Source: Promethearchaeota archaeon
GTDB taxonomy: Archaea > Asgardarchaeota > Lokiarchaeia > Sigyniarchaeales > SOKP01
Reading direction: 5' to 3'
Length of the DNA: 64,000 nt
NCBI GenBank assembly: GCA_016839745.1
Contig: JAEOTS010000025.1
Span: 14,413-78,412 of the forward strand
Part shown: one piece after another, positions 1-64,000 of the stretch
Numbering within the stretch: position 1 is the first letter of the stretch
Layout: the number at the start of each line of letters is the position of its first letter
Position numbers and translations under genes: made by a program
Notes under the pieces: model-generated
Seen by the model: only the letters and a program-made list of their open reading frames with translations
Told to the model about the DNA's origin: nothing
Database searches by the model: none

Positions 1-241
1 AAATATTTTGTTGACATACTAAATCACATAGAGCGCACAAAGTACACGTATATAATCCGATAATTTCTTCTTCAGATATTTCTTTATTTGTAAATATCTT
101 TTCAGCAATTTTTAATCTCCCGTTCGGAGATTTTAATACATCATTTGATACCATAAAGGTATCACAATATTCCATACATGTTTTGCAATCTATACAAGCA
201 TCAATATTTTGAATAATATTATTCTTATCCATTTTTTTCAT
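1..241 (-). CDS. Fe-S oxidoreductase (HdrD/GlpC-like), 5' part only; runs off the window
   Basis: Manual translation MKKMDKNNIIQNIDACIDCKTCMEYC...LYTCTLCALCDLVCQ shows two CxxCxxCxxxC motifs; not in the ORF track. Confidence 0.8.
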   Translation of the reverse strand, partial: MKKMDKNNIIQNIDACIDCKTCMEYCDTFMVSNDVLKSPNGRLKIAEKIFTNKEISEEEIIGLYTCTLCALCDLVCQQNI

Positions 242-448
242 CTATACCTTCGTATATTATTTTAGAAGAACGGTTTTCCTAGATAAATTTAAGAAATACT
301 TTATAGTTAATTATCGAGGTGAATATCAAAACATCATCTTTTCCTTTAAATTATAAGTAAAAAAGTTATTTTTAACGAAATAAATATATATTCAAAAATA
401 TTCAATTTACTGAAAATTTCCAATAAATAAATTAAAAAAGGTGAGAAA

Positions 449-1033
449 ATGAAAAAGACAGTAGAAAACTTATTTGCCGCGTTCTTGGGAGAATCTCAAG
501 CGAGGAACAGATATACTTTGTTTTCAAAAATTGCTAAAAAAGAAGGATATATTCTTATTTCAAAGGTATTTGAGGAGACTGCAAATCAAGAAAGGGAACA
601 TGGTGGTTGGAATTATAAAATGCTCCAAGACCTTAAGAAGGAAGAGAAATTCGGAGAATTAGAGATAAAGGCTGGTGGTCCTACTACTTATGGAACCACA
701 GAAGAAAATCTAAAATCGGCTATTGCGGGTGAAGATTACGAGTGGCAGGAAATGTATCCTGGTTTCGCTGATATCGCAGAAAAGGAAGGATATCCAGAAA
801 TAGCTAAGAGATTTCGAGCTATTGCCTCCGCAGAAAAACATCATTCAGAGAGATATGGCAAATTGTTAAAGTTAGTAGGCGACGATATCTTCTTTAAACG
901 AGGAGATAAAGTAGTATGGATATGCCTTGAATGTGGTTACCAAGTTGAATTAGATAAGCTTCCAGAAGACTTTGAATGTCCAAGCTGTTCACATCCAAGA
1001 AGTTATTTCAGAAAAAGATGCGAAGACTACTAA
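449..1033 (+). CDS. rbr: Rubrerythrin
   Basis: GESQARNRY, ExxH di-iron motifs (EREH, EKHH), C-terminal CxxC...CPxC rubredoxin domain; GGTGA RBS. Confidence 0.95.
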
Positions 1034-1125
1034 ATTTTGGATATATCTTATAAAATTTAAACAAAATAATTAAATATTAACTTTCAAATATTAGAAACAA
1101 CGCTGTTCTTAATTAAAGAAAGTGA

Positions 1126-1521
1126 ATGATAAATATGAGATCAATAGCAAAGTGTAACATATGTGGAAAGGTAATTGAAATCCTTAATCCTGGGGTTCCA
1201 GAGACTATCTGCTGCGGACAACCTATGGTTTTAATGGAGGAAAAAACTGCTGATTGGAAAGGTGAAAAGCATGTTCCTAAAATAACGATTGATGGTAATA
1301 AGGTTACCGTTGATGTTGGTATTTCTATAGGAACACCACACCCCATGACAGAAGAGCATTATATAATGTGGATTGAATTAATCTGTAAGAATAACTGCTA
1401 TAAAAGGCAAATGTTAGCTCCTGGAATGGAACCTAAAGCAGTATTTGTTGTTAGTGATACAACAGGGTTAATCGCCAGGGAATATTGCAATCTTCATGGA
1501 TTATGGAAAGGTACCGAATAA
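1126..1521 (+). CDS. dfx: Desulfoferrodoxin (superoxide reductase)
   Basis: CxxCG...CCGQPM desulforedoxin domain, EKHVP, HPMTEEH, YCNLHGLW. Confidence 0.95.
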   Translation: MINMRSIAKCNICGKVIEILNPGVPETICCGQPMVLMEEKTADWKGEKHVPKITIDGNKVTVDVGISIGTPHPMTEEHYIMWIELICKNNCYKRQMLAPGMEPKAVFVVSDTTGLIAREYCNLHGLWKGTE

Positions 1522-1606
1522 ATTAAGGAATAATTCTTATTTTTATTTTTTTTTTAAAAATTAATATTAACTTTTTAATTAGGTAATGAGTTTTAAAGTA
1601 TAGAAT

Positions 1607-2965
1607 ATGTTATTATTACTCCAAATTATTGTCTTATGTTGTTTTATTATTGTAATTATTGCTCTTTTTAGAGAGAAATCTGATTTTCTTTATTATTCTA
1701 TGGTAGCTATGTTAGTTTCAGCAGCAGCTACTTTTTTATTATCTCCCGGTGTTTCGACCGAAGAAGTTTTTCTTGCTGTAGATTGGGAGGTTATATTTTT
1801 CTTAGTTTCTTTATTTACAATTGTTGCGATTCTAGAAGAACAATGCATATTTCAGGAAGTCGCGAGAAGGATTACGACGAAATTTAGTACTAATACGCGA
1901 AAATTTTTCTGGGTGATATGTCTTATTTCTACTATAAGTGCTGCGTTCATTGAAGATATCAGCGTCGCAGTTATATTTGTTCCAATGATAATTAGCACCA
2001 GTCAAAAGATGAAAATTAATCCCGCTCCAATACTATTGGGTATGACTATTTGCATCAATCTTGCGTCTACTTTAACTCCATTTGGTTCTGCACAGAATAT
2101 TTTAATAGCAAATCATTTTGCTCTTTCATCCACATGGTTTTTTACTAATCTTAGTATTTATTTCATTGTAGGTACACTGTCTACACTTTTTTTACTTGAT
2201 AGATTTATATTAAAGAAACATCTAGGCGATATATGGATCCCACACTGTGAAGAAAACGAGGAACCGCAAGAAATTGAACATTACGAGGATCATGAACTAG
2301 TAATCCTAGAAGAACCAATAGATAAAAAAATATTTTATCGAAACATTATTGGACTAGCTATTTTTTTCATTTTGTTAATTTTTATTCAAAACATTTTGTT
2401 TGTTGGTTTATTAGGTATGCTTCTTTTTGTGTTTATAAATCCAAGATTCAATACTGCAGGAAAGAAAAAACCCGATATTTCCTTTTATTTAACGAAAGTA
2501 GATTTCAAATTAATATTTTTTTTTATAAGCCTTTTTGTATTAATATTTTCGTTTGAGAAAGCAGGGATAATCACCCTGTTGGAGAATTTTGTGTTAGCTA
2601 TAACCCCATCTAATTTATTTTTATTATGTGTTATGATACTAGTTATTACCTCTGTTCTCTCGGGTTTGCTTGATAACGTACCTGTTACAATTCTATTCAT
2701 TCCAATTATAGAGGTCTTGACGGAACCTCCCGTTGCATTTTCCACTATTCCTATGCTGATAGCTTTTATATTAGGGATTAACTTAGGAGGAAATATCTTA
2801 CCTCAAGGTTCAGCAGCAGATATGATGACCTTAGAACTCTCAAAGAGATATTGTGCTGATGATTTAAATTATAAAAGGTTATTAAAAGTGGGAGGGTTAT
2901 TCGCAATATATCATATTATATTAGGGATTGGTTATTTAGCTTTGATGATATTCTTCTTTTTTTAA
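1607..2965 (+). CDS. ArsB/NhaD/SLC13-type ion transporter
   Basis: About 12 hydrophobic segments; TPFGSAQN, SGLLDNVP and GINLGGN...GSAA motifs. Confidence 0.85.
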   Translation: MLLLLQIIVLCCFIIVIIALFREKSDFLYYSMVAMLVSAAATFLLSPGVSTEEVFLAVDWEVIFFLVSLFTIVAILEEQCIFQEVARRITTKFSTNTRKFFWVICLISTISAAFIEDISVAVIFVPMIISTSQKMKINPAPILLGMTICINLASTLTPFGSAQNILIANHFALSSTWFFTNLSIYFIVGTLSTLFLLDRFILKKHLGDIWIPHCEENEEPQEIEHYEDHELVILEEPIDKKIFYRNIIGLAIFFILLIFIQNILFVGLLGMLLFVFINPRFNTAGKKKPDISFYLTKVDFKLIFFFISLFVLIFSFEKAGIITLLENFVLAITPSNLFLLCVMILVITSVLSGLLDNVPVTILFIPIIEVLTEPPVAFSTIPMLIAFILGINLGGNILPQGSAADMMTLELSKRYCADDLNYKRLLKVGGLFAIYHIILGIGYLALMIFFFF

Positions 2966-2967
2966 TC

Positions 2968-3810
2968 TTAAGCTAGAATCTCAAAATTTAGAGATTCTAA
3001 TTTTAAATATTTGTTATAAATTTGTTGAGGATCACCAACAAACATCTTTTTGAATTGTGGTTTTAAAAATAAATTAAGTAATCCCGCAATAATCCTCTTA
3101 AAAATCCCTATTCTAGTGTCGTAATAATATTGCTTATCATCTTCTAACCATCCTTGTTCAAACCAATAATTATAATCGGCATTAGTTTCATCCCTTGCAA
3201 TATTATGCAGTGCTTTCCTCACTTTAAATCCAAGAACACCTCCTAAGCTTGGTTTTTGATATCTCTGACCATTTAATGCCTTTAAGAATATTTTGCATGT
3301 TTTCTTAATTTTCTTAACAATTTTTGTTTCTGCTCCTTCAATGGGCATCGTCCGTATCTCTAATCGATGTACGAAATTAAATCCCCAAGAGTTAGCTACT
3401 TGATTGAAATAGTTTGTAACCTTCTTCGCATCAGCAATACCACAATTACAAACACCAATTGCGATTTTTCCGAAAAAACAAGGTCTGTGGAAAATGTAGG
3501 ATAACCTGTCAAAAAAATTTTTCATAAGAGCAGGAATGTGCAAGGCATAAGCGGGAGCCATGAAAATTACACCATTAGCTTGATCAATCTTATTGAAGAT
3601 TATATCGCGATCGTCTTTTCCTACTGGGCATTTATCTTCACCTTTAAAAAAGCAGTTATGACACCCTCTACATTGTTCTAGATGAACATCTTTAAGATAT
3701 AAATATTCGAACTCAACTTCCTGAAGCAATTTTAGTTGATATTCTAGTTGTTGCATTATCATGGTCCCATAACCCTTTCTAGGACCACCCATTATAGCTA
3801 AGATTCTCAT
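2968..3810 (-). CDS. Flavodoxin-like NAD(P)H-dependent FMN reductase / Isf-family protein
   Basis: GGPRK FMN loop, CRGCHNC...C, PAY...MKNFFDR. Confidence 0.85.
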   Translation of the reverse strand: MRILAIMGGPRKGYGTMIMQQLEYQLKLLQEVEFEYLYLKDVHLEQCRGCHNCFFKGEDKCPVGKDDRDIIFNKIDQANGVIFMAPAYALHIPALMKNFFDRLSYIFHRPCFFGKIAIGVCNCGIADAKKVTNYFNQVANSWGFNFVHRLEIRTMPIEGAETKIVKKIKKTCKIFLKALNGQRYQKPSLGGVLGFKVRKALHNIARDETNADYNYWFEQGWLEDDKQYYYDTRIGIFKRIIAGLLNLFLKPQFKKMFVGDPQQIYNKYLKLESLNFEILA

Positions 3811-3992
3811 TTTCTATTCTCATTAATGTTGTATTAACTTAAATAATAAATATTTGACTTTCTATTTAAACTTATTGTTGGTTCTACATAGTATGTGTTA
3901 AGTCTATATAGTAAAAAACTGAGATTTCACAGCGTCTATCGCGATTTAAAGCAATTTGACTACTTTAAGTAAGTTGAAAAATTATTAAAAAT

Positions 3993-4535
3993 ATGAGTAA
4001 AAAAAAAGCGATTATTTTAGATAGAGATGGTGTATTGATAGAGGATAAAAATTATTCATACAAAATTGAAGATTTAGAAGTCTTACCCGGAGTTATTGAG
4101 GGATTAAAACAATTACAGGAGGAATTTATCTTTTTTATAGTGACCAATCAATCTGGTATAGGGAGAGGCTACTATACAGTAAAAGATTTCCACAAATATA
4201 ACGATTATTTGATATCTATTTTAAATGAAAACAATATTAAAATTGAAAAGACCTTTTTCTGTCCACATGTTAAGGAAGATAAGTGTGATTGTAGAAAGCC
4301 TAATCCTAAATATTTAAAACTAATAGCTGATCAATGGAATGTTAATCTAGAATCCTCTTGGATGATCGGTGATCACCCATCAGATATAAAATTTGGAATT
4401 AATGGAGGATGTAGGACCGTCTATATGGTTACAGGACACGGAAAGAAGCATTTACAGGATTTAGAAGCTAAGGACATTAAACCAACTTTAGTCCATTCTA
4501 ACTTTTTAGACGCAACTAAAGAAATAATGAAATGA
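3993..4535 (+). CDS. HAD-IIIA phosphatase (GmhB/HisB-N-like)
   Basis: LDRDGVL, VTNQSGIGRG, CPH...CxCRKP, MIGD. Confidence 0.9.
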   Translation: MSKKKAIILDRDGVLIEDKNYSYKIEDLEVLPGVIEGLKQLQEEFIFFIVTNQSGIGRGYYTVKDFHKYNDYLISILNENNIKIEKTFFCPHVKEDKCDCRKPNPKYLKLIADQWNVNLESSWMIGDHPSDIKFGINGGCRTVYMVTGHGKKHLQDLEAKDIKPTLVHSNFLDATKEIMK

Positions 4536-4575
4536 GATAAATAAAAAACTGAATTCAGATTATTGAATTAATATA

Positions 4576-6066
4576 TTATGAATTACGCCTTTCTTCGTAT
4601 TCGTTTCTTTTTTGTTCATGAAGAATGCTAACTTCTTTTTTCATCCTTTTAACAATTTCTCCAGTTAAAGGATAAAATTTAATCCATATTAGTAAACCGA
4701 TTAAACATACGATTCCAGGTAGAAGCGTCATGCTTATATTAACGCTTAAAGATGCTCTGGCTAAACCTTCAGTTGCTGATAATCCTTCGCCTACAAATAT
4801 TAAACCAAATGCGGTCATTAAAGCTGGTGGTACCGCTAAAGCGACACTTATCATAGGTTTGCTAAGTAACGGTCCTATACCCGCATAAAGACCCTCTCTT
4901 CTTTCACCCGAAATTTTCCAATAATCATAATCTATAGTGTCTGCTCTCATGGGATTATGTTGGACAAATTCACCGGGAAAACCCAGCATAAATATTGAAA
5001 ACCCAATCGATACAAGAATCCAATTACCTGAAAGTCCAGCGAAAAAGCTAAAGAAACCACCTATAGCTAAAGCTCCAAAATAAAATGAAATGGATGCTTT
5101 TGTTGAGTATTTTGAAGCAATTTTTAAAATAATAGGAATTGAAATAATTACACAGAGGATTGGGCCAATCCAGAAGAGAAGCATGTTAAATCCTTCCATT
5201 GGTCCTAAAACCCACGTCAGATAGAAAGGTAAACTCACCATAACTAAGTTCAGAAACAATACTGAAACCCCGTCATATATTATATATACTCTAAAAGATG
5301 GATTTTTAAAAGCGAGCTTTAAGGATTTAAATAAAGGAGTTTTATTTTCGGGAATATGTTCACTATGTTCGTGTACGTATTTTGATAAAATTAAGTAAGG
5401 AAAGATGCCAAAAACAGCGATAATTACTACTAGCACTTGAAATTGAGCAATAGTATCCGGATTAGGATCTGCTAAGTATATAATTGGAATAATGAAACCA
5501 ATTAAAATCGCCGGTAATTGAAACATGGTACCATAGAGTTGTATTTTCTCTCTCTCCCTTTGATTTAATGTCATTTGAGGGAGCAAAGCAACATACGCGC
5601 ATAAAACGAGAGTAAACAACGCATCATAGGCAATTTGGGTCACAAGATACCATACAAACAGCCAAACTTGAATTTGGAGATTTGAAGTTTGCCCTCTCCA
5701 CGCCTCTGGGGGAAAAAACACTAAAGCAAAGCACAAACTAAAGATTGGAGCCCCAAACTTAATATATGGGATATATCTTTGTACCTCTCCTCTTTTTTTG
5801 TTATTATACCGAGTATTTCCAATTGCATTACCAAAAATCGGGTCGTTTACTACATTCCAAATCGCATAGATAATTTGTGCGATAGTTATCCAAATCGTTA
5901 AAAGACCCATCCACGCAAAGTAAAAGGATTGTATTACTCCCATAACGGAACCATAGAACGTACCCGGCATTTGAGCAAAAGCATAAGCAAACTTTTCCTT
6001 CATCGGTACGATTCCCGATGTTACATTTTCTATAGAATGAGCTTCCTCAGTAGATTTATCAGACAT
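4576..6066 (-). CDS. MFS/GPH-family sugar:cation symporter
   Basis: WNVVNDPIFG, ADTIDYD...GERREGLY, about 12 TM. Confidence 0.9.
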   Translation of the reverse strand: MSDKSTEEAHSIENVTSGIVPMKEKFAYAFAQMPGTFYGSVMGVIQSFYFAWMGLLTIWITIAQIIYAIWNVVNDPIFGNAIGNTRYNNKKRGEVQRYIPYIKFGAPIFSLCFALVFFPPEAWRGQTSNLQIQVWLFVWYLVTQIAYDALFTLVLCAYVALLPQMTLNQREREKIQLYGTMFQLPAILIGFIIPIIYLADPNPDTIAQFQVLVVIIAVFGIFPYLILSKYVHEHSEHIPENKTPLFKSLKLAFKNPSFRVYIIYDGVSVLFLNLVMVSLPFYLTWVLGPMEGFNMLLFWIGPILCVIISIPIILKIASKYSTKASISFYFGALAIGGFFSFFAGLSGNWILVSIGFSIFMLGFPGEFVQHNPMRADTIDYDYWKISGERREGLYAGIGPLLSKPMISVALAVPPALMTAFGLIFVGEGLSATEGLARASLSVNISMTLLPGIVCLIGLLIWIKFYPLTGEIVKRMKKEVSILHEQKRNEYEERRNS

Positions 6067-6187
6067 GTTTTAACCCCCAAATTCGTAAAAATCTCAAAAT
6101 ATCTAATAAATTAGAAAATTCGAATCGATATTTTAATATTATGTAAAATATAGGTAAAAAAAAAGTAAAAATAAAAAAATTTAATCT

Positions 6188-7369
6188 TTAAGCTCTATCT
6201 CGTTTGAATACGCTTGGCATTGCGTGTTCATATTTTTTCATCGCGAAGCGTGATATGATAATGCGTTGTATTTCACTTGTTCCTTCATAGATTTGATAAA
6301 GCTTTGCGTCTCTGAATAATTTTTCAACAGGATATGTCCTTAAATAACCATATCCTCCATATATTTGTACTGCTTCGGTTGTTACATTCATTGCAACATC
6401 AGAGGCGAAAGCTTTAGCAATAGCAGAACTCATATTATTATCTAATCCTTGATCCGCTTCCCAAGCTGCTTTGTGGGTCAATAATCGAGCTGCTTCAATA
6501 TCTTTATACATATTCGCTATTTTTTCTTGAATTACTTGATAATTCGCAATAGGTCTACCAAACGCTTCTCTTTTCTGAGCATAATCAATTGAATATTCCA
6601 TAGCTGAGCGAGCACAGCCTACAGCAAAAGCCCCTATTGCAGGACGAGTGTGAGCAAAAGTCTGCATCCCTAAGACAAATCCTCTACCAGGTTTAGCTAG
6701 AACATTCTCTTTGGGGATTCTTACATTCTTTAGAGCTACGGCAACAGTATTGGATGATCTCTGACCAAGTTTTGGGATATGTTTCCCTAATTTCACTCCC
6801 TCCGTCTTAGTATCTACGATAAAAGCTCCAATTCCTTTATGTTTTTTTTCAGGATCGGCTGTAGCAAAAACTGTAATATAATCAGCATATCCACCATTCG
6901 TAATCCAGAATTTAGCCCCATTTAATATATATTCTTCCCCATCTTTTTCAGCGCGACATTTCATGCCAGCCACATCAGATCCCATTGTTGGTTCTGATGT
7001 TGCGAATGCGATAAGCTTAGGTTCATTAATTAACTCACCTAAAATTCTCTCCTTTTGCTCCTCATTTCCTCCAATAACGATTGGTTCAGCACCAAGGTTA
7101 TTATCAAAAATAGAAGTAGCCATTCCGGGACATGCTGAAGACATTTCTTCTACTACTAAACAAGCATCAAGCAATCCATAGCCTTGCCCTCCGTATTTCT
7201 TTGGTATTCCTAAATTTAATAATTTTTCTTCCCATGCTTTTTTAATTACCGGTAAGGGGAATTCTTCAGATTCATCGTATTTTCGAGCAACGGGTAAGAC
7301 TTCTCTAATGGCAAATTCTCTTGCTTTTGCTTTTAATTTCTTTTGTTCTTCTGTTAATGTAAAATCCAT
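6188..7369 (-). CDS. Acyl-CoA dehydrogenase
   Basis: SEPTMGSD, NGAKFWITNG, QIYGGYGY, RDAKLYQIYEGTSEIQR. Confidence 0.95.
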   Translation of the reverse strand: MDFTLTEEQKKLKAKAREFAIREVLPVARKYDESEEFPLPVIKKAWEEKLLNLGIPKKYGGQGYGLLDACLVVEEMSSACPGMATSIFDNNLGAEPIVIGGNEEQKERILGELINEPKLIAFATSEPTMGSDVAGMKCRAEKDGEEYILNGAKFWITNGGYADYITVFATADPEKKHKGIGAFIVDTKTEGVKLGKHIPKLGQRSSNTVAVALKNVRIPKENVLAKPGRGFVLGMQTFAHTRPAIGAFAVGCARSAMEYSIDYAQKREAFGRPIANYQVIQEKIANMYKDIEAARLLTHKAAWEADQGLDNNMSSAIAKAFASDVAMNVTTEAVQIYGGYGYLRTYPVEKLFRDAKLYQIYEGTSEIQRIIISRFAMKKYEHAMPSVFKRDRA

Positions 7370-7373
7370 AAAT

Positions 7374-8585
7374 TTATACCTCCATTTTTTTAACTAATTT
7401 ATCCACAATTTCCTTAAAGTTTAAATCACTAGGTTTTGGAACGAATTGTATTTCAATTGAATCGTCCAACATCGCTATTCCAGTGGCTTCCATTTCACTG
7501 ATTATAGCTCTAACCGCACCTCTGCTCCAACCATATGATCCAAAAGCTAAACCAACCTTGTTCATTGGTTTTAAGCCTTTCTGGTAACATAAATATTCTG
7601 CTACGGAGGGAAAAAGTCCCCGATTTAAAGTTGGACTTCCAATAATAATAGCTTTAGCTTTCATTGCTTCAGTTATTACATCACTATAATCAGAAGAGGT
7701 TAAATTGAACCGTTTTACTGGAATTCCCCTACGCCAAATCTCGTGGTAGAGTTCTTTCGCAATCTTGGTTGTACTTTCCCACATGCTGTCATATATAATC
7801 ACAACTGAATTTTCTTCAATTTCTCCGGTTGACCATTTTGTATAAGCTTCTATGATTTCAGGGATATTCTTTCTCCAACACACCCCATGTGAAGGACAAA
7901 TAACATCTATCGGTAAAGCTCCAACGACGGGGAGAGTCTTAGCAATTAAGTTAGATAAATGAAGCAAAATATTTGCATAATATTTTTCTGCTTCCCACAT
8001 TATTTCTGAAAATTTATTTTCATCATCCCAGTGTTTTGATGCAGCAAAATGTTGCCCGAAAGCATCGTTGGAAAATAACACATTTTTTCCTTTTTCGTCA
8101 GTCATAAAAGAAACCATCGAATCAGGCCAATGGATCATTGGAATAGGAACAAAAGTAAAAACTTTACCATTTCCAACATCTAAAGTATCACCATTTTTTA
8201 CTGCTCGTATTTTTTCAAAAATACTTTTATCTACTTCTTCATGATAATGTTGTTCTAAAATTTCAACCCCCTTTGTGGAGGCAATAATCTCAGCATTTGG
8301 TAAATATTCCAATACTAACGGAAAAGAACCCGAATGATCTGGTTCGATATGATTCATAATAAGATAATCAATGTCTTTGAATTCACACACCGATTGAATG
8401 TGTTCTAAATAATACTTGAAGTACTGTCTTTTTACGGTATCAATTAATATCGTTTTATCTCCACTTTTTACAACATATGCATTATAAGAAGAACCCTTAT
8501 GAGTCGAATATCCGTGAAAATTCCTTACTTCCCAGTCAACATAACCAACATAATATACATCTTTTAGTAATTCTAAACTTGACAT
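7374..8585 (-). CDS. fprA: Flavodiiron protein (O2/NO reductase)
   Basis: NHIEPDHSG, HWPD, FSNDAFGQH, PSHG; C-terminal flavodoxin (GSPT, FGSYGW). Confidence 0.95.
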   Translation of the reverse strand: MSSLELLKDVYYVGYVDWEVRNFHGYSTHKGSSYNAYVVKSGDKTILIDTVKRQYFKYYLEHIQSVCEFKDIDYLIMNHIEPDHSGSFPLVLEYLPNAEIIASTKGVEILEQHYHEEVDKSIFEKIRAVKNGDTLDVGNGKVFTFVPIPMIHWPDSMVSFMTDEKGKNVLFSNDAFGQHFAASKHWDDENKFSEIMWEAEKYYANILLHLSNLIAKTLPVVGALPIDVICPSHGVCWRKNIPEIIEAYTKWSTGEIEENSVVIIYDSMWESTTKIAKELYHEIWRRGIPVKRFNLTSSDYSDVITEAMKAKAIIIGSPTLNRGLFPSVAEYLCYQKGLKPMNKVGLAFGSYGWSRGAVRAIISEMEATGIAMLDDSIEIQFVPKPSDLNFKEIVDKLVKKMEV

Positions 8586-8766
8586 TCTCTTCTCCCTTTT
8601 ACTTATTAATAGAATATTGTTAATTAAGTTATTAGAACTTTGAAGTTATTTTAAAGTTAATTTATATATCCTATAAATTCTTAACAACTAATCGAGTCTA
8701 AAATTAGTCCATTCTCAAAATTTCATGTAAAAAGGAAGAAAAAAATAAAATTAATTAAAGTATATC

Positions 8767-8901
8767 TTAAATTTGTGTAAAGAAACTCTTATCAACTCCG
8801 CAGACTGGGCATACCCAATCATCAGGGAGATCTTCGAACTTGGTGCCTTCTTTATCTTCGTCGTAAACATAACCGCAAGCGCCACATTCCCATTTAGCCA
8901 C
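8767..8901 (-). CDS. rub: Rubredoxin (44 aa, GTG start)
   Basis: Manual translation [44 protein letters not shown]; AAGGT RBS-like site upstream. Confidence 0.95.
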
Positions 8902-9150
8902 AATAAACTACCTTTATTTTAATTTGTTTAATATTTTATAAATAAATGTATAATAATCTTTATCTTTCTTTTATTTTTAATAAATTTAATTTCTTTAGGT
9001 TATAAAGTTCATATACTTGGGTTACCCAAAAAATTGCTGAAAAGTATAAATTTCTTTTACTATCAATTTAAATTTTTAAATTCATTGATATAATCAATTT
9101 TAGATTATAATCAGAATAAGCCTAATTAATAAGAAATAGAGGGAGTATAA

Positions 9151-9873
9151 TTGGATTTAATTACTACTTATTTAAGTTTTCCTTATGAAAAAATTGATGA
9201 TGCGAATAGAATATTCATAGAAACAGTACAGAAAAATCTGATAGATCCTGATTTATTCGAAAAAAAACCCATACAACCAGTGATGATATGGTATTCAGAA
9301 GATTATGTTATAATTACTTCTATACTTGAAGTGAAGGAAGGTAAGCTTAAAGAGGCTTTTAATTTTCTTGATATTAGAAAAAAGTGGTGGCCTCTAGAGG
9401 AAGGGTATAAAGTAGATGCTTGGGTGTCACCTCAAAGTGGAAAAACAAGGCCTACTTTTTTTGGAGAAAAGTATTTGATCTTTGTAAGCTACGCAACAAA
9501 AGATGCTCAAACCTTTAAAATTAATGAATTCGCCAAAAAATTAAAAGGCTTTCCAGAAATTAAGAAAGTTCTTTATTGGCAGGAACATATGCAGGATAAC
9601 ATCTTTAAGTTTATGAATGATAATCTAGGAAAATGTGACATAATGTTGTTATTTTGTTCAAAGAACGCGCTAAACTCCAAACCTGTTGAGAAGGAATGGA
9701 CAGCAGCCGAAGCAATTGGTGTTCCAATTATTCCAATATTTATTGATACAGATCATATTCCTCCCCTTCTTAAATCAAGATTAGGTATTGAATATGATAT
9801 TAATGATATAGATAAAAATATTCGAGATTTGCGTACTTTAATCTTAAAAAAGATTAAAGGAGTATCAGACTAA
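9151..9873 (+). CDS. Soluble TIR-domain protein with a small N-terminal domain resembling 52059..52367
   Basis: IFVSYA...LLFCSKNALNSKPVEKEW...IIPIF TIR motifs; TTG start after GAGGGAG. Confidence 0.85.
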   Translation: MDLITTYLSFPYEKIDDANRIFIETVQKNLIDPDLFEKKPIQPVMIWYSEDYVIITSILEVKEGKLKEAFNFLDIRKKWWPLEEGYKVDAWVSPQSGKTRPTFFGEKYLIFVSYATKDAQTFKINEFAKKLKGFPEIKKVLYWQEHMQDNIFKFMNDNLGKCDIMLLFCSKNALNSKPVEKEWTAAEAIGVPIIPIFIDTDHIPPLLKSRLGIEYDINDIDKNIRDLRTLILKKIKGVSD

Positions 9874-9913
9874 TTAAAATTGAAAAATACAAATATAAAC
9901 AGGATGCTTAGAG

Positions 9914-10042
9914 ATGAAAGACAAATATCTGCCAACTTTAGAATCGCTAGGCCGTCATCCTTTACCAGAGTGGTATGATGATGCAAAATTGGGCATGTTT
10001 ATAGGTTGGGGTTTGTATTCAATCGCTGGTTGGAACTATTAG
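9914..10042 (+). pseudogene. Alpha-L-fucosidase (GH29) N-terminal remnant
   Basis: [40 protein letters not shown] resembles the GH29 N-terminal signature (P.WF.DAKFGIFIHWG.YS); stop after 42 aa. Confidence 0.8.
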
Positions 10043-10044
10043 AA

Positions 10045-10365
10045 CTAAGAAGGAAAAAATCCTGCTTTTTTCAACGCTTCCATAGAAATTCTGCTACTTG
10101 GGCTATCTCCTCTTGCTACATTGACACTGACTTCACCCTCTACTGCTTTAAAAATTTCAGCTACATCACCATGTGTGAATCCAGGGCATAACATAATAGC
10201 TTCTATCGACTCATTTTGCCAATATTCTTTTGATACTTGTACTGCCTCTTCTTGGGTTTTAACAACAACAGAATACAATTTATACATTCCAGTATCAATT
10301 ACAGTTCTATGTTTTTTATAATCTGCATCAGGTGCGTGTGCAATGAATAAAGCTTTAAATGTCAT
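10045..10365 (-). CDS. Conserved hypothetical protein (DUF6506-like)
   Basis: F.ALFI...I.LCPGF motif. Confidence 0.7.
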   Translation of the reverse strand: MTFKALFIAHAPDADYKKHRTVIDTGMYKLYSVVVKTQEEAVQVSKEYWQNESIEAIMLCPGFTHGDVAEIFKAVEGEVSVNVARGDSPSSRISMEALKKAGFFPS

Positions 10366-10488
10366 ATTAATGATTATCCATGGTTAATATTAAGTTTTTA
10401 CTAAGCTATTGTTAATGAATAGAAAATTGTATTAACATGGAGTTTAAGGAATTTATTTAAGTTTTAAAATAATTTATACAAAAAGAAC

Positions 10489-12120
10489 CTATTTAGGTCG
10501 TCTAATCACTCTTCCTGGAGATTTTCGATTCTTTTTTCCGCTTTCGACGACGATAACACCATTTACAAAGACATATGGAATACCTTCAGGAAGTTGATAA
10601 GGTTGTTCGTAGGTTGCTTTATCAATAACCTTTTCAGGGTCAAAGATAACAATATCAGCCCAATTTCCTTCTCTAATAAGTCCTCTGTCTTGGAGTCCAA
10701 GCCGTTGCGCTGGAAACGATGTCATCTTACGAATTGCCTGTTCTAAGGTCAAAACTTTTTCTTTTCTGACATATTTACCCAGAATACGAGGATATGTTCC
10801 AAAGAACCTTGGATGGAATGCTCCAGCGCTAAAAGAAGCGGGAACTCCAGAACCATCTGTCCCAACCATTTGATAACGGCTAGTCATGATTCTCTGAATA
10901 TCTTCTTCTCCCATACTTTGTATGGTGGTCATGACATTTAGTTCGTTGTCAATTAATAGATTAAAAAAAGTATCAAAATCGTCTGAGAATCCTTTGATTT
11001 TTGTGATTTCTGTGATATTCTTTGATATTATATCCTTCCATTTATCGTGAGTAACCGTTGAAATAAAGAAATTATGAAAACTCTCGTCACGAATCCAATT
11101 TTCCCATCCTTTAATTCCTTCTTTAACCTCTGTTCTTATTCGCTCTTGATTTTCTGGTTTCCTTATGCGATTTAAAATATCTTCATTTTTTCCTTCGCGT
11201 ACCCATGGAGGTAATGCCGTCATAAGTCCAGCCATACCACGATTATAAGGATATTGATCACATGTTATACTAATGCCTCGCTCGTTAGCCTCTTCAATTA
11301 AACTTAAAGTTTCCTTGCTAGTACCCCAGTAAGGTTTGCCAGATATTTTGTGATGAGCTATTTGTCCTCCAACACAACCGGATTTCTCAACGATTTCAAT
11401 AACTTCCCCTACGGCTTTTAAAACCGTTGCCCCCTCACCACGTATGTGAGAAAAATACAATCCATTATATTCAGCAACTACTTTGGCTAATTCAATTATT
11501 TCATCTGTTTTTGCGAATACTTGAGGAGCATAGATCAAACCCGTACTCATACCAAAAGCTCCAGCCTCCATTGCTTCACGTAAATAACCCTTCATTTTTT
11601 GGATTTGTTCTGGATTAGCAGGACGATTTTCGCCCCCTTGACCAGCAGCCCACTGTAAATTGCCATAACCTACAAAAAACACTAAATTTGCAGAATTCCG
11701 TTTCTTTTCGTTATAATTTAGGTATTCTGCGAATGTATGATAAGGAAACTCAAATTGAGAAAGGTTTGGGTCGATTTTACTTATTAACTTAAGGAAGTCT
11801 TCTTCTCTTCCCTCAGGAATGGGGGCCATACCTTCTCCACACATTCCGACCACTGCTGTTGTTACTCCTTGGTATAATGTACACTCTTGACCTCTGCTAC
11901 CCGGTAAAATATAATCAGTATGGGAGTGAATATCTATAAATCCGGGACATATTATCAAACCCCTGGCATCTATAACTTTCTTAGCGTCACTTTTTATCTT
12001 TGGACTTATTTCCACTATTTTTCCGTCCTTAATTCCGATTTCTCCAGAATACCAGGGATTTCCCGTTCCATCAATTATTCTTCCATCTTTGATAATAATT
12101 TCATAATCCATGCTTAACAA
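10489..12120 (-). CDS. N-acyl-D-amino-acid deacylase (amidohydrolase_3)
   Basis: PGFIDIHSHTD, GMSTGLIYAP, GTDG, HPRFFGTYPR. Confidence 0.93.
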   Translation of the reverse strand: MLSMDYEIIIKDGRIIDGTGNPWYSGEIGIKDGKIVEISPKIKSDAKKVIDARGLIICPGFIDIHSHTDYILPGSRGQECTLYQGVTTAVVGMCGEGMAPIPEGREEDFLKLISKIDPNLSQFEFPYHTFAEYLNYNEKKRNSANLVFFVGYGNLQWAAGQGGENRPANPEQIQKMKGYLREAMEAGAFGMSTGLIYAPQVFAKTDEIIELAKVVAEYNGLYFSHIRGEGATVLKAVGEVIEIVEKSGCVGGQIAHHKISGKPYWGTSKETLSLIEEANERGISITCDQYPYNRGMAGLMTALPPWVREGKNEDILNRIRKPENQERIRTEVKEGIKGWENWIRDESFHNFFISTVTHDKWKDIISKNITEITKIKGFSDDFDTFFNLLIDNELNVMTTIQSMGEEDIQRIMTSRYQMVGTDGSGVPASFSAGAFHPRFFGTYPRILGKYVRKEKVLTLEQAIRKMTSFPAQRLGLQDRGLIREGNWADIVIFDPEKVIDKATYEQPYQLPEGIPYVFVNGVIVVESGKKNRKSPGRVIRRPK

Positions 12121-12204
12121 ATCTAAGAGTTATATGAGTAGATTAAATAATTATATATTAAAAAAATAGTAGATTTTCTCAAATTTGAGCAACTAAATTT
12201 GAAT

Positions 12205-12351
12205 TTATTTTGGAGATTGCTTTTTCACGAAAAAATTCTTAGAGGTACGACACCTTGGGCATTTATAGTTGTCACCAACCTTTTCAAACGGAATCTCGTG
12301 TTCTTCGTCTATATATACGTAATTACATCTTTTACAGCGGTGTATTGTCAT
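12205..12351 (-). CDS. Rubredoxin-like protein (48 aa)
   Basis: Manual translation MTIHRCKRCNYVYIDEEHEIPFEKVGDNYKCPRCRTSKNFFVKKQSPK; starts 8 nt after the oxidoreductase stop. Confidence 0.85.
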   Translation of the reverse strand: MTIHRCKRCNYVYIDEEHEIPFEKVGDNYKCPRCRTSKNFFVKKQSPK

Positions 12352-12359
12352 AATCTTCA

Positions 12360-13706
12360 CTATTTATTTTGTTGTTTTTTGAAACCTTCTTTTGGGTGTT
12401 TACAATTTAGACATTTCCAATCGTTTGGTAAATCTTTGAAGAGAATTTCCCTTTTTGTTTCATCATATTCCGCTCCACAATTAGAGCATATATAGAGATA
12501 TAGCTCAAGAATATCCATAAGTTCTTCTCGGGTGACATCTTGCTCCATCTTTTTATAAACAAACGACATAGCTTTGTTGTCTCCAAAGAGAATGGCTCCT
12601 TTAAGAGTGTTATCTTTTAATACTAACTTCTGATAGCAGCAATCTTTCTTATCTGCTCTTTTTAGAATATCCCAACCGCCTCCTACTTCCTGTGAAGGAT
12701 CAAAAACTCCAATTGAAGTCAATTCTAAACCTACAATTTTTAAGGTATTTTTTGGTGTAGTTCCCTTGTATTCTATCTTTTTTAAGCCCAAGACAGATGC
12801 AGCGACGATTTTTGACTGTTCCATGCAAGCTGGGATAATTCCCCAAGTTTGATTTTTATATTCCACGCAATCTCCTACGGCAAAAATATTTTTTTTACTT
12901 GTCTCCAAGTATTCATCAACTATGATGCCTCGATTGGTTTCTAATCCGGAATTTTGTGCAAGATCGATTGTAGCTCTAATTCCCGCTTGGATTAAAACAA
13001 TATCAGCATCAATTTTTTGCCCATCTTTTAACTTAATTCCATTGACAGCTCCATTACCCACGATTTCTTCGGTTGCTGCATTTAAAACAACATTAATACC
13101 TTTAGATTCAATTTCATTCTTTAACATGCCACTACATTCGTCATCTAGCTGCCTTGGTAATAATCGTGGAAAAAATTCAACGACCGTAGCATCCAAATTA
13201 GCGTTTTTAATTTGGTTAGCTAATTCTAATCCTAGTAGCCCTCCTCCTATAATAATAGCTTTTTTAGCTTTGACATTTTGAATAAATTCTTTTATTTCTA
13301 ACGCATCATCAATGGTTCTTAACGTAAATACGCCTTTTCCTACCATTTCTCTGGCGTTTTTAATGGGAGGGATATTTGGAACACTACCCAAAGCTAATAT
13401 TAACTTGTCATAAGAAACAGGGTCGTCCTGACCTTCAATAAAGAGAACTTTTTGATCTGGTTCAATTTTGGTCACCTTACTGTTTAGGTTTAGTTTGATA
13501 TTTTTATCCTTATACCAATCATCTTTAAAAACGATCAAATCTTCAGCTTGAATTTTACCAGGAATTAATTCTGGTAAATTAACTCTCGTGTAATAGGGAT
13601 ACCGCTCTTGAGTAAAAATTTCAATTTCTACATCTTCATTTAAAAAATGTATGTTTTGAGCTGTAAATGTTCCAGCGACATTATTCCCCACGATTACAAC
13701 TTTCAT
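12360..13706 (-). CDS. NAD(P)H:rubredoxin oxidoreductase (NirB-like) with fused C-terminal rubredoxin
   Basis: GGGLLGLE, FAVGDC; C-terminal YICSNCGAEYD...DLPNDWKCLNC. Confidence 0.9.
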   Translation of the reverse strand: MKVVIVGNNVAGTFTAQNIHFLNEDVEIEIFTQERYPYYTRVNLPELIPGKIQAEDLIVFKDDWYKDKNIKLNLNSKVTKIEPDQKVLFIEGQDDPVSYDKLILALGSVPNIPPIKNAREMVGKGVFTLRTIDDALEIKEFIQNVKAKKAIIIGGGLLGLELANQIKNANLDATVVEFFPRLLPRQLDDECSGMLKNEIESKGINVVLNAATEEIVGNGAVNGIKLKDGQKIDADIVLIQAGIRATIDLAQNSGLETNRGIIVDEYLETSKKNIFAVGDCVEYKNQTWGIIPACMEQSKIVAASVLGLKKIEYKGTTPKNTLKIVGLELTSIGVFDPSQEVGGGWDILKRADKKDCCYQKLVLKDNTLKGAILFGDNKAMSFVYKKMEQDVTREELMDILELYLYICSNCGAEYDETKREILFKDLPNDWKCLNCKHPKEGFKKQQNK

Positions 13707-13829
13707 AGTTTTTATACTGATTTTTTCTTATTTTAAAGTTATCATTATATTCTGAAAATTATAACGATTCGAGCTGAAAAGAACATGTTCGAAATTAAAA
13801 ATATATAATCATCTCCATTTGTTCTAAAT

Positions 13830-14615
13830 ATGACTGAAATAGAACACCAAAATAAAGTTGTAAGAAAAATAATTCACATTGATGAAGAACTTTGTACCGG
13901 TTGCGGTAATTGTATCGTAGATTGTGCTGAAGCTGCTCTTGAAATTGTCGATGGAAAAGCCAAAGTTGTCAATGATCTTTTCTGTGATGGTTTAGGTGCT
14001 TGTATCCAAGGATGTCCTACAGGTGCCCTTGAAATAATTGAAAGAGAAGCTGCAGAATTCGACGAAGAAGCTGTCGAAAAAAGACTAGAAACTTTAAAGA
14101 GCACGGAAGAAGCAGAATTAAAGCAAGTTAAGGAAATCGTTGCCGAACATTCACACCAATGTGGTTGTCCATCCTCTCAGACGATGGTTTTTGATGAACC
14201 TAAAGTTCAAAATGAAGCTACAGGAAAGATATCTTCTACTTTACGACAATGGCCAGTTCAAATGCATTTAATCAATCCGAATGCTCCATATTATCAAGGG
14301 GCTGATGTCTTAATTTCTGCAGACTGTGTTGGTTATTCTTATGGAGATTTTCATAGAGATTTCTTAAATTCCAAATCAATTGCTATTGCTTGTCCAAAAC
14401 TAGACCAAGGGAAAGAAGTTTATATTGAAAAAATTAAGAGTTTAATAGATGATGCCAAGATTAATACGCTTACTGTAGCTATCATGGAAGTTCCGTGTTG
14501 TTCTGGATTATTAGCTTTAGCTCAAGAAGGTGCTAAACGAGCAAGTAGAAAGGTCCCTATAAAGTACGTTGTAATAGGAGTCAAAGGGGATCTTCTAAAG
14601 GAAGAATGGTTATAA
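13830..14615 (+). CDS. 4Fe-4S ferredoxin-domain iron-sulfur protein
   Basis: CTGCGNCIVDC, CDGLGACIQGCP, QWPVQM, ADC, CPKLD, MEVPCC. Confidence 0.88.
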   Translation: MTEIEHQNKVVRKIIHIDEELCTGCGNCIVDCAEAALEIVDGKAKVVNDLFCDGLGACIQGCPTGALEIIEREAAEFDEEAVEKRLETLKSTEEAELKQVKEIVAEHSHQCGCPSSQTMVFDEPKVQNEATGKISSTLRQWPVQMHLINPNAPYYQGADVLISADCVGYSYGDFHRDFLNSKSIAIACPKLDQGKEVYIEKIKSLIDDAKINTLTVAIMEVPCCSGLLALAQEGAKRASRKVPIKYVVIGVKGDLLKEEWL

Positions 14616-14765
14616 AACAATTTTTTTCTTTTTCTTTTTAATTTTATATTATGTAAATCCTATTATCCCATTTATTAACTAGTATTATTTTTTTTGAAGT
14701 TATTCACATTCTCATAGTTTAATTTTAATAAGTTTAAACTTCAATGAAAAATTAAGTATAACATT

Positions 14766-15275
14766 ATGAAAATAGTTATAGTTCTTGCAATGCATGGCAT
14801 GCCACCTAATGATTTTCCTCAAAAAGAAACTCTTGACTATTTTATGCTCCATTCTAGATTAGAAAACATGCCAGGACCTCCACCTCCAAATATGCAAAAA
14901 CAATACGAAGAATTAGACACTAAAATGCGAAAATGGCCTCGAACTAAGGAAAATGATCAATACTATTTAACTTCAAATGAAATAGCTGCTACTCTTTCAA
15001 ATCAGACAAGCTTTAGTGTTGTAGTGGGATTTAACGAATTTTGTTCTCCATCTCTGGATGAGGCATTTGAGGAAGCATTACAACTAAATCCTGATAAAAT
15101 TATTGTTGTTACTCCTATGATGACTCAAGGGGGCGAACATTCTGAAAAAGACATCCCTGAAGCAATTGAACGAGCAAAAAAGAAAAATCCTAACATTAAG
15201 TTTTCTTATGTATGGCCCTTTGATATTTCTAAAATAGCAGCATTCTTAGCAGAACAAATTAGGGATTATTCTTAA
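14766..15275 (+). CDS. CbiX/SirB-type class II chelatase
   Basis: AMHG, GFNEFCSP, GGEHSEKDIP. Confidence 0.85.
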   Translation: MKIVIVLAMHGMPPNDFPQKETLDYFMLHSRLENMPGPPPPNMQKQYEELDTKMRKWPRTKENDQYYLTSNEIAATLSNQTSFSVVVGFNEFCSPSLDEAFEEALQLNPDKIIVVTPMMTQGGEHSEKDIPEAIERAKKKNPNIKFSYVWPFDISKIAAFLAEQIRDYS

Positions 15276-15288
15276 GATTTAGTCAAAT

Positions 15289-15942
15289 TTACATTTCGAA
15301 CATTACTTTTTTTTTAATTATTTTCCTAAGAGTAACAGATAGAGCAGACTTGGACTTCCCTAACTCGTTAGCTAATTCCTCTAAAGAAATTTTTCTCGGA
15401 ATTTCAAAAAATCCTGAAGAAATAGCTTTATTCAAGATTGTTGATTCGTCTAGAGTTAATTTATTCTTATCGTCGTCAACACTATAAGGAGAAGTCCCAA
15501 TTCTGAGGAGTGTATAATTGATGCCTTTCTGTTCAAAAAGATTTAATAGATCGTCTATTCTTTCCCTACTTGACACTAACCTCCAGTAAGCGTATCCTTC
15601 TCTTACTCGAACTGGAAAGTTAACTAAAACACCACATTTGATTATTGCATATAATAAAAATGGATCCTTTGTTTTTACATTAAACTTTACTCGCGTCTCT
15701 TCTTTTTCCATAACGCTAATTTCAATAACAGATTTATGGTGCGTAATTTCTTCTATTATTAAATCGATGCTGTGATGAAAAATCTCAATGATTGAATTTC
15801 CAATGGATTTTTCAAAATCATAAGGAAGAAAGTGTTCAATTTCCATTCGCACATCATGAAATTTTTTGAAGATTTCCGATATCCATAGTTGGTCTGGAAA
15901 CTTAATCTTAATCCTTGCTAGACTCGATTTCGATGAATTCAT
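15289..15942 (-). CDS. Bat-like (HTH_10) transcriptional regulator
   Basis: A...GFFEIPRKISLEELANELGKSKSALS. Confidence 0.88.
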   Translation of the reverse strand: MNSSKSSLARIKIKFPDQLWISEIFKKFHDVRMEIEHFLPYDFEKSIGNSIIEIFHHSIDLIIEEITHHKSVIEISVMEKEETRVKFNVKTKDPFLLYAIIKCGVLVNFPVRVREGYAYWRLVSSRERIDDLLNLFEQKGINYTLLRIGTSPYSVDDDKNKLTLDESTILNKAISSGFFEIPRKISLEELANELGKSKSALSVTLRKIIKKKVMFEM

Positions 15943-16031
15943 CGTAATTAGTAATAACCAAGAATTTAAAACATTTTTTAGAATTAAAATAAAAAATAAT
16001 AAATAAAGAAAGAAATAGCTATATTGTAACT

Positions 16032-16631
16032 ATGGTGGAAAATAAGAATTTGCTTTTAGGAATCTGTGGAAGTCCCAGAAAACAAGGAACTGCTTATGCC
16101 GTTGAATATGCCTTGACTTACGCTTCCGAAAAATTTGAGTTTGACACTGAATTCTGGACAGTAAGAGGAAAGGAAATCAAGTATTGCACGCACTGCGACT
16201 ATTGTATTAGAGAGAAAAAAGGATGCATAAATGAAGATGATGTTCAAAAACTTTATCATATGTTAGAAGAAGCCAAATTTTTGCTCATAGGTACACCGGT
16301 GTTTCAAGGTAATCTTTCAGGGCAACTCAAAACTATATTAGATCGCTGTCGTGGATTAGTCGCTAAAAATCCTAATGTTTTTAAGGGTAAATATGGAATT
16401 GCGCTTGCAGTGGGGGGAGATCGAAGCGGAGGGCAAGAAATTGCGATTAGAAGCGTTTTAGATTTCTACCAACAAAATCATATAATATCCGTTTCGGGTG
16501 GTGCGTTTGGAGCTAATTTGGGTGCTTCTTTATGGAGTAGGGATAATGGCAAGGAAGGAGTTCAAAAAGATCAAGAGGGATTAAAAACAATTAGGAAAGT
16601 CATAAAAAGATTAGCAGAGTTTAAAGAATAG
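16032..16631 (+). CDS. Iron-sulfur flavoprotein (Isf), intact copy
   Basis: GSPRK, CTHCDYC...C, GTPVF, LKTILDR, GGDRSGGQE. Confidence 0.92.
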   Translation: MVENKNLLLGICGSPRKQGTAYAVEYALTYASEKFEFDTEFWTVRGKEIKYCTHCDYCIREKKGCINEDDVQKLYHMLEEAKFLLIGTPVFQGNLSGQLKTILDRCRGLVAKNPNVFKGKYGIALAVGGDRSGGQEIAIRSVLDFYQQNHIISVSGGAFGANLGASLWSRDNGKEGVQKDQEGLKTIRKVIKRLAEFKE

Positions 16632-16955
16632 AAAAGAAAAATAATTGTACTTATTGTACCCTATTTAACTCCAAAGAGTTTCTTAGCTTCTTTTTCTCTG
16701 AGTCCTGAGATACCCCAGAGCTCTTTAAACCAATATTTTCCATCCATAATTACAACTGGCGTATTTACAATACACCCATCTGCGTCACAGAAAGTTTTGG
16801 TGAAATTTTTATCGTGTAACAGCTTATGAACGAATTCTTCGTCGTCTATATCATGTTCTATATACTCGACATTGTGTTTGCGGCCAATCTTTCAATTCTG
16901 TACATCTTGAGCAATCAGTTTTTGATATTATTATTGGAATTTGCATTTTTGACAT
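16201..16955. repeat. Diverged direct repeat, copy 1 (isf 3' part plus grx); copy 2 at 30562..31318
   Basis: Colinear nucleotide similarity including the intergenic TAGAAAAGAAAAATAAT; differences mostly at third codon positions. Confidence 0.92.
16661..16955 (-). pseudogene. Frameshifted glutaredoxin-like gene (paralogue of 31022..31318)
   Basis: 295 nt versus 297 nt; 2-nt deletion near 16883 after MSKMQIPIIISKTDCSRCTELKDW gives an early TGA. Confidence 0.88.
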
Positions 16956-17158
16956 ATTAATCTACCTTAATATTAATTTTGTTTTTAATTGTATTATAAA
17001 AACATGATGTAAAAAAACTTATTTCCCTAAATTATAAATAAACTTTAATCTTTTTCAACAAAATACTTGCGAAATTTCAATTTTTTTTATAATTTCTTGG
17101 TCTCTCGTTATTCTCTATTAACCGGATAAAAAAAAGTTACCAGTGTTTCTAAAATGAA

Positions 17159-20100
17159 TTATTTAAAGAATTTGTTGCCTCTTGACCGCATAATCTCTTG
17201 ATAAAGATTCTTGATAAAAATATTAAATTGTTTTTTATCATATTTAACATTCAAGAAGTGTCCTAATATGGTTGGAATGTCATCCAATTTTTCATAAACA
17301 GGAATAATTGTAATTAAATCCTTTTTCCTTTTTTCGAATGCTACTTGCCATTCATCTTTTACAGAAGCTGATTTCATAGAATTTTCACTACAAAATAACA
17401 CAAATACATCATATTCTTTGAGCGTTTCATCCATAAATTCCGTATAATCTGCAACTTTTTGTGCTTTATCCGATTCCCAATACATTACTTTATCAATCTC
17501 TGGGTATTCTTCTAAACTTTTTATAACACTTAAAATTTGGAAGTGATCAATATCCAGAGTAGAATAACTTATGAAAATATTAAGCTCTTTGAATTTCTCA
17601 GGCAATAATTTAGAAACTATAGCTTTTGGTTTTATTTCTTGAGAGCGAACTTCTTCTAATAGAAGGTCCGAATCATCCCTGTCAAGATTTAGCATCTCCC
17701 ATTCTCTATAAATTTTTATGAATTGTTTAATTTGTTCGATATTCGATTGTTTGTCAAAAGCAACTGCTTTCGATTTTGAAAAGTATTCACCATTAATCTC
17801 ATTATTTTGAATCATTTCTTGTAAGACTTCAATAATGAAATCATCATCACTTATTCCAGTTTGTTCACTAATGTCAGTTATTTCTAATCTCGCAAATTTT
17901 GTAGCTAAATTTAAAACAATTCTTTTTATTATATTAATCATTTCTAAATGTTTACTATTACATTGAGTGATTTTTTCATCACATTCGTTTAACATTTCGA
18001 ATAGACCATATACTTTGCATAAATCTTTGATTTCTTCAAGGTCTTTCAGTGCATCTTTTACACTTTTTTCCTCTATCAGATGATCAACAGTTAACAACCT
18101 ATTATGAAGTTTTTGTTCGATTTTAATTTTCTTTTTGTCATATACTTTTATTTCTCTTCCTTTTTTTGGAATAATTACTCTCTTCCGAACAACTACGAAA
18201 CTTACTCCAGCTATACTAATTATACTAACAACAGTCATAATGATTACAATTAAATAATCTGGTTTCGTTATTACAGTATTTCCTTGAAATGTATTTCCAA
18301 AACTATCTTCCTCAACATAAGCTTCATCATTTAAGTAGAAATAATTTTCAGTTATTGAATTATTGTTAGATTGTTTAAAGAATAATCCGAATTGATTACT
18401 TCCTAGGAAACTTCCACTGATGATGTTACTGTGACTCAATAATAGATAAATACCCCAACGGTTATAACTTATTGTTTCTGTATTGTTTATAATGGAAATC
18501 AAACGACTTTCATTCAAGAAAATACCCGCTAACTTATTATGGTTCATATTACTTTCTAATATCGTGATATTCTCACAATCGTATAAACATACTCCATGTC
18601 CATTATTATTCGAGCAATCCAGATTAATTAATATAGCATTAGAAACATGCTCTAATTTAAGTCCTGCATCATTAAATCCTCCACCTGAGTTATGTAAAAT
18701 ACTATATCTTACAATGAAAAACGCAATAGAATTTCTAATTATTAAATTACTTCCAGTATTCTGACCATCAATTACTAAAAATTCAATAATATATGGATCA
18801 TTCCAAGTGCCTGAACCAAAGCACCACTCTTGAGCTTCTGCTTGATCCCAAGTGTAATTACCTGCACCAGTATCGTCAATAGTAGTAGTTTCCAAAACAA
18901 CATAATCTGGGACTTTTTTAATAGATACATTTTGATAGCCGATATTTCCTACCAAATCAGCAGCATAAAAATGAATAAAAATTGTTTCAATCGGACCAGT
19001 AATAAAATTATCCCAAAGCCCTTGATCTATCTTTCCTGTTAAATCTGAAAAAGTATAATTACCTGTTATATATGTATCGTTAGATAGGGAATACCATGTG
19101 AGATCTAAATTTCCCTCAGTGATAGAAAGATTAAATTCAGGACTACTTAGTTGAAATGTCTCGTCTAATATTGGATTATGAATTGTAATCACTGGTATTT
19201 CGATATCTTTCCCAACCATTATATCCATAAAGCTTAAAGTCCCTAAAGTATTATTTGCGTAAAATCTTATTATTACTGTTCCGTTTCCTAGAGCATCCCA
19301 TTCAGCCTGATCTATAGTACCATTAGCTATAAATGTAATATTTGTGAGTCCTCCATCAAGTGTATACCACATCGAATCTATGCCATTAACATTAGATATT
19401 TCTACATTAAAAATCGGAGGATTGTACCTAAATAAACTATTAGTAATTGGTGTATTTATTAAAATGGTTGGACCTGATAAAATATCTTTCCTGACCACAA
19501 TTGAATTGGAGGCTAGATTCCCTAGGGTGTCATTCCCATAGAAAGTGATTGTTACTGTTCCATTTACTTGAGCATCCCATTCTGTCTGGTCTATGGAGCC
19601 ATTAGTTATAAATATAATATTTGTGAGCCCGCCATCAAGCGTATACCACATCGTGTCAATACCATTAATAGCAGTTATTATCACATTGAAATTTGGCGCA
19701 AGAATTCCAAAAAGTTCATTAAGAATTGGAGATATGATGAAGATGTTTGGCAATTGGATATCCTTCCTAACCACAACAGAATTAGAGGCTAAATTCCCAA
19801 CGGTATCATTTGCATAGAAAGTTATAGTTACAGTACCATTTGCTTGATTATCCCATTCAATTGGATCTATGGTACCATTGATTGTAAATGTAATATTTAT
19901 GAACCCGCCATCAAGCGTGTACCACATCATATCCACACCATTGATATCCGAGATTTCTACATTAAAAGTGGGGGGGAGAGGTCCAAAGAGCTCATTTGGT
20001 ATAGGTGAATTAATGGTAATATTCGGAATTTCGATATCTTTTCGAACTACTACGGAATTAGAAGCTATATTCCCTAAGGTATCGTTTGCGTAGAAAATTA

Positions 20101-23100
20101 TGGTAACGGTTCCATTTGATAGAGCATCCCATTCTGTCTGATCAATTGTCCCATTAGTTATAAATGTAATATTGGTTATACCTCCATCAAGTGTATACCA
20201 CATTGTATCTACAATATTAATAGCAGTTATTTCTACATTATAGTTCGGAGAAGTATACCCAAACAAGTTATTTGAAGCTGGAGTATTTATTAAAATGGTT
20301 GGACCAGATAAAATATCTTTCCTAACTACTAAAGAATTGGAAGCTAGATTCCCTAGGGTGTCATTCCCATAGAAAGTGATGGTTACAGTTCCATTCCCTT
20401 GAGCATCCCATTCTGTCTGATCTATTGTTCCATTAGCTATAAATGTTATATTAGTTAAACCTCCATCAAGTGTATACCACATTGTATCTATTCCGTTGAT
20501 ATCCGAAATTTCCACAGTAAAATTTGGTGCAAGGGCTCCAAAGAGCTCGTTTGGAAGGGGGAAATTAATGATAATATTTGGTAATTCGATATCCTTACGT
20601 ACTACAACAGAACTAGAAGCTAAATTCCCAACGGTATCATTTGCATAGAATATGATGGTAAGAGTTCCATTTGATTGAGCATCCCATTCAGTCTGGTCTA
20701 TGGTACCATTGGTTATAAATGTAACATTAGTTATACCTCCGTCAAGCGTATACCACATTGCACCTATTCCATTGATATCGGTAATTTCTACAGTAAAAGA
20801 TGGCGCAAGAGATCCAAAGAGCTCATTTGGTAAAGGTGAAATAATGTTAATATTAGGAACTTCGATATCCTTCCGAACTACAACAGAACTAGAGTCAAAA
20901 TTTCCAATGGTATCATTAGCATAGAATGTGATGGTAACAGTCCCATTTGATTGAGCATCCCATTCTGTCTGATCAATGGTTCCATTGGTTATAAATGTAA
21001 TATTCGTGAGCCCGCCATTAAGTGTATACCACATTGTATCTATTCCATTGATATCAGCAATTTCTACAGTAAAAGTTGGTGCAAGAGATCCAAAGAGCTC
21101 ATTTGGTAAAGGAGAAATAATAAAAATATTAGGAGCTTCGATATCCTTCCGAACTACAACAGAATTAAAGGCTAGATTTCCTAGGGTGTCATTCCCATAA
21201 AAAGTTATGGTTATGGTTCCATTCCCTTGAGCATCCCATTCGATCTGATCAATGTTCCCGTTAGCTATAAACGTGATATTTATGAGCCCGCCATCAAGTG
21301 TATACCACATCGTATCTATTCCGTTGATATCCGTAATTTCAACGTTAAAAGTTGGTGCGATAACTCCAAAGAGCTCATTAGGAAGAGGTGAATTTATGAT
21401 AATATCTGGCAATTCGATATCTTTCCTAACAATTACAGAATTAGAAGCTAAATTCCCAATAGTATCATTTGCATAGAAATTGATCGTAACGGTACCATTT
21501 ACCCGATTATCCCATTCTGTCTGATCAATGGTCCCATTGGTTATAAATGTAATATTCGTGAGCCCGCCATCAAGTGTATACCACATTGTATCTATTCCAT
21601 TGATATCCGAAATTTCTACTGAAAAAATTGGCGCCAGGGATCCAAAGAGCTCATTAGGAAGAGGTGAATTTATGAAAATATCTGGCAATTCGATATCTTT
21701 CCTAACAATTACAGAATTAGAAGCTAAATTCCCAACGGTATCATTTGCATAGAATGTGATGGTAACAGTTCCATTTGATTGAGCATCCCATTCAGTCTGG
21801 TCTATAGTACCATTGGTTATAAATGTAATATTCGTGAGCCCGCCATCAAGTGTATACCACATTGTATCTATTCCGTTGATATCGGTAATTTCCACAGTAA
21901 AGGTTGGTGCAAGAGATCCAAAAAGCTCATTTGGTAAAGGAGAAATAATAAAAATATTAGGAAGTTCGATATCTTTCAGAATTACAACAGAATTAAAGGC
22001 TAGATTTCCTATGGTATCATTCGCATAAAAATTTATAGTTAGGGTGCCATTTCCTTGAGCATCCCATTCAGTCTGGTATATAGTACCATTGGTTATAAAT
22101 GTAATATTCGTGAGCCCGCCATCAAGTGTATACCACATTGTATCTATTCCGTTGATATCCGTTATTTCAACATTAAAAGTTGGTGCAATAACTCCAAAGA
22201 GCTCATTTGGAAGAGGTGAATTTATGATAATATTTGGTAGTTCGATATCTTTCCTAACTGCTACTGAATTAAAGGCTAGGTTTCCAATAGTATCATTTGC
22301 ATAGAAAGTGATCGTAACGGTACCATTTACCCGATTATCCCATTCTGTCTGATCAATGGTTCCATTAGCAATAAATGTAATATTTGTGAGGCCTCCATCG
22401 AGTGTATACCACATCATATCTATTCCATTGATATCCGAAATTTCTACATCAAACGATGGCGCAAGAGACCCAAAGAGCTCATTTAGTAAAGGTGAATTAA
22501 TATTTATATCTGGTATTTCGACGTCCTTCCGAACTACAACAGAATTAGAAGCTAAATTCCCAACGGTATCATTTGTATAGAAAATGACGGTAATCGTTCC
22601 ATTTACTTGATTATCCCATTCAATTTGGTCTATGGTACCATTGGTTATAAATGTAATATTAGTTAAACCTCCGTCAAGCGTGTACCACATTACATCTATT
22701 CCGTTGATATCAGTAATTTCCACAATATAAGTTGGCGTTAGGACTCCGAAAAGTTCATTTGATAAAGGAGAAATAATAATAATATCTGGCGCTACGATAT
22801 CTTTCCTAACTAAAACAGCAGCAGAGGCCAGCTTTCCAAGTGTACCATTCACATAGAAAGTAATTAATACTGTTCCATTTGCTAATTTATTCCATTCAAT
22901 CTGATCAATAGTCCCATTAGCTATAAATGTAATATTTGTGAGACCACCATCAAGCGTATACCACATTGTATCTACGCCATCTGTATCGTTTATTTCTACA
23001 TTAAAATTTGGAGAAGTGATCCCAAATAAACTGTTTGAAATCGGCGCATTTATTACAACAGTTGGAACCGATTCAATTCCATCATCCCATATTGGAAAAT

Positions 23101-26100
23101 TATCTTGACTTCCTGCGGTACCAGGTATTAAATATGGACTATCTCCTATTCCATCATCATTTGCATCTACTCCTCCATAATCATCCCAATAATTACCAAT
23201 AGTTCCATTATCCCAATCATTATTCGTTCCATTATCGAGTGCGTTGATACCATTTCCTATAATTAAATTATTAAAAATTAAAGAATAATTAGCTTCTGTT
23301 AAAAAAAATCCATAATTAATAGTATTATTTATGGTGTTTCCCGAAATAACATTATCAATATTTTCGAATAAATATATTCCATAGAGGTCATAGTTATTTA
23401 CTATATTATTCGAGATTATGTTACTACTACTATTAAGAAGTATTCCTATCCCAAAACCAGTTGGAAACCAGTTGGAATTAATGGTGTTTCCTGTAATACT
23501 GTTATTATTACTATACAATGAAACTATCCCAAAGTTGTTACTATTTAAGGTGTTTCCTGTAATGTTATTATTATTACACTCGCTTATCCATATACCATAA
23601 TAGTTTCCTGAAATCGAGTTGTTTCCTGAAATTGAGTTATTTACACTCCTTCCCAGGTATATCCCACGAGAATTATTTGAACAATTGTTTCTTGTAGATA
23701 GTGAATTAGTAACATTAACCAATTCAATCCCCGCTCTTGTTGAATTGAATACAGTACAATTTTCAATTCTAAAATATACATCAGAATTTTCAATGTAAAT
23801 ACAACTAACCGAATTGTTTTGAGCATTAATTGCTAAATCTTCTATTACATAAGGATCCGAACTTGTACCCTGTCCAGTACACTTTCCTGCATCTTTAAAA
23901 TATTGCCACTCTTGATTACCCTCTAAATAAATAGTCTGTGGAGCTATTGCACTGTCCTGTGTCACATCATAAAAGCTTAATATCCCCAACGCATTCGATT
24001 GAAATCCAAGAATATGACTTCGATAGGCGTCATAATTATACGGAATACAACCATATGCCCATGGCATATCATCTTCAACTAAAAGTTGTTGGATTCTTTC
24101 GTAAAATACTTTCCTTGCATTTGGATCAGTTTCGAATAATGCTGCTTCCATTAAAAGCTGCACATTGGCCCAAGGATCAAATGGATCTCTACCCGCTCCC
24201 ATTGCTGCTGTATAACCATTATATTGAACTCCATTATATGCGATAGATCTATTAGTGAAATGTGGGTTGATATAATTGCTTGGATCAACATAATCAGGAC
24301 CCCATCCCATCCAAAAGAGTTCCAGCATATTTCTTGTATAGGGAGGAATTTCAACCAATCTATAAAAATAATCCGTCCAGGTCATGCCCTCATCAGTAAC
24401 TTCGATTCCTATTTTATCAAGATTATTTTGCAATAAAGGTAAAATATTTTCGCGAAGGGTGTTACCTATATTATAAGTATAATTGAAAGTGCGGAATGAT
24501 GCGGCAGACCATAGAGCCTCATCCATTCCGGGGTAATTTGCGTCCCATCCTATTCCAAAGCCCATACTTTGCATGATTTCTCTAGCTTGTGTTATGTTGT
24601 ATATTGCAACATCAAAGGACCAATTGGCGTAGGGCATATTTTCAGGTATAGGCGACTTTAATCTTACGGCATTTCCTCCATATAATTCATCAATAATGTA
24701 AGAGTAGTTTATTGCATACGAAATTGCTTTTCGCCATGTATTATTAATAATTTGATTATTCATACCGAGATATTGAACAATCATGCTTTGTCCAGCGTTA
24801 AATAACGTAATATCGGGATCAGCATCAAAAGTTGAAAACATTGAAGTCAATGGATCAACCAGTAAGTCAACTTCACCTGATAACAGTGCGTTATTTCTGT
24901 CTACTGCATCTGGAATAATGGAAAATTTAAGGATGGAAACATTGGCTTTTCCTGCCCAGTAATTCTCAAAAGCGTGAAACTTTACTTCATTATCAGGTAA
25001 ATAATGATCATAAACAAACGGACCTGTCCCTATTAAATCACCTGTAGTGGTATTAATAGCTGCAAATTGAGGTGTAGATATAGGAGATAGAATATATGAA
25101 CCAGGAAAGCACAATAAATTATCAAATACACCATAAGGTTTATTCAACTCGAATCTAATTGTATATTCATCTACAATTACAGTATCGTTAATAATAGGAA
25201 AATACATACTAACATCAGGATCATAATATTGATAAAGTTCAGCCGCATAAGCCATAGTATTATTTATGAAGTATGCTAACCTATCAAAAGAAAATTTTAC
25301 TGCAGTCGCGTTAAATTTAGTTCCATCGTGGAAAATTACATTAGACCTGAGAGAAACAGTGTACCATGTGTCTGTGGAATTGATCATCCATGTACCCATT
25401 GATGTTGCAAGATTTGGTATAACTGGTAAATTAGGATCCGATATTTTATATTTAAATAAACCCTCACACACTTGATATATTACATCAAATGATACTGTAT
25501 CATAAGCAACGTGAGGATCAAGATCAAATGGACCATAAGCAGTACCAAAAACAATTTTAAATATATCATCTCCTTGGTCGATCCCATCATCCCAAATTGG
25601 AAAGTTATCTTGACTTACTGTTGGGCCAGATATTGGATAAGATGTATCCCCCATTCCGTCATCATTTTCATCTACTCCTGGATAATCATCCCAAAAATTA
25701 CCAAGACTTCCATTATCCCATGAATTGCTAATCAAACTTTCAAAAGCATTGATATTATTTGAGATAAATGAATTGTTATAAATTAGAATGCTATTACTAT
25801 TATTTACATTCATTCCATATTGAACATTATTATTTACATTATTACCAGTGATGGTAAAGTTGGTATTAAGATTGAATAGATGTATCCCTACGCCGTTATT
25901 TGAACAATTGTTCCCAATTATTTGTCCATTACTAGCATTTAGCAATTTAATTCCTGCATCTGCAGAATTAAATAATGTACAATTTTCAATTCTAAAATAT
26001 ACCTCAGAATTTTCAATAAAAATACAACTAACAGATTCATTTTGGCCATCGATTACTAAATCTTCGATTACATAAGGATCAGAAATTGTGCCCTCTCCCG

Positions 26101-28018
26101 TGCATTTACTTGCGTTTTTAAAATATTGCCATTCTTGATTACCATCTAAATATATCGTTTGTGGGGCAATCGCACTATTTTGGGTAACACCACGAAAATC
26201 TAAAATTTCCATAGCGTTCGATTGAAATCCAAGAATACGGCTCCGATAGGCATCATAATTGCGCGTGACGAAACAAAATGCCCATGGCATATCTTCTTCT
26301 ACAAGAATTTCTTGAATCCTATTGTAATATGATTCTCTTATATTTTGATTGGTTTCGAATAATGCTGCTTCCATTAAAAGTTGTACATTATCCCATAGAT
26401 TAAACGGATCTCTACCAGATTCTATCGCTGCCCAATAGCCATTATACATACCATTATTCCAACTACTAAGATCAAGTGTTCTATTGGTTAACATACTATT
26501 GATATAATTACTTGGGTCATTATAGTCATGCCCCCAACCCATCCAGAAGAGTTGCAGCATCTTCCAGCCATCCACTCCTAAAATAAACAATCTATCTAGA
26601 TATTCTGACCAGGTCATACCAGCATCAGTAACTTCGATACCAATTTTATCAAGATTATTTTGTAATAAAGGTAAAATATCTTCTCGAAATGAGTTGCCTA
26701 TATTATAGGTATAATTGTAAGTCTCGAATGATGCGGCAGACCATAGAGCCTCATCACTTCCGGGATAAGTTGTATCCCAAGCTACTCCAAAACCCATACT
26801 TTGCATTATTTCTCTTGCTTTAGAAACATTATATGTTGCTACATCAAGCGACCAGTTAGCGAATATTATACTTTCAGGAAGAGGAGACTCTAATCTCAGT
26901 GCGTTTCCTTCACGTAATTCATTAAGAATATAAGAATAGTTAATAGCATAAGAAATTGCGTTTCTAAAAGTAACATTGATATAATAATTACTCATTACAA
27001 GAGGCGAAATTACTGTCCCCTGTCCAGCGTCAATTAACGTAATATCAGGATCAGCATCAAGAGTAGAAAACATTGAGGAATATGGATTAAGTATTAAGTC
27101 GACTTCACCTGATAACAATGCGTTGTTTCTGTCTACTGCATCTGGAATAATGGAAAATTTAAGGATTGTAATATTTGCTTTTCCTGCCCAATAATTCTCA
27201 AAAGCGTGAAATTTTACTTCATCATCGGGTATATAATGGTCATAAACAAACGGCCCTGTACCGACTAGAGTTCCAGTAGTGATATTAATATACTCAAATT
27301 GAGGTGTAGATGTGGGAGATAAAATATATGATCCAGGAAAGCATAATAATGCCTCGAATGGTCCATATGGCTTATTCAACTCGAATCTAATTGTATATTC
27401 ATCGATAATAACAGTGTCACTAATAATAGGGAAAGTAGTTCCGAGATCAGGATCAAAATATTCATAAAGTGTAGCTGCGGTAGCCATAGAATTATTTATA
27501 AAATATTTTAACCTTTCAAAAGTAAATTTTACTGCTGTTGCGTTAAATTTAGTTCCATCGTGAAAAATCACATTAGGTCGAAGGGACACGGTATACCATG
27601 TGTCTGTAGAATTAATCATCCATGTACCTTTTGATGTTGCTAAACGGGGTATAATCTGTAAATTTTGATCGGTTAAATTGTATGTGAATAAACCTTCGCA
27701 AACTTGATCTATCACATTATATGAATTAGAATCCCAAGAGTTTTGAGGATCAAGATCATATGGACCAGCCTGAGTACCAAATACTAACTTAAATATATTA
27801 TTATCTTGATTACTAGAGTTGAGATCTTTATCGTAAGAAATTAGTCCCTCTCTAGTTTTAGCATTTATATTTATATTCGAATTTATTATGAAATTTGAAA
27901 AAAATATAATTAAGAGGAAAAATAAAATTAAAACTCGTTTTAATTTCTTATTGAATTTTATTGAATATGATTTACCTTTTATATTCCTATATAGACGAAT
28001 ATTGACTTTGGATTTCAT
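17159..28018 (-). CDS. Giant transmembrane TIR receptor-like protein: signal/TM - SBP5 - NosD beta-helix - SBP5 - NosD - 15 Ig-like repeats - NosD - TM - PCI-like - TIR
   Basis: Two LRxNVIFHDGTKFNATAVKF / GTGPF SBP family-5 signatures; GNYWDDY...D beta-helix caps; WYTLDGG repeats; TM YLIVIIMTVVSIISIAGVSFVVV followed by RKR; IFISYS...VLFCSENS...VKDEW TIR. Confidence 0.9.
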   Translation of the reverse strand: MKSKVNIRLYRNIKGKSYSIKFNKKLKRVLILFFLLIIFFSNFIINSNININAKTREGLISYDKDLNSSNQDNNIFKLVFGTQAGPYDLDPQNSWDSNSYNVIDQVCEGLFTYNLTDQNLQIIPRLATSKGTWMINSTDTWYTVSLRPNVIFHDGTKFNATAVKFTFERLKYFINNSMATAATLYEYFDPDLGTTFPIISDTVIIDEYTIRFELNKPYGPFEALLCFPGSYILSPTSTPQFEYINITTGTLVGTGPFVYDHYIPDDEVKFHAFENYWAGKANITILKFSIIPDAVDRNNALLSGEVDLILNPYSSMFSTLDADPDITLIDAGQGTVISPLVMSNYYINVTFRNAISYAINYSYILNELREGNALRLESPLPESIIFANWSLDVATYNVSKAREIMQSMGFGVAWDTTYPGSDEALWSAASFETYNYTYNIGNSFREDILPLLQNNLDKIGIEVTDAGMTWSEYLDRLFILGVDGWKMLQLFWMGWGHDYNDPSNYINSMLTNRTLDLSSWNNGMYNGYWAAIESGRDPFNLWDNVQLLMEAALFETNQNIRESYYNRIQEILVEEDMPWAFCFVTRNYDAYRSRILGFQSNAMEILDFRGVTQNSAIAPQTIYLDGNQEWQYFKNASKCTGEGTISDPYVIEDLVIDGQNESVSCIFIENSEVYFRIENCTLFNSADAGIKLLNASNGQIIGNNCSNNGVGIHLFNLNTNFTITGNNVNNNVQYGMNVNNSNSILIYNNSFISNNINAFESLISNSWDNGSLGNFWDDYPGVDENDDGMGDTSYPISGPTVSQDNFPIWDDGIDQGDDIFKIVFGTAYGPFDLDPHVAYDTVSFDVIYQVCEGLFKYKISDPNLPVIPNLATSMGTWMINSTDTWYTVSLRSNVIFHDGTKFNATAVKFSFDRLAYFINNTMAYAAELYQYYDPDVSMYFPIINDTVIVDEYTIRFELNKPYGVFDNLLCFPGSYILSPISTPQFAAINTTTGDLIGTGPFVYDHYLPDNEVKFHAFENYWAGKANVSILKFSIIPDAVDRNNALLSGEVDLLVDPLTSMFSTFDADPDITLFNAGQSMIVQYLGMNNQIINNTWRKAISYAINYSYIIDELYGGNAVRLKSPIPENMPYANWSFDVAIYNITQAREIMQSMGFGIGWDANYPGMDEALWSAASFRTFNYTYNIGNTLRENILPLLQNNLDKIGIEVTDEGMTWTDYFYRLVEIPPYTRNMLELFWMGWGPDYVDPSNYINPHFTNRSIAYNGVQYNGYTAAMGAGRDPFDPWANVQLLMEAALFETDPNARKVFYERIQQLLVEDDMPWAYGCIPYNYDAYRSHILGFQSNALGILSFYDVTQDSAIAPQTIYLEGNQEWQYFKDAGKCTGQGTSSDPYVIEDLAINAQNNSVSCIYIENSDVYFRIENCTVFNSTRAGIELVNVTNSLSTRNNCSNNSRGIYLGRSVNNSISGNNSISGNYYGIWISECNNNNITGNTLNSNNFGIVSLYSNNNSITGNTINSNWFPTGFGIGILLNSSSNIISNNIVNNYDLYGIYLFENIDNVISGNTINNTINYGFFLTEANYSLIFNNLIIGNGINALDNGTNNDWDNGTIGNYWDDYGGVDANDDGIGDSPYLIPGTAGSQDNFPIWDDGIESVPTVVINAPISNSLFGITSPNFNVEINDTDGVDTMWYTLDGGLTNITFIANGTIDQIEWNKLANGTVLITFYVNGTLGKLASAAVLVRKDIVAPDIIIISPLSNELFGVLTPTYIVEITDINGIDVMWYTLDGGLTNITFITNGTIDQIEWDNQVNGTITVIFYTNDTVGNLASNSVVVRKDVEIPDININSPLLNELFGSLAPSFDVEISDINGIDMMWYTLDGGLTNITFIANGTIDQTEWDNRVNGTVTITFYANDTIGNLAFNSVAVRKDIELPNIIINSPLPNELFGVIAPTFNVEITDINGIDTMWYTLDGGLTNITFITNGTIYQTEWDAQGNGTLTINFYANDTIGNLAFNSVVILKDIELPNIFIISPLPNELFGSLAPTFTVEITDINGIDTMWYTLDGGLTNITFITNGTIDQTEWDAQSNGTVTITFYANDTVGNLASNSVIVRKDIELPDIFINSPLPNELFGSLAPIFSVEISDINGIDTMWYTLDGGLTNITFITNGTIDQTEWDNRVNGTVTINFYANDTIGNLASNSVIVRKDIELPDIIINSPLPNELFGVIAPTFNVEITDINGIDTMWYTLDGGLINITFIANGNIDQIEWDAQGNGTITITFYGNDTLGNLAFNSVVVRKDIEAPNIFIISPLPNELFGSLAPTFTVEIADINGIDTMWYTLNGGLTNITFITNGTIDQTEWDAQSNGTVTITFYANDTIGNFDSSSVVVRKDIEVPNINIISPLPNELFGSLAPSFTVEITDINGIGAMWYTLDGGITNVTFITNGTIDQTEWDAQSNGTLTIIFYANDTVGNLASSSVVVRKDIELPNIIINFPLPNELFGALAPNFTVEISDINGIDTMWYTLDGGLTNITFIANGTIDQTEWDAQGNGTVTITFYGNDTLGNLASNSLVVRKDILSGPTILINTPASNNLFGYTSPNYNVEITAINIVDTMWYTLDGGITNITFITNGTIDQTEWDALSNGTVTIIFYANDTLGNIASNSVVVRKDIEIPNITINSPIPNELFGPLPPTFNVEISDINGVDMMWYTLDGGFINITFTINGTIDPIEWDNQANGTVTITFYANDTVGNLASNSVVVRKDIQLPNIFIISPILNELFGILAPNFNVIITAINGIDTMWYTLDGGLTNIIFITNGSIDQTEWDAQVNGTVTITFYGNDTLGNLASNSIVVRKDILSGPTILINTPITNSLFRYNPPIFNVEISNVNGIDSMWYTLDGGLTNITFIANGTIDQAEWDALGNGTVIIRFYANNTLGTLSFMDIMVGKDIEIPVITIHNPILDETFQLSSPEFNLSITEGNLDLTWYSLSNDTYITGNYTFSDLTGKIDQGLWDNFITGPIETIFIHFYAADLVGNIGYQNVSIKKVPDYVVLETTTIDDTGAGNYTWDQAEAQEWCFGSGTWNDPYIIEFLVIDGQNTGSNLIIRNSIAFFIVRYSILHNSGGGFNDAGLKLEHVSNAILINLDCSNNNGHGVCLYDCENITILESNMNHNKLAGIFLNESRLISIINNTETISYNRWGIYLLLSHSNIISGSFLGSNQFGLFFKQSNNNSITENYFYLNDEAYVEEDSFGNTFQGNTVITKPDYLIVIIMTVVSIISIAGVSFVVVRKRVIIPKKGREIKVYDKKKIKIEQKLHNRLLTVDHLIEEKSVKDALKDLEEIKDLCKVYGLFEMLNECDEKITQCNSKHLEMINIIKRIVLNLATKFARLEITDISEQTGISDDDFIIEVLQEMIQNNEINGEYFSKSKAVAFDKQSNIEQIKQFIKIYREWEMLNLDRDDSDLLLEEVRSQEIKPKAIVSKLLPEKFKELNIFISYSTLDIDHFQILSVIKSLEEYPEIDKVMYWESDKAQKVADYTEFMDETLKEYDVFVLFCSENSMKSASVKDEWQVAFEKRKKDLITIIPVYEKLDDIPTILGHFLNVKYDKKQFNIFIKNLYQEIMRSRGNKFFK
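18915..23065 (-). repeat. Intragenic tandem array of about 276-bp (92-aa) Ig-like repeats: 14 close copies plus 1 divergent
   Basis: 14 MWYTL(D/N)GG units and one LTWYSLSND unit; antisense ORFs recur every 276 nt. Confidence 0.93.
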
Positions 28019-28100
28019 TTTATCAAATTATGTCTTTGTATAGAAAGAATTGAAGTCTTGGAATTCTTTTAGAATCAATATTAACTAAATATATAATGAC

Positions 28101-28148
28101 TAATGATAAATAGGATGTTCATCTTTTTAAGACTTTATCTTTTTGACA
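28101..28148 (-). promoter_or_regulatory. Conserved upstream element of TIR receptor gene 1
   Basis: 48-nt block with 3 mismatches to 30191..30238, at nearly the same distance from the MKSKVN start. Confidence 0.65.
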
Positions 28149-28231
28149 TTTTATTCTAAATTTATTATTTTAAAAACGGTTATTGAAATAACTTAAGAAT
28201 CTAGTATATATTTTTAATAGAAACTTTATAT

Positions 28232-30109
28232 TTAAGCGATTATCTCGGGAATTCTTCTGCCCTTTGAGCGCATAATCTCCTGATAAAGTTCGGTGGTAAA
28301 ACTATTAAAATCAGTTTTATCATATTTAACATTTAAAAAGTGACCTAATATTACTGGAATGTGTTCGGCTTGTTCATAAACTGGAATAATTGTAACTAAT
28401 CCCTTTTTCCTTCTCTGGAATGCTGCTTGCCACTCATCTCTTACAGAAACGGATTTCATGGAGTTTTCACTACAAAATAAAACAAACACATCGCAATTTT
28501 CAAGCATTTTATCCATATATTCTACAATATTTTGTGTACTATCCGCCTCCCAATACATTACTTTGTTAATATCTGGGTATTCTTCTAAACTTTTTGCAAC
28601 TCGTGATATCTGAAAATGATCTGTATCTATAGTGGAATAACTTAAAAAGACATTAAGATCTTTGAATTCATCAGGTTTAGACTTAGAAATTATTGCTTTC
28701 GATCTTAATTCCCGAGGTAGAATCTCTTCTATTAGAAAGTCCGAATCATCCCTATCAAGGTTATTTTTCTCCCATTCTCCGTACGTTTTTATGAGGTTCT
28801 CAATTTGTTCGATATTCGATTGTTGATCAAAATTAATTCTTTTTGAAAAGTATTCAGCATATACCTCATTATTTTGAATCATATCTTCTATAACTTCAAT
28901 AATGAAATCTTCATCATTTATTCCAGTTTTTTCACTAATATCAGTTATTTCTAATCTCGCAAATTTAGTAGCTAAATTTATCACAATTCTTTTAATTATA
29001 TTAATCATCTCTAAGTACAAATAATTACAATGTTCAATTTTTTCATCACAATCGTTTATCATTTCAAATAGACCATATACGTTGCATAAATCCTTAATCT
29101 CTTCCAGATTTTTGAGAGCCTCTTTTACATTTTTTTCCCTTATCAAGTAGTCAATAAAGGATAACCTATCATGAAGATTTTCTTCGACTTTAATTTTTGT
29201 TTTTCCGTCTACTTTCACTTCTCCTCTTTTTTTAGGAATAATTACTCTCTTCCAAATAGTTAGGATACTTACAGCGGATACACCAACTATAATAACGATA
29301 ATTATAATGGTTAAAAGTAATACATTAAATTTCGGTATTATTTCATTATTTTTAAAACTATTATTTTGACTATCTTCAAGATCATAAGCTTCATTATTTT
29401 CCATAAAGATATTTTCAATTATAGAATTATTGCTCGATTGCTTAAGAAATAATCCTAATTGATTATATCCTATAAAGTTTCCACTGATGTTGTTATTATG
29501 ACTCATTAAGAGAAAAATACCCCTTACCTTATTATTGTTCAGATCACTTTCTAATATAGAAATATTCTGAGAGTTATCCAAACAAACCCCATGGTCTTTG
29601 TTGTTTGAGCAATCTATATTAATTAATTTACCATTTGAAACATTTACTAATTTAACTCCCGCATCATTAGCTCCTCCACCAGAATTATAGAAAATACTAT
29701 CTCTTATAATGAAAAACACACTAGAATTTCTAATTATTAAACAACTTGCACCATTCTGACCATCAATTTCTAAGGATTCAATAATATAAGGATCATTCCA
29801 AGTACCAGAGCCATTACACCATTCTTGAGCTTGTGCTTGAGTCCAAGTGTAATCTCCTTCTCCAGTATCGTCAATAATCATCGATTCTGAAATATAATTA
29901 TCTGATACTTTAATAATAGAAACATCTTGAGATCCAATATCCTTATTATATGGCAATTGATTGAGTCTAATTGTGAAAATTAAGCAGAATAATACCAAGA
30001 TGAAAAATAGTAATGAAACTCTCTTTAAAGTTAAATTTTTATTTGAATTAATTGAAACTGAATTTTTACTTTTATCCTTAGAGACACTAGCATTAACTTT
30101 AGATTTCAT
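28232..30109 (-). CDS. Short transmembrane TIR receptor-like protein: TM - NosD beta-helix - TM - PCI-like - TIR
   Basis: Paralogue of the C-terminal ~550 aa of 17159..28018; start moved to ATG 30109 (MKSKVN, as in the paralogue); TIR VFLSYS...SVRDEWQAA. Confidence 0.9.
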   Translation of the reverse strand: MKSKVNASVSKDKSKNSVSINSNKNLTLKRVSLLFFILVLFCLIFTIRLNQLPYNKDIGSQDVSIIKVSDNYISESMIIDDTGEGDYTWTQAQAQEWCNGSGTWNDPYIIESLEIDGQNGASCLIIRNSSVFFIIRDSIFYNSGGGANDAGVKLVNVSNGKLINIDCSNNKDHGVCLDNSQNISILESDLNNNKVRGIFLLMSHNNNISGNFIGYNQLGLFLKQSSNNSIIENIFMENNEAYDLEDSQNNSFKNNEIIPKFNVLLLTIIIIVIIVGVSAVSILTIWKRVIIPKKRGEVKVDGKTKIKVEENLHDRLSFIDYLIREKNVKEALKNLEEIKDLCNVYGLFEMINDCDEKIEHCNYLYLEMINIIKRIVINLATKFARLEITDISEKTGINDEDFIIEVIEDMIQNNEVYAEYFSKRINFDQQSNIEQIENLIKTYGEWEKNNLDRDDSDFLIEEILPRELRSKAIISKSKPDEFKDLNVFLSYSTIDTDHFQISRVAKSLEEYPDINKVMYWEADSTQNIVEYMDKMLENCDVFVLFCSENSMKSVSVRDEWQAAFQRRKKGLVTIIPVYEQAEHIPVILGHFLNVKYDKTDFNSFTTELYQEIMRSKGRRIPEIIA

Positions 30110-30190
30110 TTTATCAAATTTGGTATTTGTGATAAAGGGATTAAAATCCAAGAAATCTTTTAAAATCGATATACAAAGTTGTATATTGAT

Positions 30191-30238
30191 TAATGATAAA
30201 TAGGATGTTTATCTTTTTAAGGCTTTATTTTTTTGACA
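30191..30238 (-). promoter_or_regulatory. Conserved upstream element of TIR receptor gene 2
   Basis: TAATGATAAATAGGATGTTTATCTTTTTAAGGCTTTATTTTTTTGACA; contains a GATAAA-N7-TTTATC inverted repeat. Confidence 0.65.
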
Positions 30239-30306
30239 CTATATACTACATTTGTCAATCAAAACATGGTTTAAAAGACAGTATTATTCAATTGAGAAAG
30301 ATTACT

Positions 30307-30561
30307 TAAGATTCTAAATCAGGGGTTTTAGATAACAAATAATTGTAAACATCAGTAATTTCGTCCTTAAAGTAGGCGGCTCTAATCATATAAATTATCA
30401 TTAAGAGTTCTTTTCCTCCCCGCGCTAATTCTGATTCAATATAAAAAATGTGATTAATTGTTTGGTACTTTCTAAAAGTAAATATAAAAATTCCTTCTTC
30501 CTCAGTGAATTCTAGAATTCTACCTAAATCTGGATGTTCTTGAGTATTTAATGGGGAACTA
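30307..30561 (-). pseudogene. Internal fragment of the uDENN-GTPase gene (copy of about 32257..32513)
   Basis: Translates SSPLNTQEHPDLGRILEF...ARGGKELLM...LLSKTPDLES; no start codon, joined directly to the isf fragment. Confidence 0.9.
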
Positions 30562-30992
30562 ATTGTATTAGAGAAAAAAAAGGGTGCATTAATGAAGATG
30601 ATGAATAAAAACTTTATCGCATGTTAGAAGAAGCCAAATTTTTGCTTATAGGTACACCGGTATTTCAAGGTAGTCTTTCAGGGCAGCTAAAAACTGTATT
30701 AGATCGCTGTCGTGGATTAGTCGCTAAAAACCCTAATGTATTTAAGGGTAAATATGGAATTGCGCTTGCAGTGGGGGGAGATCGAAGCGGAGGTCAAGAA
30801 ATTGCGATTAGAGGCATCTTAGATTTTTACCAACAAAATCATATAATAACGATTTCTGGAGGCGCATTCGGAGCTAACTTGGGTGCCTCTTTATGGAGTA
30901 GGGATAGAGGTAAGGAAGGAGTTCAAAACGATGAAGTGGGATTAAGAACTATTAGGAAAGTCATAAAAAGATTAGCAGAATTTAAAGAATAG
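30562..30992 (+). pseudogene. 5'-truncated Isf copy
   Basis: Begins mid-gene (CIREKKGCINEDDE), in-frame TAA at 30606-30608, lacks the GSPRK loop and first Cys ligands. Confidence 0.88.
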
Positions 30993-31021
30993 AAAAGAAA
31001 AATAATAGTACTTATTCTAAC

Positions 31022-31318
31022 TTATTTTACTCCAAAGAGTTTCTTAGCTTCTTTTTCTCTGAGTCCGGAGATACCCCAGAGCTCTTTAAACCAATATTTT
31101 CCGTCCATTATTACAACTGGCGTATTTACAATACACCCATCTGCATCACAGAAAGTTTTGGTGAAATTTTTATCGTGTAATAACTTATGTGTGAATTCCT
31201 CGTCGTCTATATCACGTTCTATGTATTCGACATCGTGCTTATGAAGCCACTCTTTCAATTCTGCGCACCTATGACAATCAGTTTTTGATATTACTATTGG
31301 GACTTGCATTTTGCTCAT
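31022..31318 (-). CDS. Glutaredoxin/NrdH-like protein, intact copy
   Basis: CHRC active site, NTP cis-Pro region, extra CxxxGC insert. Confidence 0.85.
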   Translation of the reverse strand: MSKMQVPIVISKTDCHRCAELKEWLHKHDVEYIERDIDDEEFTHKLLHDKNFTKTFCDADGCIVNTPVVIMDGKYWFKELWGISGLREKEAKKLFGVK

Positions 31319-31452
31319 AATATTTATATCATAACTTCTCTCTGTAAAAAAAGTTTAGCTTCTAATCTATAAATAAGTACAAAAGAAATATGATAACAAA
31401 TCAAATTTACATGAAAATATATTATAAATCATACAAAATTTTCAATCTTAAA

Positions 31453-31474
31453 ATACTTCTTACTTAAGAAGTAT
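31453..31474. promoter_or_regulatory. Perfect 10-2-10 inverted repeat (operator or terminator)
   Basis: ATACTTCTTA-CT-TAAGAAGTAT, intergenic. Confidence 0.45.
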
Positions 31475-31537
31475 GATCTTTATTCCAGAAAGTGGAAGTC
31501 TCCGTATAAATAAGACAAGATTAAATTAAAATGATAA

Positions 31538-32581
31538 TTATATCATTTTTTTTAACAACCAACGAATTGCATTGATAATTTTATCATTTTCATTAAGAAC
31601 ATTAATAGAGAAATATTCTATAGATAGTCCACACTCTTCTAACTCCACCATGTTGAATTTCTCATAAATCATATTCGAGGTTATTTCCTCTTTATCGTCA
31701 AATTTATTGCCAATAATAAGTATTGGCATAGTATCTCCCTTATCCTGGCATCTATTTAATACCAACTGGAACATTTCAATGGTTTCTTTAATAGAGTCCT
31801 TAGTAGAGGCATTAAAGATTAAGATAAAGCCCTGAGCATTATCTATACAATCTTCATACAAACTAGTTCGTTCATCATCCGTATCCTCATCAATACATTC
31901 GTACGTCAAAACTTCGATGTTATCAATTATGAAGTCGTAAATTTTGCTAGATAAATCTCGCTTCATATTGTTATTTTTATATTGTAGGAATTGTATAACC
32001 TCCAAATTTTTAACGAGCTCTGTTTTTCCTGCGTTTCTAGGGCCAAAAATATAAATCTTCTTTAAATTTCCTTTATCTAATAAATGAGTCGTTAAATCTA
32101 GCTGTGGGCTCATTTTTTCTAGATATTTGTTGAAGAGCCTAAAGAATTCTTTTTTAAATTTTTTCGATGCTACGCTAAGAGTTTCTTTTTGATTTACACG
32201 ATTTTTATGGTTGTGTAGTACTTCTTTGAGTTCTCGAAGATTTTTGAGTTCTGAAGCGTAAGATTCGAGATCAGGGGTTTTAGATAACAAATAATTGTAA
32301 ACATCAGTAATTTCGTCTTTGAAGTAAGCGGCTCTAATCATAAAAGTTATCATTAAGAGTTCTTTTCCCCCTCGCGCAAATTCTGAGTCAATATAAAAAA
32401 TGTGATTAATGGTTTGATACTTCCTATAAGTAAAAATAAAATTTCCTTCTAGATCAGTGAAATCCAGAATTCTACCTAAATCGGGGTGCTCTTGGGTATT
32501 CAATGGGGAACTACAATACAAGTTAGTGGGTCCGAGAGTAGTGTCAAAATATGACACACAAAGGATAACCTCTTTTGGCAT
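31538..32581 (-). CDS. uDENN/longin-like domain fused to a Ras-superfamily small GTPase
   Basis: N-terminal YFDTTLGP...ARGGKE; GPRNAGKT P-loop, GFILIF, IGNKFD (G4). Confidence 0.75.
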   Translation of the reverse strand: MPKEVILCVSYFDTTLGPTNLYCSSPLNTQEHPDLGRILDFTDLEGNFIFTYRKYQTINHIFYIDSEFARGGKELLMITFMIRAAYFKDEITDVYNYLLSKTPDLESYASELKNLRELKEVLHNHKNRVNQKETLSVASKKFKKEFFRLFNKYLEKMSPQLDLTTHLLDKGNLKKIYIFGPRNAGKTELVKNLEVIQFLQYKNNNMKRDLSSKIYDFIIDNIEVLTYECIDEDTDDERTSLYEDCIDNAQGFILIFNASTKDSIKETIEMFQLVLNRCQDKGDTMPILIIGNKFDDKEEITSNMIYEKFNMVELEECGLSIEYFSINVLNENDKIINAIRWLLKKMI

Positions 32582-32748
32582 AGGAATATTAAACGAAATT
32601 TAGTTATATCTAAATTATATTTAAGACATGATTAGTTTTATATCAAATGTTTTTTACTTAAAATTGTATTGATATTAACCAATTATATGCTTGAATTTAA
32701 TAATTTATAAAAATCAAATTTTAATGTTTGTTCCCTATTTCATACTTA

Positions 32749-33198
32749 ATGGATTCTAATTTTAATTCTCGAGATGGCGAGTATAACCTCGCTTTTAAAA
32801 ATTTGTTTCATGGCAAGATAATGGAACGTGCATCTGCTGCAAGGCAGATAGGACATTTAAAAGATGGAAGGGCTACGAATTTATTAGTAAGGGCCTTAAA
32901 TTCAGAAGAAGACCCAATAGTGATAAATAGGATTATTGAGGCTATGGGTGAAATTAAAGATGCTAAAGCTACCATGGTTATCGTAGAATTGTTAAAAAGA
33001 GAACTAGAAAAACATGAAACAGACCAAGATAAAAGTCTTCTGTTTTTAATTGTTGAGAGCTTAATGAAAATTGGAGATAAGAGGGCTTTGGAGCATTTAG
33101 GAATTCTTTCAAGATCTTGCGAAAGCGATTTGAAGACCTTCACAGAAGAAGCGATCGAATGTATAGATCCTGAATGGAAGAAAAATCTCGTAGAATAG
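32749..33198 (+). CDS. HEAT/PBS-lyase repeat protein
   Basis: AARQIGHLKD, IEAMGEIKD, ESLMKIGD repeats; ATG 32749 preferred over TTG 32728. Confidence 0.85.
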   Translation: MDSNFNSRDGEYNLAFKNLFHGKIMERASAARQIGHLKDGRATNLLVRALNSEEDPIVINRIIEAMGEIKDAKATMVIVELLKRELEKHETDQDKSLLFLIVESLMKIGDKRALEHLGILSRSCESDLKTFTEEAIECIDPEWKKNLVE

Positions 33199-33253
33199 TT
33201 AAAACCAATAATAATCCTAAATTTATAATTTTAAAAATTAAAAGGTAAAAGAA

Positions 33254-33571
33254 ATGTTCCCAGAAATAATTGAAAGGCTAGCGCAAGAAGTGAAAGGGGA
33301 AAACGACACGCATAATGTTATCATCTTTACTCTCTCCACTTGCATGTGGTGTAAGAAATGCAAAGTTTTTCTAGCTGAGAGGGGTATTAAGTATCGATAT
33401 ATAGATGTTGATAGAATTGATATCAGTGAAAAATCAAAGATATTAGAATTCTTAAGAGAAACTTATAAACCAGAAAGAATTTCTTATCCTTTTGTAGTAT
33501 GGGATAACGAGTTTGTTGTAGGATACAATCCAAATAAATATGAAGAATTACTAAAGCTTGGAGGAAATTAA
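33254..33571 (+). CDS. Glutaredoxin (NrdH-like)
   Basis: TLSTCMWCKK, SYP, VVGY. Confidence 0.9.
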   Translation: MFPEIIERLAQEVKGENDTHNVIIFTLSTCMWCKKCKVFLAERGIKYRYIDVDRIDISEKSKILEFLRETYKPERISYPFVVWDNEFVVGYNPNKYEELLKLGGN

Positions 33572-33572
33572 A

Positions 33573-33941
33573 ATGGACATGGAAACCAAAGAGGGTATGG
33601 AAGAATATGTGAATAAGGTAAGTCAGAAAAATAATTGGATTTTAAATAGAAACTCTGGTACTTTTAATGACTTAATTACTGGTTTAGCAGATAACAAGAA
33701 ATATTATGGTTATCAATCTTGTCCGTGTCGACTGGCTTCAGGAAATAGAGAATTAGATAGAGACCTAATTTGCCCTTGTAGTTATGCCTCCGAAGATGTG
33801 AAGGAATTTGGAGCGTGCTATTGTAATTTATACTTACGATTAGATTTTTACGAAACAATTAAAGCAGATTTTGTTAGCGTTCCAGAAAGACGGCCTTTTG
33901 AAAAGGAAAAGGCAGTTTTAGATCATTTTAAATCAATATGA
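33573..33941 (+). CDS. Ferredoxin:thioredoxin reductase catalytic subunit
   Basis: CPCR, CPC, CYC signature; GGAGG RBS before ATG 33573. Confidence 0.92.
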   Translation: MDMETKEGMEEYVNKVSQKNNWILNRNSGTFNDLITGLADNKKYYGYQSCPCRLASGNRELDRDLICPCSYASEDVKEFGACYCNLYLRLDFYETIKADFVSVPERRPFEKEKAVLDHFKSI

Positions 33942-34054
33942 TTAACTTAGACTTAATCTTTTTTTTTTATCAGCATTAAAACTTAATTTTCTTATTTTTT
34001 TATCAATTTTTTATAAATATAATCCTTAAATATTTCGGATTCTCATTATATTAT

Positions 34055-34210
34055 ATGCCAAATAAAGAACTCACAGATGAAGAATTAGATGACGAACTAG
34101 ATAAAGCCTTTAAAGCGAATGAGGCAAAGAAAGATAATTGTGGTACTCCCATGCCTGAAAGTAAAGAAGTAGGAATACAAAGGACGGGAGTAAAGTTAAA
34201 AAAAGAATAA
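34055..34210 (+). CDS. Small acidic/basic hypothetical protein (51 aa)
   Basis: MPNKELTDEELDDELDKAF...; purine-rich coding-like composition; not in the ORF track. Confidence 0.55.
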   Translation: MPNKELTDEELDDELDKAFKANEAKKDNCGTPMPESKEVGIQRTGVKLKKE

Positions 34211-34361
34211 AATAAGATTAAATGTTTCTAATTTCTTTTTCTATTATTTTTAATTAATTAAAAAGTTACTCGATTAAAGTTAGTTTAGTAAAGGCTCCAA
34301 TTTCGTTAAATTCAGAAGGTTTTTAATAAAGATTTTCAATTTCAAAATTTAGGTGAATACA

Positions 34362-35345
34362 ATGAAAGAGAGAATTAAGGGTAGAAAAAATTATCCTACC
34401 GAGGAAGTTGACCCTGATAATTATCTGAGTGATGATGAAGTTAGAGAATTAATCAAAAATAGAGAAAAAGTAAAGTTTGTGCAAAATGACTATTACAAAC
34501 TTTACAATTGCGTTCATTGTGGTGAATGTGAAACAGAAGAAGAGCGTTTACTCCTTAAACAAAAATATCTCGAGGAAGGTAATACAGTTGATGGACTTGA
34601 TGAGATGATAGAGTGTTTCAATAAATATCGAACCCCTTATCCATCTAATAAGATGCGGATTAGAAGACCTGAAGGAATTCCTACTGAATCTGATACGCTT
34701 TTTTATATGGGTTGTCTTTCGACAATTCGGATTCCAAGATATACAGAGCATGCGCTTGAATATTTACTTAAACACAAAGTGGATTTTACAATCTTAGAGA
34801 AGGAAATATGTTGTGGTTGGCCTTGGTTTGCTTCAGGTTGTAATGAAGAATTTGAAATTGCCAAAAAAGAAAACATCGAAATCTTCAAAGAATTCAAAAA
34901 AGTAATCTGCCTATGCCCTGCGTGTTATTTTCTTTTCAACAAATATTATAAACCTTCAATGGATTCGAAAACTGAATTTAAATATGTATCCGATTATTTG
35001 AAACCATCTAATATTAAAAAATCGGGAAAGGTAGGAATACAACATCTCTGTCAATTAATGAATCGCGATAAAACTGGAGTTGATAAACTGGTAAATAGTA
35101 TTTTAGAAAAAAGCGGGTATGATATAGTAGATATACCCCATTGGTGTTGCGGTGGTGGTCTTGGTTATATGCATCGAAAAGATGTGATCAACCAAGTTGC
35201 AAATAAAAGGATGAGCGATTTCGATGCTGCTGGTGGCGATTATTCAACGACATACTGTCCGAGTTGTTGGTGGATTTTAGCAAGGTATAGTAAATTATGC
35301 AAAATAAGTCCAAAAGCTAAGGATCTATTTGAATTACTATTATAA
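34362..35345 (+). CDS. HdrD/HdrB-like double CCG-domain Fe-S protein, paralogue 1
   Basis: CVHCGEC; YMGC..EICCG..CPAC; WCCGGG..CPSC; ATG follows GGTGA. Confidence 0.85.
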   Translation: MKERIKGRKNYPTEEVDPDNYLSDDEVRELIKNREKVKFVQNDYYKLYNCVHCGECETEEERLLLKQKYLEEGNTVDGLDEMIECFNKYRTPYPSNKMRIRRPEGIPTESDTLFYMGCLSTIRIPRYTEHALEYLLKHKVDFTILEKEICCGWPWFASGCNEEFEIAKKENIEIFKEFKKVICLCPACYFLFNKYYKPSMDSKTEFKYVSDYLKPSNIKKSGKVGIQHLCQLMNRDKTGVDKLVNSILEKSGYDIVDIPHWCCGGGLGYMHRKDVINQVANKRMSDFDAAGGDYSTTYCPSCWWILARYSKLCKISPKAKDLFELLL

Positions 35346-36353
35346 ATGTGTAAAATGAACGAAGATTATAACTGCCCTTGTAGGGATGTCGATCCAGATC
35401 ATTTCGTTACAAATGAAGAAGTAATTAAATTATTAGAAACTAAGGATAATTACAAGTTCAATCAAGAAGATTATCTAAGATTATATAATTGCGTACATTG
35501 CGGCGCTTGCGGCACGCATTACGAACGTTTTCTATTAAAACAAAAATTTCTAAAAGATGGGAATAAGATTGAAGGCTTAAAAGAACAGATTGAAGTTCTT
35601 AAAAACTACGGAACCCCGTTTAAATTAAATAAGAGTCGCATTAAACCATTAGATGGTATAAATGTAAAAAGTAAGACATTGTTATATTTTGGTTGTTTTA
35701 CTACCGTGAAAACTCCGAAATATGGTGAAAACATCGCAAAGTATTTGCTTAGCAAAAATATAGATTTTAATGTTTTAGAAAAAGAGATATGCTGCGGTTA
35801 TCCAATTTTATGCACTGGAGAGGTTAGTATTTACGATCTACTAATTGAGAGAAATAAAAAGCTTTTTATTGAAATGGGATTTGAAAAAATCATAACAGTA
35901 TGCCCGAGTTGCTACATGGTATTTAAAAAGCACTATCAAGAGTTAGGTATTAAGATAGAATATTTTACTGAATACCTAAAACCACGAATAAGAAAAAATA
36001 AAGGTGATCTAATTATTCAACACGCTTGCCCTTTAAAATATATAGAATTTCCGGGTATAGAAAAAGAGTTAATACAAATATATGAAGATAGTGGCTATAA
36101 TGTTTTGCCTATCCCTCATAATTGCTGTGGAGGAGGTGTCGGGCATCAATTAAGAGTTGATATTTCTGAACTGATTTCAACTAAGAGAATGAAAGAATTT
36201 AAAGATACCGAAGATGTTAATTCAGAAAATGCGAATTACTCTAGTTATATTACCACCTATTGTCCTGATGCTTATTGGATATTAAAATTTTTTGGAAAAA
36301 AGCAAAGATCTAAACACAAACTTGTTGGTATGTGTGAATTATTAAGAGAATAG
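35346..36353 (+). CDS. HdrD/HdrB-like double CCG-domain Fe-S protein, paralogue 2
   Basis: CVHCGAC; YFGC..EICCG..CPSC; NCCGGG..CPDA. Confidence 0.85.
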   Translation: MCKMNEDYNCPCRDVDPDHFVTNEEVIKLLETKDNYKFNQEDYLRLYNCVHCGACGTHYERFLLKQKFLKDGNKIEGLKEQIEVLKNYGTPFKLNKSRIKPLDGINVKSKTLLYFGCFTTVKTPKYGENIAKYLLSKNIDFNVLEKEICCGYPILCTGEVSIYDLLIERNKKLFIEMGFEKIITVCPSCYMVFKKHYQELGIKIEYFTEYLKPRIRKNKGDLIIQHACPLKYIEFPGIEKELIQIYEDSGYNVLPIPHNCCGGGVGHQLRVDISELISTKRMKEFKDTEDVNSENANYSSYITTYCPDAYWILKFFGKKQRSKHKLVGMCELLRE

Positions 36354-36497
36354 GATTCTTTATTTTTCTAAATCTAATATCTAAAAAATTTTATTCTAAA
36401 ATGGATATTTTATGAAGTTTTTTATAATTTAAACGAATAAAAATTTTAAGAGTAAATTCAAATATTCACAATAGAAAGAAATTTAAATGGTGATCAG

Positions 36498-37190
36498 ATG
36501 TTATTTTCCCCAAATGAACTTGATAATGTAAAAAGAGAAATGGCTAAATTAAAAGGTAGTGTAAGGTTGAAATTATTTACCGATTTTAAAACTATGGAAG
36601 ACGGATCGAAAAAAAGGGCGTGTATGGCGTGTGAGGGCGCTTATAATTTATTAAATACGCTTGAAGAATTATCAAACGAAAAGTTTAGTGCCGAAGAAAT
36701 ATCGATCGAAGAAAGTCCTGAAGAAGCGATAAAATACAGTGTCACGCGAATTCCCGCTATTTTATTCGTTAATGATGAAGGGAAGGAAATCATCCGATAT
36801 TCAGCGCACCCCACAGGATCTGAATTTGTACCTTTTCTAAACAGTATACAGTATTTCTCTGGTGTTAGACCCTATTATGCCGATCAAATTTTAACTCATC
36901 TAAAGAAGATCGATAAATCTGAGATGAAGATATTCATAACTCCAACTTGCCCATATTGCCCAGCGACCGTTCCAGTTTTAACATTGTTCGCAATTGTATC
37001 TAAAGGTAAAATAACAGCAGAAGTCATTGATGTTAGCTTAAATCCTGACATCGCAAGAAAGTATGAGGTTCAGGGAGTTCCACTAACTGTCGTAAACGAG
37101 AGTGAAAGAATTGTTGGGATGTTTACACCACAAGATTTGTTAGATAAATTAACAAAAGGCCAAAGAGATTTTGGAGGAATGTATGCTTAA
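36498..37190 (+). CDS. Protein disulfide oxidoreductase (PDO/AhpF-NTD-like) 1
   Basis: CMAC and CPYC in two thioredoxin folds. Confidence 0.9.
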   Translation: MLFSPNELDNVKREMAKLKGSVRLKLFTDFKTMEDGSKKRACMACEGAYNLLNTLEELSNEKFSAEEISIEESPEEAIKYSVTRIPAILFVNDEGKEIIRYSAHPTGSEFVPFLNSIQYFSGVRPYYADQILTHLKKIDKSEMKIFITPTCPYCPATVPVLTLFAIVSKGKITAEVIDVSLNPDIARKYEVQGVPLTVVNESERIVGMFTPQDLLDKLTKGQRDFGGMYA

Positions 37191-37216
37191 TCGAAATATT
37201 AAGAGGTATTTTAAAT

Positions 37217-37900
37217 ATGTCAGAGGACGATAAATATAAGGTAATTATTAAAAGAGAGATGGCAAAACTTACTAAACCTGTAAGGTTAAAGGTTTTTACA
37301 TCTCAAAGAACAGAAGCCGATGGCGGTAAAATACGAGCTTGCATGAATTGTGGACAATTTATGTCACTTCTAAGAATTTATGAAGAAAATTCGAATGGAA
37401 TGTTAACGATAGAAGAATTATCTATTGATGATAATCCCGAATTCGCTAAACGCTACGACATTCAGAGGGTACCAACAATTTTATTTGTTAATGATGACGG
37501 TAGAGAATTGATTCGTTATTTAGCAGCACCAAAGGGTAGTGAAATCCAACCTTTTGTTCAAGCACTTTTTACCTTTGCGGGAGCGCCGAATTATTACGAA
37601 GCCACAATAAAGCAAAACCTTGATCGTATTGAACCATCAACAATCAAAGTAATGATCACAGAAACCTGCCCATATTGTCCTAGTGTTGTATCTACAGTCT
37701 CTCAATTTGCACTAGCATCTGGAGGGAAGATTAGAACAATAATCGTTGATATTATGGCGAATCCAGATATTGGACAATATTACGACGCCTCGGGAGTACC
37801 TTATACTATTATAAACGACAAAAAAACTATCGCCGGCATGGTCGGACCTGAGGTTTTACTCCGAGCGCTTATCGGAGGAAATATTAAGGTTCAATACTAA
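37217..37900 (+). CDS. Protein disulfide oxidoreductase 2
   Basis: CMNC and CPYC. Confidence 0.9.
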   Translation: MSEDDKYKVIIKREMAKLTKPVRLKVFTSQRTEADGGKIRACMNCGQFMSLLRIYEENSNGMLTIEELSIDDNPEFAKRYDIQRVPTILFVNDDGRELIRYLAAPKGSEIQPFVQALFTFAGAPNYYEATIKQNLDRIEPSTIKVMITETCPYCPSVVSTVSQFALASGGKIRTIIVDIMANPDIGQYYDASGVPYTIINDKKTIAGMVGPEVLLRALIGGNIKVQY

Positions 37901-38014
37901 TTTAAAATACAAAATGGAAATCAATACTAAACTTTTAAGTATAAAATTTTTAAGGATGATTTTTTATTTCTTTTACCTTATACCGAGTTAGAGAATATTA
38001 AGGATGTGAGATAA

Positions 38015-38659
38015 GTGCCGATATCATACATATATGAGAGAATGATTCGCGAAGAGATTAAAAAACTAAATAAGCCAGTAACATTGAAGATCTTTACCTC
38101 ATCGAAGAACCTCAAAGAATCCGTAAAGATGTTGGAGGTTTTGGATATTTATCAGAAAGCCTCTAATGGGTTGCTTAAAATAGAAGAATATAGGCTTGAA
38201 GATAATTCTACTCTTATAAAAAAGTATGAAATTCAACAAGTACCTATGATTTTAATGACAAGTGCTAAGGATCAAGTAATAATTCGTTATTTAGCTGTAC
38301 CCATGGCTGCAAAGATTCAACCTTTTATACAGGCATTAATGATCCTTACTGGAACTCCTAATTATTATGAAAATGTTATAAGAGAGAATCTGAATAACAT
38401 TAATCCTACAGATATAAAGGTATTAATTACTGATTATTGTGCTTATTGCTCAACAATTGTATCAATTTGCAGTCAGTTCGCGTTAGCATCTGAAGGCAAA
38501 CTACGAACAAGTGTTATTGACATAATGACCTTTCCTGATATCGGTGAAAAATATGATGTAGCCACTGTTCCAACTATAATTATTGATGAAGATAAAAAAT
38601 TAATAGGCGATATAACTGCTGAGGAACTTTTAAATGAACTCATAAATAAGACTTTATGA
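38015..38659 (+). CDS. Protein disulfide oxidoreductase 3 (N-terminal CxxC lost)
   Basis: Only CAYC; otherwise aligns with 37217..37900. Confidence 0.85.
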   Translation: MPISYIYERMIREEIKKLNKPVTLKIFTSSKNLKESVKMLEVLDIYQKASNGLLKIEEYRLEDNSTLIKKYEIQQVPMILMTSAKDQVIIRYLAVPMAAKIQPFIQALMILTGTPNYYENVIRENLNNINPTDIKVLITDYCAYCSTIVSICSQFALASEGKLRTSVIDIMTFPDIGEKYDVATVPTIIIDEDKKLIGDITAEELLNELINKTL

Positions 38660-38706
38660 AGAAAAAAAAATAATAATTGCATATTACATAAAAAGAGGAT
38701 TTAATA

Positions 38707-39651
38707 ATGTTTAATATTGATATGGAAGGCATTGATCCAGAAAAGACTTACGATCTAATTGTTTTAGGGGGCGGACCAACTGCGATAGGTTGCGCAATCT
38801 ATGCCGCTCGATTTGCATTGGATGTACTAGTTATAGGGAAAATTTTTGGAGGTTTGATTGCGACAACTCATCTTGTAGAAAATTATCCCGGAATTACCTC
38901 TACAAGCGGTCAAGGTTTAATGGAAATGTTTAAAGAACACATGAATTCCTTGCGTATTCCTTACATAACAGACGAAATTCGAAGTATAGAAAAAACTAGC
39001 GATCACTTCATTCTTCACTCATTTTTTCAGAAGTTTAAAACAAAAAGTGTTGTTATCGCCACCGGATCTGAGAGGAAAAAATTAGTTATCCCCGGTGAAG
39101 ATCAATTTGCTGGAAGAGGTGTTTCTTATTGTGCCACGTGCGACGGTCCATTTTACAAAGATAAAACCGTATGCGTAATTGGCGGAAGTGATTCTGCTGC
39201 AAAGGAAGCGTTATTTTTGTCTCAAAATGTAAAAAAAGTGTATATCATATATCGAGGAGAGGAAATACGAGCTGAGCCCATAAATAAGAGAAGAGTAAAG
39301 GAAATACCAAATATTGAAATCATATATAAAACCAAAATTGTCGAAATTAAAGGAGATAGCACTGTTAAATCGGTTATTTTCGATAATGGTAAAGAATTTG
39401 AAGTAGATGGAGTCTTTATCGAAGTAGGAGCTAATCCTAACTCAGATCTAGCAAAACGCATAGGTGTAAAAACAAATGAAAAGGAAGAAATTATGATTAG
39501 TAGAAAGTCGGAAACAAACATACCGGGTGTATTCGCTGCTGGCGACGTTGCAGACGCACCATTTAAACAAGCTATAACTGGAGTTGCAGAAGGAGTAGTT
39601 GCAGCATATTCTGCCTTTGATTACATTAAAGAGATGAATATTGAATATTAG
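38707..39651 (+). CDS. trxB: Thioredoxin-disulfide reductase
   Basis: GGGPT, ENYPG, GRGVSYCATCDG, FAAGDV. Confidence 0.93.
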   Translation: MFNIDMEGIDPEKTYDLIVLGGGPTAIGCAIYAARFALDVLVIGKIFGGLIATTHLVENYPGITSTSGQGLMEMFKEHMNSLRIPYITDEIRSIEKTSDHFILHSFFQKFKTKSVVIATGSERKKLVIPGEDQFAGRGVSYCATCDGPFYKDKTVCVIGGSDSAAKEALFLSQNVKKVYIIYRGEEIRAEPINKRRVKEIPNIEIIYKTKIVEIKGDSTVKSVIFDNGKEFEVDGVFIEVGANPNSDLAKRIGVKTNEKEEIMISRKSETNIPGVFAAGDVADAPFKQAITGVAEGVVAAYSAFDYIKEMNIEY

Positions 39652-39764
39652 ATCGATCAACCTTCACTAAATTGTTATTTTTTCAATCAATCGAAAAAAG
39701 GCTAATAATTATAAAACAAAGAAATTTAATTTTTATTAAAAAACCAAATAATTAGTCAATAATT

Positions 39765-40067
39765 ATGGAAGAAGAAAGACCAATTCCTCATATAGTAAGA
39801 ATGGACCAAGTCTTTGCAGTTGGAGGAACTTACGAGGATCCTTCAGAATTTACTCGTAAAGTTAACAAAAATCTGATGATTTTGCGACAAAGTGACAAGA
39901 ACTGTAAGGTAAAGGATATAAAATTTAGTGCTTTTTCCGATCCTCGATATTCCAACGCGGGTCCTATTCTGCTAGCTTTTATTATTGCTGAAGTCGATGT
40001 GGACATTACTCCAGAGCCTGAAGAACATGGCAAAAAACGAAAAAAGAAAAAGAAAAAGAGCAAATGA
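39765..40067 (+). CDS. Hypothetical protein with lysine-rich C-terminal tail
   Basis: 100-aa ORF ending KKRKKKKKKSK. Confidence 0.7.
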   Translation: MEEERPIPHIVRMDQVFAVGGTYEDPSEFTRKVNKNLMILRQSDKNCKVKDIKFSAFSDPRYSNAGPILLAFIIAEVDVDITPEPEEHGKKRKKKKKKSK

Positions 40068-40097
40068 ATTCCTTAATCCATCTTAATTTATCCTTGT

Positions 40098-40781
40098 TTA
40101 AAAGTCTGCTAATGGTATATTACCATCATAATATATAGTTTTTCCATCAAAACTAAGTTGTACTACATTAATTCTTATATTTTTCTCTCTTGCTTCAGAT
40201 AGTTTTGTTGAAAATTTAGGGTCAGTTTCAAAGTTAGGTTTAAATCTGGAAGCTTTGCGGAATACCAAAAATAAAAGCATTCCATTATTCTCAATAATTT
40301 CCTGTACATGTCGAGTTCCGCGTTCAGTAGGGGCGTCGGGAAATAATGCTAAATCCTCTTTTACAAGAGTAACTCCCTTTACTTCTAAAGGGACGCCATC
40401 TAAAAAGAAATCTATTCTACTTTTACCAAGTTGTACTTCCTTTCTTATTTCTTTTGCTTTGGCAGTTTCAGGTAGGTATGGAAAAACTCTCGAAGCTAAT
40501 TTAGAATGGATCGCTGTATCGATAAGAACCCATTCATCTTTATGCTTTACAGCTTTAACATAATAATCCAGTTTTCCGCGAGAATCAGTGAATAGGATTT
40601 CTCGACCTTTAATTAATAACTCCGTTAACCTTCCAGGATCGTGAATATGAGCAATTTTTATTTCATTATTATACTTTATTTCGCTTACAAATCGATTAGG
40701 GCGAGTCAAAAAAATTCCTTTTTTGAGATTTGGGAGTTCAAAAAGAGGTACCTTACTTTTATTCATTTCAAAATGGCTCAA
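40098..40781 (-). CDS. sfsA: SfsA PD-(D/E)xK nuclease family protein
   Basis: RPNRF, H.HDPGRL.EL, SRIDF, EVKGVTL, FPDAPTERG.RH. Confidence 0.93.
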   Translation of the reverse strand: MSHFEMNKSKVPLFELPNLKKGIFLTRPNRFVSEIKYNNEIKIAHIHDPGRLTELLIKGREILFTDSRGKLDYYVKAVKHKDEWVLIDTAIHSKLASRVFPYLPETAKAKEIRKEVQLGKSRIDFFLDGVPLEVKGVTLVKEDLALFPDAPTERGTRHVQEIIENNGMLLFLVFRKASRFKPNFETDPKFSTKLSEAREKNIRINVVQLSFDGKTIYYDGNIPLADF

Positions 40782-40884
40782 AATAGGAAGTATTTAATTA
40801 AGGTTATATTCATTGGATTTAAATAAATTTCATTATAGAATATAAACTATAGAGATAAATGGAGTTTCGCTTTAAACTAATATA

Positions 40885-41124
40885 ATGAGTGATACACCCG
40901 ATAACAGTAAAATTGTGAGTTACAAGTTCCACCATATTGATACAAATAAATGTAAAAGATGCGAAGCTTTTTCGTGCGAAGAAGCTTGCTTTAGAGGAAT
41001 TTATAAGGTCTTAAATAAAGATTCTGAACCTATGTGCGTTGTTGTAGAAGATCGAGAAGATCACTGCATTAAATGTCATATCTGTACTACAGCATGCAAA
41101 TTAAGAGCAATAACAATAGATTGA
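40885..41124 (+). CDS. 2[4Fe-4S] ferredoxin
   Basis: CKRC...CEEAC and CIKCHICTTAC. Confidence 0.85.
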   Translation: MSDTPDNSKIVSYKFHHIDTNKCKRCEAFSCEEACFRGIYKVLNKDSEPMCVVVEDREDHCIKCHICTTACKLRAITID

Positions 41125-41289
41125 GTCTAAAATATTAATTAGATTTTTATTATTGAAGCGAATTCCTTTTATGTTGATATTTTAAATTAGTTGGTGTAGT
41201 TTTTTTCATAATTTATAAAATATAAGTATATTTTTAATTTGTAAAATCATTATCTAATATAAAATTAAAATTAATATTAGGAAATTAAT

Positions 41290-41835
41290 ATGATTTCAGA
41301 CAAATTAAAGCTTGATGATATCGATCGCAGAATCATTACATTAGTACAAGACGATCCAAATTTAACTCACACTCAAATTGCTGAAAAAATCAGTAGGTCT
41401 CAACCAACTGTTGGAATGAGAATAAAAAAGCTTGAAAAAGAAGGAATCCTACAATTCCAACCGGGGATTAATTTCAGAAAGGTAGACCTATTTTTAGCAA
41501 CTGTGGAATTGAATACTAAACATCCAGATGAAATTCTTGCTATGGCGAAATTTTGTCCATTTATGCTGAACGCGTTTAGACTAAGTGGAGCTCATAACAT
41601 TTGTATTTTACTTGCGAGTTCTAAACTTGATAAATTGGATAATATCGTAAATTACCATTTTAGAAGCGATCCTGGTGTTCAATCTGTCTCAATGAATATG
41701 ATAACTGAAATCGCTAAAGACTTTATAATGCCCGTAGACTTCGCAAGTGAAGAACATCTTCCAACAATTGAGGCGGGATGCGGCGAAAAATGTAAATATA
41801 AGATGGCTAAACTAAAAGGATTAGAGACAGTTTAG
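41290..41835 (+). CDS. Lrp/AsnC regulator, Cys-containing
   Basis: LDDIDRRII...IAEKISRSQPTVGMRIKKLE. Confidence 0.92.
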   Translation: MISDKLKLDDIDRRIITLVQDDPNLTHTQIAEKISRSQPTVGMRIKKLEKEGILQFQPGINFRKVDLFLATVELNTKHPDEILAMAKFCPFMLNAFRLSGAHNICILLASSKLDKLDNIVNYHFRSDPGVQSVSMNMITEIAKDFIMPVDFASEEHLPTIEAGCGEKCKYKMAKLKGLETV

Positions 41836-41851
41836 AATGATTTCTCTTTTT

Positions 41852-42421
41852 TTAGCTTTCCTCTTCACTTGTATTAAATTTATAATTTGGTAGATTAACA
41901 TTCAAATTACAATCAGGACCGCAAACACTTGAATGAAAATCAAATTTCTCTATCTGAAAATCAATTGGAACTACAAAATCATGAACAGAGTCAATCAAAA
42001 TGTTTGTTTTCACGTTGATAACATTTGGATCTTTTCTAAAGCATAAATCTACTAATTTTTCGATGGTTTGAAGATCAGAAGCTGCAACAAAACAAAGCAA
42101 ATTAAATTCTCCAGAGATTTTGAACGCATGGTTGATGAAAGGACACTTCTCTATTTTACTAACTATTGTCTCTACATCTTTAGTTGATACGAAAACGATT
42201 GCGACTTTGATATCTACTTTCTTAATATTGAATCCAACTTGTCTTGTAAGTAGATGTTTTCTTTCTAATTTAATGATTCTTGCCCCTACAGCCGGTTGAG
42301 ACTTCTCTATTTCTCTTGCTATGTCACTATGCGTGACTGATGGATCTTTCTCGAGCATCTCAATTATCTTATAATCGTCGTCATCAATACCTAATATTTC
42401 CTTAAAAGTTTTTTTTATCAT
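41852..42421 (-). CDS. Lrp/AsnC regulator, Cys-containing (convergent paralogue)
   Basis: IDDDDYKII...IAREIEKSQPAVGARIIKLE. Confidence 0.92.
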   Translation of the reverse strand: MIKKTFKEILGIDDDDYKIIEMLEKDPSVTHSDIAREIEKSQPAVGARIIKLERKHLLTRQVGFNIKKVDIKVAIVFVSTKDVETIVSKIEKCPFINHAFKISGEFNLLCFVAASDLQTIEKLVDLCFRKDPNVINVKTNILIDSVHDFVVPIDFQIEKFDFHSSVCGPDCNLNVNLPNYKFNTSEEES

Positions 42422-42603
42422 AGTCTTTTTCCTCTACTATCTAGAGAAGCTATTAATTAATTAATTTGATTTTAATAAATTAAAATTTATTTAAATTTTA
42501 ACTTAAACAATATGAATAGTTATAATCAAGTCGTTTTATTTTATAAATTATTTTAGTATTTTTAGTGCTAATTTACTCTAGAAAAAATTTTTGAATTTTT
42601 TAC

Positions 42604-43566
42604 CTAAATTAAAGTTGTGAATATACTTAACATAAAAATAATGGCAGCAAAACCAATGAATCCAACTAAAAAATAAAGAGGTTGACCTTTTTCTTTTTCA
42701 GGAATTACTTCTCTAACTATTGTGTAGAGGATCACTCCCGAAACAAATGAAAAAAAGATATAGAATAACTCAGTGTACTCAAAACCTATTAAATCTAAAA
42801 TTAATCCAAACATAACTCCTAGGAAATTTGAAAGTGCGAGAACATATTTTCTGGTCATATTCTCATCAATATCGTAAGTATCGTAGATTTCCAGATCAGT
42901 AAATATGATGTGGCTTTCTGATCTGTTTGTTATTATTGCTCTAAACCAAGCGAATAGAAAAAATAAAATCCCCGCAGTTAAATCAATAGTTAATAATCCT
43001 ACTACGATAATCCCTACGAGAAGATGATATGAAAAATTCGTAAAAAAACGAAGACTGCTTAAATCTTCGTTGATGTGTGTTTGAATCTTAAACTTATAAC
43101 GATTTATTTCTTCTTTGAACTCTCCACCTTGTTTGTGTAAATCTGCTATTGTTAGGGCTATGTCCTTCAGAGCCATATCGTCTAAATCATCTTTTTCTAA
43201 TTCTTTAGTTAATATATTCTCGATATTTTCTTCAACTTTCTGCAGAATTTGTTCTTTTTTGATTAATTTGCGCATTCGCTTTTGCGATTTAGACTCTACC
43301 TTTTGTAAAATTAATTTTTCAGAAAGGTGGACAAATACAAAACCAATTAGCACAAATAAGTACTCAAAAAATGTAAGTTCAAATGGGAGTACGGGAATAT
43401 TTTCGGCTATTTCTGGGAGAAGAACTAAGAAGAAATAGGAGATAGAAATGCCCGCTATTAAGGAAATGTTGAGTTTAGGATGTGTTTGTTGATAAAAATC
43501 GACTATGAAAAAAAGCACACTAAATATTATTGAAATAATAGCTATAATTGTAAAAGTAATTGGCAT
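42604..43566 (-). CDS. Multi-pass membrane protein, ZIP-like, with a cytoplasmic coiled-coil loop
   Basis: AGISISYFFLVLLPE and FVSGVILYTIVREVIPE resemble ZIP TM motifs. Confidence 0.6.
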   Translation of the reverse strand: MPITFTIIAIISIIFSVLFFIVDFYQQTHPKLNISLIAGISISYFFLVLLPEIAENIPVLPFELTFFEYLFVLIGFVFVHLSEKLILQKVESKSQKRMRKLIKKEQILQKVEENIENILTKELEKDDLDDMALKDIALTIADLHKQGGEFKEEINRYKFKIQTHINEDLSSLRFFTNFSYHLLVGIIVVGLLTIDLTAGILFFLFAWFRAIITNRSESHIIFTDLEIYDTYDIDENMTRKYVLALSNFLGVMFGLILDLIGFEYTELFYIFFSFVSGVILYTIVREVIPEKEKGQPLYFLVGFIGFAAIIFMLSIFTTLI

Positions 43567-43738
43567 TAAATATTTGAATACGATTTTAATTTAAAAGGTT
43601 TTTAATATTATATCGGGATTAAAAATACGCTCTTCACGATCCAAAGAATGAAAATCATAAATATTTAAGGTATTTTTACTTGAATTCTATAATGACAATT
43701 TTAATAATTTCTATGAATTCTTAGAGAGGTGAGTCTTA

Positions 43739-44650
43739 ATACAATTCTTCATTATCACTTCGAAAGAAGATAAAGCCTCCATGAATATGCGAGAGGTTTT
43801 TTTAAATTCTAAACATTATTCTTTTATAGAGACTGGTGCGATATGGCATGAAAATCCAGTATTTAGTCTAAAGAAGTTAGCATTTGAAGGGCATAACGAT
43901 AATTTTCTTAATGAAAATCAAATATTTTTAGGTTTAACAATAGAGCCCCTCATATTCCTAGAAAATTTCGAAGTTGGTGGAGCTAATCTCAAACCCGATT
44001 TAATAATTTTCGCTAGTAGACATACATCAAAAACTGCACGACCCGCATTTTTAGTTCATACAACAGGTAATTGGAGTAATAATGCAGATTTTGGAGGAAA
44101 GCCTCAAGATTTATCCAAAACAAGTGCTCTACTACAAAAGGCAGGTTTTGAATCATTAAGAGGGCAACTAGAAAAATTCGATATCCCTGATTTTTCTTTA
44201 GATATGGAAGTAACTCATCATGGACCAACCACTTTAGATACTCCTTTGATATTCATGGAATTAGGGAGTAGTAAACAGGAATGGCTCATAAAAGAAGCAG
44301 GTGAAGTTGTAGCGAATGCTATTGTTAACACAGTTTTTAAATATCTAGTTTTTAAAAAGAAGAAAGATCAACAAGTTGGTTTAGGTTTTGGTGGTACTCA
44401 CTATGCTCCTAATTTTAATAGGTTAATTACCAATACTAATATCGCACTTTCATTTATCTGTCCAAAGTATTACATCCAAGAGTTAAACGAGATTTTTATT
44501 AAACTTATGATCAATAACACATTAGAAGATATTGATTACTTCATATTAGATTGGAAAGGTACTAATTCTGAAGACAAGAAACACTTGATTCCCTTACTTG
44601 AAAAATTTGACATTCCTGTGAGGAAAACAAGAAGCTTTTCAACAAATTAA
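43739..44650 (+). CDS. dtdA: D-aminoacyl-tRNA deacylase (archaeal DTD2); probable non-ATG start
   Basis: FASRH.S, VHTTGN, EVTHHGP, FMELGS, GFGGTHY; in-frame IQFFIITSKEDKAS upstream of ATG 43781. Confidence 0.88.
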   Translation: MQFFIITSKEDKASMNMREVFLNSKHYSFIETGAIWHENPVFSLKKLAFEGHNDNFLNENQIFLGLTIEPLIFLENFEVGGANLKPDLIIFASRHTSKTARPAFLVHTTGNWSNNADFGGKPQDLSKTSALLQKAGFESLRGQLEKFDIPDFSLDMEVTHHGPTTLDTPLIFMELGSSKQEWLIKEAGEVVANAIVNTVFKYLVFKKKKDQQVGLGFGGTHYAPNFNRLITNTNIALSFICPKYYIQELNEIFIKLMINNTLEDIDYFILDWKGTNSEDKKHLIPLLEKFDIPVRKTRSFSTN

Positions 44651-44679
44651 GTATGATTAATGTTCACAGTGGATAAATA

Positions 44680-45543
44680 CTACTCTTCTTTTAACTTCTC
44701 GTAGTATTCTACTAAATTTTTAAAAACATAATGACAAGCTACATAACCTTGAGTAGCTGCTTTTTGTAAAACGTTATTGAGAAACTCTTGATACTTAGAA
44801 TCCTCATTTATTGTCACATTTAATTCCCTTACATTGTAATAGCTACGATAAAATAGAGTTGGCCAATCTACTAGTGAACGAATAGTTTGATTGTAGGTCT
44901 TTTTACCTTCTTCAGATAACTCTAACTCTTTTTTTAAGCTATAGGAAAGAGATTTACCCTTTTTTACTTTAGTAATAAATCCATCTGAGGCTACTTCATG
45001 CATGTACGTTTTAAGTTGGTTGGATTTTAGTTGGATGTTTATTTTTTTAAGATTATCAATAATTTCTGTGGTCTTCTGGTCTTTAAATTTAATTAATAAA
45101 TAATTTCTTGCTAAAATATTGTATTTCAGGGGAACTGTTTCGTGATCTAACTGATTATATTGGATTAAATTACCCAAAATTTCTTTTGCAACAAAATATT
45201 TAAGAATAATTCGATCTTCTTCGTTGAAATTTTTTATAAAAATTTCAGAATCTTCAAAATAAGAGTTATAAAGAGCTGTTAGCAGCGATTTTATCGAATG
45301 AAATCCGTCTTCGAAGGAAATCTTTATAATGTTCAGAACTTTAATTCTATAATCTAAATTTGACAAAAATTTATCTTTCTCAACTTTAATAGAGCGAACT
45401 AAGTGGGGTTTTTCTTTTAGAGATGAAAAATTCTCGCCCCATTCTTTTTCAAAGCGATCAGATTGCGTTTTTGCGATGGTGTAAAGCTTATACACAACAG
45501 TGTATAATTTATTTAAGAATTCCTCTCCAGATACATTAGTCAT
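44680..45543 (-). CDS. Hypothetical protein (possible C-terminal winged helix)
   Basis: 287-aa ORF; DGFITKVKKGKSLSYSL looks like a wing. Confidence 0.7.
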   Translation of the reverse strand: MTNVSGEEFLNKLYTVVYKLYTIAKTQSDRFEKEWGENFSSLKEKPHLVRSIKVEKDKFLSNLDYRIKVLNIIKISFEDGFHSIKSLLTALYNSYFEDSEIFIKNFNEEDRIILKYFVAKEILGNLIQYNQLDHETVPLKYNILARNYLLIKFKDQKTTEIIDNLKKINIQLKSNQLKTYMHEVASDGFITKVKKGKSLSYSLKKELELSEEGKKTYNQTIRSLVDWPTLFYRSYYNVRELNVTINEDSKYQEFLNNVLQKAATQGYVACHYVFKNLVEYYEKLKEE

Positions 45544-45668
45544 CTACGAATCCCTTAACTTTCTAGCTTCTGTTTTTTAGATTTAATTATTATTAAACAC
45601 TAAAAAGTATTAAAGTTTTATTTAAAATAAGTAATATGTTATTATAATTGGGAAATTTAAAAAATAAG

Positions 45669-46061
45669 ATGGCAATAACCTTGAGAATAGATCACATTGC
45701 TGTAAGTTCGAATACCGAAGAAGATAGCGATAATTTTTTTGCCAAATTATTGGATATGAAAAAGGAGAGAGACTTCATTGTATCTAATGACCTTATGGAA
45801 CAATTTTTTGGAGTTAAAAAAGATCAAAGAATAGTTAGGTATGGAAATGATGAAGTAAGCGTTGAAGTTTTTATAACAGACGATAATAGCAAAATTCTAG
45901 ATAAATTTACACATCTATGCCTAATAATTGAGGATCGAGAAAAACTCATAGAAAAAGCAAAGCAATTAAATTTCAAAGTAATAAAAGTCCCAAGAAAGAA
46001 CAGTGACGGCTTTTATTTATTTTTAAAAGATCATTTCGGTAATCTATATGAGATTAAATAA
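45669..46061 (+). CDS. VOC/glyoxalase family protein
   Basis: IDHIAV, THLCL, FLKDHFGNLYEI. Confidence 0.88.
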   Translation: MAITLRIDHIAVSSNTEEDSDNFFAKLLDMKKERDFIVSNDLMEQFFGVKKDQRIVRYGNDEVSVEVFITDDNSKILDKFTHLCLIIEDREKLIEKAKQLNFKVIKVPRKNSDGFYLFLKDHFGNLYEIK

Positions 46062-46143
46062 CAATAACATTTTTTAGAGTAGATTTTTATTTAAACATGG
46101 GGCGTTTAATAATGCCTTAAAATAATGAATGTGAATATCACAA

Positions 46144-46917
46144 ATGCCCGGATCATATAAGCTAAAATTAGTCTTAGGTGGATCACGAAATTCAGGAAAA
46201 ACCACATTCATTAATAGCAATAGAAATAATAACAGCCCAATTGGTGTTTCTTTTGAATCTATTGAATGTTTCGTTAACGAAGGGGATCATTTTAAATTTA
46301 TTGTGTGGGATCTAAAAGATAACGCAAGATTTAAATTTCTTTTCCCTTATTTCTGTCGAGGCGCTAGTGCGGGATTATTATGTGTTGATTTATCAAATAA
46401 AGAATCATTTTTAGACTTAAGTAGGTGGATAAATCTTTTTAGGGAGAGTGCGGGAGGTATTCCAATACTTTTAATTGGAACTAAAGCCGATTTAGCAAAG
46501 AGAGAAGTAACAGATGAACTAATTAATGAAATCGTTGCTACAGAAGGAATTGAATATGCGGGGCATACATCCATATTGAATTTAGATAGTAAGATAGAAG
46601 AAGTATTTAAAAAATTAGTTCAAACTTTAAACCCAAATATTTCTATTCATTATTTTCATCTTTCCAAAAAGGAAGAAGATGAAGAATTTAAGCTTTTAGA
46701 AAGGTTCTTTGATCACTGCCCTATATGCAAAAAAATAAACCATCATAGTGCAAATTTGAGAAGGATTTATGCAAATAAGACCAACCCTGATACTATGGGT
46801 TTAAGAGAAAACCTAATTAGATTAGTTGATAATTTTGATTTTATTAATTTCGAATACTCTAACAAAATTTCTGTTGGAATTCCTTGTTGTGAGTGCTATA
46901 AAGAATTATTCGACTAA
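46144..46917 (+). CDS. Rab-like small GTPase with C-terminal Cys4 (Zn-binding) extension
   Basis: KLVLGGSRNSGKT, IGVSF, VWDL, RF...Y.RGA, GTKAD; CPIC...CCEC. Confidence 0.85.
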   Translation: MPGSYKLKLVLGGSRNSGKTTFINSNRNNNSPIGVSFESIECFVNEGDHFKFIVWDLKDNARFKFLFPYFCRGASAGLLCVDLSNKESFLDLSRWINLFRESAGGIPILLIGTKADLAKREVTDELINEIVATEGIEYAGHTSILNLDSKIEEVFKKLVQTLNPNISIHYFHLSKKEEDEEFKLLERFFDHCPICKKINHHSANLRRIYANKTNPDTMGLRENLIRLVDNFDFINFEYSNKISVGIPCCECYKELFD

Positions 46918-47333
46918 TTTTGTAAAATTCCAGACGCAATGATTATGTCTTTGTGATCAAATGCTAGCTTTAAAGATTCAATTTCTGAAACTAGCACAAT
47001 TTCTAAAGATTGAGCATCATCCTTTGCAATCGGGGTCTCAGTTTTAGTTAAAGGTTCACACAAAAAAGCAATAGAGAGATTATGCCCTCTGGGATCGCGT
47101 TTTGGTTCCGAAAATACCCCTATAAGATTAATAAGATTCACATTAATATTCGTTTCTTCATAAGCTTCTCTGATACACGCCGCTTCTACAGTTTCGCCTA
47201 CATTAACAAATCCTCCGGGTAGAGCTAATTCCCCTTTAAATGGCGGATTTTTTCTACGAATTAGAACTATAGAATTCTCTGGATATTTTATAACCGCATC
47301 AACAGCCACTAATGGAGTTATAGGTTTTTGCAT
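46914..47333 (-). CDS. NUDIX hydrolase (ADP-ribose pyrophosphatase-like)
   Basis: PGGFV..GETVEAACIREAYEET, RDPRGH, LAFDH. Confidence 0.92.
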   Translation of the reverse strand: MQKPITPLVAVDAVIKYPENSIVLIRRKNPPFKGELALPGGFVNVGETVEAACIREAYEETNINVNLINLIGVFSEPKRDPRGHNLSIAFLCEPLTKTETPIAKDDAQSLEIVLVSEIESLKLAFDHKDIIIASGILQN

Positions 47334-47335
47334 TA

Positions 47336-48142
47336 TTAATCATCCCATACATCGGAGCTCAATAAATGCTCTATCCGCGTTCGACGCGGTCTAACAAACT
47401 TAGTTCGACTTAATTTTCGTTCTAAAAGCAGACTGCTTTCGAGGTTTGTAGAATTTACTATAGATACTTCAATATCTCCCTCGTCTAAAATAATATGATT
47501 AAAGCTAGGACTATCATCTGCTCTAACTTTATTAGAAGCAGAAGTGCCACAGTAGAGGAATGTTGTCGGTCCAATGACATATGCGTGGGGTACGTGCCTA
47601 TGTCCCATTAACACCAAATCAATTTCAAATAACTGAGTAAATTCGAGAATTTCCCCAGCATCTCTTACTGTTGTAAATTTTTGCCCTGAAAGAGGTACTG
47701 GTATTAAGTGATGGTGAAGTGCCATTACTCTATTTTCGAGGTTCTTATCGCAGCACCTGCCTAAATAGTCTAACTGTTCATCTCCGATCATTCCTTCGCT
47801 CATATCATCCCTAGCGGAGCAAATTCCTACAATTAGAGTATCCAATTCATCCAATATTAATCTGGAACGACGAGGCCCAATTATTTTCTCGAAGTAGATT
47901 AGACCGGAATTTTTTGCATCGTGATTCCCTGGCACGACTAAAAATTTGGTGATATTCCTAATTCTCTGAATATAAGGAAGAATCGCGTGAAATTGAGTAA
48001 CTCTTCCTTTATGAATTAAATCTCCAGTACAAATCACTACATCTGGCTTTTTATCCCCAATGTAATTTATAACATTTTCCATATAATCAGGTACAAACTC
48101 GCTACCATAATGTAAGTCAGATATATGGATAATTTCGACCAA
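47336..48142 (-). CDS. Calcineurin-like metallophosphoesterase (CpdA-like)
   Basis: HISDLH, TGDL, PGNHD, HHH, GHRH. Confidence 0.92.
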   Translation of the reverse strand: MVEIIHISDLHYGSEFVPDYMENVINYIGDKKPDVVICTGDLIHKGRVTQFHAILPYIQRIRNITKFLVVPGNHDAKNSGLIYFEKIIGPRRSRLILDELDTLIVGICSARDDMSEGMIGDEQLDYLGRCCDKNLENRVMALHHHLIPVPLSGQKFTTVRDAGEILEFTQLFEIDLVLMGHRHVPHAYVIGPTTFLYCGTSASNKVRADDSPSFNHIILDEGDIEVSIVNSTNLESSLLLERKLSRTKFVRPRRTRIEHLLSSDVWDD

Positions 48143-48319
48143 ATTTTCTCATCTCCATCTATAAATAAACCTATTTTTCTATAAGGTGTTCTAATGCATA
48201 TTACATTTTAAACTATATTAAAGAATTTTAATTACATTTAGAAAAAGTTATAGTATTGTTTTCTCTACAAAAAAAACTGCTTTCAAAATGAGTTTAAATG
48301 ACTAAATTTTATAAAATTA

Positions 48320-48484
48320 TTAGACACATATTTGCTCGTTAAAAACATTCAGCATCTTCCTAGATTGAGATATTTTATCTAACAATAATTTATCTTTACA
48401 ATCTACGCATATATTTTTAGCTTTTAACCACCTAATTTGTCCACACTCAGGACAAAAAAACTCTTGATATACTAATTTCATCAT
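48320..48484 (-). CDS. Small Zn-ribbon (CPxCG) protein, 54 aa
   Basis: MMKLVYQEFFCPECGQIRWLKAKNICVDC...; GGTGA RBS upstream; not in the ORF track. Confidence 0.7.
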   Translation of the reverse strand: MMKLVYQEFFCPECGQIRWLKAKNICVDCKDKLLLDKISQSRKMLNVFNEQICV

Positions 48485-48495
48485 AAATTTCACCA

Positions 48496-48654
48496 TTAAA
48501 TTTTATTGTATTTTAGGATTTTAACTACGTCTAAATTAATCTGATCTATAATAATATCAAATGATTTCTCAAGTGGAGTGTCGATAAAATTCCTCTTGAG
48601 TTTTGAATAATCTTCCTCTTTTTCCGTTAAATCTTCCAATATTTCTTCAAACAT
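48496..48654 (-). CDS. Small hypothetical protein, 52 aa
   Basis: MFEEILEDLTEKEEDY...; stop lies just before the RBS of the Zn-ribbon gene. Confidence 0.4.
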   Translation of the reverse strand: MFEEILEDLTEKEEDYSKLKRNFIDTPLEKSFDIIIDQINLDVVKILKYNKI

Positions 48655-48847
48655 AATTAATCTAATATTTTCTCTTTTCTCTTTATTAATATAAGATTAA
48701 TTTTTGTTATAAGCGATTTCGCCATAGTTTATAGATTCTATATAGTTAAAATTTATATGTAAATGTTAGAAAAAACCAGATTTTGCTAAATAATCTGAAA
48801 ATATATATATAAAATTCTTAAAAAACCTAATGGAGACTATGAAAAAT

Positions 48848-51802
48848 TTAATTTTTATATAATTTCTCTTTTATATAATTAACCAGATCGTCAATTTTTA
48901 GTTTTTTATCCCCGATAAACACTTGACCATAATCTTCCTTACCACCACCTTTACCACCGTATTTCGAAGCTATGTCTTTAACAAAGTTCCCCATATTAAA
49001 GTCTGATCTTTTCATAAGCCCTTTCCCTACCATTCCAATAATAGTAAATCCTTTCTCATCTCTATTGATAAAAATTGTGTTCAGATCTTCAGATTTCCTT
49101 AGAATTTTCACGCTTAGATTCTTAAGATCGTTTTGGGAAAGATTTTCAAAGGATTTAATAATCATTTTAGAGTTATTGAATAAGAACGCTGATTTAACAA
49201 GATTATCCATAAATTTTTCGTCAAACAAGTTTTCTACATCCTTTAATTTTACTTTAGCATCGTTCCATTCATTATATAATTTTTTTACCTTCAGGGGAAC
49301 ATCTTCTTTTTTTGTATTTAGAATTCGAGATAATTCCATTAATATTTCCAATTCAAAAGTATTAGCTGAATTCAGAACCATGTCATTTTCATTAAATTTT
49401 CCAGTGTGTATTGCCTTATTTAAGTTCTTCCACTTATTTAATAATTCTTCAACTCTACCTATTATTTTGTTCTGTGGAATTTCTAATAATTTCTCTAGTT
49501 GGTTTAAAATAAGAGAATCTTCTAAGTCTAGCTCTTGTGTCGCAGATCCTGCTGTAAAGGTCAATCTCACTATACCATCTTGAATTTTTTGCGATTTAAT
49601 TATTTTAATTCTTCCAGTTTCTAAAGTATTATTCAAGTGCGTTCCACCACAAGCTTCTACATCTACATCCGGAATCTCAACTATTCTAATATTTTTTCCA
49701 GGCACAGCACCTCCTTGATATATTGTCATCCCGTATTTTTGTTCTGCTTTAGATCGTGGAATGAAGGAAAGTTTCATATCAATTGCTTTGTTAACTATCT
49801 CGTTTGCTTTATTTTCGATTTTTAGTAGATTTTCTCTCGAAATTTGCTCGTAATGAGTAACATCCAGGTTGGAATGTTTCATAGTCTTCTTAGCTCCAGC
49901 TTGGTTAATATGATTCCCCAGTACAAAACGGGCAGCAGCATTTACAATGTGGGTAGCAGTATGATGTTGAGAAAGTTGCGTACGCCATTTTTTATCAACT
50001 TCAACTTTAACTTTTTCCCCTTCTTTAAATTTTGGTTTGTCAGATAAAATGTGTATAATATAATTCCCCTGTTTAACCACATTATCGAATTTTTGACCGT
50101 TAATAGTTCCAATATCATGTAGTTGTCCTCCTGAAGTAGGATAAGCAACAGATTGATCAAGAACCACATTGTTATCTACTATTTTAAGAACTGTAGCTGT
50201 GTTAGCTGTCTCAGTATAATCGTAATAGTAAAGAGATTTGGTTTCCAATGTATTATTAAAATCTAACTTGATTTGTTCTTGTATACCGTTGACATGTTCT
50301 CCTTTTTCATGCCTTTCTACTACTAGACTATAGAAATTATCGGGAATTTTTACTATTCTTCCTAATTTTTTCGCAGTTTCTTTAACCATCTCAGGATTTA
50401 TTCCTCTGGAATCGTATATTTCAATCAATGTTTCGGTTGATATATCTCCTTTAGCAAGTAACTTCTCTAACATTTTACTCGCTTTTCTTTTCGTAATATA
50501 ATATTTCTCTTTTTCAACTCTTAAAATCTTCCTTAGGTCATCTAATCGTTCAGAAACTTCTGGAAATTGTTCTTTCAGTTCCTCCGCGTGCCATTTGCAT
50601 ACATCAGAGATATTTATGTTCCAATCGAATTTGTCGATAAAACTTAAAGCGCGTCTTAAAATAACTCTAAGATTATATCCGCCGCCAACATTAGAAGGGA
50701 GTTTTCCATCATTAATCGCAAATAATAAAGTTCTCGTATGATCAGCTATTGAATAGATGGCTGTCATAGGTAAAATTGTATTCTGTAAATCTTCTACTTG
50801 TATTTCTAAATCTTTGGCTACTCTTTCCCATGCTGCTTCCATATCATCTACTTCATCTATATTCAGATAAGCAGAATATTTTGAAAATTTATTGTATAAA
50901 TCAAAATCTAACTCTATTTTAGTTCTTTCTCTTAGCTTTGAAAGAACATGTGGAAATGTAGCTTCATAGATATTTGGAGTACCTTGTGAAAACCATGCAA
51001 CGCGTTCTTGGCCTAAACCCATATCTAAAACTTTAAGCTTCAATTCATGAGGTCCATCTGGAGTTTGTTCAAACATTGTATAGACTTGATTGAATAATTC
51101 TACTCCTCTACTAAAAAATTCAAGACTACACCCAAATGAACCCCCACCAGCCCAAGAATCTTCGTGGATAGTTATTTCTTCTTTAGGAGCCCCTACGCCC
51201 AAATTGATAAAGTCGTGCATATCCATAAAAAGCTGCCCTTGGTGCCATTCTTCAGGAGGTACAAATTGATGTTGTCCAATCATTACAAAACCTGTATTGT
51301 GCGAACCAGTTACTCCCACATTCTCAATGTCGTTAAATCTTAAACAAAATTGTGGAATGACTAATTTTTTAGCTGGAGGTTCTACTTCTCCTGTTATTAC
51401 ATAAGGTTGGAATGCTGAGATTGACGCAATTGTAAACTCTGAAGTTGGATTCCACCTAGCAACGCAAGGATATCGCTTTATTGGTTTATATCCCCTTGGT
51501 TCTAAAACCTCAACGATTTTTTTCCACACTTCGATATATGTTAGTTTTTGAGCTAACGGTTTGCCTGCGACTTGAAATCCTTCGCTGCAAGCTGGATCTC
51601 CGCATACTTTTCGTTTTTTAATTGTGGTCCAAAAATAAGCCCCACAACATTCACATTGCTTTCTAATGTATCCTAACTGCCTTAATTCTGGGGTTGGAAA
51701 AAATTCATCGGGATTCTTTGACGCAATCGTTTTAAATATTTTTTTTAACTCTTTATCGTTAGTAGCGCCTTTTAATTGTTTTCTTTCTTCATCGGATAAC
51801 AT
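48848..51802 (-). CDS. alaS: Alanyl-tRNA synthetase, archaeal type
   Basis: RYPCVARW, FTIASI..FQP, DMGLGQER, QHHTATH, EACGGTH, GGKGGG; start MLSDEE preferred over 51832. Confidence 0.95.
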   Translation of the reverse strand: MLSDEERKQLKGATNDKELKKIFKTIASKNPDEFFPTPELRQLGYIRKQCECCGAYFWTTIKKRKVCGDPACSEGFQVAGKPLAQKLTYIEVWKKIVEVLEPRGYKPIKRYPCVARWNPTSEFTIASISAFQPYVITGEVEPPAKKLVIPQFCLRFNDIENVGVTGSHNTGFVMIGQHQFVPPEEWHQGQLFMDMHDFINLGVGAPKEEITIHEDSWAGGGSFGCSLEFFSRGVELFNQVYTMFEQTPDGPHELKLKVLDMGLGQERVAWFSQGTPNIYEATFPHVLSKLRERTKIELDFDLYNKFSKYSAYLNIDEVDDMEAAWERVAKDLEIQVEDLQNTILPMTAIYSIADHTRTLLFAINDGKLPSNVGGGYNLRVILRRALSFIDKFDWNINISDVCKWHAEELKEQFPEVSERLDDLRKILRVEKEKYYITKRKASKMLEKLLAKGDISTETLIEIYDSRGINPEMVKETAKKLGRIVKIPDNFYSLVVERHEKGEHVNGIQEQIKLDFNNTLETKSLYYYDYTETANTATVLKIVDNNVVLDQSVAYPTSGGQLHDIGTINGQKFDNVVKQGNYIIHILSDKPKFKEGEKVKVEVDKKWRTQLSQHHTATHIVNAAARFVLGNHINQAGAKKTMKHSNLDVTHYEQISRENLLKIENKANEIVNKAIDMKLSFIPRSKAEQKYGMTIYQGGAVPGKNIRIVEIPDVDVEACGGTHLNNTLETGRIKIIKSQKIQDGIVRLTFTAGSATQELDLEDSLILNQLEKLLEIPQNKIIGRVEELLNKWKNLNKAIHTGKFNENDMVLNSANTFELEILMELSRILNTKKEDVPLKVKKLYNEWNDAKVKLKDVENLFDEKFMDNLVKSAFLFNNSKMIIKSFENLSQNDLKNLSVKILRKSEDLNTIFINRDEKGFTIIGMVGKGLMKRSDFNMGNFVKDIASKYGGKGGGKEDYGQVFIGDKKLKIDDLVNYIKEKLYKN

Positions 51803-52058
51803 ATGAATCAAAAGATAAGTGTTGATGATCATCTGATATTATTAATTAATACAATTAATGACTTCCTAAAATCTTTTTCTCTTAATTAAGGACTTCAAAT
51901 TTGAGATTAGGTATAATGTAACCTTAAAGGTTTGCTCAGAATAAATTAGGAGATGATATTTTTTGACAAAATAGTTAATGTTTTTATAGAACACTATCAT
52001 AATATTTCTTAACACTTCAAATCCAAAATTAGAAAGTATTTAGAAAGGTGAAAACAAT

Positions 52059-52367
52059 ATGGTAAAAATTATGATGGTTGGAAAATACCCTCCTCATAAG
52101 TTAAACGAATGTGTCAAAAATTATATGAGAACTGACAAGCCAGCTTACCCAGGCTTCTTGAAAAAAATTGAAAATTGGGCTGCACAAATAACTGGTGAAA
52201 AACACAAAGTATACGCCGTATACGAGTGTCCAGATGATAAAATTATTGAAGGTATGGCTGCTTTAGCTAAAAGACATAACTTTTATGCTTCTGTAGAGGG
52301 ATATACATACAAAATGGAGTTACTTGCGGAAGCAGATGATGCCATTAAAGATTTTTTAAAGAAATAG
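52059..52367 (+). CDS. Small conserved hypothetical protein
   Basis: GGTGA RBS; aligns by eye with the N-terminal domain of 9151..9873. Confidence 0.8.
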   Translation: MVKIMMVGKYPPHKLNECVKNYMRTDKPAYPGFLKKIENWAAQITGEKHKVYAVYECPDDKIIEGMAALAKRHNFYASVEGYTYKMELLAEADDAIKDFLKK

Positions 52368-52411
52368 AGGCTCGGCTATTATATAAAATTCTTTTTTTTT
52401 TACTTTTCAAA

Positions 52412-52849
52412 CTAAAAGTCTAAAATTTGAAGTCGAGAATATCCATCTTTTACGAAATCGTAATCGAGAAACTCGATCTTTTCTGGAATTATTTTCAAAA
52501 GGAGTTTTCTTTTACCCCGGACAATTTTTTGAACCTTGTCAAACTCTTCGTCGCCTTCCCTTAAAAAGATCAGTCGATCTTTCCCGGATGCTGTAATTTG
52601 CATGCCCTGTATTTTACCAGTATCCATAGGGGTATAAATTCCAATACTAACATTTGGATTTTCTTCGATATTTTTTACCTTTCTCCCAGGAGCAGGTCCT
52701 ATATATATATTAAAATCACTAGATTTCTTTTCCATATAGAAATCCATAGGTGTTGCGCGAGGTGTATTATCCGAACAAGTACAAAGTACGAGTATCTTTC
52801 TTTTGTTAAAAAAATCTTGAATAGCTTTTTTTAGATCTTCTTCTGGCAT
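52412..52849 (-). CDS. Pyridoxamine 5'-phosphate oxidase-like (split-barrel FMN-binding) protein
   Basis: LCT...P.ATPM, RKVKNIEENPNVSI. Confidence 0.85.
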   Translation of the reverse strand: MPEEDLKKAIQDFFNKRKILVLCTCSDNTPRATPMDFYMEKKSSDFNIYIGPAPGRKVKNIEENPNVSIGIYTPMDTGKIQGMQITASGKDRLIFLREGDEEFDKVQKIVRGKRKLLLKIIPEKIEFLDYDFVKDGYSRLQILDF

Positions 52850-52969
52850 TTTGTTTCCTATGATAAATTCACCTTAATGCTATTGCTATTAGTTATAATA
52901 ATTTTTTTAAAAAAAGTTTATTGGATAATGAAGTTTGATTATACGATATCCACCTTATATAAGAATTTT

Positions 52970-54112
52970 TTATAGTTGGCTTATGTTAGAGTGTGGAAAT
53001 TCAGTTCCATGTATTGCTGCTTGAACATATGGCGAGATTGGCCCTCGACCTAACGCCATTATCCTTATTTTAGATCCTAAAGTTGGATTTAATGAAGTTC
53101 CAAATTTAAGGGAAGCATCCTCCGGAATTTCACTTGAAATTGTTGAGATAATACTATCAATTTTACTTAACGCTAATTGATGATCTCCTGAAACCGAAAC
53201 AATACATTTATCAACCTTTTTAGTGTCTGGCTCTAAGAGAGGATTATGTAATGCTAGTTTTGCCTTTTTTATTAGATCAGCTTCTTCTCCCAAAGACTCG
53301 GTAATACCGATTAATCCGGAAGGATAAGCTCCTTTTTTCTCAAGGACTTTTTTTACATCAGCGTAATCGATGTTAATCAAACCGCAATTATTTATTAAAT
53401 TGATTATTTCTTTAATGGATCGAATTAATACTTCATCCATTATTTTAAAACCAGCTAGAATTGGTAATTTTTGATTAAAGCGTAGAAGATTATTGTTTGG
53501 AATTGGTATTAAAGTATCAGAATATTTCATGAGCTCTTCTAAACCTTTCCTGGCTCTTATGCTTCTTTCGATTCCCTCAGATGAAAAAGGAACAGAGCAA
53601 AACGAAACAACAATAGCTTTATTTTTTTTTGCTTCTCTTGCAATTACAGGAGCAGCACCAGTACCAGTACCTCCTCCCAAACCAAATGTTAAAAATACTA
53701 TATCAGCATTTAAAACTTGAGAAAGACGATCGACATCTTCTTCAGCAGCTGCAGTACCAACACTAGGATCGTTGCCTGACCCTAAACCGTTGCAAGTTTC
53801 CTTTCCAATTAGTACTTTTTGATTCGAATTTGAGTAATATAAATCGTGAGCATCCGTATTTATATTTAAAGTTTCAACCAATTCCGAATCGATATCTTGC
53901 ATTCTTGATACGGTATTATTACCTGCTCCACCCACTCCGATCACCAAAGATTTAATTTTTAAGACTTTAAGCAAATCAGAGAGGTATGTATCGTTATCTA
54001 AATTTGAAGACTTGTTAGAATTTATATTATGTTGGGTAATTTCTTTAAACCGGGATCTAACTGATACTCTTGAATTTACGATTTCGCTTAGATCAAATTC
54101 ATCATCATCCAT
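52970..54112 (-). CDS. ftsZ: Cell division GTPase FtsZ
   Basis: GVGGAGNN, NTD, GLGGGTGTG, PFSSEG, NIDYAD T7 loop. Confidence 0.95.
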   Translation of the reverse strand: MDDDEFDLSEIVNSRVSVRSRFKEITQHNINSNKSSNLDNDTYLSDLLKVLKIKSLVIGVGGAGNNTVSRMQDIDSELVETLNINTDAHDLYYSNSNQKVLIGKETCNGLGSGNDPSVGTAAAEEDVDRLSQVLNADIVFLTFGLGGGTGTGAAPVIAREAKKNKAIVVSFCSVPFSSEGIERSIRARKGLEELMKYSDTLIPIPNNNLLRFNQKLPILAGFKIMDEVLIRSIKEIINLINNCGLINIDYADVKKVLEKKGAYPSGLIGITESLGEEADLIKKAKLALHNPLLEPDTKKVDKCIVSVSGDHQLALSKIDSIISTISSEIPEDASLKFGTSLNPTLGSKIRIMALGRGPISPYVQAAIHGTEFPHSNISQL

Positions 54113-54325
54113 AAAAAGTTACCATAATGAGGAGTAATTAGTTAATAATATGTGTATTATATCCAAATAATATAAGGGAGTAATATGCATGTAATATTGA
54201 AAATCGATAACATCAAGGTAATTTCTAAATTTCTACTTATTTGTGAGAGAAAAAGGATAAATATCGGACAGCATAAATTTAAAAGACTGAAGACTATATT
54301 TTATATGCTTGGGGTTAATTGAAAA

Positions 54326-54565
54326 ATGGAAACTGAATTGAATAATGACGCAACTGAATCTTCATTCATAGATTCAGAAGGGGAGGATGTAATAAAAGTC
54401 AGAGCCATCATCAGTTGTCCTTCTGGAGATTATAAAAAAAAGTTTAAAAACACATTTCCTAGAAAAGACTTGGAGCTTATGGTAGTTGCTTTCAAAATAT
54501 TTGATTTCATGACTTGCTCTAAATGTGGAGAACTTTTAAATCTCAATTTGGAATTTGAAATATAA
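54326..54565 (+). CDS. Small hypothetical protein (CSKC Zn-ribbon-like)
   Basis: 79-aa ORF. Confidence 0.65.
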   Translation: METELNNDATESSFIDSEGEDVIKVRAIISCPSGDYKKKFKNTFPRKDLELMVVAFKIFDFMTCSKCGELLNLNLEFEI

Positions 54566-54637
54566 CTAATTAAGCAAGATTTCACTTATTTTCTGTCACA
54601 AAAATTAGTATTAGCTATACTTCAAGTATTGTAATAT

Positions 54638-55948
54638 CTAAACACTAAGTTGAATCTGTCCGTAAGTCCCGCCCCCACCCGGCGTGTATTCAATTTTGTT
54701 CCCTCTTATTGCTTCTATAACTTTAGCGATTTTTTCGTCGAATTTTTTGATTTCTTCAATAGGAACTTCTATTATAATATCAAACTCTGTTCCTAATTCC
54801 TTTATTATCTTATTATAAGTGTTTAATACGGTTGTGCTTGAGGTGCTTTTAATATTTTTAACAGATCGAATTATGTCAATTAATGGTACGGCATTAATAT
54901 ATAACGGTCTATGGTCAGGGTGTATCGGTTCTGAGGAAGTAGAAATTACTTCAATCCGTTCACTTACACCCAATTTGATTTTAATGTTTTTATTGAATTT
55001 TTGCTTACATGCGGGGCAAGTCACTTTTTCTTTAGCAACATTATCGATATATTCCTTTCTTGCCATGTTAGGGTTGTCTGTTAAAACTATAATAAAATCT
55101 TCTGTGATTGTATACTGATTAAATAGAGAAATCCCTTGTTTTTGTGTTTTTTTAAACATTATTCTTCTTCTACATTTGTGACAAAACATATTAAAATATT
55201 TACCTAACTTTGGATGAAGTCCTACATTTAACTCTACTCTACGTTGATTTTTTCTTTCAATTGCTAAAACTAATTCTTCAAAAGAGGGGCTATCAATCTG
55301 AAGTTTATTAAATTCTCTTCCTAGGGATCGAGGATTTTCAGAATGTGCATCACTATTGCTAAGAAAAGTAATTTCTTTAAGGCAATCTAATCTATCAGCT
55401 AAATCAGTATTAGCAGATAGACCTAACTCTAAAAATTTAACTTTTTTTACGGCATCCTGATAACAATCTTCAAGAGTTTCATATTTATTGTGACGAAATA
55501 TTGCCTTGAATGGAGTAAAGGCGTGTGCGGGTCCAATAATTGCTCCATAATCAGTTATAACATCAACCAGTTCAGCAGGAGATAAGTTCACTCTTGGGCG
55601 CCCCCCCCACTCGTCTAACATATTTTTTGAATAGGGTTTAATCTTTTTTTGAACTTCCTTGACTGTAGAAAAATCAGGAAAAAATACTACTTCGTGAACG
55701 CTCTCTTGATCTTCAATTTCAGTCTGTAAAATAAAGTAAACATCTTTGTAACAGAAAGCTCCGTCCCTATCTTTTTTCAAGTTCATTTCTAAATAATTTA
55801 ACCAATCTGGTTGCAACACATCTCCGGTTCCAAGGATATGAAGCCCTTTTTTCTTGCTCGTCTCAACTATACTATCTAGATTTAACTTTTGAGATACTGC
55901 TATGGAATGAGGCGAGTGAATATGTAGATCAGAATTAAATGTATCCAT
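54638..55948 (-). CDS. Endonuclease Q / TIGR00375-type PHP-domain protein
   Basis: DLHIHS, GTGD, PAHAFTP, ELGLSA, SNSDAHS, GREFN, PGGGGTYG. Confidence 0.9.
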   Translation of the reverse strand: MDTFNSDLHIHSPHSIAVSQKLNLDSIVETSKKKGLHILGTGDVLQPDWLNYLEMNLKKDRDGAFCYKDVYFILQTEIEDQESVHEVVFFPDFSTVKEVQKKIKPYSKNMLDEWGGRPRVNLSPAELVDVITDYGAIIGPAHAFTPFKAIFRHNKYETLEDCYQDAVKKVKFLELGLSANTDLADRLDCLKEITFLSNSDAHSENPRSLGREFNKLQIDSPSFEELVLAIERKNQRRVELNVGLHPKLGKYFNMFCHKCRRRIMFKKTQKQGISLFNQYTITEDFIIVLTDNPNMARKEYIDNVAKEKVTCPACKQKFNKNIKIKLGVSERIEVISTSSEPIHPDHRPLYINAVPLIDIIRSVKNIKSTSSTTVLNTYNKIIKELGTEFDIIIEVPIEEIKKFDEKIAKVIEAIRGNKIEYTPGGGGTYGQIQLSV

Positions 55949-55972
55949 TAATTAATCTTAAACTACAATCCA

Positions 55973-57046
55973 TTAAATATCATTTGCTTTTAATCTAGAT
56001 CCTAATTCAATCCATTCTTTAGCTTTCTCAGAATTTCCCAATTTCTCGTGACAACGAACCACTGACTCCCAAAAATCCACTTCCGATGGATCAAGAGAGA
56101 CAACCTTATCAAAATGTATTAAAGCCTCTTTGTAATTATCTTTTACATTGCAAAAAATACTACCTAATTTCTTAAGAGCATTGATGTTATCTGGATCCAT
56201 TTTGAGAGTGTTTTGGAAATAAAAGATTGCGTTATCGAAATCGTTTAACGCGCTATAACTGAATGCTAAATTTTCGTATAGCACTGCATCTTCTTCTTGA
56301 AGATTTAAAGCTTCCTCATAACATTTTATCGATTCTTTAAAATCTTCTTTAAAAGTATAGGATAACCCTAAGTTATTCCACGCTTCAATAAAGGAAGGAT
56401 TCAGTTCAGTTGCCTTCCTATAGCATTTAATTGCCAATTCGTAATCGTTTTTCTCATAAGCAACATCACCTAGGTCAAACCATAATTCAGCGTTATTAGG
56501 ATTGAGATCAATTGCTTTTTTATAGTATTTTATTGCTTCATCGTAATTCTGGTTATCGTAGTATATTATGGCTAGATTGTTGTAAAGAAGTTGTTCATCT
56601 GGATTAATTTTTAGCGCTTTTTTGTAGCACCTTATTGCTTCATCGTACTGTTCTTTTTCTCTATAGATTAACGCTATATTATTCCAAACATCCGTGTAGC
56701 TTGGTTCGTATTCTAACGCGATTTTGTAATACTTTAATGCGTTATCGTGATCTTCTAAGTCTTCATAAGCAAATCCCATGTTATAGTAGGCGATTGCGTC
56801 GTCTGGTTCTATTTCGATTGCTTTCTGATAGCAATTTATTGCTTCTTTAAATTGGCGCAACATACTATACGAAAGTCCAAGATTATTCCATACTTCCGGA
56901 AAATAAGGATTGATTTCTATAGCCTTTTGATACGCTTCTATTGCAGCTTCATATTCATTTTCGTCGTAATACGCATCCGCTAAATTAATCCACGCATCAG
57001 CGTCATTAGGATCCAATTCTGCTGACTTTTTATATCTCTCTATCAT
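55973..57046 (-). CDS. TPR repeat protein (about 10 TPRs)
   Basis: Recurring WNNLG...YDEAIxCYxKAIxINP units of 34 aa. Confidence 0.95.
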   Translation of the reverse strand: MIERYKKSAELDPNDADAWINLADAYYDENEYEAAIEAYQKAIEINPYFPEVWNNLGLSYSMLRQFKEAINCYQKAIEIEPDDAIAYYNMGFAYEDLEDHDNALKYYKIALEYEPSYTDVWNNIALIYREKEQYDEAIRCYKKALKINPDEQLLYNNLAIIYYDNQNYDEAIKYYKKAIDLNPNNAELWFDLGDVAYEKNDYELAIKCYRKATELNPSFIEAWNNLGLSYTFKEDFKESIKCYEEALNLQEEDAVLYENLAFSYSALNDFDNAIFYFQNTLKMDPDNINALKKLGSIFCNVKDNYKEALIHFDKVVSLDPSEVDFWESVVRCHEKLGNSEKAKEWIELGSRLKANDI

Positions 57047-57123
57047 TTTAAAATCAGATATTACCTATGAAAAAAAAAGTTTTATTACTATTATTTTTTT
57101 TGGATTTTAAAAATATCTATTAA

Positions 57124-58167
57124 TTATGTGTCAATAACTATCATTTTATCGTGCTTTTGGTTCGTCAACAAAATTCTTAGATGTGTTTTACTACTTTTAA
57201 ATTTTACTTCTTCTAACTTTCCTTCAACAAATACAGATTCTCCTTTAGTTGCTTGTTCACAAAACCTTCCCCGAAAAGAACTTATTTCATTTAAATTACT
57301 TAAGTTAATGTTATTACCAATAAATTTGGTTTCTAAAACCTTTAGACAATCAATCTTATAAGAACAAGGTGTAAAAATCGAATTAGTTGAATCGATTATT
57401 TTTGCTTTTACTTTAATCCTTCCTAAGTTCTTATATTTGTAATCGTAGAAAGTTCCATTCCAATCATTAGGACTTTTGATATATCTGATGAAAAAGTCAA
57501 CTCCATGGAATTTTCCTTGATGTAACTTTCTTTTTTCGCTTCTCAAAAAACTCTCGAAGTTGATGCCAGAACCTCCTACCCTCCAATTATAATGAGTTTT
57601 ATATTCGGTTAAGTTATATGCCCTACAATTGTTTGAAGTAAGTAGTAATGTTTTTAATTTATCTTGAAATTCTAAACTAGCACGAGTTCCATATATAATT
57701 ACGTCTATATCAGAATCTTCTTTACTTAATCCGATCATGGGGGAACCAGAAATACCAATTGCATCCTCTGGTACTGAAGCGTCTGTAATTAATAATTCGC
57801 ATAAATTTTTGGAATGGTTTTCGATTTCTGACAAATAAATCCTCATTTTTAATGTATCATAGTATTCTCGGGGAGTATAAATTTTCTTTATATCTTTAAT
57901 TTCTACGCCCTGAAGCTCTAAATCAAGTTCGTTTGAAAAAAAAAGATATTGTGGGTAGTCCTCTCTTAATTTCAAATATCTTTCATCCAAGGAATAGATT
58001 TTTTTATAATTTTTGCCTTCCTTTGTTCTTTCTCCATTTTTATCTGGATAAAATCTTAAAAAACAGATTTTTCGGTCTTGGGGATGGTGATAGCCTTTTA
58101 TATCGAAAAAAAGGTGGTCTTCTTTTGTTTCAAGGTAATCCCCTTCAACTCCTTTTGGAATTTTCAT
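57124..58167 (-). CDS. Archaeal predicted nucleotidyltransferase (COG1665-like)
   Basis: F..KGY.HP, GISGS..IGL....SDIDVIIYG, FRGRFCEQA. Confidence 0.82.
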   Translation of the reverse strand: MKIPKGVEGDYLETKEDHLFFDIKGYHHPQDRKICFLRFYPDKNGERTKEGKNYKKIYSLDERYLKLREDYPQYLFFSNELDLELQGVEIKDIKKIYTPREYYDTLKMRIYLSEIENHSKNLCELLITDASVPEDAIGISGSPMIGLSKEDSDIDVIIYGTRASLEFQDKLKTLLLTSNNCRAYNLTEYKTHYNWRVGGSGINFESFLRSEKRKLHQGKFHGVDFFIRYIKSPNDWNGTFYDYKYKNLGRIKVKAKIIDSTNSIFTPCSYKIDCLKVLETKFIGNNINLSNLNEISSFRGRFCEQATKGESVFVEGKLEEVKFKSSKTHLRILLTNQKHDKMIVIDT

Positions 58168-58190
58168 AAGACCCCTAACTTTATTGATTA

Positions 58191-59291
58191 TTATCTGGAA
58201 GGCGTTTTTGATTTGATTTTATATTTTGGTATTTCTTTTGCTTTCCTTAATTCTCTTTCAAAATCTCTTTTTTCTCTTAGAAATCTCTCTTTATCACTTT
58301 CTAATCTTTGCCTCTCTTTTCTAATTGAAAATTTATCGTCTTCTATTTTTGATTTCTCCTTTTCCAATTTTTTAATTTCTTCTTTTAAGCTTTTGAGTTT
58401 ATTTTCTGAATTACGAATTTTGTGATCTAATGAATAATATGTATCTTCAGCTTTAGGTACTTTCCTGTTTAATTCTTTTAATCTTACTTCTTGGCCCTTT
58501 TTCTTTTTTTCTAAATCTCTAACATCTTGATCTACATTCTCTTTAAATTTTCCCAATTTCTCCTTTTTCTTTTCAATATCACGAGCCTGAGAGGTTAAAT
58601 CTTTTTTCTTATATCGAACTTTCTCCTTTTCATCTTTTAGTCTTCTTTTCTCATCTTCAATTCGATTCTTTTCGTTTAGTATATCTCTTCTCAGACTATT
58701 AATTTCTTTGTTCAAATTATCTCTTTCTCTCGTTAAACTCTTAATTTCGTTTCTTAAATCCATTAGATTGTTTTCCAACTTTTCAATTGTCCTCTCTAAC
58801 GCACTTTCTCTCCGTTCCATCCCGGGCAATTTGGTTTTAATTTCTTTTATTCTTTCTTTAGCATTTTCTTTTTCACTTGCTATATATTTCTTCTCACTTT
58901 CTAATTCGTCTCTTAATCCGTCTAATCTCTCTTGATATCGCTCTAAGTCAGCATTTTTTTGATCTAACTCCCTTTCTTTGGTATAGAGATTATTTTTACT
59001 TTCTTTTATTTCGTTTCTCATATTATCCAATTCTTTTTTTAGTTGTTCGCGTTGATTTTGAAGATCTCTGACTTGAAGTTCTTTTTCTTTTCTTTTTTTT
59101 TCTAAATCTTGAATATTGTCTTGATACCCTTTAACTCTATTGATAACATTGTCCCATTCAATTTTCTCTTTATTTAGCTTAATTCTTTCTTCTTTAATTT
59201 TTTTGAGTAATTTCGCATCAGGAATGTCGTCTAGTTGCTCTTCGGGTGTTTTTTCTCGAATTTTATGCTTGGGAATAGGTTTTTCCTTCAT
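58191..59291 (-). CDS. Long coiled-coil protein with IPK(H/Y)KI(R/K)xKTP motifs at both termini
   Basis: About 330 aa K/E/R-rich heptads; divergent from UBL 59471. Confidence 0.85.
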   Translation of the reverse strand: MKEKPIPKHKIREKTPEEQLDDIPDAKLLKKIKEERIKLNKEKIEWDNVINRVKGYQDNIQDLEKKRKEKELQVRDLQNQREQLKKELDNMRNEIKESKNNLYTKERELDQKNADLERYQERLDGLRDELESEKKYIASEKENAKERIKEIKTKLPGMERRESALERTIEKLENNLMDLRNEIKSLTRERDNLNKEINSLRRDILNEKNRIEDEKRRLKDEKEKVRYKKKDLTSQARDIEKKKEKLGKFKENVDQDVRDLEKKKKGQEVRLKELNRKVPKAEDTYYSLDHKIRNSENKLKSLKEEIKKLEKEKSKIEDDKFSIRKERQRLESDKERFLREKRDFERELRKAKEIPKYKIKSKTPSR

Positions 59292-59470
59292 GATAATTCT
59301 TAAACTCTTATAAATGATTAATAATATTATATTAATTCGAATTCTAAAGTGTTTGTAATTTCAATTTGAGAATTTATTTGGTTAAGTTAAGTTTATTTAT
59401 ATAACATAATTTCCATTAATTTTTATAAGACATATAAAAATAACAAATCTTAACATATGGTGTTAATTTA

Positions 59471-59872
59471 ATGGATTTTGACGATGAATATGAAGAGGAA
59501 TTTGACGAAGAATTTGACGAGGATTTTGACGAAAGCTTGGATGAAGATATTGAAGAACCATCTTCAAAGTCCCCTACAAAAGATTTAAGAGCTAAGACTC
59601 CAGAACAAAAAATCCCTTCTGAGGGAAAAAAAATATCAGTTTTCTTTCTATCCACTATAGGACCAGGAGAGAAAAAACAAAAATTACTCGTTTTCACGGG
59701 TAATAAAGTTGGAGATATCAAAGACACGGTGGCAAATTTATTTGCATTAGATCCATCTGATTTCCATCTATCTTCAGGAGGAGTTACCATGGAGGAGGAT
59801 TCCTTTTTAAGTGAATATAGTGTAGCTGATGGAGATGATATATTATTAATCCCAGCTAGTGTTGCAGGTTGA
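59471..59872 (+). CDS. Ubiquitin-like protein A (acidic N-tail, ends PASVAG)
   Basis: Beta-grasp pattern V.DIK...F...FHLSSGG..M....L.EY.V.DGDDILLI; C-terminal Gly. Confidence 0.88.
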   Translation: MDFDDEYEEEFDEEFDEDFDESLDEDIEEPSSKSPTKDLRAKTPEQKIPSEGKKISVFFLSTIGPGEKKQKLLVFTGNKVGDIKDTVANLFALDPSDFHLSSGGVTMEEDSFLSEYSVADGDDILLIPASVAG

Positions 59873-59913
59873 ATATTTAGAAAGATATAAAATTAGTAAA
59901 TTTTTTTTTCATT

Positions 59914-60702
59914 TTATTTATTTCTCGATGGAATTAGTGCTATTTCGTCATCATCATCAATATAATAGTCCCTAATTTGCTTAGTTTCGTCTAATAATAT
60001 TCCACCCGTGGAAAGTAGAAAATCTTCTAAACCGTAATCAAACAGAATTCCAACTTGTTCTTTGAATGTACTTATTAAATCGGAGGCTTCAATGATGATT
60101 ATTTTAGTTTTTTCACCCGGTTCGACTAATGATCTTATGTAAACGCGTAATTTGTCATCCATTCCAATTGTGTGTAGTGGAGGGTTGTAATTTATCAGAT
60201 CATCTGTTATGTTTTTATTTTTCAAAATATCTTCAATTAGCTGTTTTCTCTCACCTGTTTCAAAATATAACATTTCTCTGAGAAAAAAGATTTTATCCAT
60301 TTTAGAAAATCCTAACAAATTAATTTTATCTAGTTCTTCCTGATTGAAAAGTGTAAAAATATAATCATCTATTGATTCAATATTTTCAAAAGATTCATCA
60401 GTATGAGCGTATTGATCTACCAATGGCATGGCTTCGAAATAATCTTCAATTAGATCACTTGATATTCCCTTGATTGTTTTTGACTTCTTATAATATTTAT
60501 CTTTTTCTAACCTCTTTGCGGGACTACTTTTATAACTAATAATGGTATAGATCGTGCTAGGGGATAATACAACAATACTCCCAATTGTTAGAAAGAGAAA
60601 TAAAGGTAAACTCTCTATTTGTAATAAGAAAAAAATCAAATAGAGTAAAACGAATACAACATAAAGAGTTATGATACTTAAAACTCTATTACTTTTTTTC
60701 AT
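59914..60702 (-). CDS. Membrane-anchored UBL-domain protein (2 TM; C-terminal UBL without terminal Gly)
   Basis: C-terminal 80 aa align with both UBLs (PGEK, LSTGG, DY..DDDEIALIP); ends SRNK. Confidence 0.82.
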   Translation of the reverse strand: MKKSNRVLSIITLYVVFVLLYLIFFLLQIESLPLFLFLTIGSIVVLSPSTIYTIISYKSSPAKRLEKDKYYKKSKTIKGISSDLIEDYFEAMPLVDQYAHTDESFENIESIDDYIFTLFNQEELDKINLLGFSKMDKIFFLREMLYFETGERKQLIEDILKNKNITDDLINYNPPLHTIGMDDKLRVYIRSLVEPGEKTKIIIIEASDLISTFKEQVGILFDYGLEDFLLSTGGILLDETKQIRDYYIDDDDEIALIPSRNK

Positions 60703-60781
60703 GATTTTTTGATTAAATTATTTCCTAATTTTCTAATATATAATTCAAAATATAAAATCCATTGGAATAAATTTGTAAATT

Positions 60782-61459
60782 TTACGTTTCACCATCAATA
60801 ATTGATTTTGTAATTTTCTCATATTTCTCTAAGTCTAATCTAAACAGATTTCTTTTCTTGTCTTTTTCAATTGTTATTAGGTTTAGATCTTTTAATATTT
60901 CAAGGTATTTCTTAACAGTATTATAGTTTCTTTTTAAATTGGTGGCTATTTCCGTAATTTTAAACGGGTCATTTTCTTCTTTCAAAAGGGTGATGATATC
61001 TCTTACAATGTCTTGCTTTAAATAATAATACAACTTATCTAAATCTGAGTTTGAATCATATTCAAATATTATTCTTTGATTCTCGATTTTTTTTGATCTC
61101 GTAAATCTAAATTTTTCTAAACAAGATAAATGCCATAAAGCTTGATTGCTTCCGATTTTGATTGCTTTCATTATATCATTAACATTTGATGGGTTCTTTC
61201 TAATGTAGTTATAGATTTCATTTCTTATCGGATGCTCAATGATATTATTTTTCATTAATTTGGTTCCAGGGATTAGAACTCTTTTTTTAATGAGATTTTT
61301 AATTATGATTTCAATACTATTTTTATTCAAGTTAGGATTAGCTCTTACCCTATTATTGATGAACACTACAATATCTTCTATTGAAAAGAAGGGTTTCTTC
61401 TTTAGATATTCCTTTATTAGATTACAAACAATAGACTGAAGGTTATCCGGAGTGCTCAT
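60782..61459 (-). CDS. Tandem winged-helix (ArsR-like) transcriptional regulator
   Basis: RNEIYNYIRKNP...WHLSCLEK; ITEIATNLKRNYNTVKKYLEIL. Confidence 0.85.
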   Translation of the reverse strand: MSTPDNLQSIVCNLIKEYLKKKPFFSIEDIVVFINNRVRANPNLNKNSIEIIIKNLIKKRVLIPGTKLMKNNIIEHPIRNEIYNYIRKNPSNVNDIMKAIKIGSNQALWHLSCLEKFRFTRSKKIENQRIIFEYDSNSDLDKLYYYLKQDIVRDIITLLKEENDPFKITEIATNLKRNYNTVKKYLEILKDLNLITIEKDKKRNLFRLDLEKYEKITKSIIDGET

Positions 61460-61726
61460 AAGCTCTTAATTTTGATGTGTTGAATTATCAGATTTTTATA
61501 ATCAAATCTTCTCTCTATAACGACATTTTCAAATTTATATATATTAATAGACATTCATTTAATTTATAAATATATTAAATTATGTTTTTTATAATAGATG
61601 CTTGCATTTCAGAAAAAACTCACAAATCTTCAAAATCATTCCAATGGGTTTTTTAATATCATTTTAACGTGTAATTATTAGTCTTAAAAAAAAACTTAAA
61701 TAAAAAAAATAAAGGAAGTGATATGA

Positions 61727-62053
61727 ATGAGTTTTGAAGAAGATTTTAATGAGGAATTAGAACCAGTTAAATCTAAAACCCCATCAAGTAAAACACCCTC
61801 AACAGGCAAAAAGTTGACTTTATATTTTATGTCAACTATTGGTCCTGGTGAAAAGAAGGAAAAGTTGACTGTCAATGATGCAAATCATGTAAGCGATATC
61901 AAACAAACCTTAGGAAATCTATTCGGGCTTGATCCAGACGAATTTCATCTTTCATCTGGAGGAGTTACAATGGACGAGAATAGTCAATTAAAAGACTATA
62001 ATGTTAACGATGGAGACGACATTTTATTAATTCCTGCTAGTACTGCTGGATAA
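61727..62053 (+). CDS. Ubiquitin-like protein B (ends PASTAG)
   Basis: Close paralogue of UBL A; directly upstream of E1 and E2. Confidence 0.9.
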   Translation: MSFEEDFNEELEPVKSKTPSSKTPSTGKKLTLYFMSTIGPGEKKEKLTVNDANHVSDIKQTLGNLFGLDPDEFHLSSGGVTMDENSQLKDYNVNDGDDILLIPASTAG

Positions 62054-62089
62054 ACTTATATATATAATTCTTTTCATAAAATGTAATAA

Positions 62090-62125
62090 AAGGGCTTAAA
62101 GCCCTTCAATTTTTTTATTTTTTTG
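62090..62125 (+). terminator. Hairpin plus T-tract between UBL B and E1
   Basis: AAGGGCT-TAA-AGCCCTT followed by T-rich runs. Confidence 0.55.
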
Positions 62126-62147
62126 ATTAAAATTAACGGTGATAATA

Positions 62148-63371
62148 TTGGGTAAGGATTCAGATTTTTTTGCAAAGGGATTATCAGAAGAAGAGAGAGA
62201 CTTATACGATCGTCAATTTCGTTTAGAAGGATGGTCCCAAAAATTAGTAAAGAAGTCGAGAGTATTAATTGCTGGCGTAGGAGGTTTAGGATGTGAAATT
62301 GCTAAGAATTTAGCAATGTTAGGTGTAGGTCATATAGATCTTGTCGATTTGGATACTATTGAACATTCGAATTTAAATCGCCAAATTCTATTTGTAGGAG
62401 CCAGGTTAGGAGAACCGAAAGCAATTGCTGCTGCAAAAAAATTAGTTGAGATTAATCCTAATATTATCGTTAAAGGATATCACTCATCGTTAGAAAGATT
62501 AGATCCCGCATTATATTATAATGCAGATGTTGTTATTGGAGGTCTTGATTCAATGAACGCAAGATTAAATTTAAACGCTCAATGCATTAGATTTAGAAAG
62601 CCTTTAGTAGATGGAGGGGTTTCTGGTTATTACGGTCACATATATTCAATATTTCCATATCGAAATGCATGTTATGAATGTAACCCATTACCAGATCCAA
62701 AAAACGACGAAATGGCAGCTTGCACTGTGGTTGGTATTCCTAGAAAAAGAATTCATTGTGTTTTTAAAGGAGATATGGCCTTTAAAGATAAATTTGACAG
62801 AGACCCAAATCCTAAAAATGTAGAAGATATTAGATTTATTCAAAAAGTTGCAAATGAACTTGTTACCAAACATGACTTCTTACCTGAATATACTGAAGAT
62901 GATATTGTGAAAATTATTGATCGCCACGATCCTGGGATCATTACAATTAATGCAACTATTTCGGCGTTGCAATCTCATGAAGCGGTTAAAATTCTTCATT
63001 GGAAAAAAGGTCATAAAGGATTGGGTGAGCCCATTACAAGTTACGCAATATTTAATGCTGTAACAATGAAATTATACCACATTGAAAAGAAGAGAAATCC
63101 AGAATGTTCTCAATGTGGTAAAAATGTAAGAAGAGTCGTCATTAAAATGAGGGACAGCTCGCCTTGCATGAATATTATTAAAACGCTAGAAAAAAATGGA
63201 TACAAGTTAGAATCTGAATTTGAACCAGTACTTACTTTATTGGATTTTAATGATATAATAGTTCTTGATTTAGAGCAAAGTCCAATTCAAAATGATTTGA
63301 GGAATTACGAATTTCTCACGGTTGCGGGGTTTGAAGGAGGAGAAGTTTACGTAACCTTAAAATTTAAATAA
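62148..63371 (+). CDS. Ubiquitin-like activating enzyme E1 (ThiF domain, UBA2/UBA3-like catalytic Cys)
   Basis: YDRQ, GVGGLGCE, D.D.IE.SNLNRQ, CYEC, AACTVVGIPR, CSQC; TTG start 5 nt after GGTGA. Confidence 0.92.
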   Translation: MGKDSDFFAKGLSEEERDLYDRQFRLEGWSQKLVKKSRVLIAGVGGLGCEIAKNLAMLGVGHIDLVDLDTIEHSNLNRQILFVGARLGEPKAIAAAKKLVEINPNIIVKGYHSSLERLDPALYYNADVVIGGLDSMNARLNLNAQCIRFRKPLVDGGVSGYYGHIYSIFPYRNACYECNPLPDPKNDEMAACTVVGIPRKRIHCVFKGDMAFKDKFDRDPNPKNVEDIRFIQKVANELVTKHDFLPEYTEDDIVKIIDRHDPGIITINATISALQSHEAVKILHWKKGHKGLGEPITSYAIFNAVTMKLYHIEKKRNPECSQCGKNVRRVVIKMRDSSPCMNIIKTLEKNGYKLESEFEPVLTLLDFNDIIVLDLEQSPIQNDLRNYEFLTVAGFEGGEVYVTLKFK

Positions 63372-63438
63372 AATTTAATCTAAAACACAATTTTAAAATA
63401 AAATTAATAAAAAAAAAAACAAAAACGGGGTTAAGAAT

Positions 63439-63966
63439 ATGAGTATAAGAAGTAGTCGAGTTTCCAGAGATTTTGCTGGACTAAAAAAATTGCTAAAGCA
63501 AGGGACAATCGTCCAATTAAAGCCATTTAATCCAAAAAAAAAGAGCATCAATCACCTAGCTCTAACGATTAAAGGTCCAAAAGGTACGGTTTATGCGGGG
63601 GGATTGTTTAAATTAGAAATGAAGTTTCCTGTTCAATATCCTAAACAGCCTCCATTTGTAAGATTACACACTCCAATATGGCACCCAAATTTTTGGCCAA
63701 AACCTAGTGAATATAAAGGACAAAGAAATATTTGTTTAGCACTAGTAGATCCGTCGCTAGTTGGTAAAAAAGGAGGATGGAGCCCTTCAAAAACAGCAGT
63801 TACAGTTGTCCAAGCAATAATTGCCATGTTAAACACTCGAGGAAAGTTTGTTAATCCAACTGATGTGTTTAATAAAAAAGCAGCCGTGGAAATGATGAAA
63901 AATCAGAAATTATTTGAAAAAAAAGTCAAAAATTTAGTAAAGAAGTATGCCAAGGATAAATGGTGA
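63439..63966 (+). CDS. Ubiquitin-conjugating enzyme E2
   Basis: GPKGTVYAGGLF, FP.QYP..PP, WHPN, ICL catalytic Cys, W.P. Confidence 0.93.
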   Translation: MSIRSSRVSRDFAGLKKLLKQGTIVQLKPFNPKKKSINHLALTIKGPKGTVYAGGLFKLEMKFPVQYPKQPPFVRLHTPIWHPNFWPKPSEYKGQRNICLALVDPSLVGKKGGWSPSKTAVTVVQAIIAMLNTRGKFVNPTDVFNKKAAVEMMKNQKLFEKKVKNLVKKYAKDKW

Positions 63967-63973
63967 TCTTAGA

Positions 63974-64000
63974 ATGAATAGCGATGAAAATAATAGCAAT
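63974..64000 (+). CDS. Start of the next ORF in the UBL operon (MNSDENNSN..., truncated)
   Basis: ATG 7 nt after the E2 stop, whose GGTGA can serve as RBS. Confidence 0.5.

Follow-up and report, generated by a model that had tools for sequence, protein, structure and literature searches.

A putative Toll-like TIR receptor of Lokiarchaeia with two peptide-transporter-type binding domains and a short partner

Receptors that pass an outside signal to a TIR domain are an animal layout. To my knowledge, the characterized prokaryotic TIR systems sense infection inside the cell. Binding folds of the solute-binding protein (SBP) or Venus-flytrap type are fused into receptors such as BvgS/EvgS, class C GPCRs, and natriuretic-peptide receptors; in the known flytrap fusions, the flytrap lies near the membrane and signals allosterically. 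SBPs also serve as separate sensing partners, as in DppA-Tap and CBP-ChiS (PMC8050422). The TIR domains of TLRs are non-enzymatic (PMC11249213). A survey of Asgard defence systems does not describe membrane TIR receptors (PMC11291487), and a preprint on Thoeris types V-XI mentions neither Nudix nor extracellular sensors (10.64898/2025.12.03.692087). My search of the published literature, mainly outside subscription journals, turned up no description of membrane TIR receptors in Asgard archaea, in line with the first-pass annotation, which knew of no characterization of the architecture described below.

The window is the whole 64,000-nucleotide stretch of DNA from a Promethearchaeota archaeon that was analyzed. 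It was found that one long ORF encodes, from the N-terminus, a hydrophobic segment, an SBP5 domain, a beta-helix, a second SBP5 domain, a second beta-helix, 15 Ig-like repeats, a third beta-helix, a transmembrane (TM) helix, a PCI-like module, and a TIR domain. The first-pass annotation had listed these domains, and Pfam, AlphaFold, and fold searches bore it out, with its coordinates correct to about 10 nt. The features of the locus are as follows.

17159-28018, minus strand: long receptor ORF, 3619 aa, stop-free and free of N bases; an independent homologue has the same domain order
27866-27922, minus strand: hydrophobic N-terminal segment (aa 33-51) with a basic stretch before it, either a signal peptide or an anchor that is not cleaved
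26174-27796, minus strand: SBP5 domain 1 (aa 75-615; Pfam, alignment to DppA)
25574-26161, minus strand: beta-helix block 1, NosD-like (Pfam)
23951-25564, minus strand: SBP5 domain 2 (aa 819-1356), 71% identical to domain 1 and sharing its pocket residues
23069-23938, minus strand: beta-helix block 2 (Pfam)
18896-23053, minus strand: 15 Ig-like repeats (repeat analysis, fold search)
18299-18874, minus strand: beta-helix 3, membrane-proximal, homologous to the entire ectodomain of the short partner
18179-18250, minus strand: single TM helix (aa 3257-3275; nt 18250-18194) and RKR stop-transfer motif (18187-18179)
17687-18145, minus strand: helical hairpin and winged helix, PCI-like (aa 3292-3444; AlphaFold, fold search)
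17594-17677, minus strand: disordered linker (pLDDT under 50)
17183-17587, minus strand: TIR domain (aa 3478-3612; Pfam, fold, alignment)
28019-28150, minus strand: conserved putative promoter/leader common to all genes of the subfamily (alignment of 7 upstream regions), with a TATA-like TTAAAAAG near 28130-28123
28232-30109, minus strand: short partner, a receptor of about 625 aa when counted from the homologous ATG, and a paralogue upstream of the long gene
16201-16949, no strand assigned: left copy of a 752-bp direct repeat (90%), with an intact flavodoxin-family gene and a frameshifted glutaredoxin-like gene
30309-31312, no strand assigned: remnant of the neighbour GTPase gene (aa 23-107, 88%; 30309-30563) and right repeat copy (30562-31312)

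Pfam assigned SBP_bac_5 twice (444 bits), NosD/beta-helix, and TIR_2 at aa 3481-3591 (40 bits, over the cut-off); the PCI match at aa 3361-3422 has 17.7 bits, under the cut-off. The two segments listed above, aa 33-51 and aa 3257-3275, are the only hydrophobic ones. A scan for sigma-70 promoters gave hits at chance level, and this consensus is unsuited to archaea. Is such a long ORF real? In a fragmented MAG with 15 similar repeats, an SBP gene could be fused to a TIR gene across the repeats, and the first-pass annotation had itself named ORF continuity as a point on which its reading could fall. The exact repeats are all under 100 nt, and SBP-TM-TIR forms with 0 or 4 repeats exist. A homologue of 3673 aa from an independent metagenome assembly is 72-78% identical and has the same domain order and a similar repeat number. 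Since this independent assembly carries the same architecture, a misassembly was ruled out, and a chimera is hardly conceivable. The dN/dS values are 0.13-0.44 across all folded domains, indicating that every domain is under purifying selection.

The ectodomain has 115 sequons, while 54 ± 6 are expected from shuffles. The tail has 0 against 1.3 expected, which says little by itself. In 45 single-pass relatives, the ectodomain side has 3.4 sequons per 100 aa versus 0.23 on the tail side, and K/R residues number 5.0 after the TM versus 0.9 before it. Both biases support the outside-in topology that had been proposed, in which the SBPs face outward and the TIR lies in the cytoplasm, and suggest that it holds family-wide. 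The 15 Ig-like repeats are 91-93 aa long and mostly 60-91% identical to one another (about 43% for the last one), and relatives have from 0 to 26 of them. In AlphaFold models and fold searches of the last two repeats, the fold is bacterial Ig/FnIII/cadherin-like, resembling SiiE and CbhA; on these models, the repeats are SiiE/FnIII/cadherin-like spacers. If extended, the 15 repeats would span roughly 55-60 nm by estimate, and about 1900 residues separate SBP2 from the TM helix. The SBPs would stand off from the cell surface, as the first-pass annotation supposed, only if the N-terminal segment were cleaved; with this segment still anchored, SBP1 would sit at the membrane. The right-handed beta-helix was confirmed by AlphaFold (pLDDT 95) and fold search.

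Both SBPs contain PF00496 in complete form, in two stretches (model positions 2-364 of 368). SBP1 keeps the DppA-equivalent residues Y114, W386, M403, G404, W405, and D408 as Y187, W470, M493, G494, W495, and D498, and SBP2 has the same pocket residues. D408 of DppA binds the ligand amino terminus (PMC3295651). D408 and W405 are retained in both SBPs, and the R355 loop is absent. These residues support an intact site for a peptide amino terminus in both domains, and peptide binding, as supposed in the first-pass annotation, is predicted. The DppA equivalog score is 209 bits against a cut-off of 1005, and all equivalog cut-offs tested lie far above the scores. Murein tripeptide had also been suggested as a ligand. 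This idea has no homology support: the nearest matches and structures are of the DppA/HbpA types (E 1e-28 to 1e-33), E. coli OppA is weak (3e-6), and MppA is absent among the SBP matches listed.

Where do these domains come from? They are about 49% identical to the SBP of a Lokiarchaeia Opp/Dpp operon. In a FastTree phylogeny, both fall in a subclade of 19 domains (SH 97), nearly all from tailed proteins, which adjoins the SBPs of ABC operons. The tree supports an origin of both SBPs within the Dpp/Opp transporter SBP clade of this lineage, and thereby the earlier suggestion that a transporter-binding domain was repurposed. There are 7-8 label changes on the tree, suggesting that TIR-SBP5 joins arose several times; the trees were made by FastTree only, from rows picked by closeness to the query, and show clustering and repeated joins, not direction. 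A TIR is also joined to a second SBP class, Peripla_BP_6. As had been noted, no ABC ATPase or permease gene lies in the window; no BPD_transp_1 permease was found on this contig, nor any permease gene at 54 related loci. A cognate Opp/Dpp operon is encoded on another contig (C2) of the same genome, and thus the SBPs could act in trans.

The TIR domain has an FISYST box and the glutamate E3556 (codon 17353-17351), with Ser3552 in place of Trp at position E-4. In the alignment, E3556 matches the glutamate of 9M0N and Cat1. The catalytic Glu pointed out in the first-pass annotation is indeed kept; all 79 aligned family TIRs have an equivalent, and the FxSYxTxD box hardly varies. Fold searches matched Cat1 (Z 15.1, rmsd 1.7), with SPARTA first in Foldseek, and also IL-1RAcPb (Z 13.8) and TRR-2 (Z 13.4). 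Residues and fold support a TIR of the catalytic type. An aromatic residue at E-4 is required for cyclization by TIRs (10.1101/2022.05.07.491051), and this position is A, S, or P in 77 of 78 family TIRs. Because the cyclizing aromatic of alphaC is missing, cyclic ADPR, the product named at first, is unlikely, and linear ADP-ribose is the likelier predicted product. The long-type tails, and only these, have a 3-residue insertion in the BB-loop/alphaB region, where the NI motif of the family is lost and pLDDT is low. The BB loop is required for the NADase activity of AbTir (10.1101/2022.05.07.491051). The PCI-like module consists of helical repeats and then a winged helix in the AlphaFold model, like the PCI subunits of CSN (Foldseek E 4e-4) and the proteasome (Z 10.2, rmsd 2.0, 71 residues). 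It has the lowest dN/dS of the protein in two comparisons (0.13 and 0.20). A single-sequence PDB search with the tail gave no match; profiles and folds were needed.

The short partner, which the first-pass annotation had not recognized as a paralogous receptor, has a hydrophobic N-terminus, a beta-helix, a TM, a PCI-like module, and a TIR domain with a canonical BB loop, and its tail is 64-68% identical to that of the long gene. The short-then-long order is repeated at two other loci (L051 and L064). Judged from the sequences, the pair is maintained at three unrelated loci and reshuffled by recombination. In genome G019, a single chimeric gene has the long-type tail alone, and ectodomain loss by recombination is directly visible. 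Thus, the pair is not obligatory. The direct repeats place the receptor pair within the first copy of a tandem duplication. Around the long gene are the second receptor as well as genes for a flavodoxin, a glutaredoxin, and a GTPase; the neighbourhood is one of housekeeping genes and not a defence island. At the site syntenic with the cluster of genome G035 (contig C157), only a 526-aa unknown neighbour is retained.

The family of variable-ectodomain-TM-TIR proteins is large and forms no fewer than 401 clusters at 50% sequence identity (E under 1e-30), and its records are all Asgard or unnamed archaeal. Single-pass receptors make up about a third of the best family matches. The PCI module is missing from many members, many ectodomains have no SBP, tandem-TIR proteins occur, and a naturally shortened receptor of 1195 aa, built as SBP-beta-helix-TM-PCI-TIR, is found at locus L045. 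A TIR is present in only 13 of 122 related SBP5 proteins, and 38 of them stop after the TM and have no cytoplasmic domain. Thus, the ectodomain is useful without signaling. The SBP-beta-helix-Ig ectodomain is also borne with short, zinc-ribbon, WD40, and other tails. The presence of the family is patchy (25 of 36 same-genus genomes), and no relative was found in viral contigs. The host genome, which is 89% complete, has 7 TIRs of one subfamily; its four soluble family TIRs are fused to helical, TPR, WD40, and small domains. No reader or effector gene was found at the receptor locus. A RelA/SpoT-TPR-SLOG gene flanks 12-13 of 54 family loci; no orthologue was found in the host genome or in G019, and the host genome has no LSDAT_prok match. 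Elsewhere, a 2TM-Nudix gene with an RDPR motif adjoins family TIRs in several arrangements. The 2TM-Nudix protein encoded in trans on contig C89 of the host genome is a candidate ADP-ribose reader; it has no profile match to PF01544 (CorA).

I tentatively propose, with confidence a little short of even, that clustering by multivalent peptide-bearing surfaces turns on a TIR NADase. By sequence and fold, a glycosylated ectodomain with two DppA-type clefts is linked by one TM to the PCI-like module and TIR inside. Each cleft would bind a peptide with a free amino terminus. Since cleft closure presumably cannot travel through 15 beads-on-a-string Ig repeats, activation would come from multivalent ligands that cluster the receptors laterally, for instance other cells, particles made of protein, or virions, and not from a dissolved peptide. 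Clustered PCI-like modules may then bring the tails together, probably along with that of the short partner, which has the membrane-proximal half in common, and the TIRs would assemble head to tail. The residues predict conversion of NAD+ to nicotinamide and linear ADP-ribose, with no cyclic isomer. In the weakest step, an ADPR-type 2TM-Nudix protein from elsewhere in the genome might read ADP-ribose or remove it, or NAD+ loss might slow the cell. In favor of this mechanism are the family-wide topology, the near-invariant catalytic box, D408 in both SBPs, and the dN/dS values, as well as the SBP subclade of tailed proteins, the repeated TIR-SBP joins, the 54 permease-free loci, the recurring pair, the ectodomain loss in G019, and the 2TM-Nudix genes beside family TIRs. 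Against it are the 38 tail-less relatives, the C2 operon that the SBPs could feed, the long-type BB-loop insertion with NI loss in view of the AbTir requirement, the locus without a reader, the host genome without RelA-TPR-SLOG, the Nudix link only in trans, the many members without a PCI module, and the non-obligatory pair.

Could the receptor instead sense nutrients? Dissolved peptides would close the clefts, and a small dose of ADP-ribose would be a metabolic second messenger rather than an alarm; the closed SBPs would dimerize or, should the N-terminus remain anchored, act close to the membrane. This is unlikely but deserves attention, as the SBPs stem from the lineage's peptide transporter, the neighbours are housekeeping genes, and viral contigs have no family member. 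A family-5 SBP also ranks first in the Promethearchaeum syntrophicum proteome, for which chemoreception or transport was suggested (PMC11284389). However, the patchiness, arrays, relocation, and ectodomain swaps resemble recognition under conflict, and an SBP is missing from many ectodomains of the family. Moreover, I know of no ligand-induced dimerization of SBP5 domains.

It is slightly less probable still that the protein is a surface scavenger or adhesin, whose SBPs feed the Opp/Dpp transporter or tether the cell and whose PCI-TIR part is a swappable anchor or localization module outside ligand control. The variety of tails on one ectodomain, the cognate operon on C2, and the adhesin-like fold of the stalk fit this. 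On the other hand, tail and ectodomain are equally constrained, the catalytic-site residues are near-invariant, tailed proteins are overrepresented in the SBP subclade, SBP-TIR joins recur independently, and SBP2 is far from the TM helix. Scaffold signaling in the style of animal TLR/IL-1R, with the long TIR as a poor enzyme that recruits the TIR of the short partner or the four soluble ones, is the most doubtful of these three. The BB-loop insertion confined to long-type tails, the conserved partner with a canonical loop, and the 7 TIRs of one subfamily speak for it, and the tandem-TIR proteins suggest homotypic assembly. Nevertheless, long-type TIRs have lost neither E3556 nor any part of the first box, G019 has a long-type tail with no partner, and none of the known downstream kinases or death-domain adaptors was seen.

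An outside-in TIR pathway of a kind not known from prokaryotes may exist in Asgard archaea, in which recombining receptor arrays with a co-receptor lead from peptide to ADP-ribose and a membrane Nudix/SLOG reader; I offer this wider picture with more reserve. The family would show that the animal layout evolved in Asgard archaea with an enzymatic TIR. If true, transporter parts were put together independently into a Toll-like layout in the lineage nearest to the eukaryotes. The receptor would also help to explain how Lokiarchaeia, which are syntrophic and grow slowly, notice their partners, food particles, or viruses. It is unusually testable, as the sensor belongs to a well-studied soluble-binding-protein class, the tail has 335 residues, and natural short forms exist. 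New here are the short and long pair at three loci, the transporter-clade origin of the SBPs, and the TIR without a cyclizing aromatic.

The SBPs resemble DppA/HbpA/GsiB-type proteins as full-length SBP5 domains with amino-terminus-binding residues, while here they are fused to a receptor, have no permease nearby, and do not keep DppA R355. As in SBP-sensor receptors, a transporter binding fold would be reused to control a cytoplasmic enzyme. In contrast to the flytrap fusions, the Asgard SBPs lie up to 15 repeats from the membrane and the output is a TIR. Cat1, SPARTA TIR-APAZ, AbTir, and TIR-SAVED include the best structural matches and share the position of the catalytic Glu. They are cytoplasmic nucleic-acid or nucleotide sensors, whereas the Asgard receptor is membrane-anchored, has a putative extracellular sensor, and does not have the WxxxE aromatic. 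Thoeris is similar in that a TIR enzyme may signal to a separate reader, and some family loci have SLOG or TM-Nudix genes; it differs in that the Asgard locus has no effector, a weak ThsB profile match (E 1.7e-4), and no cyclizing aromatic. The likeness to IL-1R/TLR, including Hydra TRR-2, is one of layout alone and lies in the type I single pass, the glycosylated ectodomain, the cytoplasmic TIR, and a possible receptor with co-receptor. Of the IL-1R layout claimed in the first-pass annotation, the single TM with a cytoplasmic TIR stands. The ligand domain does not: Pfam found no LRR or Ig-set in the long receptor, the putative sensor is an SBP and not an Ig-superfamily or LRR domain, and the Ig repeats are spacers of the bacterial type. 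The inserted PCI-like module and the catalytic Glu are further differences. There is no sequence evidence of orthology to IL-1R/TLR, and the two layouts were probably assembled independently.

The long receptor and its paralogous short partner are encoded as follows (window coordinates).

17159-28018, minus strand: long receptor ORF, 3619 aa, a single uninterrupted reading frame
28232-30109, minus strand: short receptor with beta-helix, TM, PCI-like and TIR parts, the gene upstream of the long receptor

In the long receptor, Pfam detected two SBP_bac_5 (SBP5) domains, both complete, beta-helix blocks and a C-terminal TIR_2 above the cut-off, with PCI scoring sub-threshold. By hydropathy, its only membrane-length segments are aa 33-51 and aa 3257-3275, and RKR comes after the second of these. 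The stalk has 15 repeats with a period of 91-93 aa. In the predicted structure of the last two repeats and beta-helix 3 (pLDDT 95), these repeats match SiiE, CbhA FnIII-like and cadherin domains, and beta-helix 3 matches polysaccharide-lyase-type beta-helices. In the tail model (pLDDT 82), a helical hairpin and winged helix resemble the PCI subunits of CSN/proteasome and are followed by a disordered linker and the TIR domain. Thus, all the parts listed in the first-pass annotation (two SBP5 domains, beta-helix blocks, 15 repeats, a single TM with RKR, a PCI-like domain and a TIR) were recovered. The ectodomain contains 115 N-glycosylation sequons (54±6 expected from shuffling); in Promethearchaeum syntrophicum, a surface SBP has sequons that are in use (PMC11284389). 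Misassembly, raised earlier as a danger, is extremely improbable, since a 3673-aa homologue from another metagenome has the identical domain order (72-78% identity) and no exact repeat within the gene reaches 100 nt. The dN/dS is 0.13-0.44 in every folded domain (against four or five relatives), and seven genes of the receptor's subfamily share about 130 nt of conserved upstream DNA that includes a TATA-like element. The gene is real and is maintained.

Is the pairing common? The short-then-long order is also found beside the 3673-aa homologue and in a same-genus genome (649 aa and 1877 aa, the latter having a single SBP and four repeats), and the neighbours differ at each such locus. A fourth locus is a three-gene array including a repeat-free SBP receptor. 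The pair is collapsed into one gene in genome G019; this gene matches the short receptor at its 5′ end, and over the rest it shares 95-97% identity with the long gene versus 77-86% with the short one. The number of repeats in relatives is 0, 4, 15 or 26, and that of SBPs is 0, 1 or 2; the ectodomain is the variable part of these receptors, with no fixed stalk length. All long-type tails (PCI-like plus TIR) carry a 3-residue BB-loop insertion, which is missing from the short partners and also from 167 of 170 motif-matching TIRs. In one array, the short receptor (L045:7756-9608) stops early within its TIR by an apparent frameshift; its neighbour is an intact SBP receptor that combines a long-type TIR core with a short-type C-terminus. 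Around the pair in the window, parts of flavodoxin, glutaredoxin and GTPase genes are tandemly duplicated, and the pair sits within the first copy. The copies (16201-16955 and 30309-32581) have decayed reciprocally; the left glutaredoxin-like copy is frameshifted, the right flavodoxin-family copy is truncated, and a GTPase remnant lies beside the receptors.

Homologues with a named source belong to Promethearchaeota and further Asgard bins. When 185,579 species genomes were scanned with patterns biased toward close relatives, 54 family loci were obtained, every one Asgard or 'uncultured archaeon'; the same patterns found no locus in the viral contigs scanned. The TIR subfamily comprises 401 clusters at E < 1e-30, and its best 150 include 45 single-pass members with a large ectodomain, 20 multi-TM, 10 tandem-TIR and about 60 soluble or partial proteins. 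For the 45 single-pass members, the sequons and the positive-inside bias locate the TIR inside the cell, which agrees with the proposed topology of SBPs outside and TIR inside. Ectodomain types across the family include SBP5, Peripla_BP_6, beta-helices, Ig repeats, PKD repeats and WD40. The host genome encodes two single-pass, one multi-TM and four soluble TIRs of the subfamily, seven in all. A soluble 240-aa protein with such a TIR (9151-9873, plus strand), 7 kb from the long receptor, clusters with soluble and multi-TM TIRs, apart from the receptors. Proteins P0185-P0193 and P0018 are built from subfamily TIR domains in tandem, two to four in each.

The structures nearest to both SBP5s are DppA/HbpA. 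Both retain equivalents of DppA Y114, W386, M403, G404, W405 and D408, the last of which contacts the amino terminus of the ligand (PMC3295651). Dipeptide specificity is not implied, because the DppA R355 loop is not retained, and nothing pointed to the murein peptides suggested earlier. A stand-alone SBP relative (about 49% identity) is part of a complete Opp/Dpp operon. Orthologues of that operon's permeases and ATPases (61-72% identity) lie on host contig C2, where the SBP gene is cut by the contig end. In a FastTree tree of 137 SBP domains, both SBP5s fall in a 19-row group (SH 97; 13 TIR-linked, the others mostly tailed or truncated) nested in a larger group with operon SBPs; TIR-linked SBPs also occur outside it, with 7-8 label changes. 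This grouping supports the reuse of a transporter binding domain. As was reported, the window has no ABC permease or ATPase gene; importer permeases are also missing from the whole contig. SBP-TIR fusions occur at 13 of the 54 TIR loci.

The 122 related proteins include 33 simple SBPs, 38 that stop soon after the TM, and others with TIR (13), zinc-ribbon (6) or other (9) tails; this ectodomain type often lacks an output domain. L014:2767-6186 (host contig C26) and P0062, P0068, P0069, P0071, P0101, P0131 and P0152 have SBP/beta-helix ectodomains joined via one TM to non-TIR tails (WD40, zinc-ribbon or unassigned 220-530-aa segments). Lokiarchaeia may possess a wider mix-and-match receptor platform beyond TIR tails. 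Host loci L057:2422-6594 (C113) and L058:2653-6366 (C160) encode two more single-pass proteins, of 1391 and 1238 aa; their ectodomains are rich in sequons, and their 250-aa cytoplasmic tails matched no Pfam family. L062:3382-10473 is a tandem array of four stand-alone SBP5 genes, and no permease gene lies closer than 7 kb.

The best structural matches of the TIR are the NADases Cat1 and SPARTA TIR-APAZ, level with plant and animal TIRs. The equivalent of E3556, the predicted catalytic Glu, is invariant across the family, and the first box is near-invariant. Cyclase TIRs require an aromatic residue at E-4 (10.1101/2022.05.07.491051), while this position, its register verified against 9M0N, is Ala/Ser/Pro in 77 of 78 family TIRs. 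Therefore, linear ADP-ribose is the likelier product, and the cyclic ADPR considered in the first-pass annotation is unlikely. The family-conserved Trp at E+1 and in strand betaB could permit other chemistry.

Two candidate readers were found. A RelA/SpoT-TPR-SLOG protein adjoins 12-13 of the 54 loci, and its gene was not found in the 89%-complete host genome; examples of this nucleotidyltransferase-like protein (about 860 aa) are L048:10011-12584, L053:12492-15211 and L054:5376-7091. The other is a 2TM-Nudix protein with ADPR-type features, whose gene directly follows a WD40-TIR gene on host contig C89 and in five further genomes, and faces membrane TIR receptors in arrays in three others. 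On C89 (L003:631-6242), the 1228-aa WD40-TIR precedes a 576-aa 2TM-Nudix with an intact Nudix box and an RDPR motif. Among genomes with a tail match, 15 of 25 have the closer Nudix paralogue type, versus 1 of 11 genomes without one (nominal p 0.009); this is only a hint because the genomes are kin. A 526-aa helical protein of no assigned family adjoins TIR receptors at 8 of 54 loci (e.g. L048:2849-4429); the host site that is syntenic with the receptor cluster of G035 has kept this gene alone (C157:24081-25670), and a multi-TM TIR gene lies about 9 kb away. A soluble LRR-PCI gene (L047:13417-15582), whose PCI resembles the receptors' PCI-like module, is convergent with an SBP5-TM-PCI-TIR gene.

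What is shown of the receptor itself is limited to anatomy, topology and conservation, together with pairing and recombination; the steps of binding, clustering, catalysis and readout are inference. It is implausible that an allosteric signal would cross 15 tandem Ig repeats, and stalks of any length are tolerated in relatives; lateral clustering is therefore favoured. A multivalent peptide-bearing surface would cluster long receptors, their tails would be gathered via the PCI-like modules, probably together with the short partner, and the TIRs would cleave NAD+ to ADP-ribose. This is the leading mechanism, at slightly less than even odds. If the N-terminal segment is uncleaved, the chain would be anchored at both ends with SBP1 at the membrane, which would help two alternatives: a sensor of soluble nutrients, which is unlikely, and a scavenger or adhesin whose tail is uncoupled, slightly more so. 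Signalling as a scaffold is the least probable of the three.

No published description of such a receptor was found in the open literature, in keeping with the earlier remark that the architecture is uncharacterised. The long receptor is a new combination of known principles and has a somewhat less than even chance of marking an outside-in TIR pathway new to prokaryotes. It could not be assigned to Thoeris, to the cyclase TIRs (E-4 aromatic missing) or to ABC binding subunits (permease genes at 0 of 54 TIR loci). The IL-1R likeness proposed earlier stands as a layout but not as membership of the IL-1R/TLR family. If it works at all, the receptor would be like IL-1R/TLR in layout and like Cat1/SPARTA in chemistry.

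Follow-up and report, generated by a model that had tools for sequence, protein, structure and literature searches.

Judged by its sequences, a second tagging system of the ubiquitin-like kind in Asgard archaea has retained one lysine-x-proline signature in the tails of its tags and in the partner protein encoded beside them. This K-x-P signature probably marks the site at which the tag is attached, much as the SUMO consensus does in eukaryotes. We describe it in a Promethearchaeota archaeon (assembly GCA_016839745.1), in a stretch of 64,000 nt of contig JAEOTS010000025.1, here called the window. The preliminary description of the window had proposed a motif, psi-[KR]-x-K-T-P, shared by the tails of two ubiquitin-like proteins (UBLs) and both ends of a neighbouring coiled coil.

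In what setting does the signature occur? The coiled-coil partner (58191–59291, minus strand; 366 residues) is basic, with a net charge of +24, and its gene is divergent from that of UBL A (59471–59872, plus strand; 133 residues), which has a net charge of −23, a long acidic tail and an Ala-Gly end. There follow a membrane-anchored paralogous ubiquitin-fold protein (59914–60702, minus strand) without a terminal Gly, whose transmembrane segments were read from its hydrophobic N-terminus, and a winged-helix regulator (60782–61459, minus strand), which lies between the UBL genes, lacks the motif and is not present in every family. UBL B (61727–62053, plus strand; 108 residues) is the first gene of a UBL–E1–E2 run. 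It too ends in Ala-Gly, and its ubiquitin fold, from about residue 29, is preceded by a tail predicted to be disordered (residues 13–24, pLDDT <50 in the AlphaFold model). The E1 (62139–63371, plus strand) has a ThiF domain whose catalytic-Cys region aligns with UBA1. The E2 (63439–63966, plus strand) has the HPN motif, C99, and D142 at the CES/D position; the catalytic motifs of both enzymes are intact. In 116 distinct E2 loci of relatives, the E2 is followed by a gene for a JAB protease (110 loci) and by one for a multi-pass membrane RING protein (105 loci); in the source genome these two lie on another contig, C104, downstream of an additional copy of the E2. The JAB protease was identified by Pfam and the RING by a weak Prok-RING_1 match together with the UniRef label ‘RING-type’; the RING is fused to the multi-pass domain and has Glu at the sixth ligand position. 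The cluster of Ala-Gly UBL, E1, E2, JAB and membrane RING is conserved, together with the motif, in Loki-, Hel-, Heimdall- and Hodarchaeal loci. A literature search, which covered few subscription papers, found neither the pathway nor the motif described, and yielded no experiments on isopeptide conjugation by it.

The strict matches translate as had been claimed: IREKTP (59244–59261) and IKSKTP (58200–58217), both on the minus strand, at the termini of the coiled coil, and, on the plus strand, LRAKTP (59585–59602) in UBL A and VKSKTP (61766–61783), followed by SSKTP at 61784, in UBL B. No other ORF of the contig contains the strict form. The sites first listed are real but incomplete, since K154 and K277 of the coiled coil and K33 and K47 of UBL A had been overlooked. 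The UBL A tail thus has K-x-P sites at K33, K42 and K47 (59558–59617, plus strand), and that of UBL B has tandem K-T-P sites at K17 and K22 (61766–61798, plus strand). The motif is restricted to UBLs and partners; neither E1, E2, JAB or RING nor the membrane-anchored UBL, which is non-conjugatable, contains it.

Could the motif have arisen by chance? In the proteome (3,143 ORFs, 1.03 M residues) there are 11 strict matches against 5.85 expected from shuffles; four of the 11 fall in three neighbouring genes of the locus that together encode 607 residues. An 11-residue extended form occurs twice in the proteome, only at the two ends of the coiled coil. Since the motif was drawn up only once the matches had been seen, conservation is the real test. 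Of the UBL tails, 173/174 have K-x-P; in the coiled coil it is present at the N-terminus of 79/80 sequences and at the C-terminus of 78/80. These counts overstate independence because the sequences are related; the misses are due to truncation of one ORF and of one contig and to a single P-to-T replacement. This conservation rules out a chance origin. A repeat at the DNA level is likewise ruled out, as synonymous codons vary and both Lys codons are used. We take the motif to be genuine and maintained by selection. When the organism's own proteome was scanned with a PSSM, the three locus proteins ranked first, third and fourth, a circular result, and no convincing additional multi-site substrate emerged; the remaining matches were single sites or Lys/Pro-rich tails.

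The consensus first proposed was too narrow. Its strict form is found in only 96 of the 174 UBL tails, and we replace it by (psi/P)-x-x-K-x-P, with a hydrophobic residue at −3, S/T/E/Q at −1 and Pro at +2. On parsimony trees of 81 and 176 sequences, K and P alone are near-invariant, with 0–2 changes. In the UBL tail K17 is kept in 172/174 sequences and P19 in 174/174, with two changes and none, while neighbouring positions change 10–52 times. Two residues upstream of the motif lysine, Lys and Arg exchange freely (12–17 changes).

How does the coiled coil compare? It had been proposed to be modified at both ends; the terminal sites exist, but there are four candidate sites rather than two. All are on the minus strand: the N-terminal extended motif (59244–59276; residues 6–16, candidate acceptor K14), IKTKLP (58824–58841; K154) at a proline within the rod, LNRKVP (58455–58472; K277) at a second internal proline, and the C-terminal extended motif (58200–58232; residues 354–364, candidate acceptor K362). 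K14 is Lys in 77/80 sequences, with two changes on the tree, and is never Arg. K8, in the P-K upstream of it, is also well kept (three changes) though no x-P follows it, which suggests an extended docking surface. K362 is Lys in 80/80 with no change, and is the sole fully invariant lysine among the 73 of the protein, for which the median is about 14 changes and the columns average 11% Arg. At the termini we counted 236 K-x-P and no R-x-P; the residue at −2 of the internal prolines is Lys in 158/166 and Arg in none. Loki coiled coils have about 4–7 sites. None of the Pfam coiled-coil families matched (APG6, ERM, crescentin and others) reached the cut-off, and we assign the protein to none of them; the ESM Atlas returned weak generic coiled-coil matches only (at most 0.82), and lag self-alignment of the rod found no strong periodicity.

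In Heimdall/Hod loci the partner gene encodes instead a basic disordered protein with 10–16 sites and a net charge of +32 to +62. The motif thus persists through a complete switch of partner architecture, and in several lineages it has been amplified in tandem. Across 20 such partners psi-[KR]-x-K-x-P occurs 63 times and its Arg counterpart not once; R-x-P was observed 21 times against 40 expected. Twelve of the 20 had been picked by K-x-P count, so for them only the Arg comparison is non-circular. Eight of the 20 end like the coiled-coil C-terminal motif.

What might the signature do? With moderate confidence we favour an acceptor-lysine consensus, serving both UBL chains and a dedicated multi-site substrate, because K and P are near-invariant while their flanks vary, and because Arg never substitutes. 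The E1, whose catalytic motifs are intact, would activate the UBL and hand it over to Cys99 of the E2. The E2 would transfer the UBL to the motif lysine of (psi/P)-x-x-K-x-P, the acceptor consensus of this Ala-Gly UBL pathway; the multi-pass RING protein encoded in the cluster would probably activate the E2 and keep it at the membrane. Since a UBL tail usually has two sites, chains could extend and branch through it, as in SUMO2/3. The partner, whether Loki coiled coil or Heimdall/Hod disordered protein, would be the dedicated multi-site substrate, and the JAB protease would mature tailed precursors and reverse the modification. More speculatively, a basic scaffold close to the membrane may have its charge neutralised, or be cross-linked, by the acidic UBLs.

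Does the E2 itself read the motif? An E2-read conjugation consensus with the coiled coil as substrate had been proposed; the conserved lysine-specific motif, shared by disordered UBL tails and a syntenic partner, and the intact E1 and E2 fit best with an acceptor site. That the reading is by E2 and independent of an E3 is unproven, because of the membrane RING gene in most related loci; E3 independence finds no support in them, and the apparent absence of an E3 here carries no weight, as the contig simply ends 34 nt past the E2 stop codon. Lys and Pro would be read in or beside the active site, where residues 82–99 (63682–63735, plus strand) comprise HPN, a family-specific insertion of 5–7 residues with invariant W86, P89, E91 and R96, and then the catalytic Cys; the insertion is a candidate motif-reading loop. 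We regard only as tentative the proposal that E2 reads K-x-P through this insertion and builds RING-independent branched tail chains on a dedicated scaffold. It is similarly doubtful, though conceivable, that such a pathway, the second for a UBL in Asgard archaea, Hodarchaeales and Heimdallarchaeaceae included, is a prokaryotic and independently derived counterpart of the way in which SUMO combines a consensus with tail chains.

Recognition of psi-K-x-E by Ubc9 offers a precedent (10.64898/2026.09.10.750468). As in the SUMO2/3–Ubc9 pair, a ubiquitin-fold modifier has a flexible, disordered N-tail with an invariant lysine in a short consensus shared with candidate substrates, and HPN, D142 and W86 of the E2 match the positions of Ubc9 Asn85, Asp127 and Tyr87, which orient the acceptor lysine (PMC4604453). 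However, an aromatic residue corresponding to Tyr87 and an acidic one at CES/D are found in E2s generally and are no sign of consensus reading (PMC4604453). Unlike SUMO, the system has (psi/P)-x-x-K-x-P rather than psi-K-x-E/D, usually two sites per tail, Ala-Gly rather than Gly-Gly at the C-terminus (A107-G108 in 100% of 175 UBLs), a single ThiF E1 gene, JAB in place of Ulp/SENP and a membrane RING in the operon. The best Pfam match of the UBL is ubiquitin, ahead of Rad60-SLD, its top Foldseek match is the Caldiarchaeum subterraneum ubiquitin, and SUMO is absent among the best 60 PDB sequence matches listed. The E2 best matches Ubc15/Cdc34/Ubc13/UbcH5 at about 25–28% and, by these matches, is equally far from Ubc9 and other E2s. 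We therefore reject membership in SUMO, since neither protein is specifically similar to SUMO or Ubc9; the likeness to SUMO's tail site is one of logic. An E2 other than that of SUMO can also recognise the few residues that surround an acceptor lysine: UBE2E1 reads a SETDB1 peptide in E3-free, sequence-dependent ubiquitination (PMC10858943; PDB 8IYA), but that sequence differs, belongs to a single substrate in eukaryotes and does not recur in the tail of the modifier itself. The C. subterraneum operon (PMC5654768) and Asgard ubiquitin–ESCRT clusters (PMC9192718; bioRxiv 2023.07.25.550441) have the same enzyme set in one archaeal cluster, with a Gly-ended ubiquitin-fold modifier, catalytic E1/E2 motifs and co-encoded RING and JAB. 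Those systems use a Gly-Gly ubiquitin and a small RING required in vitro. Here the UBL ends in Ala-Gly and its acidic tail holds the motif, the RING is multi-pass rather than small and soluble, and a motif-bearing partner is encoded as well, in a cluster that coexists with a Gly-Gly ubiquitin. Within the consulted parts of the archaeal ubiquitylation literature, no site consensus or operon-encoded multi-site substrate was found reported.

An invariant lysine is also compatible with a binding pocket or with some other modification of lysine. The main rival is non-covalent docking, with Lys and Pro held in a pocket on RING, JAB, E1, E2 or the membrane ubiquitin-fold protein. The UBL tails and the multivalent partner would compete for or scaffold the enzymes, the lysine remaining unmodified. 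Proline-containing linear motifs are typical docking ligands, and the extended conserved flank at both partner ends and the arrays of sites agree with docking; but near-exclusion of Arg at the motif lysine, where two residues upstream it is freely accepted, is more typical of amine chemistry, and the chain lysine of SUMO2/3 is kept at the same place as the motif. We consider docking unlikely, though a serious contender. The lysine specificity would also be accounted for by another lysine-specific enzyme regulating UBL and partner, be it a methylase, an acetylase or the canonical ubiquitin pathway; elsewhere in the genome there are a Gly-Gly ubiquitin (C93) and another E1/E2 pair (C37). Yet none was identified among the conserved cluster genes, and motif, UBL and cluster E2 share one family distribution, so that we give this explanation little credence.

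Scarcely better is a structural role: through the motif, rods might polymerise head to tail or the UBL core might be bound, or the basic K/P repeats might bind nucleic acid as histone H1-type tails do. The presence of the motif at both rod ends and the strongly basic partners would suit it, but acidic UBL tails and rod-less partners retain the motif too, basic DNA-binding repeats should tolerate Arg, and in the AlphaFold model the tail does not pack against its own core (weak evidence, from 16 sequences). Proline-directed phosphorylation of Thr, as in neurofilament K-S-P repeats, had been offered as an alternative and is the least probable of all. The middle residue is T or S at 81% of the sites in UBL tails, and T in most Loki termini, but T/S falls to 50% in coiled-coil sites and to 22% in those of the disordered partners, which often have Ile, Lys or Val there, and T changes 7–10 times on trees on which K changes 0–2 times. 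Since Thr is freely replaced, we reject an obligatory phospho-Thr; no kinase was identified among the conserved cluster genes. Phospho-Thr may have a secondary, modulating role.

The motif tells precisely which residues to mutate and could serve directly as a peptide tag. The cultured Ca. Lokiarchaeum ossiferum has the cluster (NEF87_002992–002996 and the adjoining coiled-coil gene), and its proteomes are public (PXD074767, PXD068820; PMC13716822), so the claim is testable now and the conjugate can be searched for there. Trypsin would leave a UBL remnant of 14 residues on the lysine (+1310.67 Da), whereas an Ala-Gly remnant would add +128.059 Da, a mass isobaric with Gln. If K-x-P is the acceptor site, it would provide a route to tail-linked, possibly branched chains, and the closest relatives of eukaryotes would possess a consensus for conjugation, prokaryotic in kind, that comes with a substrate of its own.

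How well is the motif kept? Because psi-[KR]-x-K-T-P (psi, hydrophobic) had been defined post hoc, conservation was chosen as the test. All hexamers of the preliminary description were found in their places. A count over the predicted proteome gave 11 strict motifs against 5.85 expected, and 4 of the 11 lie in the two ubiquitin-like modifiers ending Ala-Gly, UBL A (window 59471–59872) and UBL B (61727–62053), and the 366-residue coiled-coil protein, or rod (58191–59291, minus strand). The 11-residue extended form, IPK[HY]K plus hexamer, occurs in that proteome only at the two rod ends. The core K-x-P is present in 173 of 174 UBL tails, 135 of which have two copies, and at the rod termini of 79/80 and 78/80 coiled coils. 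On trees, UBL K17 changes twice, both changes resembling alignment shifts, and P19 never, against 10–52 changes at neighbouring positions; rod K362 changes 0 times and K14 twice, the median of rod lysines being about 14. Arg makes up 11% of the other lysine columns and 0 at the four rod sites. Synonymous codons of the motif vary, so selection acts at the protein level. The motif is real, conserved and lysine-specific, and its expected retention in orthologues was borne out in UBL tails and rod termini alike.

Of the proposed consensus the Lys and Pro stand and the Thr does not; our working form is (psi/P)-x-x-K-x-P. The coiled coil has not two but four candidate sites (K14, K154, K277 and K362), both internal prolines being K-x-P. 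Among coiled-coil orthologues, Lys stands at −2 of 158/166 internal rod prolines. The motif is tandemly amplified at both rod ends in several lineages, and in some orthologues (13 N-termini, 6 C-termini) the upstream element forms a K-x-P site of its own; judged from these sequences, the IPK upstream of the hexamer may be the relic of a second site. The motif was not found in E1, E2, JAB, RING, membrane UBL or the winged-helix regulator. Outside the locus, the highest scores belong to a 990-residue protein with five C-terminal Lys/Pro repeats (G000:C134:6739–9711, G000 being the genome of the window) and a 994-residue protein with two N-terminal sites (C57:964–3948).

What becomes of the motif-bearing partner in Heimdall- and Hodarchaeal genomes? 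There it is a basic, proline-rich protein of 212–286 residues, without coiled-coil character, carrying 10–16 K-x-P sites; its gene is divergent from the UBL or directly 3′ of the RING genes. In the first eight, K-x-P was observed 101 times against 56 expected, with a peak at offset −2. Across all 20 proteins, R-x-P falls short of expectation (21 instead of 40), psi-[KR]-x-K-x-P occurs 63 times and its Arg form 0 times, and 8/20 have a C-terminal end like that of the Loki rod. Partner architecture changes while the motif stays. In Hodarchaeales, a protein of 126–131 residues, encoded divergently from two UBL genes, has one I-x-x-K-T-P (L205:10728–11123, L211:9935–10315) and, by sequence, is a possible further substrate.

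Of 400 genomes of the phylum, 194 have the UBL family and 180 have its E2, with a matching pattern across families; the search of these 400 did not detect the UBL in many of the families, and some near-complete genomes of the window genome's own family gave no hit either. By database names, cluster members are Loki-, Hel-, Sigyn-, Heimdall- and Hodarchaeal, and the cultured Ca. L. ossiferum has the cluster (NEF87_002992–002996). Among 116 loci with distinct E2s, many on truncated contigs, E1 occurs at 113, the JAB protease at 110, the UBL at 109, a multi-pass membrane RING protein at 105 and a partner with the motif at 93. Seven Cys/His ligands of the RING are invariant, and Glu occupies the sixth place. 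Heimdall/Hod clusters have an extra multi-pass protein of about 190 residues (L201:11140–11718, L204:3168–3743, L205:5318–5923), which lacks a RING and weakly resembles the membrane portion of the RING protein.

Contig C144, whose last part the window covers, stops 34 nt past the E2 stop codon; further genes of the region encode a membrane protein, a winged-helix protein, E1 and E2. JAB and membrane RING lie on C104 of the same genome, 3′ of a second E2 copy (G000:C104:5500–9150) with 89% DNA identity to the first, possibly from a co-binned strain or a duplicate. Since relatives and C104 carry RING downstream of E2, the lack of an E3 in the window is a contig-end effect. The genome separately encodes a tail-less Gly-Gly ubiquitin (L249:1453–1704, G000:C93) and another E1/E2 pair (G000:C37:12627–15573).

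A membrane-anchored UBL-family paralogue (59914–60702, minus strand) has a C-terminal ubiquitin fold and neither terminal Gly nor motif; it is kept together with the winged-helix gene in 57/116 loci and recalls plant MUB proteins, which bind E2 (PDB 4X57). Window 52970–58167 holds FtsZ-like and metallophosphoesterase-like genes (both by eye) with TPR and nucleotidyltransferase genes, which adjoin the coiled-coil gene in the window genome's own genus and not in distant families; a 3,619-residue ORF lies at 17159–28018 (minus strand). Several genomes hold orphan intact UBL B copies beyond the operon, tail motif kept (G000:C18:1–199; L222–L224, L226–L228). The UBL also forms the C-terminal part of fusions with CDC48_N/VWA, Roadblock, Zn-finger-like and P-loop ATPase-like proteins (L065:9691–11448, L070:7583–8506, L068:8557–9237, L187:12703–14658, L199:13770–14660, L197:1910–3718, L209:11072–12814), mostly keeping the Ala-Gly end and in several cases having K-x-P sites immediately N-terminal of the fold.

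In the model of UBL B, the ubiquitin fold begins at residue 29 and the motif tail has pLDDT <50; its closest structural match is C. subterraneum ubiquitin. The E2 model (pLDDT 92) has the standard UBC fold, and sequence and structure comparison found no special closeness to Ubc9. E2 identity across classes is at least 55%. Between HPN and Cys99 lies an insertion, a candidate reader of the motif, in which W86, P89, E91 and R96 are invariant. W86 and D142 align with Tyr87 and Asp127, which in Ubc9 orient the acceptor lysine (PMC4604453), but both are general E2 features.

The N-terminal tail of SUMO2/3 carries a psi-K-x-E site. Such sites, in disordered regions, are read by the E2 Ubc9 (10.64898/2026.09.10.750468), a working logic similar to that proposed for the present pathway, though on membership tests the pathway falls outside SUMO. 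UBE2E1 is a precedent for peptide reading by non-SUMO E2s (PMC10858943). Set against the archaeal E1/E2/RING/JAB operon (PMC5654768), this cluster is a variant, set apart by its terminus and tail, by the type of RING and by the partner that it encodes. Our literature search found no published description of this pathway or motif.

What, then, does the motif do? That its lysine accepts the Ala-Gly UBL, in UBL tail and partner, with roles for RING and JAB, is the reading we hold probable. The motif may instead serve docking, which we think unlikely; self-assembly or nucleic-acid binding is much less probable, and some other lysine modification slightly less so again. Least credible is a phospho-Thr site, the Thr-Pro alternative of the preliminary description: the middle residue is Ser or Thr at just 22% of Heimdall/Hod partner sites and 50% of rod sites. 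That E2 alone reads the motif, leaving the RING dispensable, we consider doubtful; the proposed E3 independence is unsupported, the missing E3 reflecting the contig end and RING being so widespread at the loci.

An acceptor-site function is likely, if unproven. On this reading, the motif lysines of the UBL tails would give chains, possibly branched, and the partner would be a multi-site substrate of the Ala-Gly UBL; the membrane RING would activate or localise E2, and JAB would reverse the modification. Net charge is +24 for the rod, +32 to +62 for Heimdall/Hod partners and −9 and −23 for the UBLs. Since the partner is basic and the UBLs acidic, conjugation would, speculatively, neutralise or cross-link the partner.
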